Assembly (NCBI GenBank): GCA_024679065.1
Contig: JAGIQG010000016.1
Location: 40,424,001-40,488,000, forward strand
Origin: Sphyrna mokarran
Lineage: Eukaryota
DNA: 64,000 bases
Direction: 5' to 3'
Shown here: positions 1 to 64,000 of the stretch, in pieces
Position numbering within the stretch: position 1 is the stretch's first letter
How the letters are laid out: the number at the start of each line of letters is the position of its first letter
Notes under the pieces: model-generated
Database searches by the model: none
What the model saw: only the letters and a program-made list of their open reading frames with translations
Told to the model about the DNA's origin: nothing
Made by a program: the position numbers and the translations under genes

Positions 1-79
1 ATCCCTGTAATCCTGCCCATTTCCATGGCTAATCCACCTAATCTGCACATCTTTGGACTGTGGGAGGAAACCGGAACAC
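1..79 (-). mobile_element. HE1/V-SINE-like fragment truncated by the window edge
   Basis: Reverse complement of the core CCGGTTTCCTCCCACAGTCCAAAGATGTGCAG. Confidence 0.8.
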
Positions 80-269
80 TTCAAGATTCCACAACTACTT
101 TGCAACGTTCCATCTGTGTCCTTCAAATTAACTTTCAGAACCTTTTTGCGTTTGCTTGTTAACAGATTAACAAGGTTTCAGCATAAAGTGTTATCATTCT
201 AATTCACTCTCCAGAATACTAAGTATAAAGTGATTTTCACTCTCTTCCCCAGAGACCAATAGAGACAGG

Positions 270-441
270 GTTATGGAATATTTTTCAGGCTGAATTGGAC
301 AGATCCTTTACTAAGAAGGGAATTAAAGGGTGAGGGGCAGGGAGGAAAGTAGCACGAAGGCCACAATCAGATCAGTCATGATCTTATTGAAATGCAGAAC
401 AGGCTTGAGCAGCTGAACCATCTGCTGCTGATCCTTATGTT
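270..441 (+). mobile_element. CR1 LINE 3' end, degenerate
   Basis: AGATCAGTCATGATCTTATTGAA...GGCTTGAG tail shared with other CR1 3' ends in the window. Confidence 0.7.
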
Positions 442-1540
442 TGGATGGTTATATCAAGCTTTTAGACAGTTGCAAGCATTATGAATGGAGAACTGCATTT
501 TTTTTTTTGCTGCTGACCACAAAATCCGGGCCACAGATTTGCTATAGATAACTGATGCTAATTTTACAATTGCTGGTACTGTCAGTGATATGTCAGCACT
601 AGAATTTTTAAAATTGTAGATCACAGCTTTTTAAGTGGCCAGTGATATTATAAATTTTTGGCCTCGTGAAGAGTCATGTTTAAAACTAATCATCAACTGT
701 CATTTGTTGCAATATTTGATTTTTGCCTATTCCTTCCCCGAGAAAGATCCTCCACACACATTAAATGAAATTCTTTAATTTATACAGCTTCTTGTTCCAA
801 ATGCTTCACACAGTTACTTATTTTGACATGCATTGCTTTCTGTCCGAGGCAAATGTGGCCATGCTACAAATGAGTCCGCACTAGCAGCGTATTTGTTTAG
901 AGTCGCCACTTATGTAATTTCTCCAGCAGTTGTATACTCAATATCAAGTTAAATAACGGCAATGGCATGACCCTGGCACAAGATACTAACACCAATTGTT
1001 TGCACTAGAAACTGTAATCTCTGCATGTTGCCACTTTTTTTATTTCTCCATTTTTTTATGAACTGAATATTACTCCAATGAGACAGGTTCAATTGTAAAT
1101 TAATGTATGTAATACGAATTAATGCAATAGATTCAGTAAGTTTTTTTTGTCACTACTTGTTTCAGATACATGCTTTTGCTCATGATGGGACTTAAATCAC
1201 TTAAGTATGAGCAGTTTCTTCACGGCTTAAAATAATCCCTTTCAGTAGCCAAGATACTCATTTACTCTGACTTGTTTTTTAATTTTTTTTTTTTGCTCTG
1301 TGTGCTATAGATTGGCTTTCTAGGTTGCCAACGGAAGTTATCAAATTCAATGCAGGACTTCCCCTGTTCATTCAAGCCACACAATGTCAACACTCACTGA
1401 GCATAGCAGATTAAACTGTGCACTGAAATCTGTGCCAGAGATTGTGTCTGTCTGATTGGTACCTGTGCAGTCAAAGCCTTAATGAGGAATCAACACTTGT
1501 TCAGCAATGTTGGAGACGATGGTGAAAGGGAAGACCAAGA

Positions 1541-1797
1541 CGTGACACCGTGTTTAGCACTGCTGCCTCTCAGTGCCAGGGACCTGGGTTTGATTCCTGG
1601 CTTGTCACTGTGTGGAGTTTGCACATTCTCACCACGTCTGTGTAGGTTTCCTCCAGGTAGTCTGGTTTCCTTCCAGTCTGAAAGCGTGCTGATTTGGGTG
1701 CATTGACCTGAACAAGCATCAGTGTGGTGACTAAGGGAATTTAACAGTAGCTTCATTGCAGTGTTAATGTTAGTCTTACTTGTGACTAATAAATAAG
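1541..1797 (+). mobile_element. tRNA-derived V-SINE, tail class B
   Basis: A/B-box-like head (TTAGCACTGCTGCC...GGGTTTGATTCC), V core, tail CTTCATTGCAGTGTTAATGT...CTAATAAATAA. Confidence 0.85.
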
Positions 1798-3000
1798 ATT
1801 TATCTTTGGTGGTAGATTTGCACTATAAACCAAATAAGGCATATTGCACAGTGTGGAACATAATTGCAAAATTTCCTCCCCATCTGCACCTCTTTGCATC
1901 AGTGTTCCCCCATATTAGGAAGTGACAGGACTTCATAAAAATATTGAATAGCCTTTAAGCAGTTATGAAAGGGCCTTTCCCAAAACGCCAGGTGTCCTTT
2001 ACTTTTTTAGCAAACAATACCAATGACTAGATTGTTTGCAGATACTAGACTGAACGATGAGAGTTAAATTTAGCTATTTAATACTTGCCATGTGATATTA
2101 TCATTTAACATGTCGGTGAATTGCTTCACGTCTCAAATTCTGACACACGTTCTGCTTCAGAAGGTTTTGAAATGTTTTTGAATACCATGCTGGCTAACAG
2201 GCAATGGAGGATACCAGAGCTTTCCTCAGTTTGGAGTTGCACATCGTATTCCATACAGTATAAATGTGGCAAAATTGCATGCACAAAATCACTCATTCAA
2301 TTTTGAATTGAAGGAAAGAAAGCACATGATTTGGATTTTAGCTGGAAAATCTTATGGAAATGTACCAGATTAATAAAACTATTTTCATTACTCTACAGAC
2401 TGGGCGAGTACATTGTAAAAGCTACCACATGACACATTTCAATAAGTGTACATTTCATGAAATGGATTGCATTTTGAAAAGGATTTTTTAATTGCGGGGA
2501 GGGAGTTTAGAAATCAAAATTGTAGGGGCAAACAGAGTCACTGTCAAATTGGTATCATTATATTTCATATTTTTGAAATTAATGCATCGAGTTTTAGCTT
2601 GCCTATGATGTGCTTTGAACTATATCCTTCAACTCCACATGAAATTTATTAGTGTTTAAGTGTGGCAGTATTCGTGGTATGAACTGTAACTTGTGAACAA
2701 TGTCACAAGGCCAATCAATCTCTTTGTAGAATGTAAGCCATGTTCAGCATTATTTGATGTGTTTGGTTCACACTTTTTTAAGAATTTCAAAGTCATTTTT
2801 GTACTGACTAATGAAGTACCCTTTTTTCATTTTGGAGACTTGGAGATCCAATGCTAATGTCAAATTTTCTTGGTTAAGTGCTAAGTTCTTTACAGCTCCT
2901 TACCAATGTACCTAATAAAAGTTTGCTTATTTACAAACTTTTTTGTTAGCAGGCATTCTGCCCATATTAAATCAAACACTGGCACTAATACAAGAGTGTA

Positions 3001-3232
3001 GTACTGCAGATTCTGGAAATTTTAAAAATGATGCTGGAACTTATCAGGTCTGACTCATTTGTGAGGAGATAAAACCAAGTTGACATTTTAGGTCAATGAC
3101 CTGCCTCAATTCTGAGAGGCACTGACCTGAAATATCAGCACTAACAACAGTCATCAACCTGAAACACTACCTTTGTTTCTCTCCAACAGATAAACCAGAC
3201 CTGTCGATTATTTGAACAGTTTTTGTTTTCAA
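3001..3232. mobile_element. Penelope-terminus-derived hairpin repeat, degenerate
   Basis: Inverted arms (CAGGTCTG...TTTAGGTCA versus ACCTGAAAC...CAGACCTG); same family as 42283-42507. Confidence 0.6.
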
Positions 3233-4284
3233 ATATAAACATTGTTTACTTACCACAGCGAGGTGTAATCATTGATATCCGTTCATTAAGTTTCAGTGCA
3301 ATAGGCTGCAACAATAAATGTAATTCATTACATTAAATTATCCCCATTAAAATTATACTCAATTAATTGTACTTGCAAATTTAATCGCTTAGTTAGCCAT
3401 CCTGGATTGATGGATTTTTTAAACTTTAATGCAGTTTTGTTTCTTTGATTGCCATGCTTGGACTTTCAAGCATCGTTAAATAACGTTGTAATATTTTCAA
3501 ATATTGTTAGATATTTTTGGAGCATATTGATGTGATTTGCAAATTCTACAAATGACCAAATACTAGGCTCAGAACTTTCCATTGTTGAAGTGCTAGTTCA
3601 CAATGTTAACGTGCAATAAAATGTATTGATCTGAAGTTAGATGCTAGTTAATCAGCCAACATTAGTGTCTGGTGGTGATTAAATCTTTAATGATATTTCC
3701 TATTATGCATTTATTTGAATAATGAAGTCACAAAATATGAGCATTCTTACTGGGATTAGGTTATGGCACATTTTCTACTTAGACTCCTGTGGTTCAGTGA
3801 GTGACCTTTTCAATCTCTCAATTGAGGTGGATAGTTAGGGTAGATTCCCAGTTGCTACATTCAATGTTCTTGGCATAGACAGGAAATACCAGAGGTACAA
3901 TTGACCTTTTGTGCCCCAGGTTAACAGAAAGGAGGAAAAGTTGCCATGGGAATCTGGAATAATATAAGGGTGTGGATTTTACAAAGGGAAGTGGTTCCAC
4001 TGTTATTTGCTATCATTATTACTTCTCTGAAACTTGCAACTCCAGGATATAATGCACCTGCAGATTAGCATGAAAGTTGCAATTTGTCACTCAGTGCTCC
4101 ATGAGAGGCTGTGCTTGGACCCCCCCCCCACCACAAGCCAGAAAGCGTTGAGGTTAATGAGAATCTCTCTTTGTCCGCATTCATATCACTTATTTAGAAA
4201 CCCTTTAAAATGTTGCCCATTTTTCAGTTGGGTGTAACTGGGTCTTTCAAGGTGATGTAAGTACACTTATAAAAAAGATTGGGT

Positions 4285-5590
4285 GTTGTAGGCAAGGCAT
4301 GAACTTACTGCCTATCCCTAATTGCCGTGGAGAAAATGGGGATGAACTGCAGCCCATATGATGCAAGTACACTCTTAGGAAGGGAGTTACAGGTTTTTGA
4401 ATCTGTGATAGTTCCATGTGGCTAGGTGAGTGGCTCGGAGCAGAACCTACAGGTATGTTGTGTTTACATGCATTTTTTTTCGTGATAGGATTTGTGGAAT
4501 TGGATTATGTTGGCAGGTTGCTATAATGCATCTTGTAGATGAGGAATATTGTTGTCTCTGCACCAGTAGTGGAGGAAGTAAATATTTATGGATAGTTTTG
4601 GCCAAATGAGTTTTTTGTCTTGGATGGTGACAAGATTCAAATTTTGGGAATTGCACATTGAATGTATTCAATCATGCTATCAACTTGTTTTATGTCGATT
4701 AATGAATAGACTTTAGGTGGAAGTGGTCACTCACCACAGAAGTGATCAGGAAATAGTCACAGTATTTCCTAGCTGCTCCCTGCAACTCTTAAGTTGGTGT
4801 CCTTTTCTCTAATCGTTATATTTTAACTTCAGTCAGTGGGCATTTTTCAGTTTCCTATTTCCGAACTAGTTGTCTTGGGATCTCTTTTCCTGTCCCACTC
4901 CCTGGTTCCGGACCTGCATAAAGGGACCTGCTCTCCATACTATAGTCCTTTTTGAAAATCTTCAGAATGGCATTCCTCTAAGTCATCTGACTTCTTTGCA
5001 CTGTTTCACTTCTGCACGGTGCAAAGCTGGCTTCCTCACCTGAATATATGGAAAGCAATGAACTCTTTGTATCCCAACCTAAAACACAAGCTACTCCCTA
5101 ACAAGAACAGATCCCAAAGATTGTAAAGAATGAACTGCATGTTTGCAGTCATTACACAGCTAGTGCATGTGCAGAAACCCCCGGGGCCTGCTGGGAACTG
5201 GACTTACTGGCCTCCAAATTCTGAACTTTGATTTTCCTTGCATTCCATTGCAGTGATTTCGATTTTGATCAGGTTTCTGGATGCTATATCAAGGGCAATC
5301 TTTTCACTTCAATGGTTCAACACTTCTTGTTTGGTTCAAGGCTGTAATGAAATCTGGAGCTAGGAGGCCTGGGTGCCTGTCAGCATGTTCTTGCTGAGTA
5401 AGTGCCATTTGATTACACTGTTGATGGTACCTTTCATCACTTTCCTGTAATTGAAAATGAACTGATGAGGGGAGTGGGGGTAATTAACTGAATTAGTCCT
5501 GCTTTTTTTTTTGGACAGGGTATATCTGGGCAATTTTTCAGTGTTGAGTAGGTATCAGTCTTTAACTGTACCAGAACAGTGCAGCTAAGG
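4285..5590 (-). mobile_element. Old CR1-group LINE fragments (patchy, about 4285-4760 and 5290-5590)
   Basis: TGCCTATCCCTAATTGCC...TTAGGAAGGGAGTT motif shared with 20960, 28670 and 57585. Confidence 0.5.
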
Positions 5591-5597
5591 GCACGAT

Positions 5598-5835
5598 CAA
5601 AGTTAAAAGTTTGTTTATTTGTCATAAGGCTTACATTAACACTGCGATGAAGCCTAGTCAGCACACTCCAACATCTGTTCAGATCAGTGCTCTGAACCAG
5701 CACATCTTTCAGACTGTGGGAGGAAACCCACGCAGACACTGAGAGCATGCAAACTCCACACAGAAGTGACACAAGCCATGAATTGAACCCAGGTTCCTGG
5801 TACCATGAGCAACAGTGTTAACCACTGTGCAGCCA
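5598..5835 (-). mobile_element. V-SINE, tail class B
   Basis: Reverse complement of head, core and TTACATTAACACTGC tail. Confidence 0.85.
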
Positions 5836-6584
5836 AGCTGTTAGTCCTGCAGCATGAGTCTCGCTGTAGCTGGGATGTGGTCAGGGCCCATAACCTTTGC
5901 TGAATCTGATGTCTTCAACCTTTCTCCATATTAGTTCCGTAATATATGGGGAATATTAGCTATATTGTATTGCTATACGACCTGAAATCAAATTATATTT
6001 GTGGACTGTTGTTCTATGAAATCATTATGATCAATTAGATTTTTAAACTTTTTTTAATGTTGCCACTTCTTCACCCAGTTTGTATGTCCCCAATCTTTGA
6101 TCTGCACATTACAAAAATAAAACTAATTTTATTTTTGTGCCTTCCGTTTTCCTGGTTGGGTGTGTGCAAATGATTCATTATAACTGGCTGCTTGGATAGC
6201 TTGATGGTATCACTGCTGTTCTATGAATGTGTAGTTTTAAAAAAACTGCAATCTTTGCAGAATGAGGAAGTTAAGTTTTCACCACAACATTGCTAAACGT
6301 GTATGAGAGCAAGTGTTCTTGTATGCCACTGACTGCAAATTCCTCTGACTTCACGAGAATGTAATGCCAATGTTGAAACAAAGCTGATATATGCAGGGTT
6401 AAATTTAACATTGAAAGAGAGAGATCTATGATGAAAACATTGATACCTGGGGCGACACAGTACTAAGGATAGACTTGGTAGGTGACAAGTACCCAGTGAC
6501 GGATAATATCCAGATGATGAAAGAATCCGATATGCAAAGAGATCACTGCTGCTTACTTGTACAAAGAACACGTCTTGAGCTCTT

Positions 6585-8750
6585 TTTTCCTTTGGCATTG
6601 TCTTTGGATTGAGATGGATTCGCTTCCATTGGGCGGGGGTGGGGGGGGCAGATTGGTGGTAGTGCTGAATTGTCCAATCCTGGAGCCACAGTGTATTGCA
6701 GGTGGTATTTGATGAGGTGAGTGGGTGAGACACTCTAGTTTCTGTGCTGTTTTTCCACTGTGCACACTTGGCCTCCAAGTACTCCACCTGGTGACACTCA
6801 GTTGTTGGTGCCTTTGCGAATACTACTTCTCCAGTTAAATTTTTATTTATTGGCCACAAATAAGACTTACATTAACACTGCAATGAAGTTGCAGTGAAAT
6901 TCCCCAAGGTGCCACAGTCAGGCACCTAGTTGGGTCAAAGCACCTAACCAGCACATCTTTCAGAATGTAAGAGAAATCTGGAGCACCTGGAGGAAACCCA
7001 TGCAGACACGCGGAGAATGTGTAAAGTCTGCATAGACAGTGACCCAAGCCGACAATTGAACCTGGGTCCCAGATGCTTGAAGCAACAGTGCTGCCCCAGT
7101 TTGTGTGTTTTAGAGCAAGCATTCCCATGTGTCAGTGGGGATGTTATACACACTTAGGGAGGCTTTCAGTGTCCTTATGGTGTTGCATCTGCTCTCGTAA
7201 TGAGCACTTGCTGTTGCAGAGATCAGTGTAGAGCACTTGTTTAGGGAGTCCTGTATTGGGCGTGTGGACAATGTGGCCCACTCATTGCAGCTAGTCAAAG
7301 ATACCTGGTACCTTGATACTGAGAATATTAATCTGGGAGAGAATGCCCACATTGGTATATCTGTCCTGCCAATGTTTTGTAGGATTTTGTAGAGGCAACG
7401 TTGATGTTATATCCAGGGATTTAATGTGTCTTTTGTACATTGCCCATCTTCTGAAGCATACGGTGGGGTAGGAATCATGGCTGCTCATGACTACAGAGTG
7501 TCTCAGATTTCCCAGCATGGTCTCTTCCTTCTAGTTAACAGGAGAGATATGTTTTAGTATTTGAATGAGGATTCCATCTACACAAGAGGCCTGTCTTTCA
7601 GCTGTCAGATGGCTTTTTCAACCTCGCAGTGAGCTAGATTGTGTGGAGATGGTGGCAGGGAATGTGTAGGGCTGTACCTTTGGTTGAGGAGGTCCTTGAA
7701 GTACTGCCTTCACTGGACATTGGATACCTCTTTGATGTTAAGCACTCCTCTATTTTTGGCTTTCAGTGGGTGGGTCCCTGGGTACTCAAGCCATAAGTGG
7801 TTTTAATTGTGCCGAAAAAAAAGCTGTGCTTGTTATGGATATTGGCAAGTTGGTTTCCACCTAATTAATTATTTAGGTCACGGGTTATTTGTTGCACCTT
7901 GGCTTTCAGTTGCTATAGGTTTGTTTCCTCCTGATCAAGTTTAGGTGGCGATGCCAGTTGAGAGAAGCTGTGTGTTTGTGGTCAAAAATGATGCTGAATT
8001 TCCTGATGTGCCCACTGATCCAGTTTCGATTCCTGGTTGGGATATCGAACATCTCCATGCAGTTGCTAATTATGGTGGCTTTTAGGGTGGACCAGCTGTT
8101 GTGGACATTACGGCTCTGGCTCAGCAGTGGCTTCCAGATTAGTTGAGGTATTGGTTTAGTCGATCTTGCTTCTCAGTCTTTTGAATCCAGTGATTTAATG
8201 CTCCTGTGGCAGAATTTTTTTCTACCTCTGCCAGTTTGTGGCCATGTTGGTGGAGTTGGGAGAATAAATTAGTGAGTTATTCATTCAGCAGTCATCAGCT
8301 CCAGCCATAGCGTGGGTGAGGTAGACTTCTTTGCATTCCTTCCCTAGATAATGGCATACGTCTGTTAGATGTCCATTTTGGAGTGGTAGTGTTGCCATGT
8401 GATCTTGTACTTGCTCCTCTGACAGAACATTATGACCAGATTATTTTTCCAGCCACTTTCCCAGAAGGAAGCCTGTGTATGGATTCTTGTAACGCAATGT
8501 GGGATGGCTGATGCGCATCAACTGCCATGCTTTCTCAACAAAGAATGGTCTTCGTTCAAGAGCAGGGAGATTGGAGATAACTGGAGACCTGGCTCTGTTG
8601 TAGGACAGGAACTCACAACTGCTAATCGTGGCAGGCAGCTGGCTTCTCCTCAGGAGCAGAGGCTAGCCTGGTGAGCTGCTGTTCTTGTTTGCTCTCTATG
8701 ATATCGGAAACTGTTTCATGGCAATGTTCTGTGCAAGAATGCTGTTCCCA
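6585..8750 (-). mobile_element. RTE-clade LINE relic (ORF2 C-terminal part, frameshifted), interrupted by a SINE
   Basis: Minus-strand peptides WAMYKRHIKSL, HWQDRYTNVGILSQINILSI, TLKASLSVYNIPTDTWE and CGSRIGQFS are typical of the RTE ORF2 C-terminus. Far boundary is uncertain. Confidence 0.75.
6835..7097 (-). mobile_element. V-SINE, tail class B, inserted in the RTE
   Basis: Full head, core and tail; RTE reading continues on both sides. Confidence 0.85.
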
Positions 8751-10654
8751 GGCTGTGAACTAAGATATGGACTGCTAATGATTTTTTTATTCATTGTGCG
8801 TTATGTGGACTTGTGCTTAATTATTTGTTCCAAAGAGTAAACATGTGCATACCTAAGACTGAGAACTGAATGTTTTGGTTTAAAATGGAGAGAATGTGAG
8901 CAGCTGCAGTACTGGACCTTGGACATGAGAGAGAATTAATTCAGACAGGGTTTTTAAATGTTTCCCAGGTTTGAAATATCTTATGTTCTTTTTCCCTGTT
9001 GAAGATTATCTGGATTACAGGATGTTATTTTATGGGATGTTTGCTGTTGAATCTTTGAACCAATGAAGGCCCATGCTAAAAAGAGTAAATTGGCTTAGTG
9101 AAATTTTTAAACCAAAATATAAACAGTTGATTTAAAAACCAATCTGAGGTGAAATAGCTAACAAATTCTCTTCTCCGCTCTTCCAATATTTCCTTCTGTT
9201 ATTCAACACTTTTTTTTCTTGCTGGCACCCCTTGGAGACACAACGTATGTATGTAGCCACAGTTACAAAGTGTGGCTCTTTTTATTTTGACGTGTCATTA
9301 GCAATCTCTAAGTCTACACTTTACTCTTGGAGGCTGACCTAGAATTGATCATCTTTACCTGAGGCACTGTATTATTAGTATGGTTAAAATCTGTGTTGAG
9401 AATTGCCATCGTGCTGTCACAGGATCATTTCAAGTTTCCTTTGAGGGTCATTGGGTTCTTTTGGTCTATTGTACACTTTATGCAATCTCCTTTCCAAATT
9501 TGCTATCAAATCTATTTACTCCATTTCTAGTGATTGTTCCAGATGGTAACTCAGTGTTTTATAGGCAGAAAAAAAAATCAAGTTCTTTCCTGGATGTTTT
9601 GCCAGTTGTTCTACATCCATCTCTTATTACCAATACTGCTATTGGAAACATTTTCTCCAAACCTACTTTGCTAAAGCCCTTCAAATCTTCCATCAATTTT
9701 CTCTTTCAGGAGTAAAAGTTTATCATATCTATCTACGTAACTAAATTCCTTAATCTTTGGTGACATTCTAATAAAGTAGCTCTCCATCCTTCCTAAATTT
9801 TGGAGTTTAGAATCAAATGCCTAAATAGTGACTTGTAAAAGTTTGCCTTTCAATTTGCTGCTTTGTTCATTTTGTTTTGTGCATGAATTGGGTATAATTG
9901 CAAATTTCTCATGTTCATTACTCATTAACTGAGGGAGTGGTTTGTGTTTATGTATTGGTCCTACATTCCCCAATTCAGAATGTTATCAGCTAAAGATGTA
10001 AATGCCCCATCTCAAAAGAGAAATGAGAGAAACTTAACTGTTGAGCTGCTTACTGATCCCCAAAACAATTAGTCAAGTGAATGCTTGCTGTCCCAAAATT
10101 CCTTCATTTTTAAGGCAGTTAGGCAAGTGTGTGGATGCCTTCCCTGAGACTGGAGCTACACTTTACTGATACATTGAGGCTTATGGTGGCATCAGATTTC
10201 TTCAAGAGAAGACTAATGGTATGCCCTAGGTACTGATATAAACTCTTGTTCTCTAGATGCCAGCTGTTATGAACTCTTCCAATGTCTCTCTTTTTGTTTC
10301 CTTGACTCTTTAAGAATTGGAACTTTTTTCACTCCCTTTTGAGTTGTGTTTACGTCTTCCTGGGTGTCTTCCTCAATGACTGCTGTTAGATAGCCATAGA
10401 TTCCCCATAATCCTCATTTAGTTGGCAGAGATCAGGAACGTAATGCACAGAGTCTGAAACTTGAGCGTGCACCCTGTTAGTCTGCACCTGTTTTTGAATC
10501 TGTATTATTGGACTTGAGTTGTATGTTTTTGATTTTAATGAGGTACTTGATTTATTTCTAAATTCAGCTGTTGCTCTTTATCTTAATTGAAACTGCAATT
10601 CCCAGTTATGCAATTTTGCTGAACTGTAATTGTGCACTTTGTTTTCTTTTCCAG

Positions 10655-10789
10655 TAAACACGTATCTATTTATGATGCAAGCCCAAGGCATCATGATCAG
10701 AGAGAGTGTGAAAACAATGGGATCCCAAATGTATGAGCAGGTGGTTCGTGGCACTTACGCCAAGATGAACAGCAGCCTTAATGGTACAG
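10655..10789 (+). CDS. B4GALT5: B4GALT5 coding exon 2 (stem region; (V)NTYLFMMQAQGIMIRESVKTMGSQMYEQVVRGTYAKMNSSLNGT)
   Basis: Acceptor ttttccag and donor G|gtattt; 135 nt. Translation matches recalled vertebrate B4GALT5 (VNTYLFMMQAQGI...QVYEQV), including the segment absent from B4GALT6. Confidence 0.95.
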
Positions 10790-11249
10790 GTATTTATGCA
10801 GTAGCCATGGTAACAAATTAAAATGGAGAAATATATTCTGCTTGTGAAGAATAACTGATTTCTGTTGAACATTTATAGATATTGTACACCTGAGAAGAAA
10901 AATATCTTTACAAATAGTTATTTGGTTTCTGAATTTGAGTATTGTTTTGGGAGGGGGGGGGGGAAGATGTATTGAAACTTTCATCTTGCACTTATCAAGT
11001 CATTTGTAAGGATACCAAATATAAAGGAACAGTAATTTATATTTCATGAGAAGAGAGTGCTAATTGATATGTGGACACTGGCAGAGGCATTGCAAACACG
11101 TTTGATATTAGTTGTAAATGTTGTAATGAGTGCAGACCAAGTTTGTCTTTTTTTTCAGTGATAATAAAATTCCTTTAGTAGAATAATTTTCCATATTAAA
11201 TACTATTTGTCAATGACTTTGCAATCTAATAATTTATTCATTTGCTTTG

Positions 11250-11642
11250 GTAGCACTTTTGCTTCTCATTTATTTAAGTTGAGATCTAAAGTCAATTCAT
11301 TCATGTGAGCACCTAATCTGGATGTCACTTCAGTGTGATACTAGCAATGTTATGCATTGATGGTGGTGCCAGTTTTTGGCTGATGTTAAAACCAAAGCTC
11401 TGTGTCTGTTCATGCTGACATAAGCGATCTCCTGGCACCATTCGAAGAAGAGCTGGGATGTCGCCATGTCCTGGCAAGCAGTGTATACCATCTATTTGTC
11501 AGCAACCTGATATGAAATCTTGCTATGTGCAAATGGTTATTGTTTTATTCCCCTAGATAAGTAACTGCACATCAAAAGGTAAAGTTCTTTGCGAGTTTTG
11601 GAAGGTGTAGTCAGGTGTAAGTAAACACAAGGTCATTTTTCA
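11250..11642 (+). mobile_element. Deu-domain SINE relic (SacSINE1/AmnSINE-like)
   Basis: GATGTTAAAACC...GATCTCCTGGCACCATTCGAAGAAGAGCTGGG...GTCCTGGC...CTTGCTATGTGCAAATGG resembles the recalled DeuSINE central domain and tail. Confidence 0.6.
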
Positions 11643-12059
11643 TGCTTTGTAGAAGAGTTGAATACATTTGTATAGTCTGCTAAAGGCACAAAGTCATGTG
11701 CTGCAGCTTGAGAAGTACTGAAAGATGGCAGACCATATAGTGCACTAATATTTTGAATGCAAAATATGTAGCACTTCATATCACGTTATTTCCCCTGAGT
11801 ATTTTGGTTTTTGTCATCCATGCAATTTACTGAAAGATGGAGAAAAAAACAAAATAACAAGGGGGATTATTCCCTGAAGTTTCTTTCCAAATCCCTCAGG
11901 TGATCAAAAACAATTCAGGAGATCACATAGATCAAGTGTTATCTATAAAGGCACTTGGCCTCCAAATAATGTGATCCTGGCTTAAGTCAAGAACTGGTGC
12001 TATTATCTCTTGAAGAATTGGCACCCAGTACACCTGAAAATCAGTAATCTCTGGGAAAT

Positions 12060-12303
12060 ATTTGAGACGGAGAAGAGGATAATCTTTTGTTCTGTCTGTT
12101 CAGTGTGTGGAATTCTCGTCCTTAAAACAGTGAAGGCTGGGTCATTGAATTTATTTTAAGGCAGAGTTACATTCTTGATGAGGGAGTCCAAAGTTATGTG
12201 CAGTTGGGGGTGGAGTGAAGACCACAAGATCAGCCATGATCTTGCTGAATGATGAACGAGACTCAAAGGTCTAAATAGCTTACTCCTACTCCCAGGTCCT
12301 ATG
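12060..12303 (+). mobile_element. CR1 3' end
   Basis: TGGAATTCTC...AGATCAGCCATGATCTTGCTGAATG...ACTCCTACTCC. Confidence 0.75.
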
Positions 12304-12991
12304 ACATCTGTCCCATGAAACGAATAACTGCCTAGCATTATGTCTGTAGGCCAATGGATTCATTAGCTAAATCTAGTAAATTTTCAGTGCATTGTTTTTC
12401 AATCTAATATGAATGTATTCCTTCCCCATGGAAAATTTTAAACTGGATCAGAAGGTTGATGTGTTTATTCAGGTTGCCATCTGTGTACTCTGAGGAACTA
12501 CAGCTTTAATGCAAATTAAGTTGCAGCCTGGAAAACTTTTATATATCGTGTTTGCTTTGTTTTTTAAAGAATTAAATTTTAAGCTTTATCTAATATTTCC
12601 ATGTTCTCATATTAAAAAAAAGTCATCTTGTGCTCAGTTTCTAACTAAATAGAGAAGAGGGAGGATGTGTTGGAATTATAGAGCCAGGTCTTGGTTGCAA
12701 AATGCAATATGTTTGCAGAATTCTGGCTTCAGTGCAAGTTAATTGTGTATCAAGTCTGACATTCATATAACATTGTGTTGACAAATCATAAGCTATTATT
12801 CAGGCTTGGGATTGCTGCAGTTTATTGTCTCATTTGGTATGATGTTAAACATGACGATTTGGTTTCACAAGCAGCTCCTAGGTCATGCATTCAGTTTCTG
12901 TTGTTTCACAATTCCTCTTTTTGAGTTTATTTCATTAGAGGTTTTGACTTTGTACATTGGCAAACATTAATAAAGAGTTTAACGAAGTTTT

Positions 12992-13285
12992 ACAGTGGCA
13001 GTCAGCGCTGCTATCAGGGATCCAGATTTGACTCTGGTCATTGACTGTCTATCTGTGTAGATGGGTATGTTCTCTCTGTATCTACATGGGTTTCCTTCAA
13101 ATGTCCCAGTTTCCTCCCACAAAGTACAAGTAAATGAGGTCAATTGGCTATGCTAAATTTCCCCTTAGTGTCCAAAGCTGTGTAGATTCGGTGGATTAAT
13201 CATGGTAAATACACAAAGTTATGAGTCAATTGCTCTTTTGGAGGATGAGTGCAGACCTGAATGGCCTCTTTCCATTGATCCTATG
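12992..13285 (+). mobile_element. HE1-like V-SINE, tail class A, diverged
   Basis: Core CAGTTTCCTCCCACA...TTGGCTATGCTAAATT, CR1-type tail GTGCAGAC...GAATGGCCTC. Confidence 0.75.
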
Positions 13286-14189
13286 CCTGCTCAAGTCCTC
13301 AAACCCTCAAAAACAAAATCTCTTTGCAGGGAAAATCGTAGTTTTCAAGGACTCCATAACAGAGGTTAACCTGTATCAATCAAGAACATGTCCAGTTCCA
13401 TTTGTGTTTTGATATTGTTCCTACCTAGATGTGGTGTCATTTAGAACATTCTAAAATTTGGCAAACTCCCAATTCTTTTTGAATTAGGAATCTTTATTCT
13501 CTGCTAGAATGATCAATTTTGTACTGGGACTTGTGAACTGATTTGTATCTTATGATCAGATGGCTTTGCAGCATTTAACAAAGGGATTTCCTGTGCTCCA
13601 ATATGCTGGCATTCCAATACGAAGATCTTTATACCACCACTCAGTGAGCAAATGGATTGTTAGTACCTCTGTCTAGGTTGCCAATTGTCAAGTGTTCATG
13701 TTTAAATCAGTGTCTTGTATTCAAGTTGAGATTTGCAAAGTTGAAATATGAGATCCAGCATCTACGTAAATAAATAGCAGCAATTTTGAAACAGAGGTCT
13801 TGATCTTTCAAAATCTAATTGTCAGAATTGTGGAACTGTTGTGCCACAAGAGGAGGTCATTTGGCCCATCGTGTCTGCATTGTCTCTCCAAATGAGCATC
13901 ATGAATTAATGCCATTCCTTGCCCTTCCCTAAACCACAACATATTATTTGAAGAAAAACAATAATCTAATGCCACCTTGAATGCAAAATCTTTTTAAATG
14001 CCTAGTTTTGTGGCTTACAAGAACATTGATACCCAGCACTGTTCAGATGGAGGCCATCCCAACATACAGATCTCACTTTTCCCAGTCCTGGTGCCTCTCA
14101 AATTGGAACTCACTTCTCCTGCACCCTCCTTTTGAGTTATGCATTTTAGATCTCTAATCTGATTTTTTTTTTTCCATGTGCCAATTTGT

Positions 14190-14890
14190 GTGTTGCTAAT
14201 AGTAATCCAGAGATTATCACTTTTGAGGTTTTGCTTCTTAATATGGTACCTAGGTCTTCATACTGATTTATGCAGGAACTCTTTTTTTCCCTGTTGTTTA
14301 TATCTAAGTAGATCAAGACAACTGGATCTTCCCCCTACCCACTACAAGTTCCTGTCCAGCCCTGTTCAAATGTTTTGAACTCTGGTATCAGCCAGGCAGC
14401 ATAACTGTCTGGACTTGAATTCTTTGCTGTAGAGAATGATGTCAATCCCTCTGACTATATTAGCCCTGTTGCCACTCCTTTTCTTTTTGCATTCCCCATT
14501 TGAATGGCTTCCTATACAAAGGTGCCATAGTCAGTTGATGAGCTATCCTGCAGTCCTCATTTTCATCCAAACAACGTGCAAGACTGCAAACCTGTTCAAA
14601 AAGGTTGAGTCTCATGTACACCAGCCCTCAGTCCCTTTTATCTGCTTCATTCTTCTGTCCTTGACCATTGATCAAATCAAAAGACCTTGTCCCAAGAGAC
14701 ATGACTACCTCCTGATGCAAAGAATCCAGGTAACTTGATATGTTGCAGTGTCTATAGTTCAGCCTGCAGCTCATAAATTCTGAGCCACAGCTGCTCATGC
14801 CTAAACATTCTGTGGACGTATTTGCCCTGGATTGAATTGGCACCCTGAATTCCCACATGCTGCAGTTGTGATACATCACCTGTCCTGTCA
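14190..14890 (-). mobile_element. CR1 ORF1 (esterase-like) relic
   Basis: Reverse strand resembles CR1 ORF1 segments (IVRGID, CCL, GEDPVV, KVIISGLL); heavily disrupted. Confidence 0.55.
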
Positions 14891-16621
14891 ACCTTAATGT
14901 GTTCTAATTAACTGTTTACTTATTTCATTCAATTGTATGTTTTGCATTTGCTGTTATGTATTTTATTAATCTTATTACAAATTGTAAGACTATTTTGAAT
15001 CTTTGGAGTAGAATAAACTGCAATCTATAAGGCCACACCCTGAAGATTGTGAAAGTTGGAAAGCAAAAAGCGCAAGAACACTGCGTGCCCATTCTCCCCT
15101 TACACTTTTAATTACCTGACTCTCAGCATTCTTAACTTTAGCTAAAGTACATCATTCCACTTTCAACCAAATTCCTAAATATATTCACTCAAACTGTGTC
15201 CCATGCAGGCAAAGTCTCCCTGACTGACTTCTACATGGTTGCTGTTACATCTGAGGGGAAGAAAAAGATGCCTTGGATGAAAATTTAGTTTTTTTCAGGA
15301 TAAAAATGTATTAATTTTACTGTTCAGAAACAAATTTGATCAATAGTTTTTAAATAACAATCCTTGTCATTGAAGACTAAAGGAAAATTCTTTACAACCT
15401 TGAATGTTTCTTGTGTATTTGCTGAGTTATTGTGGCTCATATCACTAATTGCAATTATATTTGCTTTAGTTTGTTAACTGATGTGATAACCACTACCTTT
15501 CCCAAAGGGAATTTGTTTATGTAGTACATTATATTCTTTAAGCAAATTATCACAACTGAGCACTTGCTAATCCCTTGAGTAAACACCTGCAAAGATAGAA
15601 GCTTTTGGATCCTAAGGCAAAGGTGCAGGTGAGAAAGTCAAAAGTCTCAATTAGTGCTGCAAAGTTTTCTTTGAGCAGAAATTGTATTCTAATTTTCTCC
15701 TATTTACTATTTCTCCATTCATTGGAATCAATATTTAAACCGAAGAGGGAAAACCTCGAAGCATTTGCAATTACCTTGACAGTTTCCTTGATGTGTGGGG
15801 GCATCTAATGTTGCACAATTGGTGTACGTAACTAATGCTCTCTCAATTCTGACTAAAGATGCTCTAACCAATATTTGTAATCAGGCCCAGCAAGAGGAAG
15901 TTTGCATGAGATATCTAGAAAGGAACTGTGTTTCTCTGTTAGCCCATCAAATTGAAAGCCTGAGATGGAAAGATGCATTGGTTGCACTAGTAGTTTTATG
16001 ATCACCAATTCAGCCAGTTGTCACAAAGCATGTGCAAACTCAAATGAAGGCTAAAATTAGTGCACCAAATTCCTCTGACACTGGTCGTGTTCTATTTCCT
16101 TTACAAAATAACATTTTAGTGAGTTCTCTATGCAGAACCTTCATATTGGTTGAAATACACCAATGACTCCTGTACCATGCGAGTACAAAATGGAGCCTTA
16201 GTTGTAACAAGTAGGGCAATGTTCCTCCTGTACGTTATAGTTACAATTTAACCATGCGGGTGACTTCACAGTAGAAAAATTGCAGTTGTATAAATTATCA
16301 TTCCAGCAGAAATATATTGTAGCCTTGCTCCTGCTCACTTAAGGATGGAGTAACTGGTGGATTGCTGCCTTCATTCATACTTGGTTTAGCTAGTTCTTAT
16401 TCCATTTAGAGTCAGGTTTCTTTTACATCAATGAGCCCAACACGTCCATAAGTCAATAAAATAAATCTCTCCTTTTGCTAACCTGAATGGCATTGCAGAA
16501 TTGTTGCCAGAAAATTAGATTAAATTGAGAAACTTTTCACTTGGGCATTTGAGACTTTTTTGATAACTTGTGACTTGTCCAAACTAGAGCAAGTCTTTTT
16601 TTTTTTGTGGTTTATTGAATT

Positions 16622-17850
16622 CAAAGAACAAAGCAGCATGGGAAACAGGCCCTTCAACCCAATGAGCCTGCACTGCCACCCTGATGTTCCCACCTCTACC
16701 CATGATCCCTGTCTATGTTTATAGATCTATGGATTAAAAACCAAATTTGAGACAATTTAGGGAGAATTTGTTTTGCCTATTAGCCTAAGAGCACATCTTT
16801 GGGATATGGGAGGAAACCGGAGCACCCGGAGAAAACCCACAAGCATGGGGAGAATGTGCAAACTCCCACAGACACAGGCCCAAATCCATGTTTCCGCACA
16901 GCACAGCGATAGTCACTGAGCTGTCATGTTGCCCATCAAATGGTCCAGGTCAAGCATACACTAACGACATGAAGCACTAGGATATTCTCAAAAAAAAATC
17001 CAAGCGCAGCCCTCTCTCGACCCATCGCGTGTACGTCCCTCGTTAGACAACAAGGTGGACCAAAGCACCTGTAGGATAAAAACAAGTACATCAATATCAT
17101 CATCTATTTACACACTTCCCAGGGACTCCCAAGGCTCATGATCCCTATTTTAAATCAGTTTTCTATACCCCTCCATTCCCATTCTGTTCATGTGCCCATC
17201 TAAGTATTTCTTAAATAACTCCAGACTACCTGCCTCCACCACTTTACTTGGCAGCGCATTCCATACTCCCACCACCCTCTGAGTGAAAAAACTCCCCTCT
17301 AGCATCCAAATTATACCTTATCCCCCCCTCACCCTAAGCCCATGACCCCTCGTGCTATTTGAGTCCATCCTAGGAAAAAGCTTAATCCTGTTTACTCTAT
17401 CTATACCCCTCATAATCTTGTACGCTTCTATTAGATCTCCTCTAAATCTACGTCTTTCTAAGGAAAACAGTCCCAATTTGCCTAACCTCTCCTCGTAACT
17501 CAGACCTTCCATACCAGGCAGCATCCTGGTAAACCTCCGCTGCACTCTCTCTCCAGAGCCTCCACATCCTTCCGATAGTAGGGCGACCAGAACTGGACGC
17601 AGTATTCCAAATGAGCTCTAACCAACGTTTTATACAACTGCAACATTAAAGGCCAGCTCTTGTACACTATACCCCTTCCTATAAAGGCTAACATACCATA
17701 TGCTTTCTTCACAACCTTCTCCATTTGCTCTGCCACCTTCAGAGACTTGTTCACCTGCACCCCCAGGTCCCTCTGCATTTCTATTCTCTCAATAGGTCTA
17801 CCCTTTATCATATACCTCCCCCTACATTCTTTCTCCCAAAATGCATCATT
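16622..17850 (-). mobile_element. Relatively young 5'-truncated CR1 with long composite 3'UTR (copy 1)
   Basis: ORF-track peptides YKTLVRAHLEYCVQFWSPYYRKDVEALE and QRRFTRMLPGMEGLSYEERL; closely similar to 55360-56330. Confidence 0.9.
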
Positions 17851-19437
17851 TCCTTCTGTACTGTTGGATATCACCAAGGGCCAACTTGGTCAAGTTCTGA
17901 TAATGGATCCTCAGATTTATTCTGCTGTTAAATTTGAATAGGTAACTAGCTGGAGGGGCAGGGGGGAGTGCTTTTTTAATGGAATCCCAATTTAAAGTGA
18001 CTAATCGCTTAAGGTTAAGTATTTAAGTAGACTCATCCCTGTCAGCCCATTGCACTGTGGAAGTCATCTTTCCTGGACCAGTGAATTACCCAGCACAAGT
18101 CATCAACTTGTCAATTCTGAAAGAAGTTAGCATTGAAATTTGATTCTGGATCCATGTGAAACAATTATCTTTTATGTGGTCTTTGCCCTATACTTTATCC
18201 ATTATACCACTTTTATTGCATGCAAGTGCCACAGGTTGTAGTCACACTCCCTCCTGTGTTTTGTGTGTGTGTTTGCTATGGGGTTATTAATAGAGAATTG
18301 GATCACACCTAAACTGGGGAGTTGGCAAAATGTGTCACCATTTCAAAACATGAAGAAATCAAAAATACTTTGAGCTTATGGTGAGTGGAGAAATGAGGGC
18401 TGTTTAAGTTAAATTCTGTGCATAATACAATGACAGATGACATTAGACTGAGGTCTGTAACTATCTGGTTTCTGTCTCCCATTATTGTTAAAAAAAAAGT
18501 TAAACTTTCCCATCCAAGACGCAAACCAAATTGGAAGTTGTTTTGAGATTTGTTACTAATGTATTCCTCACTCGCTAAAAGTTTGGAGTGGAATCTATCA
18601 GGTTGTTTGCACAGGTATAGCTAAGAATTGTGCTAGTTAGCTTGGTACTCAATGGATGTCTGCCTTGTTTTAGATTTTTCTACCAGATCATAGATAGAAA
18701 TTCATAGTACAAGAATGATGCCAGTAAAAAATAACTCGACTAACTGAAAGTGTCACTCATGCTTTGGCAGAATATTCCAGCTTCAAATTTTGTGGCCGGT
18801 GACTGGTCTTTTTGTGATTTCTCCTCCCGTTTCCCCACATCCCTTGTTACCCTCTGAGGACTTGGAATATACAATCCCTACAGTGCAGAAGAAGGCCACT
18901 CTGCCTATGAAGGTCTTCAGCATGCATGTGGTCCAGCTTCATCAGTAAGCTATGAATTGGCAGACACTCCTGTCAGAATAAGATTATCCAAAATTATGCC
19001 AACTTCACCATTAGTGCACCAATCCAAATTTAATTTGAAAAGGCAATTTCCTCTTGACATGCCTGTAGCAACTTCCTCCATTCCAAACATGTATTTCCCT
19101 ATTTTTTTTTCCCAGTGAAGTTGAGAATCACACCGATTTTGTAATTATTCCAGATTATTCAAAAATGTACTTCTGCTGCTTTTTAGCAGGAATACAGGCA
19201 TAAAGTAGGGAGATGTTATTTGTACTCTCATTAAATCTTCACACATATATAATGGGTAGAGAATAAACTCTTAAGTATCCGTAATGTTTAATGGATTGCA
19301 AGTGAAGTTAGAGATTTGGAATGGCAGGTAAAATGTTTAATCTAAAATTGTCAGGATTTCCTGCAAGTACCACTGTTGCAGTTTTACTCATAACCTGCCT
19401 GAAGATCTGAAATTTACAGTGCTGTCAACCTTCTCAG

Positions 19438-19551
19438 ATTATCCAGATGACTTAAACCACAGTGAAACTTATCTCCAAACCACAACATTTCTTCCTGAAG
19501 ATTTTACCTACCAAGCAAACCTCGTGTGTCCTGAAAGACTTCCTTCTATGA
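19438..19551 (+). CDS. B4GALT5: B4GALT5 coding exon 3 (DYPDDLNHSETYLQTTTFLPEDFTYQANLVCPERLPSM)
   Basis: Acceptor ttctcag, donor A|gtgagt; 114 nt, phase-compatible with exons 2 and 4. Not in the ORF track; translated by hand. Confidence 0.95.
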
Positions 19552-19701
19552 GTGAGTATGTGAACAAGTTAAATTAGTAAAACTATTGAGACATCAAATT
19601 ATTGTTGGAATTAATCTATGTAAATTGAGTTCCAAGTTATAGCTAGGTGTTTCTGTAGTACAGAAATACCACAATATTTGAGTATTGATTCCAAAACAGT
19701 C

Positions 19702-20708
19702 AACGGAAAATGTTGGGGGAAAAACTCAGCAGGTCTGACAGCTTCTGTGTCGTGTAAAGCAGTCACCCAATCTGCATTTAATCTCCCTGTTGTAGAGGAG
19801 ACCACGTTGGAAGCAGTGAATACAGTAAACCAAATTGAAGGAAGTGCAAGTGAACTGTTGCTCTACCTCAAAGGAACAGTTGAAGCCTTGAATGGTAAAG
19901 AGGGATGGGCAAATCTATAAACTGATCACTGTATTGAACATTAAGGCAAAATTAAACCCAAAGGGGTGATGATGGTCTAGTGGTATTATCACTAGATTCT
20001 TAATCCAGGAACTCAGCAACTATTCTGGGAACCCGGGTTGGAATCCAGCCCTTAGCGGGTTGTGGAATTTGAATTCAATGAAAAATACTTGAAACTAAGA
20101 ATCTACTGATGACCATGAAATCATTGTTGGTTGTCAGAAAAACCCTTTTGGCTCACTAATGTCCTTTAGGGAAGGAAATCTGCTACCCTTACCTGCTTTG
20201 GCCTATATGTGACTTCAGAGCAGTATGGTTGACCCAGTTACTGCAACTCTGCCCTCTCTTCCAGGACCACTGTGGGTCCCTTTTGTCCTCATTTTTCACC
20301 CCACCAGCTTCCACATTCAAAAGGGTCACCATCTGTCATTTCTACAAATTCGCCAGCATGCTGCCGCCACGCTCTCCCTCCATCAGCATTCTCTCGGGAC
20401 TGCTCTTTCCGAGATATCCCTAGTCCGTTTCTCCATCACCCCAACACCTCGTCCCTTAGCATGGCACCTTTCCTTGCAATTGCAGAAGTTGCAACGTTTG
20501 CCCATCCCTCCTGACCATTCAAGGCTTCAACTGTTCCTTTTGAGGTAAAGCAACAGTTCACTTGCACTTCCTTCCTTTTGGTTTACTGTATTCACTGCTT
20601 CCAATGTGGTCTCCTCTACAACAGGGAGATTAAATGCAGATTGGGTGACTGCTTTACATGACACAGAAGCTGTCAGACCTGTTGAGTTTTTCCAGCGTTT
20701 TCTGTTTT
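19702..20708 (+). mobile_element. Internally deleted Penelope-like element with an inverted 5' copy of its 3' end
   Basis: VPFVLIFHPTSFHIQ and GIY-YIG-like VYCIHCxQCGLLY...RLGDCF peptides; 19702-19913 is a near-perfect inverted copy of 20497-20706. Confidence 0.8.
19962..20258 (+). mobile_element. Second tRNA-derived SINE family, nested in the Penelope element
   Basis: A box TGGTCTAGTGG, B box GGTTGGAATCC, body CACTAATGTCCTTTAGGGAAGGAAATCTG; lacks the V core. Confidence 0.7.
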
Positions 20709-20959
20709 TAGGTCATGGAATTAGATATTTGGTCTTTTTGGTTGCAAAGCAGTAGAATATTAATTTTTATACTATGATTTTTATACCAAATGTAAGCATG
20801 AATATGCTGCAAGAAAGTTTGCAGTGTGAGTGTATACAAACTAAAATAATCTAACATTAGTTTTGGTAAATTTGTATTCGCATAGGTTAGACAATTGGTT
20901 GAAAGCAACAAGTTCAGGAAATTCATTTGTCTTGCATTATTATCAAATATATAAATGAA

Positions 20960-21900
20960 CTGCCATTTATTGGCTGTCCTTATTTCCCCAAGATGGGAAT
21001 CCTTCCTTCACCACTGCAAACATTGTGTTAATGGTGATCCCATCTTGGGAAGTGTATGGGAGGATTTTGACTTGGCAACAAGCTTGCAACCGGTGGCCTA
21101 TGTCCAAATCTGGATGGTGAGAGACTTGGAGAGGAAGTTGGAGTTTGTGACCTTTCTGCTGTTGACCTTTATTTATGGTAGAGACCACAGGATTGACAGG
21201 TGGTGTTAACATGTGGCTGTAATGAATCCTTTTGATGATTACCTCTCAGTAGGAGAGGATGGATATGGAATCCAGTGACAGGGATGCCAATCAAGTGAAC
21301 TGCTCATTCATAAATGGAGTCATGCTTCGTAAGTTTTGTTGTAACTGCACTTGTATAGTTGCAATATTGACCACTTGCTTAAATCAAGTCTCGTAAATGG
21401 CTTAATAAGTGCAGTGTGTACTACTCATTGCAGATTACATAGTGTCTTGCCCTACTCTTGTTGTATTAAAGTGATTGAACCTTCACGTTAATGAGCGAAC
21501 CTGGCAATGTTGAAGGCTGACGAGAGGTGTTTTGTTGGATGTGGTCATTTCTGGCACTTGTGTGGTGTGAATGTTGCTTGTCACTTGTGCTTCAAATTTG
21601 GATGGTCCTGCTGTAGGCTAACTTGTCAGTTAATTATGGGAGGAGTTGTGAATAGTGTATAAATACCATGGAATTGTTGTTGAACTGTATCACTTTTTCT
21701 AACACAGAGGGAAAGGCAATAATGTTTGGACCAAGATCAGTTTATAAGAACTTTTGTTACAATGACTCTAAAATAAACTCAACCATCCTTTAATTCCTGT
21801 GAAGTATGGCTACAGTCATGAATTGACTTTTGTGACCTCCCATTGGTTTTAACATTGCGCAAACTGGTTTTGCATTTGTTGCTTTCAGTGTTAAATGCAA
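20960..21900 (-). mobile_element. Old CR1-group LINE relic
   Basis: Minus peptide LQLPLQVSHHPDLDI; same family as 4285 and 57585. Confidence 0.55.
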
Positions 21901-22827
21901 TTGCTCTTGTGTCTTCCATTGCTCCAGTCTGAGATCTGGAGCCAAGTGGTTCAGGAAGAACTGAAATTAAGGGTTACTATGTGTAGTACTGAGTAGATAT
22001 CACTTATTGGCATAATTGTTGATTCCTTTAATCCTCTTATTGATAATTGGGAAGAACCTGATGATAATTGCTCAAGTTTGATTTGTCTTGCCTTAACAAA
22101 TAGGATGTACCCTACGTAAATGTCATTTGTGGACGAAAGCAGTATCGCAGCTGCATTGGAATAGCTCGACAATGGAAGTATCAAATTCTTGTGTGCAAGA
22201 TTTTACTATACGAAAGATATTTCAGGTTTGATAGTTGTTAATTTTCTTGAAGTCGCATGGAGAGAAGCAAACTGGCTTAATACTGGCATGTATGATTAGG
22301 ATCTTGGAGGGGGGGGAAAGAATGTCAGAACATTGACTTGGAGCCTTTGATTGAAGATATTGTTTGGTCTCTTTCATTCACATGCTATGTTCCACCAGAA
22401 CTATGTATGTTTATGGAGCTTCTTCCTAACATTACTTACCATCATTCTCGCTGGATATGGTAAGACCACACAGAGCTTTTGATTAACCCGTTAGTTTTGG
22501 AACTCTTTGATAATTAGTGTTTAGGTAGCTCAATGCTATAGCTTACTTCCTGGTCCTTGCCTGGTAATGCACTGGGCACACTTTTTCTCTGCACTTCCCA
22601 TTTGACAAGTTGATATTGGTGAAGTGAGGAATATGCTGAGCCATAAGCTTGTTCGTTTTGGTAGTGCACAATTCTTGTGCCTAGTGGATGCAGAGCTTTG
22701 GGCATGTAGCTGTATCCTTGGATGGGTAGTATGCCATTGGTTCTAGAATTGCTCAATGCTTTAGTCAACATAGACTGGTAACAACGTTTGGAGCAGCTTA
22801 TCTTTCATTTCCAATATTCCCAAACAG

Positions 22828-22952
22828 CGGGTCCAATCGATGTAAACATGACTGAAATCTCATTGGAAGAGATCCAGGAATCATTTGCTAAAGATCCTTA
22901 CATCCAGATTGGTGGTCACTGGAAGCCAAGAGATTGTATACCTCGTTGGAAG
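22828..22952 (+). CDS. B4GALT5: B4GALT5 coding exon 4 (TGPIDVNMTEISLEEIQESFAKDPYIQIGGHWKPRDCIPRWK)
   Basis: Acceptor caaacag, donor AAG|gtaata; 125 nt. GGHWKPxDCxPRWK motif of B4GALT5/6. Confidence 0.96.
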
Positions 22953-23553
22953 GTAATAAATGGGTGCATGTTTATGAACAATGATCCTTTCCTTAACTTT
23001 TCAGCATGTTTGAAAGATGTGAACTTGCATTCTCACAAAGCTGAACTTGTGACCCTTAAGATTTTAATCATATTTCTAGATTAATACTATATACTTTTCT
23101 ATTTTAGAAACTGCAAAAATCAAGGTATTGAGCAGAGACAATTTGCACACGTGAATTAAATGTCTGTATACTATGGGTGTGTTTTAAAATTCAGATTAAT
23201 TATTGCAAAAGACATTTGTTGATTTTGAAGTCTCTGTACTTCGTCAACTGTGTTTTCTGCAACAGCTATCCATTAACTTTGAATTTTCTATTTATTCCAT
23301 AGAATTGTAATATTGTAGTGCAAAATGGTACCCTTAATTGGCTAGGAGTTGGTGTATGTTTTAATCTGGCAGTCATACATGAAATTTACTGCTGAACCTT
23401 GCGATACTAGTTTTTTTTGTACATTATCACCTGAATTCTCCTTCCTAATTCCAATTCAGTAATTACACATGGCAAGTGTATGCCTATTTGCAGAGAACTA
23501 AATGTGGATTTTCATGTGGGACTTCCACTTTGAGACCTATCAACCAGCGATAT

Positions 23554-23879
23554 GGGGTGGCACAGTGACAAGTGGTTGGCACTGCTGCCACACAATGCCA
23601 GGGATATGTGTTCAACTCTGGCCTCAGGTCACTGTCTGTGTGGAGTTTGCACATACTCCCCCTGTCTTCGTGGGTTTCTTCCGAGTGCTCCAGTTGCCTT
23701 CTGCACTCCAATGATGTGCAGGGTAGGTTGATTAGCTGTACTACATTGCCCTTCAGTTTCAGGGAATTTGCAGAGTAAATACATGGGGTTACAGAGCTAG
23801 GGCCTGTGTAAGATTGTTATTGGTGCAAGCTCAGTGGGCTGAATGTCCTCTTTCTGCACTTCAGGGGTTGTATGATTCC
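23554..23879 (+). mobile_element. HE1-like V-SINE, tail class A, full length
   Basis: GGGGTGGCACAGTG head, V core, tail TTCTGCACT...GTATGATTC. Confidence 0.85.
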
Positions 23880-25054
23880 AGTGCCTGTACGAGACCTGTT
23901 GTGAGAGCAGTGACTCATGCTGGGCAAGATGGTATTGCAGTGGAAAGAACTTTTGAGAAATGAGAGGCATGAATGAATTGTTGCATTTCTACAACTAATA
24001 TTGTAAAGATAAATGGAACCTTCTGTTGGTGCAATCTTGCTCACATCTGTCTTCATTAAACTTTTTTGCAAATAGAAGGAAATCTCTGTTGTGTATGTAG
24101 TGACACTACTGGTATTTTCTCCTAGGCTCATGCTAATTCTTGTGTTGTCTGTACGTGCTCTCACAGCTTGTCCATGATTCTTAATTATTGTTCTTAACCC
24201 CTAGTGCACAAGAGCCAGCAATAAAAGGTTACATTTCAAATAGAAGTCACTGGCATTTGAATTTTCCCCCAGATTAGCTATGCTCAATTCATTCACCATT
24301 TTGTTGTTTAAAAAAAATCAAAGTGGCAGATGTGGTTTGCAACACTTATTTGTTTGGTATTGGAGATGTTTGTTATGATTAATTCATCACCCACAATACA
24401 TGCACAAACAGTCTGTCCATTCACATGATGGATAAATTAATTGAGGGAATTAATCAAAATCACTTGAGCTATGCTTTTCTAGACACGTGGAATTCTAGCT
24501 GATTCATTCATTTATGAAATCTAACTTTAAAACTAAAAATACTAGATTGATTTATTTTTGCAGTTAAATTTTTAAATGTTAATTTTTTTAAAGCAAACTT
24601 ACTCCTGAAATTCAGCCTTCAATTTCTTTATGACCCCTTGGTTTTCAAACCGTGGTTATTTTATTAAACTAAAATCTAGCCTGTTGTCATTTAAGCACCT
24701 TTTTAATCTAAACTGTGCCCTGTTCTGATGTATAAGAACATTGTATAATAGTGTTGTTTAGTCCTTGCCTGCCAAGTGTCTATGCGTTCATAAATTCAGA
24801 AAGTGTCTAGCATTGTTTTGAACAGTAGACATTGTGCTCAATTGTGGAAAAGTTCCACTTGTGGGACTGACCTATTTCTGCACCAAAAATAGTAGTCATG
24901 GAGTCATTGCAGTGCACAAGGGGGCCATTTTGTCAACTGAGTCCATGCCAACTTTCTGTAAAGTGCTCCAGTCAATCATATTCCTCACACTCTATTCTTT
25001 AGCCCCAGAAGTTTATTACCATTCAGTTTCCTCTAAAAGTTGTTGACAGTCTAT

Positions 25055-25347
25055 CTGCTCAGTGGTTAGCACTGTTGCCTCTCAGCACAGGGGACCTGGG
25101 TTGAATTCAGGCCTTGGGTGACTGTCTTTTGTCTTTATGCAGTTCACATGTTCTCCCCATGTCTGCCTAGTTTTCCTCAGGGTGCTCTGGTTTCCTCCCT
25201 CAGTCCAAAGATGTGCAAGTTAAATGGATTATGTCCCAAGGTGTGTAGTTACGTAGGTTAACCATGGTATATGTGTGGGGTTATGGGGATAGAGTGGGAG
25301 AAGGGCCTGGTTAAGATACTTTGTTATAGAGTCAGTGCAGACTTGAC
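25055..25347 (+). mobile_element. HE1-like V-SINE, tail class A
   Basis: CAGTGGTTAGCACTG head, GGTTGAATTC B box, V core. Confidence 0.85.
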
Positions 25348-25439
25348 AAAAAGTGGCCCTGTCACTTGACCACCAGGACTACAAACATCTACCATCCTCC
25401 CTCCTGAAAAATCACACTCTCTGACCTCCCTGTTTTCTT

Positions 25440-27950
25440 AAACCACTTTTTAATTCAAGTTGATACTTTTATTTTGTGAACTTCATTTTCCTTCATCAGC
25501 CAGTTTTTTATATGGTGCTTTGTCCGATGCTTTGTTAAAATCCATATGAATAACCTCCCATCATCAAAAGTTAGATTAGTCACAATATTTGCCTCTATTT
25601 CCCCTTCTGTTTTTAAGATATTACCTGCCGCAAGTATTAAACTGACCAGCTTGTTGTAACTAGACTTGCCCTTGTACGTTTTGAGCAAAAGTGTCACATT
25701 TGCTGTATTACAATTCTCCTGCATCTTCCCTTTTATCTAAACAAGATTGAAAGGTTATGGTGAGCCTTTTTATTATCTCTATCCTTCTTTCCCAGGGGAG
25801 CCTGGGTAAACCATTTGTTAAGTTATATATTTTAAGCATAGCGAGCCATTCCAGTACATCCTACGTATTCATTTTCACCCCAAGTATTAACTCTACCATC
25901 TCCATTTCTATGTTTTTAGCATCCCCTTCCTTAGTAAATGCTGATACCAAGAATCCAAGCCATGTCCTGTGCGTCCAGGTATATATTGGCCCCTTTGTCT
26001 CTAATAGGCCATGGTAGCCTTTTGATTACTGGCTTACTCTTTACATGGGTTACTGGTAAGCTTTTAGGTTCCTGTTTTTATGTTGATTCCCATTTTACTC
26101 TCTTTGCTGCCACATTTTCTTCATTGTGCCCCTTTCAACTCTTTGTATTTGATCTTCTTCCTTGATAGTTCACCTGAAGAGAATAATATGCCCCCCCTCC
26201 CTTTTTTATGGTTTCATCAGATTCTCTTGCTCACTCTCAACATCTTTGAGCCCAGGCTTTGGTTCTTCCTACTATTCCTCTTGGAACATAATTAGTTTGT
26301 GTCTGAAGCATCTCCTCAAATATCCCCTACTGCTCCATTAGTTTTTTTTGTCAGTCTTTGGAGCCATCAGCTGGATTCTCCCTTGTCTCAATGATTAATC
26401 CCTAATTAGCCCTCTTCCAATTCAGAAGTCAGCTTTAGATTGGCTTTGCTCCTCTTCATTTGATGTGATGAGCACTCTTGCCCAACTCTGCCGGAATGTA
26501 GATACTCTGACTAGCATGATCCTCCCTCCTTATGTCCAAATTCAAAGTTTGAGATTTATTTATAATGCCACATGTAGGTTTACATTAACACTGCAATGAA
26601 TTTACTCTGACAGTTCCCTAATCACCACATTTGGATGCCTGTTTGGGTACATTAAGGGACAATTTAGCATGGCCAGTGCACCAAACCAGCACGTCATTCA
26701 GACTGTGGGAGGAAACTGGAGCATGTGGGGGAAACCCATGCAGTGATGAAATGTGTAAAGTCTGCACAGTCACCCAAGCTGAGAATCGAACCTGGACTCC
26801 TAACACTAAGGCAGCAGTACTAACCATTGTGCTGCCCAATGGCATTTTTTTCTGCCCTTCAAAAATGCCCTCTTTTAAACACAACAGTACCCTAATCAGC
26901 GCTGCCATCCTGCCACACTTGACTTCTGTAAGCACTTCATATCGTTGAGGTGATATTAAGCATCCTGTCCTTTTTTTTAATCCACATGTCAATTATTGCC
27001 ATTCCCATCACGTTTACACAGCTATTTGTGCTCATAGCTCTTTAGCTATATTCACCACTATTGTGAACCCATCTCTTTCCTCGTAGCCTTTCTTCGCCTG
27101 TTCTATCTAACCTAATAACATATCCAACTCTATATCCAATGTTCACACCTTTTTTAATGCACCTTATTCCATTTTTCTACTTTAAATACTACTGCCCCCC
27201 CCCCCCCCCCCCCCACTACCCTTACCAGTTTAGTTTTATGCCCTTCTCAACCGCAGTGGTGAATTTCTCCACATAAACTTTATTCTCTATCCAGTTGAGG
27301 TGCAACCTGCCCCTTTGGAAAAGGTACCTCCTGTCTCAGAACTGCTCTCAATACCCAAACATTCGAAACCTTCCCTTTTGCACCATTTCTGAAACTGTTT
27401 CCCGTGCTGTTTTGTTCTTTGTTCTTTGTACCTTGACCTTTCCTAACCTCCCCATACTCTTGCTAGTCTGTGGATTGGGAGTAATCAAATTTGAAAAGTA
27501 GGATCTGAAAAGGTACAACTTAAAATCTGACTGTAGGATATCAATGTCTACCACCTGTCAATGGTACCATTGCATACCACAACTCATTCCCTTCTCCCAG
27601 CAGAATATTTTGCACACATTCTGATATCCTTTACCTTATCACCAGAGAGGCAACATGCCATGTGGGACTCACCATAACACTTACAGAAATGCCTGTCTTT
27701 TCCCTAACTATGGATTCTTCTTTAACAGCTTCTTACACTTTGCTGTGTCCCTCCCATTGATGCCATGGTCTGGATTTTCAAGTGTTGTCACATACAGTAG
27801 TCTAAAATGCTGAGTACTAGTTTGAAGGTGGTCCACACTCCAAAACCTGCTGTACTTTCTGCCTCTTCCCTTTTGTTCCTAATGGTAACCAATCTCTTTG
27901 TCTGCCTATGGAGTCACCATCTCCTAGAATGCAGGATCTAGGGAGCACTT
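25440..27950 (-). mobile_element. Long degenerate CR1 (ORF2 then ORF1 relics) with nested SINE
   Basis: Minus peptide ANVTLLLK...YNKLVSLI, and ORF1-like segment at 27230-27950 similar to 14190-14890. Confidence 0.6.
26541..26838 (-). mobile_element. V-SINE, tail class B
   Basis: Full head, core and tail on the minus strand. Confidence 0.85.
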
Positions 27951-28086
27951 GGTCTCTCTGGTGCTTTGTAGCATTGGCAATAATTAATTTTCAGGATGTT
28001 TGAAGCTTCTGAATGAGACTCCAGAATTGTCCTAATTCTGCCAATATGTTATTGAAAACAACTTTATTTGAGCTGTATCATTACAG

Positions 28087-28203
28087 GTTGCAATTTTGAT
28101 CCCGTTCCGCAATCGTCATGAACATCTCCCAATCCTGCTGAGACATCTGATTCCAATGCTGCAGAACCAACGCTTACAGTTTGCTTTTTATGTTATTGAA
28201 CAG
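28087..28203 (+). CDS. B4GALT5: B4GALT5 coding exon 5 (VAILIPFRNRHEHLPILLRHLIPMLQNQRLQFAFYVIEQ)
   Basis: Acceptor ttacag, donor CAG|gtgagt; 117 nt. GT7 family IPFRNR motif. Confidence 0.97.
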
Positions 28204-29079
28204 GTGAGTGTTGACTTTAAAAAAAAAAAAAAAAAAATGTTTTATAGTTCATAGTTGTGGCGCAAGATTTTCAGCATATCCTCCTTGGATGTGAACCTTA
28301 ACAAATTTATAAATTGCTGATTGTTTGTCACTATCCAATACTGCAAAATATCTACCTTCGAGTCGAGCAGGCTGTGCATTCCATCATATCAAGATTCCAG
28401 TCTATCATTACTATTGCAATTGACCACTGTAAATTACAAGCTCTTTGTCAATTAGCAGTACATGTGGAAGTTTATTTTAAAGTTTGAATGTGTGAAGATG
28501 GGAGCAATCTTTGCTGCGACCTTTTAACAGAGTGCCACTAACCCTCACTGTTGAGGCTCATTAGTGATTAAAGTGGTATTTGGAAAAGTAAAGAAACTTC
28601 TAATAAAACAGATGAGACCCACTAAAGCTTTTGTATCATTCATTTCACTTACAGGATGTTAGTGACACTGGTTAGGCCAGCATTTATGGTCCATCCCTAG
28701 TTGCCATTCAAAACTGTTCACATGTTGCCTTCCAGGTACCTTGCTGCTACTACACAGTCAATGAGGAAAATATAAGCTTATTTTTTTATCTGAAAAGTTA
28801 AGATAGTTTTCTCTATACCAGCTTGGGGTTTGCACCCCTTAAGCAAATTTCTCAAACAAGAGCATAAAGAATGAAATTGGAGATGTTATTTTCTCTGTTC
28901 ACAAAGACCTGTATAATCAGCAATAAATAGTTTTAACATCAACTATTTTCATGCTGAGAACATTGCTTTCAAGTATTGTTTGCAGCTTACTGTGTTAAAT
29001 ATTTCGTAACATTTGATTCATCTTGTGGATGTGACTAACAGTTATCATTTTCATAGTGTGCATATTATAAACAATGATC

Positions 29080-29960
29080 TAAAATTGCTTATAATGGTAC
29101 CAAGTCAAAATTTAAAGATGACAGGAGAATAGTTTGATCAGAACTGTAAATGACTTTAGGAAGTGATGAACAGCATAGTTAATGGGGCAAATAGATATAA
29201 TGCAGGGAATTGCGAGATGACAGATTTTGAGTAAAAGGTTGGATAAAACATCTCAAGCAGAGAAATATCAGGATACAGTTAAACAACTATTTTGAAGATG
29301 GGGGCAATATCTGGATTTTAAATCCTGTAAATCACAGGATACAAAATCCAAATAATTTAAACTAATGTAATAAAGTTTGGATACAGTTTGAATACAATGT
29401 TAATTTTTAGCATTACTTTTGAAAAGATAATATCTTCTGCAGATGCAAATGCATTCATTATAATTGTAGAAGAGATGAGAAGCTTTAATTATACACAGAT
29501 AATAGAGCAAGGATTATATTCATTAGAAAGAAGGTTCTCAAGTGTTTGCAGTGCATTGGAAATACTATTTCCATTAATTGATGAATTTGTAATCTGAACA
29601 ATAAATATTAGGATCATTACCAAAAGTGTGAATCACAATCTCCAAATTGTTACAGCACAGGAGGAGATCATTGGCCTATTTTTGTTTCCACTTGCTTTCT
29701 CAATGAGCACTTCACCTATAGGTATTTTTCTGTCTTCTCCCCATAACCTTGCAGATTGTTTCATGTCAAATCATCAGCTGATTTCCTCTTGAATGCCTCA
29801 TTGGAATCTGCCTCCTCCACACTCTGACAGTGGATTCTATACCTTAATCACTGGGTGTGTGAGAACATTTTTCTTATGTTAGCGTTTGCTGCTTTAACCA
29901 GTTAGCATAAATTTGTCTCCCCGCCCAGTTTTTGATTTGCCCACCAATTTCTCCCTATCT
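29080..29960. mobile_element. Degenerate CR1 fragments (plus-strand RT relic, then minus-strand 3' end)
   Basis: Weak RT-like motifs; ACAGCACAGGAGGAG...TTGGCC tail at about 29650. Confidence 0.5.
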
Positions 29961-30409
29961 TAGGACTGATGTGATAAGTTTTTTTTAAACCTCAATTTTA
30001 TTAAAACATTAAATGAGAACCAGTAGAAGTAGTATAATGTATATAAAATTGGGACTGGAACCAAATCTTTGTACAGTTTCTCATACTAGAAAAATAGAAC
30101 CCTCCCTTTGGAGGAATGTTACAACAGGTATAAACTAAATTAATAAAACTGAAGTGGCAAATTCCAAAGTGACCATCTTGATGCGAGAAGAGGAGCTGTG
30201 TAACTGGGTATATAACACACTGGTTGGATCTGTAAGCTCTGTCTGTGCCAGTTTGCAGTGCTAGTGGGCAAGACCATATTTCTGATTCATTTTGGAAGGC
30301 AAGTCACACCCTATAGTTTGTCTGGAATGTGTTATTTGATTCTGTCTGCTGTAGAGTAATTCATGGTCTCTGCAATGTGCAATTTGATCCAGTCATTATC
30401 AGGTGGTTG

Positions 30410-30800
30410 GACGACCATACAAATTAGGAGCAGGAATAGGCCTCTTGATCTTTCAAACTTGCTCTGCCATTCAATCAGATCAAAGCTCTTCCGATTGTAA
30501 ACTCAACACTGCGTTCCTGCCTATCCTAGATAAGCTTTCACCCTCTCCCTTAAAATACTCAGTCTGCTTCCCCCATCTCTTCAGGAATAGATTTCTAGAG
30601 ACACTCAGCCACCTTGAGAGAAAACGTTTCTCCTCATTGGTCCTAACGACTTCTCATTTTATACAGTGGCCCCCCCCATACTAACCTTCCCATAAGAGGA
30701 AACGTTCGCTCCATGTCAACATCCTTCCTCAGGATCTTGTGTTTCAATCAAATAGCTTGTCCAAGTTTTCTTTCTTAAGACAACGCACCCACTCCAGGGA
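30410..30800 (-). mobile_element. CR1 3' end
   Basis: AATTAGGAGCAGGAATAGGCC...CTGCCATTCAAT reverse tail. Confidence 0.7.
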
Positions 30801-31254
30801 TTAGTTGGTTACTGTTCAAGGCTTGGGTCACTGTCTTTGTGGAGTAACTGGCTTCAGGCTCAACATGCTTTGGAGGTCCACATCTAGCTTTCTCTCCAGT
30901 TTATTGTCCAGATCTAGATGGTCCAAGTTGTATGCACAGAAGGACTTAATGGATGTGACTGCGGCTGGCCAGGCCAGTTTTTTTATTGCTCATCCAAGTT
31001 TAAAGAATAAAAAAAAAAATTGCATCTCGCAACTGAAATTGTGAAATGACACGTAAGCATTTAAAATTCAAAAATGGAATAAGTATCTAAATAGTTTAAG
31101 GCTTTTTAAAAGTTGTTTTGTAATTACAATCGTTGGTTGTGGGTAAAATTGAGCTTTGCAATAGAACGTACCTTGTGCAATGGTACACTTCTTCTTTTGG
31201 TTGATGAATTTGAATTTAAACCCAACACCCATCTGCTTGCACAGTGGATATAAA

Positions 31255-31435
31255 AGACTCATGGCATTATTAAGAGCCCTGATGTTCTGACCAATTTTTA
31301 TCCCTCAATCAACATCTTAAAATAAGACTATCTGGTCATTATTGTATTGTTTTTGGGAATTTGCTGTGTTTCCTGCAGTGACTAGATTAGACTAGATTGC
31401 TGAATACTGAAAAAAAAAGTGCAATTCTTTCTTTC
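31255..31435 (+). mobile_element. Deu-domain SINE relic
   Basis: CCAATTTTTATCCCTCAATCAACATC...TATCTGGTCATTAT. Confidence 0.6.
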
Positions 31436-31914
31436 ATACCTTACTGTTCTCTTGTACATACATCTATTTATTTGTGCCATTAATTGCAATGTGAATTGAA
31501 CTAAGGGGCAGGATTGTCTAGACCGTCAGCTGCATATTTCTTGGCAACTTGCTGTTCCTTGGTGGTGGGATTCTTTGCTTTCGCCACTCAATCTTATTGA
31601 AACCACACACCATAGGGAAATCTGCAGATTGGGTGTATTGCTGAAAGGACTAGAGAATCCTGCTGGCTTGAATGGCTGGAGAATTTTGATCAGTGTTCAT
31701 TGATGAACTTCACAGCAGAACTGTACTTTCTTTTCAGCAATGTTAACCAAAGTTTACAATGATTTCAGTAATTTTTTTCTATTCCATTTTCTGGTTTTTA
31801 ATATTGCACCATAAAGATGTCTTTATTTTAATGATAAGAGATATGTATAGTGTACAAAATTTTGAAATCAAGTAAGTAGAATGTGTCAAAATAGTCGAGA
31901 TTTTCTTTGAGCTC

Positions 31915-32186
31915 AAAAGTTTTTAAAGTTTATTTGTCAGAAGTAGGCTCATTGCAAAATGAAGTTGCTGTGAATATCCTCTAGTTACCACACTCCGGGT
32001 ACACTGAGGGAGAATTTGGAATAGCCATTGCAAGTAAACAGCACATCTTTTGGACTGTGGGAGGAAATTGGAGGAAATTCACACAGAAACGGGGGAGAAT
32101 GCAGATTCTACACACAGTGACCCAAGCTGAGAATCGAACCTAAGTCCCTAGCACTGAGGCAGCAGTGCTTGTAACTGTGCCGCCCC
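31915..32186 (-). mobile_element. V-SINE, tail class B
   Basis: Head, core and tail present; about 100 nt upstream of exon 6. Confidence 0.8.
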
Positions 32187-32290
32187 TTGTAAACAATTTT
32201 GTTGCAAGTGACTCAAAAGAATCCTTCCCAGTCTTAGCTGTTTAAAATTTTCTCATTGCTGGAGAAATGAACTGTTTTTCTCTCTTACAG

Positions 32291-32478
32291 GCTGGGTTTC
32301 AACCATTTAACCGTGCAATGCTCTTCAATGTTGGATTTCTGGAGGCTTTGAAAGACTTGGACTGGGATTGCATAATTTTTCATGATGTTGATCACATACC
32401 TGAAAATGATCGCAATTACTATGGTTGTGGACAGATGCCAAGGCACTTTGCAGCCAAGTTAGATAAATACATGTACCT
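32291..32478 (+). CDS. B4GALT5: B4GALT5 coding exon 6 (AGFQPFNRAMLFNVGF...FHDVDHIPENDRNYYGCGQMPRHFAAKLDKYMYL)
   Basis: Acceptor tcttacag, donor CT|gtacgt; 188 nt. FNRA motif and metal-binding DVD (DxD) motif. Confidence 0.97.
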
Positions 32479-32554
32479 GTACGTCCTAATGCTTAATCTG
32501 TGATAATCGATTAACCATAACTAGACATAGAACTGGAAAACAAACCTATTAAGG

Positions 32555-33477
32555 TAGAAGCATTGAAATAGGAGGAAGAGGAGGCCATTTGGCCCTTTGA
32601 ACCTATGCCACCATTCATTATGATCGTGCTGATCATCCAACTCAGTAGCCTAATCCTCCTCTTTCCCCATAATCTTTTTATCCCATTTGTTCTAAGTGCT
32701 ATATTCAGCCACCTTTTTAAATGCATTCAATGTTTGACATCAATTACTTCCTGCGGTAATGAATTCCACAGGCTCAACAGCCTGGGTGAAGAAAAGTCTC
32801 CTCACCTAAATGGTTTACCGTGAAACCTCAGACTATGACCCCTGGTTCTGGACTCCCTCACCATCAGGATCAGCCTCCCTTCATCTGTCTGCTTAGACCT
32901 GTTAGAATTTTATCAGTCTCTGAGATCTTCTCTCATTCATCTGAACTCCAGTGAAAGCAATCCTAACCTAATCAATCTCTCCTCCTACGTAAATCCCCCA
33001 TCCCTGGAATTAGCTTGGTAAACCTTTGCTGCAGTTCCTTGAGAGCAAGAACATCCTTCCTCAGAAAAGGAGACCAAAACTGCACGCAATACTCTAGATG
33101 TGGCCTCACCAAGGTCCTGTACAGTTGCAACAACATTATCCCTGTACTCAACCTTTTGCAACATGCCATTTACTGCCTGCTATATCAGCATAATTACTAA
33201 CCTGTATACTAACAGTGAATAACCTGACACTTGATCAAAATTATACTGCATCTGCCATTGATTAGTCCACTCACCCAACCTGTTCCAGATCATTCCGAAG
33301 GATCTCTGCATCCTTGTCACAGTTCACCCTCGCACCCAACTTGGTATTATCTGCAAACTTTGAGATGTTATGTTTTGTTCCCTCATACAAATCATTAATA
33401 TATGTTGTGAATAGCTGGGGTCCCAGCACCGATCCCTGTGGCACCCCACTATTGACTGCCTGCCAATTTGAAATTCC
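32555..33477 (-). mobile_element. 5'-truncated CR1 LINE filling most of intron 6
   Basis: Peptides SGVPQGSVLGPQLFTTYINDL...ISKFADNTKLG and LYRTLVRPHLEYCVQFWSP. Confidence 0.9.
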
Positions 33478-33759
33478 TACTCTTTTCGTAAAGCTTTGTG
33501 AAACTCCAGAAAACCTGTATTTTGAATTGAGTTCTTCAGAAAGCTCTAAGCAAGGGGCTCGTTCTGATAGCCATCTTACACTTCTGTGTAAGATCATTGA
33601 GAAAGTCATAAAAAGTTGGCAGTGACTCTTGTTGGTTGCTCTGGTGAATTAGTACTCCAATGCGTAATAGACACATCCCGGTTCAATCATCGTCTTCCTT
33701 CAACTGCAACTGTTTAGACCCCTCCATCTTTTTTTAATAGTTCTGTCTTTTTTCTACAG

Positions 33760-33882
33760 ACTTCCTTACAATGAATTTTTTGGTGGAGTGAGTGGATTAA
33801 CAGTGGAACAATTTAGGAAAATTAATGGATTCCCGAATGCTTTCTGGGGTTGGGGAGGTGAAGACGATGATCTCTGGAAAAG
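33760..33882 (+). CDS. B4GALT5: B4GALT5 coding exon 7 (LPYNEFFGGVSGLTVEQFRKINGFPNAFWGWGGEDDDLWK)
   Basis: Acceptor tttctacag, donor AG|gttagt; 123 nt. Catalytic WGWGGEDDD motif intact. Confidence 0.97.
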
Positions 33883-35199
33883 GTTAGTTGGGCACAACAC
33901 AATTATGTGTTGTATCTAAGTTTGTACATCTGTCACTATACCAGACTGCATTTCATATAGATAGAATTAGTGTATTCAAATGAACACTATGTTGAATGTG
34001 ATTTTGCTTGACTTGGATTCCTACAGCAAGAACAAGTGAATTTGAATTTATATCTTTAAAACATTCCAAAGAGTTTCACAGCCAGTGAACTGTGTTAATG
34101 TGTGTATGGACAGATCAAACGTTCATAAATATATTGGGCCTGAAAATCTTAGAGTTGCATTGCTGTTGGAAATGTGGTGTTGCAGGTTTCTAACAGGCAG
34201 TTTACTCTGAGGTTGATTGTCCTGAATCCTTTGGGGCATGATCATTTAGAAAATCTATGGTGCATTTTGGGTGCCTGCCCTGATGTAGGCAAAACTTCCA
34301 TCCCCACAACTTCTCCTGGAAGGTTTGGGGGAAGCCAGTGCACTAATTTGGCCAAACACACAGCAGTAATGTGAAAGAATTATTGATCGTGGAGGCAGCT
34401 CCTTTTCCTTGAGCTGATCAAACACGTTCAAGAAACTGGCATTGTAGATCCCACCACTTCTATCAGCAAGATAACCTGGGAGCGTAAATATGCCTGTTCT
34501 GTGCAAGTACACTCTTTCGACATTGCGGGGTTGGGTGCTGAGGAGAACAAACTGCTGGAGTTAATGGTGGCTCATGCCACCCCAAATTGACCACCTTGTC
34601 TGACCACACAGTGAGTGTGGCCGATGCAAGAAGTATATGCCAAAATAATCTCTGCGTTTAAAATAAAACATAATTAATCTTGTAGCTTATCTTTCCAAAT
34701 TCTGCCCGTCCCTCAATCTGCCCAAATCTTGCATCTTGAAGACCTAGGAAATTTGGGACTGAAATTTTTATGAAAGATAATAAAAGATTTAATAATTGAT
34801 GCATTCATGTGTGTTACCCCTACAAAGTACAAATATTGTAATTGTGGCGTTGGTAGCTTTCTGATTGAGATAGATGAAAATAAGAAGTTGTTGTTTGTAC
34901 GTTGAAGTAATTTAACTTGTCATAAGCTCTAGCAGCTGACTTTTAGGTATTTTCCTAAAAAAATACATATTTTTGTGTACGATTGATTTATTCTTTAAAG
35001 AAGCTGAACAGTTCAGACTGCAATGCACTCACCAACTACGAATCTTTCCCCATCTCCTACCACTTAAATTTATTTTTTTCCATGCATCAAGGTGGCAATT
35101 TGGAGGACCTCCAATGTAGTGCTTTCTTTTCACGCAGAAAACCATTCTTGGTGCTGCATAAGAAATTGTTTCCTTTAACTGAGGTACTTAGAACATGGG

Positions 35200-36090
35200 G
35201 CTAAGCCTCATAATGAAGACTACAATGGGAAATTTCTTCTCCGACGGTCATGAATCTTTGGCATTATGTGGCCAGGAAAATTGTCAAAGTGCCACCAGCA
35301 AATATGTTTGAGACTGGGATTGATAGAACCTTGATCTCTTAGAGAATGAAATGATATGGGGAGGGGCAAGCAAGAAAGTTTTGGGTTGAGGCAAAAGCTC
35401 AACCGGAATTGTATTGAATGTGAATCGTGCTTGAGAGGAGCACTCTTCTATTTTAACATGTTGATGCAGTGAAAGGATAGTAAAAGAAGCTAGACCCAGA
35501 AGAGTAGAGTTTGGAGGAGTAAATAAATAAGGCTGCAAGGTTATAAATCTAGTCAGATTAAAACATTGAGAGATTTGAATACAATAATGGAAGTTTGTCT
35601 TTTGATCTCCCAATATCTCAAAATTAAACTTGGATCAGCACAAACTTAGATGATGGACAAGAGAGCAATGTGTGAAATACAGCCCATGCAAGAGTTTTAC
35701 GTGAGCTGAAATTTAAGAAGGTTGAAGTGTAGGTGACCAGACTGAGTTCATTGGGTTGAAAGGTTTGGATGTGACACTTTATCTGTCAGGGGTAAGATCA
35801 AATTTTTTTTTTTAGTACAGTGAATTTGGAATTTTAAATAGAAATTAGGTTGAAATAGTCTGGTTTATTTTGAGGTGATCAGTGGGAGAGGCTGGAATTA
35901 GTAATAAGATTATGAAGTTTGATGTTGGAGCTGGAACTACAGCTAGGAACTGTAGGTGTTCCTATTGTTTCACTGAACTACTACATACGGTTCCTTTAGA
36001 ACTGGAAGTCCAAAGATAGCACCATTTTCTGATTACTAAGTGCCACCACTATATGATAGAAGCTGACTCCTGATGTACAAACGAGGAAGA
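35200..36090. mobile_element. CR1 3' end (+) followed by an L2-like relic (-)
   Basis: CR1 tail to about 35455; then degenerate L2-like C-terminal sequence. Confidence 0.5.
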
Positions 36091-36092
36091 AG

Positions 36093-36376
36093 AGAATCAT
36101 AGAATCCCTACGGTGCTGTATATTCAGCCTATCAAGTCTGCACTGATAACAATCCCATCAGACCTTATCCCCTTAACCCCACGTCCCCCGACACTAAGAG
36201 TCAATTTAGCATGGCCAATTAACTTAACCCTCATCTGTTTGTCTATGGGAGGAAATCAAAACATCTGGAGGAAACCCATGCAGACATGGGGAGAATGTAC
36301 AAACTCTACACAGACAGTGATCCAAGCTCAATCAAACCTGGTCCCTGGCGCTGTGAGGCAGCAGTGCCAACCACTG
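36093..36376 (-). mobile_element. HE1-like V-SINE, tail class A
   Basis: AGAATCATAGAATCCCTAC tail, core, head. Confidence 0.85.
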
Positions 36377-36507
36377 GGCTAGTAAGCCAGAGGGTGGAAA
36401 GTGTGCTCCTTCCTGATGTCTGAAGAATTTGGAAGAGCATTGTTACTGGCAATGCTCTGGCTACAGTCAGATTGCTGAGAATAGAACCAAGAATGAGGAA
36501 TATTAGA

Positions 36508-36722
36508 TGAGTTTCCTCCCACACTCCAATGACGTGCAGGTATGGTGGGTACATGTTGCTCAATTACCACTTATTGCCTCAAGATTTGTAGGGTTGGGAG
36601 ATTAGAAGGGTAAACACATAAGGTTGTGGGATAGGGCCTGGATGGGAAGTTTTGTTGGCTAGTCAGTGCAAACCCAATAGGCTGAAAGGCTTCTTTCTGC
36701 ACTGTAGGGATTCAATGATTTT
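36508..36722 (+). mobile_element. HE1-like V-SINE, headless 3' part
   Basis: GTTTCCTCCCACACTCCAA...CTGCACTGTAGGGATTC. Confidence 0.8.
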
Positions 36723-38589
36723 GTGACTTCTGAGCTAATAAAGGTATCAAAGAGTGTGATTTACAACTTTGAAAACTGCACAAAAACTAGCATCTTATAT
36801 AGCAACTATAGTATCATGTCCCAGCAGTTTCTCAAAAGATAATTATGAAATTGAGCTGAGACTCTCGGGGGGTGCTGGGACTGCTTTGGGCTATGGGGGC
36901 GGGTGGGAGGCTAATGATCAGGTGGTGAGGGTGTCACATGGCTGGCAATGCAGGGTCCTGGCGCTGGCCAGCGATCGGGAGACTGGTAATGCAGGACTGG
37001 TCTCAATACTGACAGGTTGGTGTCTATGCAGTGGTCTGCTCAGCACTGTTATCAGTCTCACCAGCCGGAGTAAGCCCTGCCCACTGATTTACAGTGTGAT
37101 TCACTGTCATGCAGTGTTGGAGATTCATTTTGAAAGTCCCTGCTGGAAGGAAAAGCAGCATGATTTGCACCAGTTTTTATGCAAATTCATGACTAGTTTT
37201 AAGAAGCATCTTTTAAAGGATAAGAGAGAGGAAGACAGAGAGCTTTAGGGGGAATCCAGAGCATGAAGCCGAAGTGGGATAATAACTTCTGGCAGATTTG
37301 TAAGGAATGTCATTTTTGAGTTCATTAGAATAAGTTTGGAATTGTGGCAGGAATAGAAACCAAATTGGAGAGTTTTAAATGCAATTGAGTGAGAGAGGTA
37401 GTCACAGATCTGGAAGGCAAGAATCATGTAGAGGAAAGGAATATGTCCCCAAGCAGGTAGTTCATCCAGGACAAGGCTTGCCCATTGCACTTTGGGTGTG
37501 TTGAATGCCTGCGATATCCCCAAATACTCAACTGCAAAATTTATGAGAGTGGGGGATTGTGTTCTCGCTCTCCCCTGGCTTTGCAAACAAAAATAGAACT
37601 GGTTCCAAAAAGGGGAGCTGGAATAATTCCATTAAAGCTATCGTAGTTATAATCCAGTAGATTCCAAGCTGGAATGTATACTAATTTCTGCCTCGACTTG
37701 ATTGTATCCTAAGAAGCATGTGACTCTTTAAAACTACCCTGGAGCACAAAAATGTGACCAAACATACCAAGGTGATAAACCTTCTTTCCATTACTGTATG
37801 ATGTATAGCACAGCTCCATCATTGCTACTATTCCATTGGAAACTCTTTCAGTAGCTTAAATTTTAATCACATACCCAGTATGCTGCAGCTTGAAAGAAAA
37901 ATTCAAATATTGGTATAACGTTTAAGCTCCATCGAGAATTCCCCCTCTTGTAGCATATTGTAGTACTAAAAATAAAACATCCAATTAATCCTACATCCTC
38001 ACTACAAGGTAAGGTGTTGCACACTGCTTTTTATTTGTGTAAAATAATTGATTTATTGAAGCAATTTAGTGATTAAAGGAAAACAAAGTTCAAAAGTCAG
38101 GTCATGCTAATGCTTGTTATTCGAGCTTTTGTATTTTACTGGATAGTCTTGCCAGGAACATTAGTTTTAAATCTTTTTTCAATGTTGACAATCCTCCTGT
38201 ATATACAGAATGTTTAAATTTATATTTCTAGCATTCGCAGTTTGATTATTAAGAGTTTGTCAGATTTCAGCTGGTTTTCATTCTAAGTTGTGGAATATAA
38301 TGCTGTCTGCTCCCATTGCCAAGGGCCAAGAAGAGGGTTTGTGAAGCAGGTTTGACCTCCCATAGCGTTCAATTTTGATTAAGCTACTTGCAGTGATGCT
38401 ATATGAAGCCTAGGTACTTATTCCCATGCACAAGAGGGGGAATACTAGATGCAGAGTAAGTGTTATATTGACACTTGAATTTTTCTCCTGAGCTGAAATG
38501 TGGTGGGTATATTATGCAAGCAGCAAGTTCTGCTTATGCATTTGTATAACTGTTTAAAGAGTCCAGATATCTTGTTAGAAGTGAACATA

Positions 38590-38770
38590 GACATTAGGAA
38601 GCAAAGTGGGCAAATTCAGCCCTTTGAGCCTGCTCTGCTATTCAATCAGATCACGACTGATCTCCCTCGTCTCAAGTCCAACTCCCTTCCTGTCCCCCAT
38701 ATCCCTCTCCTTTCTTTTTATTAGAGTTATGTCTATTGTCCTCTTGAAACCATTCAACTACTTGGGCTCT
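38590..38770 (-). mobile_element. CR1 3' end
   Basis: TTAGGAAGCAAAGTGGGC...CAGCCCTTTGAGCCTGCTCTGC. Confidence 0.7.
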
Positions 38771-39493
38771 ACTGTGAATATGAAACATTCCAGAAATATT
38801 AAAGGCACAAATGTGCCACTGTATGCGATCAATCCAGTTGTCATTGCTGCTGCAATATGTGGAATTTGAGTACTGGAGATATGAACGTATTAGAGTTATT
38901 TCTCTACTGTCATGTCTATATTCATAGTAATTTAGCAATGGGGTTAATTTTGGTTGTTGCCCTTGCAGTTCTAAATTACGTTATTGCCGTGATGTATATC
39001 TGTTTTCATTAGTCTTTGAGACAGGTCTGATAAAATGTTACGTCTATCCAGTAATTGTTAGGAATTATGTGTCTATTTTGTATTGTTAAAAAGGAAAGTA
39101 ACTTCATTATTGCATCTTCTTTGTTTGGGTTATTGATAGCAATGTCATGTAGGGACTTGCAGAGAGGGAATCACACGAGCATAGTCAGTAAAATATTTTT
39201 TAGGACGAGGTTCTTTAGTTTTTCTCCTTTTCACCTTCTCATATATATTGATGGTAAATGGAGGATAATTTAAGTTGGAAGAATGGCAGCTGTGCTGTTC
39301 AAAGGTTGTAACCTTTTATACTTTCAGACTATTTTGTCAAACTCAAATGTACTGCACTTGAAATCTTTGCAACAAAAATCCCTGTTATGAAAGTGAATAA
39401 ATCTTTGAATATTTGGACTTGCTTTGAATCAAGTGCATTAATTTCAATGTAACTGAAAACTTGTGTTTAGGAATCTGTGGCTTTTTTTTTAAG

Positions 39494-39595
39494 GGTTCAG
39501 TTTGCTGGCCTGACAGTGACAAGACCAGGGGGTGATTTGGGAAAATACAAATCTGTTCCTCACCACCATCGAGGGGAAGTACAGTTCTTGGGAAG
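39494..39595 (+). CDS. B4GALT5: B4GALT5 coding exon 8 (RVQFAGLTVTRPGGDLGKYKSVPHHHRGEVQFLG)
   Basis: Acceptor tttttaag, donor AG|gtaagt; 102 nt. GKYKSxPHHHRGEVQFLGR motif. Confidence 0.96.
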
Positions 39596-40830
39596 GTAAG
39601 TATCACTTTTTCAAGTACTGTGCTTGAACATATTTATTGGGTTTGGGTTCAGAGGGATGGTAAAAAAAAACATTCTTAAAATGGCTTGTCCAAGGTTATG
39701 AAATTATTTCAAAATAAATATTGATCTCAGCAATGTTAACAGTACAATAAAGTGAAAATTCTTAGTGATTTCTAGTATTGTGTGTGAAATGTTCAAAAAG
39801 TTATTGTAACAATCGTGTTCCTCGTGCTTCTACATTATAGACAAGCTATTGCCAAAATATTGGATGGTAAGTTGATCTGAAAAAGCTCTCCTTTTTGTAT
39901 AATTCCATTCCATGTATGAATGAACTTAATTATCACCTTGTGTAACCATATGTAATCCTCTAAGCCTTGCCTTTCAGCAATTGATCTAAGGAATTGGCGT
40001 TAAGACTCCCAACCTTTGGAGCATTCAGATCTAGACAACACAACCCTAAACCACATTAGATTATAAAGCAAATTAAGTAAAGTCTGGGCACAGATTTGCA
40101 TTACGACTGAATTTTATTAAGTTAAGAGTATATCTTGTTTATTCCTCATTGTTTCAAAATCCATACACGCATTTTTAGCAATGAAATGTGGAAACTTATA
40201 TTGGAAACCCAAGCATAAATGTACATCTTCAGGCTTGGAGCACAAAGGTTGTAAAAGAGTTGCTCTTAACTATGGGGATTAAATTGGCAGTGCACAGCAA
40301 GTACACAACCTGATTGTGGTGAGTTTCAGTACTGAGATTTTCTAGAGTATCCTTCAATTGTGAATGCAACACGAGTGGTGAAATTTGTCTTTATCCAGAA
40401 AGCAAACCATTAGGTATTCACTCACCAAGCAATATATTACCAACAGGCTTCAGAGTATTCATCTTTGTCTTAGAAGGCTGACTGGCCACTGTCACACAGT
40501 GAACACATATTATTGATACTGGTTTTCATATGCCAATGTCAGCTCACTCTGAATCCCAGAGTACAGTGACAGTAAATCGAGTAGTTGTGTATTTATCAAT
40601 CTGACTTTTGGGAAGTAATGGCTAGATTTTACTGTCAGAAATATACTGTGGTTCTTGTGGTTGACTACAAAAAAAACTGCCCGTAAAAATATAGCTGTTC
40701 CCCTTGCCTACCAACATTTTAAATATTTTACCAAGATGAGGTATTTTTGGTTGTGCAAAAGCGGTAAAGTGAATGACTTCTTATTCTGCCTCAATTACAT
40801 TGAAAATTCTCAGACAGCAAATCAGGAATT

Positions 40831-41107
40831 TAGAATCCTAGAGTGTGGAAGGAAGCCTTTGGCCCATCAGGTCTGCACCTGATCTAAGTCCCATCCAGGC
40901 CCTATCCCCATAACTCCATGCCTTGACCTTAGCTAGTCCCCCTGAAATTTAGCATAGCCAATCAACCTAACCCACACTTCATTGGACTGCAGGAAGAAAT
41001 TGGAGCACCTAGAGGAAGCCCTCACAGGCACAGGGAGAACATGCAGATTCCCCACACACCAGGAATTGAACCCAAATCCCTGCCACTGTGAAGCAGCAAT
41101 GCTAGTC
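40831..41107 (-). mobile_element. HE1-like V-SINE, tail class A
   Basis: Tail, core and head on the minus strand. Confidence 0.8.
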
Positions 41108-41988
41108 AAGTACTTGATCCTTCACTTTTAATTTTGCTTTCTGAAAATTTTAATGATTGGGTTTAGCTGTAACATAACAAGATTATTTTTTTTCAAAGTA
41201 TGTAGAATGTTTTATCACATTCCTCAAATATAAAATTTCTTCCTGTTTAGTAAAGGTCTTTAGCTAGTACACCATTGAAATTAATAATGTGCAACCTTTT
41301 GAAGAGAACTTATGGTGGATGTTTCAGTCAATTCATTGTTTGAGGGGACTTCAAAACACATCTCCTGGAGGAACATTGGTCACCTACTGGACTTTTACAT
41401 TATTCTGCACATGTATAAACTCCTGGATACTGTTGGTATCAGTGGAGTATAATGATGATGCTGCTGACACTTTCACCATGGTTGTCATTGCAAAATCCTG
41501 ACCAATGTGCTTTTTATTGTGCATTGATTATTAAAGCAACATTAACATCAAAACGTTTTATCTCCACAGTTGTGCACTCATTCTACAAATGTAGAACACA
41601 GCTGAATGACAATGTGGTTTTTGAGTTTATGCTCTTCTGTTTTGTGAATTATTTATTTCATTTTCACTTAACATCTCATGACAAATTACTCCCTTTGTAA
41701 ATAACTGAATTTTTGGTTGGAGATAGTGCTGGATACCTTAAATACAAACCTAATTAATAGTGCAAAAACATAGATCTCTTGACTTAGAGTTTGTTCCTTC
41801 ATTGGGCAAATGGAGAACAAATGTCAACAAGTAAATAACCATTTGGACTAAAAATAGATTGTAGATTTTTTGAGTCATTCATAATTGAGCTGATTTTCAG
41901 TTCTTTGCTGTTAATTTTATCAAATAGTCAGATGTAATGTGGTATTGTGACATAGAAAACAAAATGTATTCCAAAATTGATCTTATTT

Positions 41989-42282
41989 GGCCTTTTGGCT
42001 AAGCTCAAGTGTAGTATCAACATGCTGTGCTTGGTTGAATCATTAGGTTACATTTTAGCTTCATTTGAAGCAATTTTTAAAATTTTGGCTAAGATGCAAA
42101 AGAGATCAAGCCTTGGAAGAGATGCATGATCCAATCAGCTTTGATCATGTAGATCAAGCCCAAGACAGGTGGTGAGAGCCCTGTCTTGTCAGCTTAGATT
42201 GGGAATGTCTCAACTTGTTGAGACTCTGAATTGGACTTAATTTGATTGAACTGTGATTTAAAAAAAAAAATTAAAAAAAAAA
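41989..42282 (+). mobile_element. U2 snRNA-headed SINE-like unit (U2 nt 11-40, ~240 nt structured body, A-rich tract)
   Basis: GGCCTTTTGGCTAAGCTCAAGTGTAGTATC matches 29/30 of recalled U2 nt 11-40, then diverges completely; A-rich tract at about 42260-42282. Confidence 0.7.
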
Positions 42283-42507
42283 GCTGCAGGTGCTGGGATC
42301 TGAAACAAAAAACAGAAAATGTTGGAAAATCTTAGCCGGTCTGACAGCATCTACGGGGAGAGAATAGAGCTTATGTTTTGAGTCTGGCTGATCCTTTGTC
42401 AGGACAGCTCAGGAGCCTGGGTCACCCAGACTCAAAAGTTGACACTATTCCCTCTATTCACAGATGCTGTCAGAACGGCTGAGGTTTTCCAATATTTTCT
42501 GTTTTTT
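42283..42507. mobile_element. Penelope-terminus-derived hairpin with hammerhead relics
   Basis: Arms 42307-42395 and 42420-42507 are inverted copies (AAACAGAAAATGTTGGAAAA...TCTGACAGCATCT versus AGATGCTGTCAGA...TTTTCCAATATTTTCTGTTT). Confidence 0.75.
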
Positions 42508-42963
42508 GACCTTATTTAATACGCTTTTTGCCACACTTGCTGCCATCTGCAAAATGTAATATCCACTTATTTAGCAATATAGCTGTGTAAACAGCTACTT
42601 AGGACAAACTTTAGAAATTAAAGTAAATAATTAGCTTGTATTAATGGTGTTAGGGTTTTATCTCTGTACTCTTATTTTAGTTTACTAGCTTTTTAATTCT
42701 ACAAAGCTGAAACTATTTATCTTGAATAAAAGTCCCCAACCTGACAGCCCCCTCCCCAACATGCCACCTCAATAACCCCTGTCCCAAAACACCTAAAATA
42801 TAACAAACTACACACTATTACCCCCTTCCTTCAAAGGTCTCTCTCTCACCCCAAATTCCATCTACCTTGACTAATACTCATTGTTAGTTGCATGGTAATT
42901 CAGTAACATTGAACTGTTATGAGCACCTTAACAAACTGTTTTACTTTTGTTTTGTTGTTGCAG

Positions 42964-43111
42964 ATATGCTTTGTTGAGACATTCTAAAGAGAGGCAACAG
43001 CTTGATGGCCTGCAAAACTTGAAGTACTTTCCAAATATCACGGTTGAAGTCTTGTATAAAAATATAACTGTAAACTTGACACCGGAGCTGGCTCCAGTGA
43101 GTGACTATTAA
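42964..43111 (+). CDS. B4GALT5: B4GALT5 last coding exon 9 (RYALLRHSKERQQLDGLQNLKYFPNITVEVLYKNITVNLTPELAPVSDY*)
   Basis: Acceptor ttgttgcag, stop TAA at 43109-43111. YALLR and LYKNITVNLTPELA are B4GALT5-type. Confidence 0.96.
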
Positions 43112-44557
43112 GTTATAATAGGCATAATGGTTTAGTGAGGGTTAGGATTGCTTGCTCAGAAAAAAAAATTGATGGACTTGTAAACCTGATTTTTTTAAAA
43201 AAAAATCTGCAATGAGACAACACAAGTTCCTTTGCGTGGTCTTGTGGAATTGACAAGCACTCCTGATTTTACTCTGACAACGGGTTGGGTAATGGTCAAT
43301 GCCTTTGCAGAAGCGCTGGTGAGCATGATAAAATCAGGCTTGAAATTCCTTGTGTCATGAACTTCGTGAGTGTAACCCCTCATTCCCACTTTTCCAATTG
43401 GATAATAGTACATCATTGATCAAGAAGGAAAAATAAACTGGTGAATCCACATAGCAGCATTTGGGGCAATGAATCAAACTGAATTTCAAGACTGCAGATC
43501 TAGTTGGAAGCTATTGTATCATATTTTGGCATTGGATGCCAATAGGAATGAAGTGAGCAGTTTCCTTTCCAATCACCTTGTGATCAAATACTAAATTAGC
43601 TGAAAAGCATACCATTACCTTTTTTTTTTATTCACTAGTAATTGTGAATGCACTTCTAGTGGATGAAGTTTTTGTAAATAAGCTGTGAATTGCCAGATAT
43701 TTTTTTATTTATAGTCTACTGAACCACAAGGTTTACATGTTGAGATCAACAATTTAAGTCTGACACTGTTGTATATGTAAGGCACAGAACACACTGAATA
43801 CAATCCCCTTGACTTGTAAATCTGAGGTGATTTTATTGGTATGTGTTCCCAAATATATGACTTAGAGTGTTCCGTTTCAGCCCTCTTTACTGCTACACTC
43901 TCATGCTGCTGATATTCATTGTTCCGAGAAAATTTGGCAGTTTTATGCATGCCTTAGTTAAACTGTGGTTGCTTGACTTTATTCAATGTAACTGATTATA
44001 TTTGAAATATCAGCATTTTGTTAAAAGCAAATGTGTGCCAATAACACTGTAGCATTTGTTCTATCAATTCATAAATGACTACACTTAAAATGTAGAAAGC
44101 TATTTTCCACCTTTTATGAATTGGGTTTATGGCAATGCCAAGCCTGTTTCTTTAACATTCTGCATTTGGGGGTTCAACTGCCTTCCTTAATTCATGGCAT
44201 TTAGCTGCTAATGTCAGCTTCTCTGTCTGAATTGGTGAGCTCCTTTTGCCCTTATCATGTTTGTAAAATGTCAACTTACTGAGTTTGGTGCTAAAGCCCA
44301 TTGCCTGTTTAAATTGTTCAGCCATTTTAAAAAGAAACATGGTTTATAGTATTAAATGTTGTAGATGATCACTGCTCGAGAATGATAGGATGTGGCACTG
44401 CACATGTGATTCTGCAGATTTTTTTATGCCAAGGGTAAATGAAGTGTTAAGTGAAATATGAGCACACCATGCAACTTTTAACACAACTGCTGGTGATCCA
44501 TTGCTTTAAGTGCCAGGATAAGAAGAGATGGGGAAAAGATATTTTTTTTAAAGTGGG

Positions 44558-44593
44558 GTATATGTATATGTATATGTATATATGTATGTATAT
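44558..44593 (+). repeat. (TATATG)n-like microsatellite in the 3'UTR
   Basis: Direct reading of the sequence. Confidence 0.9.
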
Positions 44594-44761
44594 TTTTGTA
44601 TCAATCTTTAGTTTGCACCTTTTATGAGTCTTCTGATCGCACCCAACAATAAATGGTAGGGAGATGACACAGGCCCTGCTGTTTGCAGTGAGGAACAACC
44701 TAAGTGAGTCGGCATGGAAGCTTTTGTTGCAAGGTCATGATCAGTCCATATGAAAGGACAG

Positions 44762-44895
44762 CTAGGGATGAAATTTCTCCAGTCCATTTATTTTTTAGCT
44801 AAATTATTAGTGTGAACACAAAATAGAACTCCTATTTTGTTCTCTGCTAATCCTGTTTTGCTAAAGATTTTCAAGGTAAAGAATTTCGCTCCTAG
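44762..44895. repeat. Degenerate palindromic (MITE-like) element in the 3'UTR
   Basis: Termini CTAGGGATGAAATT and AATTTCGCTCCTAG; central perfect stem ACAAAATAG/CTATTTTGT. Confidence 0.6.
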
Positions 44896-45799
44896 ACTTA
44901 TCCTTGAAAGGCTGCTAGCCTTATTTAGTTTTTATGTTCGCATTGGAAGCTGATGTTTCACAAAGGAATATTGCAGGTATTATCCTGAAGACCAAATATG
45001 ATGCAGTCAAGAGTGTATAGCAATAAAGAGAAGGCTGATTTGTTTCATTTTCAGCTGTCAATGGTAACTTGTGTTGAATCTGATATATTGCTTTACTGCA
45101 GAAATAAAATTGTGATTGTATTTTGTTTCGATTGATAGCTATATGTAACCATATGTTTGTCTTTTTTCCACCTCTATATTTTTTTCCTTCTGATCCACTA
45201 CCACTCCTTCCCCAAAATGGCTTTGAAGCACTTAAATATGTACTGGTCATGTTTTGGTGATTTCTCTCCAATGAGTTTTTGTGTATTTGTATAAAGGAGA
45301 AAATTGTGATGTGCATGTTCCAACATAATATAGAAAACGTATTGAAAAATTCCATAGTTAAAGAATTGGGGAGGGAAAAAAAAACTTAAATCATCGAGAA
45401 AGGTATTTACTAGGTTTAGCTTTGAATCAGTTTGAAACAATGCAAACCAGATTTTAATTTTCCAACGTATCTACTGGGAAAAATCCCCGTCCATTTCACA
45501 AATGTGTTCCATGTTGTTGGGATGAAGGATAATCTTGATTTGGATCACTTTTTGCCATGTTTGGTGCACAAGACTCACAATATGTTAGTATGTGAGCCAA
45601 ATAGCATGCAAAGAAAGTTGGTAAATATGCAAGAGAGTAGAAAACCATCAAACTTTCTGTAACACACGCAGGAATAAGGCCTAATCAGATTTTTTTTTTT
45701 CAAATGTTGGCATGCACTGCTTATTGAATATGGTTCCTATTTAAATTTTTGTTGTATGGTCTAGTTTTTGCATGTTTCCAAATAGAACGGGACAGATCA

Positions 45800-45824
45800 G
45801 CAAAGTTCTAGACCTGTGCACTGA
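45800..45824 (+). promoter_or_regulatory. miR-148/152 8mer site with extended 3' pairing
   Basis: GCAAAGTTCT-AGACCT-GTGCACTGA compared with the reverse complement of recalled miR-148a-3p, ACAAAGTTCT-GTA-GTGCACTGA. Confidence 0.7.
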
Positions 45825-45933
45825 AAAGCATTGAAAAGTATTAGAGTTTTCACCTCAAAGCCTTCTGTCCCACCTTTCACACCTTTGATCATTTGTTATA
45901 CATTTTTGTATTAATTTATGGATGATTTTTTTC

Positions 45934-45939
45934 AATAAA
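45934..45939 (+). terminator. Candidate polyadenylation signal AATAAA
   Basis: Canonical hexamer after a U-rich tract at the end of the TE-poor stretch; an overlapping ATTAATAAA follows about 45 nt later. Confidence 0.55.
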
Positions 45940-46559
45940 AATGTGAAAGACACCATGAGTCAATGTGTAGATTATAACTAATTAATAAATGTCAGGGTAT
46001 TCATTCCATGAGACAATTCAAATTAAACATTTTAAATATCCTTGTTAGAGGGAACTTTTATATAAAAAAAAAGTCTGTAGAAAATGTTACACAAAGTGCT
46101 CTGACTGAGCCACATTAATTTGTGTAATAGATGTATTTAGAGTATCTGACCCACAGTCTTCACATTGATCACTGTACTATGAAGAATCTTGCTTTGACAA
46201 TTGGTTCATTGTTGTCTGATGCCAGTTCGTGCAATGTGACAATGTTTGTCTCAGACTGATGCCTGAGTAAGTATGTTGCCTCCACTGCTGCAGTTATTTT
46301 TTTGTAGAGGAAGAATTGAGGTGAGACTGCAAGGTGTTATTGGATAACTGATAATTCAGAAAATATTATATAGTTATTGCAGTTTTAATTCCAGAATGTA
46401 CTGTTAGTTTCCAAAATTCACTGATTAATAGCATTCATCACTGCTTGTGGAATGAAGCAACTTCTTAATTCACATGTACCAGTCTTGGTTGTCATGATCT
46501 ACAGTAATGTTGCAGTGCTGGAAACAACAGATCATATAGGGATATGGAAAGAGAGAGAG

Positions 46560-47460
46560 AGGTGAGTGGGATTATGTGGATGGCTCTTTCAAAGGATTAA
46601 ATGGCTGTCTTTGCTCTTCATCCCCAATGTGGAGGTTTGCCAAACTCCACCCACCGTATAAACACGGCCACTCCAACCATCTTTCAATAATTGTACTAAG
46701 GAGCTGCAGATGATGCATTTTGGTAGGAGGAACATGAGCAGACAATGTAACATGAAGGCAGAATTCTTGAGGTAATGCAGGAGCAGAAGGACCTGTGTGT
46801 ATAGACCCATTGATCATTGAAGATGGCATGACAGGAGGAGAAAGTAGTTAATAAAGCATTCTGGACTTTATTAATAGGAGCATAGAGTACAAGAGCAAGA
46901 GGGTTTTGCTAAACTTGTGCAAGACACTATTTGGACCTCAGCTCAAGTATAGTGTACTGCTCTGTCGGGCAGTATGGTGGGTTCCGGCTTGGAGGGCTGA
47001 AAGGCCTGTTCTTGTGCTGTGATTTTTTTTTTTTGTTCTTTGTTCTTTCACAGTATAAGTCTAAATGCAAGAATGGTCTCAAGGATGAGAAACTTCAGTT
47101 ATGAAGCTAGATTGGAGAGGTTGGGATGTCTTCCTCCTTAGAGAGGAAGGCTAAAAGCAGATTTGAGAGAGGGATGAATGTAGTCGATGGGATAAAACTT
47201 ATCATTTGTAAAAGGATCGAGAGCAAGTGAACAGATTTAAAGCGATTAGCAAAAGGAGCAAACATGATGAGAGAGAGAATTTTCTCAACTAGTGTTTCAG
47301 GAATGTACTACCTGGATGTAAGTGGAGGCAGGTTCAATTGAGTCATTTGACAATTTTGAATGGAAACAGCTTGTAAATGTATGAGCAGAGAAAAATGAGT
47401 CATTTGGAGAACTGGTGCAAGCACGATGGGCCAAATGGTCTATTGTATTGCAACAAGTCT
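46560..47460 (+). mobile_element. Degenerate CR1 3' portion with a small CR1-tail insertion
   Basis: ATGCATTTTGGTAGG, CATAGAGTACAAGAGC and GATGGGCCAAATGG motifs. Confidence 0.75.
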
Positions 47461-50076
47461 GAATTTAGTTGCCTAGGAAATAGACTAAAATTGACTTCTA
47501 CCTTGGATAAACCACTAGCTGTTATTTCATAGACCTTCCATATTCCATTCTGGTAAACAACATTTCTGTGATGCACGGGGGTTCATTTATTTAATGCCAC
47601 TTACTTTAGCTATTGTGCCAAGAACACTTAATGATGTGGGTTCCCTGGAAAAGTTGAGTTTTGAATAGATGAGGAAGAGTTCTGCTTGTTCGTTTTTAGC
47701 AAAAATAAGGCTTAGAAGGCAATATAACACTTATTTTTAGTTTGATTGGACTGATGGTATTTTGATTAAAATAGCTAGAGACTCCAGTACTATTTGTAGG
47801 TGAGGCAGTTACGAAAATTGGGTCAAAAATGATCTCTGCTTTACTGTGGACAAGTGTGTGTATCGGTATACTTCTGTGGTCAGAACAGAATGTTGGGAAA
47901 ATATCCCTTTCATGTGGTTTCCCCACTGATATCATTTTGATATTTGGAAACAGAAATATTTAGTTTTGTGCTAGTATACTACCAGTATTAAAGATGTAGT
48001 ACAACTACATTACAGGAATACTTAAGACTATCTTACACTTGTGACCTTGTGAAATAAACTGCTATTTGATACAGTAAGTATCTTTTTTCATTTTCAAAGA
48101 AAATGAGAAACTTGTTACAGGAAGATGTAAAATTGGACATGGTGATACGATTTTGGATAATAGATCTTTCAGAGAGAATGAACACATCCTCATTCTATAG
48201 TTTCTTCTATTAATTGGTGCTCTAAATAGAAAGTGATATCTATCCTTGAACCAGTAATATGGTAGGTAGTGGAGCTTTTGTGATTTCTGTTAGGTCTAGA
48301 ATATCTGGAATGATGCAAGCATGCAAAAAGTACTTAACCTATTTGATATCACACAGATAAAAGTGAGATGCTCTTTTGAACACCTGAGCTCAACTCTTGA
48401 GAAGTGAGATTTCTGTCCTTCTAATCCACTCACCCATTTGAATCACATGAATCTTCCTGGAAGGCTATTCAAAGATCAATCTTCGCATAAAGAAATTAAA
48501 CATATTTCCCTCCATCCTCTTCTCCAAAAATAAGTATGAGGAACTCTTGCACTTTGTTGCCATGGCGATTGTTATTATTCATTCAGCTACCTCTTGTCCT
48601 TCCCCTCCCAAGATTCTCCCCACCCTAGCCCCCTCATTCTATAGATTTGGGAAGTTTCTGCATTTTCCTGTCCCTTCTTTCCTCAGACTGACCATCAAGC
48701 CCAACTGTTCTTGATTCTATTCCTATTAAACTGCTGACCATCCTACTTCCTTTCTTGGTCTGAATGATAACTGGGCATTCTAAATTGTTGCTCTCATTGT
48801 TTTCCCCTCTTAATTCTCATTGTAGCATTGGCCCTTTTATTCCTGTGACCCAAGTTACCCCTTTGGGTCAATTTTGATCTGAGTGAATCTGAGACATTTT
48901 GGGATGTTTGCCTTGTGTGTGTTAATGGATGTGTATAAGCTTTATTCTAGAGGCTTAACATAGTAACTAGATTAATGCCAAATCTATCCATATTTTAAAA
49001 AAGTTTCTGAATGTGACACCTGTTAATTAAGTGACAGAATTGTTGGATCATTTCAAGCTCTCATTGCAAAGAGATGCAATTAAATTGGATGCTTGGAATT
49101 CTTAATATTGTGTATTAAAAATTAGCTTCCATAGATTGGATTTATGGTTCTGTAAGTTAGTTTTTAGCTCAAAAAGTGAGTATTAGCAACATTGATCACC
49201 AAAATGAATAATGATTTTCCCTGCCAATCAAAGAAATAATCACTTCAATGTATTGCTAATTCATTTCTTATTTTCAGGGTATTGATAAAGTTATTGGTGT
49301 CCTAATGTTTACAAGAAGAGTCTGGTTTTAATATTATGTATTAAGATATATTAAATGATTTCAATGTGTACAAGTGTGTAGAAAATACTGAATGACCACA
49401 AATTAAATACAAGAAAGTAAGTGACTGCCAAAAGAGAAATAAAATGACCTTGTTATTACCAAAGAAGAATGATCCTCATGTTCACATTGGTGATACTTTT
49501 GACAGAATCCTCCTTCATAAGAAGGAATGTTAATCTGCATGAGTGTCCTGATGAATTATCTGTGATTGAAAATATCAAAATGACCAGGAGCAGAAATGGG
49601 AATAGAATCCAATAAAAAATACACCTGAATGAAAGGTTTGAACAGCAGTTAATCCAAGACCAGTAATTCTACTAGTCATTGGGTATGTGGAACCGCAAGT
49701 TGTCGAGATACAAATCTGTGATAAATATCTATCGTACTTTAAATTCGTATCATCAGAGTTGCTGTTGCAAAAAAAATCAGTAAATCTCAACAGTGTAAAT
49801 GCCAGCTATTGTGGCTGAATGGAACTGGTTCTGCTAAAGTGACTTTGGAGGAACAATCCTTTTTTTAGTGTCTCCATTTTTTTTGCAGGAACAAGCAAAA
49901 ACTTTTGCTGCTTTTGTGATATTTATAGTTTGTAAGATGGCTTATTCTTTTAAATATGAAGTTACAATAAATTGAATTCAAATTTGGTTTAAAATGATAC
50001 TTGCAGTGAAATAGCTTAAGTAAATTGTGACCATCTCAACCTATAAACAGTAAAAATGCGGAAAATTATTCGTCAA

Positions 50077-50292
50077 ATCCCTACAGTGCAGAAGGAGGCC
50101 ATTTGTACATCAAGTTTGCACAGCTCTCCAAAAGAGCACCTTACCAGGCCCTGCATAACCCCACACATTTTCCATGGCTAATCCACTAACCTACACATCT
50201 TTTGAACTGCAGATGCAAACCATAGGAAACCTATGTAGCCATAGGGAGAAGGTGCAAACATCATCTAGGCAGTCACCCAAGGCCAAAATTGA
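50077..50292 (-). mobile_element. HE1-like V-SINE, tail class A
   Basis: ATCCCTACAGTGCAGAAGGAGGCCATT tail plus core. Confidence 0.8.
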
Positions 50293-50749
50293 ATGAATTG
50301 TTGCAAGCTGACAAAACCCCAGAAGAGTGTTGGAGAATCCCCTTGAAATTCCCAGGAAAAGTTTGCATGACAATTGCCCAATTGGGAGGTAGGCATTGCG
50401 GAGGGGGAAGGTGGCGCATGGTGATGTTGCTCAGCATCTGCATGGGTGGAGAATTGGGCTTGGCCTCAAACATCTGATGGACAGTAGCGCCACGCCACCC
50501 TGCATGTCAGTCTTGCCTAGTGGTATGAGGGTATCTGCATTGGTGGATGCTGTACTAAACTAATGTGACAATACATCCTGAGAGGGTGCAGCCTTATCTG
50601 TGGTCCCTAATGGCTCCAATAGCATCTGCCCTTACCACTGGCCTTGGGAGAGAGAAAACAATTTGACAGCATCCCCATGTTTCCCCCTTTGTTCTGCCTG
50701 TACATGTTCATGAGCTGCATGTGATCATAGATCACAGAGACAACACAAG

Positions 50750-51080
50750 AAAACTGGGAACAAAAAAAAGTACAGCACAGGACCAGGAACTTTGGGCCTC
50801 CAAGCTTATACCTACCCTGCTGCCTGACTGAACTACTCTTCCAGGGAGTATTCTCTTTCTTCTCATCCTATTCATGTATTTGTCAAGACGCCCCTTAAAA
50901 GTCACTATCATATCTGCTTCCACGATCTCCCCCAGCATTGAGTTCCAGGCACCTTCTGTGGTTTTAAAAAGAGAACTTGCCTCGTAAATCTCCTTTTAAA
51001 TTGCCCTCACACCTTAAACCAACATTCTTTTCTAATTGACTCTTCCCACCCTGAGAAAAAGCTTCTGATAGTCTACTAGA
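50750..51080 (-). mobile_element. CR1 3' end
   Basis: Peptide EIVEADMIVTFKGRLDKYMNR. Confidence 0.8.
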
Positions 51081-52594
51081 CAATAGAAGACTAAAACTAC
51101 TCCTAACCTCCTTGATAACAATTGTTCAGAACCAGACTGATTGCCACCACACCCTTTACCTCCCAGAAGCATCCGAGTTCCTGCCTACCTCATCCATTGG
51201 AATTCTCCCGACCTCTCTGGAGGAGGACTTCTCTTCTGCAGCACTGGATACCACCCTTTCCTTCCCACAGAGCCTGCTGCACCTCATCCAGAGGCTTTAA
51301 CCACCTTCAATGCAAATTGTTCTAGGGAAATGTGACACCATCCAAATTAAATTTACTGGATGTTATGATTCTCGGCCAGACTGTCTCTCAAGATTTTTGT
51401 TAAAAAGTAGTTTAAAGACCAAGAGGCTTTTTAAGTTGTTAAGATTTGATATTTAAAATATGTTCTCAGTGAATAAAGTCCCAAGGATTCCATGGGTTTT
51501 GAATAAACAGAAATAAACATGACTGTACAAGATCAGGCAGATCAAAGACTCAGGGTAAGTATTGCTTTTGCATTAACAAACCAACTTTGGTAAGATGCAA
51601 TCAAGATGATTCACGGATTTCTCAACAACCGACCCTTATATCAATAGTACTGCATTAACACATCTTGCTGAAGCTCTAATGAGGAATTCCACTCTTCAGC
51701 TTTTGAAGATTTAACTTGGGAATTCTTCAAGGTCACTCCAATTCAAGCAATCCACTTCACAGGGTTTAAATCTCATCACCTGAGACTTTCTGGCCATGCT
51801 CACCACAAGGACAGAAAATCCTACCCAAGGTCAACAGACCTTTGCACAGTTCTGTCCTGCCTGCTACCATTCCTGTGGATCCCGCCTTCTGTTCTAGATT
51901 TGTGTATGCAGTCAAATGTCAACTTATAAGCACAACTTTATCTCTGCAATGGCAGTAAGCAATACACAAATGTTCCAAAAGGGTACCTTTGCCTTCAATG
52001 GTTTGCAGCTGTGAAACTGTCTGCTGTAGAAGAAAAGTGAAAAATAAATAAGAACAGTAGCTGATGTGAGAACAGATTTATAGCCATCATAAAAGAAGCT
52101 AGCAATCTACTATATCTATATAAATAATGGAGGGATCTTGAAAGGTGTAGGGCTAATTAGAACTAAAAAGATGACTTGCGCATTAAGGTAGCGGGCACAA
52201 CTGAAGCATTCTTCTCTTACCTATGCAGAAGATATTGCCCAATTTGTAGTGAAGCAGATGTAATTGAGACAGGGATGAGTCTAAAAGTTGCTGAGATTGT
52301 TGGGTTGGCTGTTGACAAGCTACCCAGGACTGAATGGGCTATATCTGAGGATACTAAGAGAAATAAAGGTAATAAAGAAATAAATGATGCCATTATGGAG
52401 GCATCAAACTTAATCTTCTAATCACTTTCAGTTAGGGATGGCACTAGAGGACTGGGGATTAGCAAATGGCACAGCCATGTTTGAAAAAAAGGTGCAAGGA
52501 TAACCTCTAGTGGGGCAAGCTTTTTAAAAATTATAATCCAGAACAAAATTTACAAGTTACTTGGACAAATCTGAATTAATTAAAAATAATAAAT

Positions 52595-54390
52595 CTCTCA
52601 ACACCAGCTTAAAGTCCAAAAGGTTTATTTGGTAGCACAAGTTTTTGGAATACTGCCCTTTCATCAGTTAAGTGGGAGTTCTGTTCACAAACAGGTCATA
52701 TAAAGACACACACTCAATTTACAAAATAATAATTGGAATGAGTCTTTACAGGTAATCTTGTCTTTACAGGTACAGCCAATGAGTGGAGAAAGGGTTAAGC
52801 ACAGGTTCAAGGTATTATCTCCAGCCAGGACAGTAAGTGAGATTTTGCAGGCCCAGGCAAGTTCGTGGGGATTACAGATAGTATGACATGAACCCAAGAC
52901 TCTGGTTGAGGCTGTCCTCATGTGGAACTTGGTTATCAGTCTCTGCTCAGCAACGCTGCACTGTTGTGTGTCGTGAAGGCTGCCTTGGAGAATGCTTACC
53001 CGAAGATCAGAAGTCACGGGCATCTGGCCTCTGAAGTGTTCCCCAACAGGAAAAGAACAGTCTTGCCTACTGATTGTCGAGTAGTGTTCCTTCATCAGTT
53101 GTCTGCATGGTCTCCCCAGTGTACCAAGCCTTGGGACATACTTTCCTGCAGTGTATCAGGCAGATAACACTGGCTGAGTCCCAAATATATGTATGTGTAC
53201 CCTATGGTGGATGGTGTTTATATGTAAGATGATGGCATTAGTGTTGACGATCCGGCATGTCTTGCAGAGGTTAATTTGGCAGGGTTATGTTGTATCATGG
53301 TCACTGTTCTCCTGCAGGTTGGGCAGTTTGCTGTAGACAGCCATCTGTTTGAGGTCGTGCAGATGTTTGAAGGCAAGATGTGGGGATGGCCTTGGTGAGA
53401 TGTTTGTCTTCATTGATTACACGTTAAAGGCCCTGGAGAAGATATTGTAGCTTCTCTGCTTTAGGAAAGTACTGGACGACAAAGGGTACTCTGTCCACTG
53501 TGTCCTGTGTTTGTCTTCTGAGGAGGTCAATGTGTTTTCTTGCTGTGGCATGTAGGAACTATTGATCAATGAGTCAAATGCCATATTCTATTCTGAGGGC
53601 ATCTTTCAGTGCCTATTGCGATCCTCCTCATCTGAGCAGATCCTGTGCATATGGAGGGCTTGTTCCCAGGGGATGGCTTCTTTAACATGCTTCAGGTGGA
53701 AGTTGGAGAACTGGACCATCATGAAGTTATCCGTGGGCTTGCAATACAGTGTAGTGCTGAGGTGACCATCCTTGATGGAGCTGCGTGTATCCAAGAATGC
53801 AATTGATTCCAGAGAGTAGTCCGTGGTGAGTCTGATAGTGGGATGGAAGTTGTTGATGTCATCACATAGTTGTTTCAGTGTTCACCATGAGTCCAAAGGA
53901 AGAAAATGTAGCTACTGTGTAGCATTGGTTGAAGATCCTGTGTGGTGAAGAGGTCTTGTTCGAATCTGTGCATGAAGATGTTGGCATATTGAGGTATGAA
54001 TTTGATCCCCATGGCTGTTCCATGTGTCTGGATGAAAAAATTGGTTTTTGAAGGTGAAGACACTGTGGTCCAGGATGAAATGGATAAGTTGTATAATTGC
54101 ATCTGGAGATTGGCAATTGTCGGCGTTGAGTATTGAGGCAGTGGCAGCAATACCATCATTGTGGGGGATGCTCATCGAGTGCCATTGTGATGATGAGTGC
54201 TCCTGGTTCAACTGCTCCATGTATGCTGAGCTTCTGTAGGAAGTCCGTAGTGTCGCGACAAAAGCTGGGCTTTCGGCAGCACACAAAGCATAGGGCTTGT
54301 GCTGTCAAATAAACCTATTGGATTTTAACCTGGAGTTTGTAAGATTTCTTACTGTGCTTACCCCAGTCTAACATTGGCATCTTCACATCT
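52595..54390 (-). mobile_element. Penelope-like element (RT plus GIY-YIG, frameshifted) with inverted terminal segment
   Basis: Peptides QTHGTAMGIKFIPQYANIFM, LSTTLYCKPTD, ALHMHRICSDEE and FPVGEHF; 54295-54345 is an inverted copy of 52598-52642. Confidence 0.9.
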
Positions 54391-54749
54391 TAATTAAGAA
54401 TAGCCAGCATGGATTTGCAAAGGGTGCATTGTGTTTCATTTGATTAAGCTTTCCATGAACCAACACAGGGTTGTTGAGGGTAATGTAATGATGCAGTTTA
54501 CTGTGAGGGCCAAAAGGTGTCTGATAAGTACCACTTAATAGAATTGGCAGCAAGTTGGAAGTCCATAAAATAAAAAAGGACTGTAGTAACATGAAGCTGA
54601 AAAAGATTGAATAATAGGTGAGCGTCTTTTTTTTTCAGACTGGACATGTTATACAGTGAGGCTTGTGTTGCTACCACCAATATTGAGATGCAGGATACAA
54701 TTTCAAAATTTGAAAGTAACACAGAATCTGAAAGTATTTTGACCTATAA

Positions 54750-56330
54750 CGGTAATAGAGAAGACCCTGGAAATCATAGGCCGGTGCGTTTGACGTCAGT
54801 GGTAGGGAAGCTGTTGGAGGGGTTTCTTAGGATGTATAGGCACTTAGAGCATTGTGATCTGATTAAGGATACGCAGTGTGGCTTTGTTGAAGGGAGATTG
54901 TGCCTTACGAATCTGGTAGAATTTTTTGAGATGACGAAAACGGTTGAAGGGCGCGCCGTTGATGTTGTCTGTGGATTTCAGTAAGGCGTTTGACAAAGTC
55001 CCTCATGGGAGGTTAATTGAAAAGGTCAAGGCTAATGGAATACAAGGACAGGTAGCTAGATGGATAAGTAACTGGCTTGGTAATAGGAGACAGAGTAATA
55101 GTGGAAGGATGTTTTTCTAGCTGGAGGTCGGTCACTAGTGGTGTGCCGCAGGGCTTGGTACTGGGACCTCTTCTATTTGTAATATATATAAATGACTTGG
55201 AAGAGGGACTAAGTGGAGTGATCAGCAAGTTTGCAGACGATACAAAGATGGCTGGACTTGTGGATAGTGAGGAGCATTGTCAGATGATACAGCAGAGCAT
55301 AGGCTGGTTGCATGGGCAGAGAGATGGCAGATGGAATTCAATCCTGATGAATGTGAGGTGATGCATTTCGAGAGAAAGAACATAGTGGGGAGGTATATGA
55401 TAAAGGGTAGACCTTTTAAGAGTATAGAAACGCAGAGGGACCTGGAGGTGCAGCTGCACCAGTCTCTGAAGGTGGCAGAGCAGGTGGAGAAGGTTGTGAA
55501 GAAAGCATATGGTATACTAGCCTTTATAGGAAGGGATATAGAGTACAAGAGCTGGCCTTTTAATGTTGCAGTTGTGTAAAATGTTGGTTAGACCTCATTT
55601 GGAATACTGTGTCCAGTTCTGGTCGCCTTACTAGTGGAAGGATGTGGAGACTCTGGAGAGAGTGCAGAGGAGGTTTACCAGGATGCTGCCTGGTATGGAA
55701 GGTCTGAGTTACAAGGAGAGGTTAGGCAAATTGGGACTGGAGTTATTTGAGATACTTAGATGGGCACATGAACAGAATGGGAATGGAGGGATATAGAAAA
55801 CTGATTTAAAATAGGAATCATGAGCCTTGGGAGTTCCCTGGGAAGTGTGTAAATTGTCGATGATATTGATGTATTTGTTTTATCCTACAGGTACTTCGGT
55901 CTGCCTTGCCTATCAAGGGGCATACACGCAATGGGTCGTGAGAGGACTGCTCTTGGATTTTTCGAGAGTAGCCTAATGCATCATGTTGTTAGTGTACGCT
56001 TGACCTGGACCATTTGATGGGCAACACGACAGCACAGTGACTATCGCTGTGCTGTGCAGATACATGGATTTAGACCTGTGTCTGTGGGAGTTTGCGCATT
56101 CTCCCCGTGTTTGCATGGGTTTTCTCCGGGTGCTCCAGTTTCCTCCCACATCCCAAAGATGTGCTCTTAGGCTAATTGGCAGAACAAATTCTCCCTAAAT
56201 TGTCTCAAATTTGGTTCTAATGCATAGATGTATAAATGTAAAAGGGATCACGGATAGAAGTGGGTACATCAAGGTGGCAACACGGGCTCATTGGGCTGAA
56301 GGGCCTGTTTCCTGTGCTGTTTTCTTTTTT
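54750..56330 (+). mobile_element. Relatively young CR1 with composite 3'UTR (copy 2); candidate TSD CTATAA
   Basis: Peptides PGNHRPVRLTSVVGKLLE and SGVPQGLVLGPLLFVIYINDL...SKFADDTK; CTATAA at 54744-54749 and 56331-56336; ORF2 stop at 55807-55809. Confidence 0.9.
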
Positions 56331-56599
56331 CTATAATAAGGGTGTAGATTTAGAAAGCACGTGAGCTGGTATAATGGGTGGACATGTTGTAGGTGAAAAT
56401 GCAGAGATGTATGAAGTGATCCTTTTTGGTCTGACAAATGAGGAAGAACAATGAGACTCAATATAACATGAAGGATATAATTTTAAAAGGATTAGAGGAA
56501 TGTAGGCCAAAAGTGGACAATTGGGGCTAGCTGAGAGGGCATCACGATTGGCATGGACTGCTTGGGCTCAAGGGCCTGTTTTCGTGCTGTTTTGTTCTG

Positions 56600-57116
56600 A
56601 GTGCAGGAACAAAGAGGAGCGAGGGATGGGGGTGGGGTGTCCCTCTGCCACTGCATTGGGATGGAGGGAGGGCAATGATTTGGAGGGGGTGGGGTTGGAG
56701 TTGGTCAGGGGACGGACTTGCCAGGGTTTGGGTGGGGGGGGGGGTGGTGTGGGGAGAAGCCTGAGCATCAGGACTCTGCAGGGGGTGGGGTGGAGATGGA
56801 GAGAAGGATTCAGTGCTCCTTTGTGAGGGCTATGATTGGGCTGTGAGAGGGGCTGAAGGGATGCCATTAGAGTTCCCAGGTTTGCTAGCCAATGGGAGTT
56901 TCACAGTTTGGGGCTATTGCACATGCGCAGAGCTCCAGAACTGTCAAACTCTGGCATAAATAGGCCCCGTCCTCCTTGGGTTTTTAATGAGATACCCAAC
57001 CGGGCCCTCTGCATTGCACAGGGTACAGAGATTCAGGTGAGAAGCTGAACTGTCAGAACCGTTGTGATCTAGAACAGTTTTCCTGCTAATTCAGCACTTT
57101 TGGGAGAATCGTCCCC
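56600..57116. mobile_element. GC-rich non-autonomous DNA-transposon-like fragment
   Basis: G-rich body ending GGGAGAATCGTCCCC, resembling termini I recall from shark MITEs; partner terminus not found. Confidence 0.4.
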
Positions 57117-57726
57117 TTTATATCTAATTCTGGGCACAGCACTTGAAGGGAAAGTTGAAGCATCGGATAAGGCGCAGCAGAAGTGCGTGGTTCCAGGGAT
57201 ATACAGCGTTACTTAAATAGCTGCGGCTGCTCATAATGCAGAGGAAAGTAACAGAAGATTTGATTGACATATTGGAAGTCACGAGGGGTCTAGACAAAGT
57301 AGATAAGGAGAAACTGTTCCCATAGTGGAAGAGTCAAGAACCAAAGGACACAAGTTAACTTGATTGACAAATTTCCTCATGTCGTCTCTCTAGGTTGTTT
57401 TTTTTATGCAGTGAGAGGTTATGTGTTGGGATGCGTTGTCTGAGAATTTGGTTACGGCAGATTCAGTCATGACTTTCAGAAAGGGAATTGGATAATTATC
57501 TTAAGAGGAAAAAATTGGAGGATTGGTTGAGAGGATGTAGCTATGTTGTTTGTACTTTGAAGCGGCGTGGACATTGACCGAATGGCTAGCATTTATTGCC
57601 CATCCCTAACTGTCCTTGAGAAGGTGGTGGTGAGTTGCCTTCTTGAAGTGCTGCAGTCCATATGTTGCGTTAGGGAGGGAATTCCAGGATTTTGACCCAG
57701 CTATGGGGATGTAATTGTTCTATGAT

Positions 57727-59238
57727 TGTAATGGTTACCCAGCCCAAGTTCAAACGTTTAAGCTATTTTCAGTGTCAAGTCTCATGAGCAATGCAAGGAT
57801 GCACCCAGTGAAGGAACAAGATGAGTCTGATAGCAACTTCCGATATTTTGTTTAGTTGTATGTGTTGAGATACCAAAGACCACTCTGATTTACACTGTTA
57901 CAGTAAGCATTGTTTATCTCATTATTTGAATCAAAATCTTTTAAAATTACGCTTTACAAGCTGATGTTGTTTAGAGCTGTATATTTCTGACAGTTTTTGT
58001 GCATTTAAAATTGTGATGGGGACAGGGTGCAGGGTTAATTGAAATGGGGGGAATTGCTTAAACAATCTAGAGCTAGATTGTTTAAACAATTAAAGCTTAA
58101 AGGTGTTTGTGTATTTGTAATGAGAGATTTCTGGTGGATTTGTTATGGGTTGGATCTGAAATTTGCATTGTGAAAATCATCATAGAATCATAAAACCCTA
58201 CAGTGCAGAAAGGAGGCCCTTTTGGCCAATCGAGTCTGCACTGACCATAATCCCACCAAGGTTCTACTCCCATATCCCTACAAGTTTACTCGCCAATCAC
58301 ATTAACCTATGCATCCCAGGACACTAAGGGACAATTTTCTAGCATAGCTAGTCAACCTACCCCGCACATCTTTGGACTGTGGGAGGAAACTGGAGCATCC
58401 GGAGGAAACCCACGCAGACATGAGGAGAATATGCAAACTCCACACAGACAATGACCCAAGCCGGGGATCGATCCCAGGTCCCTGGAGCTGTGAAGCAGTA
58501 GAGGTAACCGTGAGATGACCGGGGAAGTTTTTTTTTCAGCTGTTGAATCTCATTTCAAAAATGAGACAAACAAGGATGTTTGAGTTTGTAAACAGGGAAA
58601 AGTATATTAAAGCACAAGCAAATCGAAAACATGAAAACACTTTTTATATTTGGAAAAGCTGAATTCACAGGCATTTAAACTCAATGAAATTAGTAACAGA
58701 TATTTAAAGGGACGTTTAACTGTGAGTAACATTGCTGTGGGGAGAGCGCGAGAAACTGCATAAGTTTTGAATTGGAGGTATCCACCACATGTTAAGCCAG
58801 AAGAATCTTTAGAATCATTGATTTGTTTTAGGAAACAACTTTTTCTTAGGCCCCTTTTGAAATTCCATATCAGAAATCATGACGTGTATCTTTTATTGAA
58901 GTTACACAATTTCTTGGCTTTGGTAATATTTACCAGATTTTTATGATTAAAATCTGTAAGGAATTGTTGCCAAAAATGATAGCTTAATTGTGTACTTTTG
59001 ACCAACCACATTTCGGGGGTTATTCAATAAGATTGTTTTAACTATAACGTTTATCTTGTGTGCTTTGGATTTTTATTTTTTAAATAAACTTAATTTTTTT
59101 TAAATTCTAAAAGGTATTACTGGACATCAGTGGCTCTTCCTCCTTGGTTTCACAACAGGGAAAAAAAGTTCATGATTGGTGAGACTGATTTCACTGAGGT
59201 CTAGGCGTTCAACAATAACAAAATATGTAGTTGTAACA
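57727..59238 (+). mobile_element. Possible solo LTR (Gypsy-like), with a SINE inside
   Basis: TGTAA...TAACA ends, AATAAA at about 59083; no clean TSD. Confidence 0.35.
58177..58510 (-). mobile_element. HE1-like V-SINE, tail class A, well preserved
   Basis: CATAGAATCATA tail, TTTGGACTGTGGGAGGAAAC core, B box. Confidence 0.9.
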
Positions 59239-59577
59239 GATTATTTTTAAAACAACTGAAGAGGAGGATCAGAATTCCTTATGGCATGCCAATAATTCAA
59301 AAAATAAATAGCAAAATTTTATTGCTTTTGGACTTTGGTAGTTAGCAAGCAGTTGATAAAATATCAGTTGAGCTTAAACCCAAATAAATAATGTTTTTAT
59401 TTTCTAAGTTAATTGTATGGCAATCATACTGCTTGTAAGTTTAGTAAAATACAATGGCTGATGCACCCATTTATGGAAATGTTTAATCATCAGAATCATA
59501 ATAGAGTCATAGAAGTTTACAGCATGGAAACAGGCCCTTTGGCCCAACTTGTTCTTGCTGTCTTTTTTATAGTGTAG

Positions 59578-59830
59578 AGATGCTGGCGTTGAACTTGGGT
59601 AAACACAGTAAGAAATCTGACAATACCAGGTTTAAATCCAACCGATTTATTTGATAGTAAATTCACAAGCTTTCGACCCTCTGGTCTTTGTCAGGTGAAT
59701 AAGGTGTTCTGGTCTCAAACAGCACATATAACAGCACAGACTGCTAACGGATTACTGATTAGAATGCGAATCTTTACATCTAACCTGCTATTCAAGTCTT
59801 AAAGTGGCTAACAATGTGTGTAGAAGGAGC
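59578..59830 (-). mobile_element. Penelope terminal fragment containing a hammerhead motif
   Basis: Similar to 52595-52790 and the inverse of 54295-54390. Confidence 0.75.
59661..59700 (-). ncRNA. Minimal type I hammerhead ribozyme motif, probably inactivated
   Basis: Minus strand ATTCAC-CTGACAA-A-GACC-AGAG-GGTC-GAAA-GC-TT-GTGAAT: perfect stems I and II, core with one substitution. Confidence 0.65.
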
Positions 59831-60959
59831 ACTGTGAGGCAGTATTGCACTGGACTGTGGGAGTTATCTAAAAATATGGTTTAAATTGCTAACTTCAGAT
59901 AGTTTGGCCTTGGTTACACTTATAGTTACTCCAAAAAAGTTTGAAGAATTTAAACCCGTTGTAATTTCTGCGTAAGTACTCCTCTGGGACAAATGTGAGG
60001 TAATGCATTTTGGAAGGTCTAATACAGATAGGAAGCATACAGTAAGCAGCAGAACCCTTAAGAGTATTGATAGACAAGGGATCTGGGCAAATGAGCACAC
60101 TGAGTGTACAGTTTTGGCTAAAAGACAAAGATTAAATGCACCAAAATTTGAAATCCAGCAGATTGGAAGATATACAAAAAGAATCAAAGGGTTGCAAAAA
60201 AAAAGTAGAGATGTAAAAATGAATGTGGAAAACAAAAGGATATCAAAGCCTTAAAAAAATTTAGTATATTGAAAGTGATAAAGGAGAATGTGGACCCATG
60301 AAAGAAGGCTGCAGGGAAGGTGAGAATGACTTTTAAGAAAATAGATTTTTAAACTGAATACTTTGTGTAAAAGAAGACTATCAGCACCGCTAAGGAAACT
60401 AAGTCAAAAATAAATTGTTAGCAAATGTACTAAAATTTTAATAAAATGGGGAATGTAACAATTTAAGTGAACAAATGTTCAGGATAATATTCTTTACCTC
60501 CAGTATTAAATATGAAATGAGATTTAAAATCATTAATCATATTACAAAGTTCTTCAAGTTTGGAAATTGTGCCATTGGACATTGAATATGCCACTCGACT
60601 ATTTTAAGAATGGAGGGAAGAGAAAATAGCTAACAGCTCTGTTTAACATCCACTGTGGGCAATGTATTGGAGTCAAAGGTGGTCAGCATGGATTTATGAT
60701 GGGCAGGTCTTGTTTGACTAAATGAAGAAAGTCTTGTGACCTGTTGGCAAGTCTGCCTGACAACAAACTTGAATGGTTTGATTGTTAAATTAAAGGGAGC
60801 TTCCATTATTTTACTGTGCAAAAGGTACAAGGTGTTTATATTTGGAGACAATGGCAACAGTTTGTGTGTTACCACTAAATAGACTGAAAGTCCACAGTAT
60901 CCCAGAAGAGTACTGAGAACGTCGGGTTATAAGCGTTGTGCTTAAAACTGCCCATTTAC

Positions 60960-62070
60960 ATAGAAACTGGGAGCAGGAGTAGGCCATTTGGCCTTTCAAG
61001 CTTGCTCCACCGTTGAGGATCAGCCATGACCATATTCAGTCTCAATGCCATATTCCTGCTTTCCCCTATACTGCTTGATGCCATTAAAATCTAAAACATT
61101 ATCTATGTCTTTCTCGAATATATTCAGTGACTTGCCCTCCACAGTCTTCTGGAATAGAGGATTCGACAAGTTCATAACCCTTTGAGAGAAAAAAAATTCC
61201 TCATCTCAGTCCTAAACAGTTTATCCCATATCCTGAGACACGGTCCCCAGTTCTAGATAAAACATCCTTCCTGCATCTAATCTGTCCAGCCCTGTTAGAA
61301 TTTTATATGTTTCAATCGAATCTCCTCTCATTTTTCTAAGCTATAGTGAATACAGGCCCAGATGAACCAATCTCTCCTTGTAGCATAGCTTCTCAAATGC
61401 TAGTGTCAGCCTAGTGAACCTTGTTGTGGGAAATTCACCACTTTGGAGTCAGACTTGGAGATTCAACTAAACAGTTTTATTTGGACAAAGCTTTGGGAGA
61501 AGCATCGGTACTCTGCAGGGCTGGCAGCCACCTTCTCAATTACACAATGGCAGTTGATAACCTTCCTACTTTTTAAATAATAGGTAGGATGGACATTAGG
61601 CATTAGCATATCATTACAAGTTGAATAGATAGATATGGACATCGACAATTAACACATTGTTATAACCAGACAGGTATGGACATTTGATAGATAACATAAT
61701 TGTACATAGAGTAGATACGTTTATGCATGATAACAAAAAATGACTGGTTTTGTTATATACGTTTATGTCGCATCTGTAGCTGATCTTGTTATCAAACTCA
61801 TTGTTCTGTGTCTGCTCTTATGTCAAGTTTTAAGGTGCCTCAAGGTATTACCAGTTTCCTGCAGCGATTTGAAACACCACAGGGTTTTAACTCTTTTTGT
61901 ATAAATGTCTGTGCCCAAAGTCAGTGTCTCTTAATGTCCTTTCCCAGAGTCTGTTTTTTGTGCCAGGTAACTATTTTGCGCTAATCGCTTCGATTTCACC
62001 CTAACAATCTCCACTGCACTCGCTCCATGGCAAGCATATCCTCAAGTAGGGAAACCTAAACTGTAATATC
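60960..62070 (-). mobile_element. CR1 3' portion split by an LTR
   Basis: GGAGCAGGAGTAGGCCATT tail; the CR1 reading GTGAACCT...CTGCACTC resumes after the insertion. Confidence 0.8.
61422..62006 (-). mobile_element. Solo LTR (585 bp), ERV- or Gypsy-like
   Basis: TG...CA ends with imperfect inverted termini TGTTGTGGG/CCCTAACA, 4-bp flanks ACCT/ATCT, minus-strand AATAAA at 61476-61481, clean interruption of a CR1. Confidence 0.7.
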
Positions 62071-62129
62071 TTCTCAATGTTGAGAGATTTGGTACTGTGA
62101 GTAAACAAAGGGATTTAAATGTCTTTACG

Positions 62130-62380
62130 AACATACTAGGAATACGAGTAGACAATTTAGTCTTTCCATCCTATTCTGCCATTTGATAAGATCATTGGTG
62201 ATCTTATTATAGCCTCCATTCACTTTCATGCCTACCCGCTATACCCTCAATCTTAGTCTTAAAAATATTCAATGAACCTGCCTTCCCTGCTCTCTGGCAA
62301 CAGAATTCCACAGATAAACAATGCTTGGAGAAACGTTTCCTCATCCCTGTCTTAAATGGGAGGCGTGTTATTTTGAACAC
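62130..62380 (-). mobile_element. CR1 3' end
   Basis: GAACATACTAGGAAT...CTGCCATTTGATAAGATCAT...AGAATTCCACAG. Confidence 0.7.
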
Positions 62381-62648
62381 TGCATGTGGTCACACGTAAT
62401 ATATTGGTGATACTATTAAAAACAATTGCTGATAGTTATCTTGTGTATACACCAGGTGGAATAGGTTTGAGAGACTAAATGAATTCACTCCTGTTGATGT
62501 ATATGAACCCTCTAAATAAACTATTGTATGACCAGAAATGATCACTTAGCATAATCATTGAAAATGAATAATAATTATTCTCAAGCTTTGCATTAATTCT
62601 GTGGTGCAGTATTTAGGCTGCAAAGTAATACGCATACTAAGATGCAAT

Positions 62649-62662
62649 CTGCCATCTGCTGG
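62649..62662 (-). promoter_or_regulatory. Candidate CTCF site
   Basis: Minus strand CCAGCAGATGGCAG fits consensus CCASYAGRKGGCRS exactly, in apparently non-repeat sequence. Confidence 0.45.
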
Positions 62663-63179
62663 TGGCATTTTAATCACTCAACATTTATTTGAGAATATGT
62701 AGTCTGGTTCACAATTCTTCAGATACTGATTATAGCAACAATTTTTGTCATTTGATTTTCTTCCAGTAAAACTAAGTTGGTTTGATCCTTCATTTGGAGA
62801 ATGACATTAATATATTCAGTGTTATCTTGGAGAACGAGTTGCAATTGAAGACTGTGGATGCAGCACCAATATTTTGAACTGACTTTTGGGACTAATATGA
62901 AATGAAGTGAAATATATTCAAACTAAAGGCTGACTACATAGTATTGTTTGTTAAAGAATATTAATTTTGTAAACTTTTCTGTTATACAGTATGATGTAGG
63001 AATAGAGGCCAATTGTCCGCATGTTTTGTGAAATGTTTATAGTTGAGGTTGCTTAGCCCATTTTTGTTCAAATTGAATAACCTATACAACAGAATTTGAT
63101 CTTTGTCTAGCCAATATTAGTTCTCTTTTGTCACTTCCTCCCCCTTTATGAACAGTTGAAACATAGTTTCATATTTCTG

Positions 63180-63765
63180 AGAAAGAGTAGGCCATTTGGC
63201 CCTTCAAGCTTGCTCTGCCATTCAACATGATTATGGGTATTCCTCAAACTCAATGTCATTTTCCTGTTTTTTCTCCATTTCCTTTGATACTATTAAATTC
63301 TAAAGTTATTTATCACTTTCTTGAATACATTCAGTGACTTAGCTGCCACCACCTCCTGTAATAGAGAATTCCACAGGTTCCTTAACCTTTTTGAGTAAAG
63401 AAATCTTTCTACATCTCCATCTTAAATGGTCTATCCCATATCCTGAGACTGTGTACCCTTTGGTCTAGATCCCGCAGTCAGACAAAACATCCTCCCTGCA
63501 ACTAGTCTATTCAGTTCTGTTACAATTTTGTGTTGATCAGATCTTCTCTCATCCTCCTTAACTCTAGTGAATATAGGCCCAGTCAAAATAATTTCTCCTT
63601 ATAGAACAATCACACCAACCCTGGTATCAGCCTAGTGAACCTCTGCTGCATTTGCTGTATGGCAAATATATCCTTATTTCAGTAGAGACCCCAAAACTGC
63701 ATGCAATATTCCAGGTGTGGTTTCACTAGGACCTTGTATAGCTGCAGGAAAACATTTCTACTTCC
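63180..63765 (-). mobile_element. CR1 3' portion, same subfamily as 60960-62070
   Basis: GAGTAGGCCATTTGGCCCTTCAAGCTTGCTC...CAATATTCCAGGTGTGG. Confidence 0.85.
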
Positions 63766-64000
63766 GCTTCCCACTTAATAGATGTTGCTGGGCCAATCCT
63801 TCCAGGATGGTCTAGTGAAGTCCTTCTGCCACCTCCACTGGATACTCTTCTTCTCATTTATCATGAAAACATTACATTTGTTTCTCTCTCCACAGATGCT
63901 GTCAAATCTGCAGAGAATTTCCTGCATTTCTTAAGCCTAACTCCATGTGTGGACTCCAAATGTTTTTCCCAGTTTATTCCATAATAATAGTGAATGATGG

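Follow-up and report, generated by a model that had tools for sequence, protein, structure and literature searches.

The window (the whole stretch of 64,000 nt that was analysed) carries on its forward strand eight coding exons of a beta-1,4-galactosyltransferase, the GT7 catalytic exons among them, from 10654 to a stop codon at 43109-43111. The upstream coding exons lie at approximately 10654-10788, 19434-19553, 22830-22955, 28084-28209, 32288-32479, 33755-33886, and 39492-39596; the coding part of the last exon (42964-43111) ends in TAA, and exon 1 was not found within the window. At the protein level, the last exon shares 96-98% identity with shark and ray B4GALT5-like proteins and 79-82% with the B4GALT6 of these fishes. 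In a tree of 31 named proteins, picked from 67 and 120 matches listed and with the window gene represented by near-identical shark and ray proxies, the elasmobranch B4GALT5-like proteins cluster with bony-vertebrate B4GALT5 at 99/98. Judged by this identity and this tree, the host gene is the elasmobranch orthologue of B4GALT5, the name that the initial annotation had given it. B4GALT5 and B4GALT6 are the enzymes that make lactosylceramide (PMC13476684). Many B4GALT5/6 records from sharks and other species (P0001, P0003, P0004, P0011, and others), of approximately 344 aa, miss one internal coding exon, e.g., the match of 28084-28209, which suggests either conserved exon skipping or annotation artefacts. 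Downstream of the gene, decayed retroelement ORFs occupy 52688-55587, the pieces of which we take to be reverse-transcriptase-like and endonuclease-like, and no neighbouring host gene was recognised by eye in 46000-64000.

The stop codon is followed by a putative long 3'UTR of approximately 2.85 kb (43112-45960, forward strand), which is unique sequence in the window and whose end is placed by hexamers only. A transposon origin of the UTR was considered and rejected, as no second UTR copy lies within the window. A candidate distal poly(A) hexamer, AATAAA at 45934-45939 on the forward strand, starts 110 nt after the microRNA site discussed below, just as had been claimed, and a second lies at 45984. 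The 8mer of this site starts 2,706 nt past the stop codon, and the UTR upstream of it contains four AATAAA and one ATTAAA; thus, shorter isoforms could omit the site, and its place in the mRNA is a predicted one. Poly(A) hexamers occur at 43432, 44351, 44648, 45022, 45103, 45934, 45984, and 46022, and alternative 3' ends at these eight hexamers would include or exclude both main miR-148 sites. Candidate elements of the Pumilio type are located at 43673 and 44575, the second within a short TA/TG-rich repeat (44560-44595). The most stable predicted hairpin of the UTR lies at 44792-44868 and has a long stem, a perfect 9-bp top, and a 5-nt loop. It is the best of 186 UTR windows (z -3.6 to -5.1), has no Rfam match at gathering score, and may serve in regulation or as a substrate for editing.

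The site itself occupies 45800-45824 on the forward strand. Its letters are as originally described: G45800, a 9-mer (45801-45809), a loop (45810-45815), the stretch 45816-45823, and A45824. The miR-148a sequence used in the initial annotation agrees with the human entry in the Helwak 2013 supplement (PMC3650559), from whose miRNA_seq column the human sequences of miR-148a, -148b, and -152 were taken; all pairing figures presuppose that the shark miR-148/152 sequences are identical to them. By sequence match, 45817-45824 is an 8mer seed site of the miR-148/152 family (pairs with nt 2-8 and A opposite nt 1), and G45816 pairs with nt 9 of miR-148a and forms a wobble with miR-148b and -152. The 3' pairing block (45800-45809) forms nine Watson-Crick pairs with nt 13-21 of miR-148a/b and a wobble (G:U) with nt 22; miR-148b was rightly said to have the same 3' end (nt 11-22 of the two human sequences are identical), and miR-152 forms only seven pairs with the block (nt 13-19). 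Between the block and G45816 lies a 6-nt target loop (45810-45815) opposite nt 10-12, with an offset of +3. RNAduplex pairs nt 1-9 and nt 13-22 of miR-148a with 45800-45824. The pairing first proposed therefore holds for nt 1-9, nt 13-21, and the wobble at nt 22, except that nt 12, taken to be unpaired, may pair with G45811 as an optional extra pair, A45810 being bulged. The duplex energies are -26.4 (miR-148a), -24.3 (miR-148b), and -20.2 (miR-152) kcal/mol, and the 3' energy (nt 11-22) is -12.1 kcal/mol.

Among the 23 family seed matches on the plus strand of the window, this site is the best, with a 3' run of 9 vs. at most 5. The second, seed-only family site that had been reported (TGCACTG, 45713-45719, forward strand) is real; it is a 7mer-m8 approximately 100 nt upstream of the main site and has a 3' run of 4 nt only. 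A weak 6mer match lies at 44395-44400 on the same strand. Slicing of the mRNA at the main site was rejected, as nt 10-11 are unpaired, and so was a degenerate miR-148 precursor (the site resembles the 5p arm): the reverse strand of the window contains no copy of the 9-mer, and no Rfam model matches. Rfam covariance models gave no match at gathering score in the whole window and none at E up to 10 in 45700-45900; six sub-threshold matches lie inside the UTR, none of them at the site. At 45818-45837, the seed region and a near copy directly after it form a 10-nt tandem (90% identical), and the copy makes no second seed match.

The initial annotation saw in this architecture that of a trigger of target-directed microRNA degradation (TDMD), and as far as geometry is concerned, the comparison with published triggers bears it out. 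Triggers have an 8mer, at least six 3' pairs from nt 12-13, a loop of 3-11 nt, and a 3' energy of -9.6 to -17.1 kcal/mol (PMC10899785). The shark site has nine contiguous Watson-Crick pairs and one wobble from nt 13, a 6-nt target loop with nt 10-11 unpaired, which would prevent slicing, and a 3' energy of -12.1 kcal/mol, which was computed by RNAduplex and is set here against a range computed by another program. When scored after Lin et al. in a simplified form without gaps, it earns 10.5 of 11 points, and its sequence features agree with three published schemes. Recognition by ZSWIM8 requires a flank of approximately 25 nt, shows no sequence preference, and depends on loop length (PMC13083262); UTR flanks of more than 25 nt are present on each side of the site. 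The likeness to the validated triggers Cyrano, NREP, and BCL2L11 extends to the seed, the central loop, the 3' helix from nt 12-13, and the non-coding position (PMC10899785). However, Cyrano has 14 contiguous 3' pairs compared with 9-10 in the shark site, and all three sites are embedded in long conserved blocks (PMC10899785). Moreover, most triggers break pairing at nt 9-10 (PMC10899785), whereas nt 9 is paired in the shark site.

It should be noted that few well-paired sites prove to be real triggers, and high expression of the trigger RNA is listed among trigger features (PMC13041716). Indeed, 20 of 37 predicted sites failed although overexpressed (PMC8887481). Among the 30 of 40 rows listed from these overexpression data, the sole miR-148-family row, MTMR9/miR-148b, shows no effect (PMC8887481). 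The miR-148 sites in MTMR9 and MMP15 predicted by TDMDfinder have the same family and the same predicted architecture as the shark site, which nonetheless exceeds the seven miR-148a TDMDfinder rows listed in its Watson-Crick run (9 vs. at most 8; PMC8887481).

A perfect 9-mer had been credited with a chance of 4^-9 (3.8e-6), which is correct for one fixed register but rises to approximately 1e-4 per seed site when the register is free. When 6,000 random pseudo-miRNAs were matched to 127.6 kb of the window's own sequence, 13 of 99,014 simulated 7-8mer sites (1.3e-4) had a 3' run of at least 9 with free register and free loop length. A score of 10.5 was reached by 9 of 127,480 background flanks (7e-5), which overlap and represent just one or two places. 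A duplex energy at least as good as that of the site was reached by 59 of 60,000 flanks (1e-3), and the combined pattern by none of 100 shuffles. The site ranks in the top 0.01-0.1% of seed sites. On the assumption of 200 miRNAs and 20 Mb of 3'UTR, a genome should contain approximately 68 sites with a 9-run (0.3 for miR-148a alone), and approximately 6 when only 8mers with a score of 10.5 are counted. The site is rare singly and unremarkable in a genome-wide look; it is notable, but it is no proof of selection.

Within this context, the seed might be real and the 9-mer a chance neighbour with no selected role, which would vary among sharks and rays as the surrounding UTR does. Such a reading draws on the 68 sites that the per-site frequency implies, on the approximately 34 expected among 257,466 conserved human pairs (PMC8887481), on the recurrence of the 9-mer at 60545, outside the gene, and on its probable lack in mammals. 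It is harder to reconcile with the expectation of approximately 6 for an 8mer with this score, a number that is lower still at seeds conserved from sharks to mammals, or with the register, which is a favoured one (start at nt 13, offset +3, reaching nt 22). We consider such a coincidence rather unlikely.

RNA folding offers a further perspective. In a context-dependent fold, 45746-45771 (forward strand) is a possible 5' arm of an 82-nt hairpin (45746-45827) whose 3' arm would be the whole site (45800-45827). In sequence, the 5' arm is similar to the miR-148 site in reverse complement, most of the differences being G:U-compatible, and this likeness may reflect an old inverted duplication or U-rich chance. 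If the hairpin formed, the site could be gated by structure, i.e., hidden until a protein or helicase opens the hairpin. An 86-nt fold indeed pairs nearly all bases of the site (MFE -23.3, z -2.27), and the core helix has a probability of 0.97-1.0 in contexts of 86-200 nt. However, that stretch was picked after the fold was known, 15 of 186 UTR windows have z of -2 or lower, and the helix probability falls to 0.01-0.20 in contexts of 360-560 nt. The cost of opening the site (7.4-10.2 kcal/mol) is close to the UTR median of 8.7, and no full Pumilio element is located nearby. The predicted hairpin is thus unexceptional for the B4GALT5 UTR and vanishes in longer contexts, and we regard gating as highly improbable. 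One calculation places the seed alone in the bottom tenth of accessibility, which is a small point against high potency.

A link between miR-148 and B4GALT5, as put forward for the shark gene, has already been predicted and listed in mammals. B4GALT5 is at rank 15 in the miRDB top 20 for miR-148a (PMC4941693) and at rank 4 in a three-database list (PMC13762750), and in mouse B cells it is one of 119 candidates for targeting by miR-148a, although tolerance was not broken there when it was knocked out (PMC9134011). The miRDB top 20 contains both paralogues, B4GALT5 and B4GALT6 (PMC4941693), a hint that regulation by miR-148a is older than their duplication. The predicted mammalian site (TargetScan/miRDB; PMC9134011) shares with the shark site the gene, the family, and 10 bases around the 8mer. 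These bases (45817-45826) recur unchanged in a human B4GALT5 3'UTR fragment from AGO1-CLASH (transcript 4570-4614), which, unlike the shark site, has a T opposite nt 9 and hence leaves nt 9 unpaired (PMC3650559). The fragment begins exactly one base beyond where the 9-mer would end; it was ligated to miR-29b and shows AGO occupancy at most (PMC3650559). The suggestion to look for miR-148/B4GALT5 chimeras in CLASH data yielded nothing in favour of the pairing, since the Helwak rows listed contain two B4GALT5 chimeras, with miR-29b and miR-503, and none with miR-148 (PMC3650559). Probably, the seed at the site is old enough to be common to mammals and this cartilaginous fish. The equation of the human fragment with the orthologous distal site rests on the 10 identical bases and on a presumed distal position, which would follow from a human B4GALT5 mRNA of approximately 4.7 kb.

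The 3' block appears to have a different history. TDMDfinder lists conserved sites with at least seven 3' pairs, a bulge of 2-8 nt, and an energy ratio of at least 0.7, and it contains no B4GALT5 row among its 2,069 human and 1,796 mouse predicted pairs (PMC8887481). If the loop and nt 9 of the shark site are rendered unable to pair, its ratio is still 0.86-0.88 (RNAduplex), which would pass this cut-off; thus, we infer that the 9-nt block is missing in human and mouse. Provided that the site belongs to TargetScan's conserved set, mammals probably lack the 3' match. The seed would then be common to the shark site and its counterpart in mammals, and the difference between them, so it seems, would lie in the 3' block. 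No claim of a B4GALT5/miR-148 trigger was found in open-licence main texts. In 11 of the 14 files of the Li 2021 supplements, B4GALT5 has no match; miR-148a is absent from them as well, so the candidate table may lie elsewhere. The input of LncLOOM comprised amniote UTRs of 300-3000 nt only.

The defining functional feature of a trigger is a different matter. In the data of Shi et al. (PMC10620050), miR-148a, -148b, and -152 are missing from the ZSWIM8-sensitive sheets for 12 mouse tissues and occur in the levels table only. The median log2 (knockout/control) over these tissues, calculated with a column order deduced from miR-7a, for which computed ratios match the published ones, is -0.10 for miR-148a, -0.11 for miR-148b, and -0.07 for miR-152 (PMC10620050), and the maximum for miR-148a-3p is +0.16. 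A log2 above 0.2 is seen in 0 of 12 tissues for miR-148a, 0 of 12 for miR-148b, and 1 of 12 for miR-152, compared with 12 of 12 for miR-7a and 8 of 12 for miR-29b; the exception for miR-152 is stomach (+0.60), where its 5p strand is slightly down (PMC10620050). Thus, miR-7 and miR-29b, the partners of Cyrano and NREP, rise in the ZSWIM8 knockout, whereas miR-148 does not. The control tissues contain 400-6,800 CPM of miR-148a (PMC10620050). In three of three human fibroblast lines, all three family members are classed as 'none', miR-148a being low there (Lin et al., PMC13041716). Term searches of the main texts of five TDMD studies (PMC10620050, PMC13041716, PMC13631368, PMC10499020, and PMC8653786) did not find miR-148. 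In these mouse and human data, the family shows no ZSWIM8 sensitivity, so the feature that defines a trigger is not seen where such data exist; the site is therefore trigger-shaped but is not filed as a trigger here. The claim that B4GALT5 destabilises miR-148 finds no support as a conserved mechanism, given this insensitivity and the lack of the mammalian gene in the lists of predicted triggers.

Nonetheless, triggers may be lineage-restricted, so the mammalian negatives lower the case for a shark trigger without closing it. Plagl1/miR-322 is instructive: the miR-322 seed match occurs across mammals, extensive pairing only in Muridae and Afrotheria, and the site triggers in mouse, not in human (PMC13041716). 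Like the shark site, it lies in the 3'UTR of an mRNA and combines a seed match that is old with extensive 3' pairing that is restricted to certain lineages, but miR-322 is strongly ZSWIM8-sensitive in mouse and the trigger was validated by deletion (PMC13041716), whereas the shark site is predicted from sequence. By this precedent, the site could be a physiological ZSWIM8-dependent trigger for miR-148a/b in cartilaginous fishes, either gained there on the old seed site or lost in mammals; possibly, it represents the ancestral state of jawed vertebrates, which mammals have reduced to a seed-only site. The agreement with three schemes and the flanks that ZSWIM8 binding requires are in keeping with this, as is the observation that overexpressed sites with at least nine Watson-Crick 3' pairs were positive in three of three cases among the 30 rows listed, one of them a positive control (PMC8887481). 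Weighing against it are the insensitivity of the family in mouse and human data, its silence in the TDMD studies searched, the paired nt 9, and the high abundance of the family; moreover, the pairing of the site rests on human rather than shark miR-148 3' ends. All in all, we deem a physiological trigger unlikely.

The explanation that we favour, with guarded confidence, is that the site is probably an old canonical miR-148/152 repression site in the distal B4GALT5 3'UTR, in which lineage-restricted extended 3' pairing raises affinity while the abundant family remains undepleted. What is found is what defines a canonical target, a 7-8mer seed match in a 3'UTR. The original proposal of a trigger had a weaker alternative, an unusually high-affinity target, and this part gains support. 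Taken overall, an ordinary silencing site with added grip is the most likely identity of the claimed trigger, and a miRNA-destroying signal is a less likely one. Several observations sit uneasily with plain repression. Under a simplified form of the scoring scheme by which real triggers were identified, the site reaches 10.5 of 11 points, its 3' energy lies within the range of validated triggers, and its Watson-Crick run is longer than those of the human miR-148a rows listed in TDMDfinder (PMC8887481). An 8mer represses with little 3' help, and pairing to the last bases, if selected, fits a trigger better. The negative data are all mammalian, and only 18 of 41 miRNAs that are ZSWIM8-sensitive in mouse are sensitive in human fibroblasts as well (PMC13041716).

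If the site acts as a canonical repression site, AGO loaded with miR-148/152 would bind the 8mer, and pairing of nt 13-21 across the 6-nt loop, to judge by the computed energies, might prolong the dwell time and favour miR-148a/b over miR-152. As nt 10-11 would stay unpaired, the mRNA would not be sliced; it would instead be deadenylated and repressed, as is established for the miRNA pathway, with the 7mer approximately 100 nt upstream assisting. A decrease in B4GALT5 would then mean less lactosylceramide synthase where miR-148 is high. Some tailing or recognition by ZSWIM8 would be possible, though not enough to reduce a miRNA family of such high abundance.

If the repression reading alone holds, the finding would be modest: it would date the predicted miR-148/B4GALT5 link to early jawed vertebrates. 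If, on the other hand, the site proved to be a trigger, it would be the first known for the miR-148 family and the first from sharks, and the target and its miRNA would repress each other at the entry step of glycosphingolipid synthesis. The locus would also illustrate how, over 450 million years, a seed site becomes a degradation trigger or ceases to be one, and it would allow a clean test of what distinguishes the perfectly shaped sites that cause decay, a minority, from the rest.
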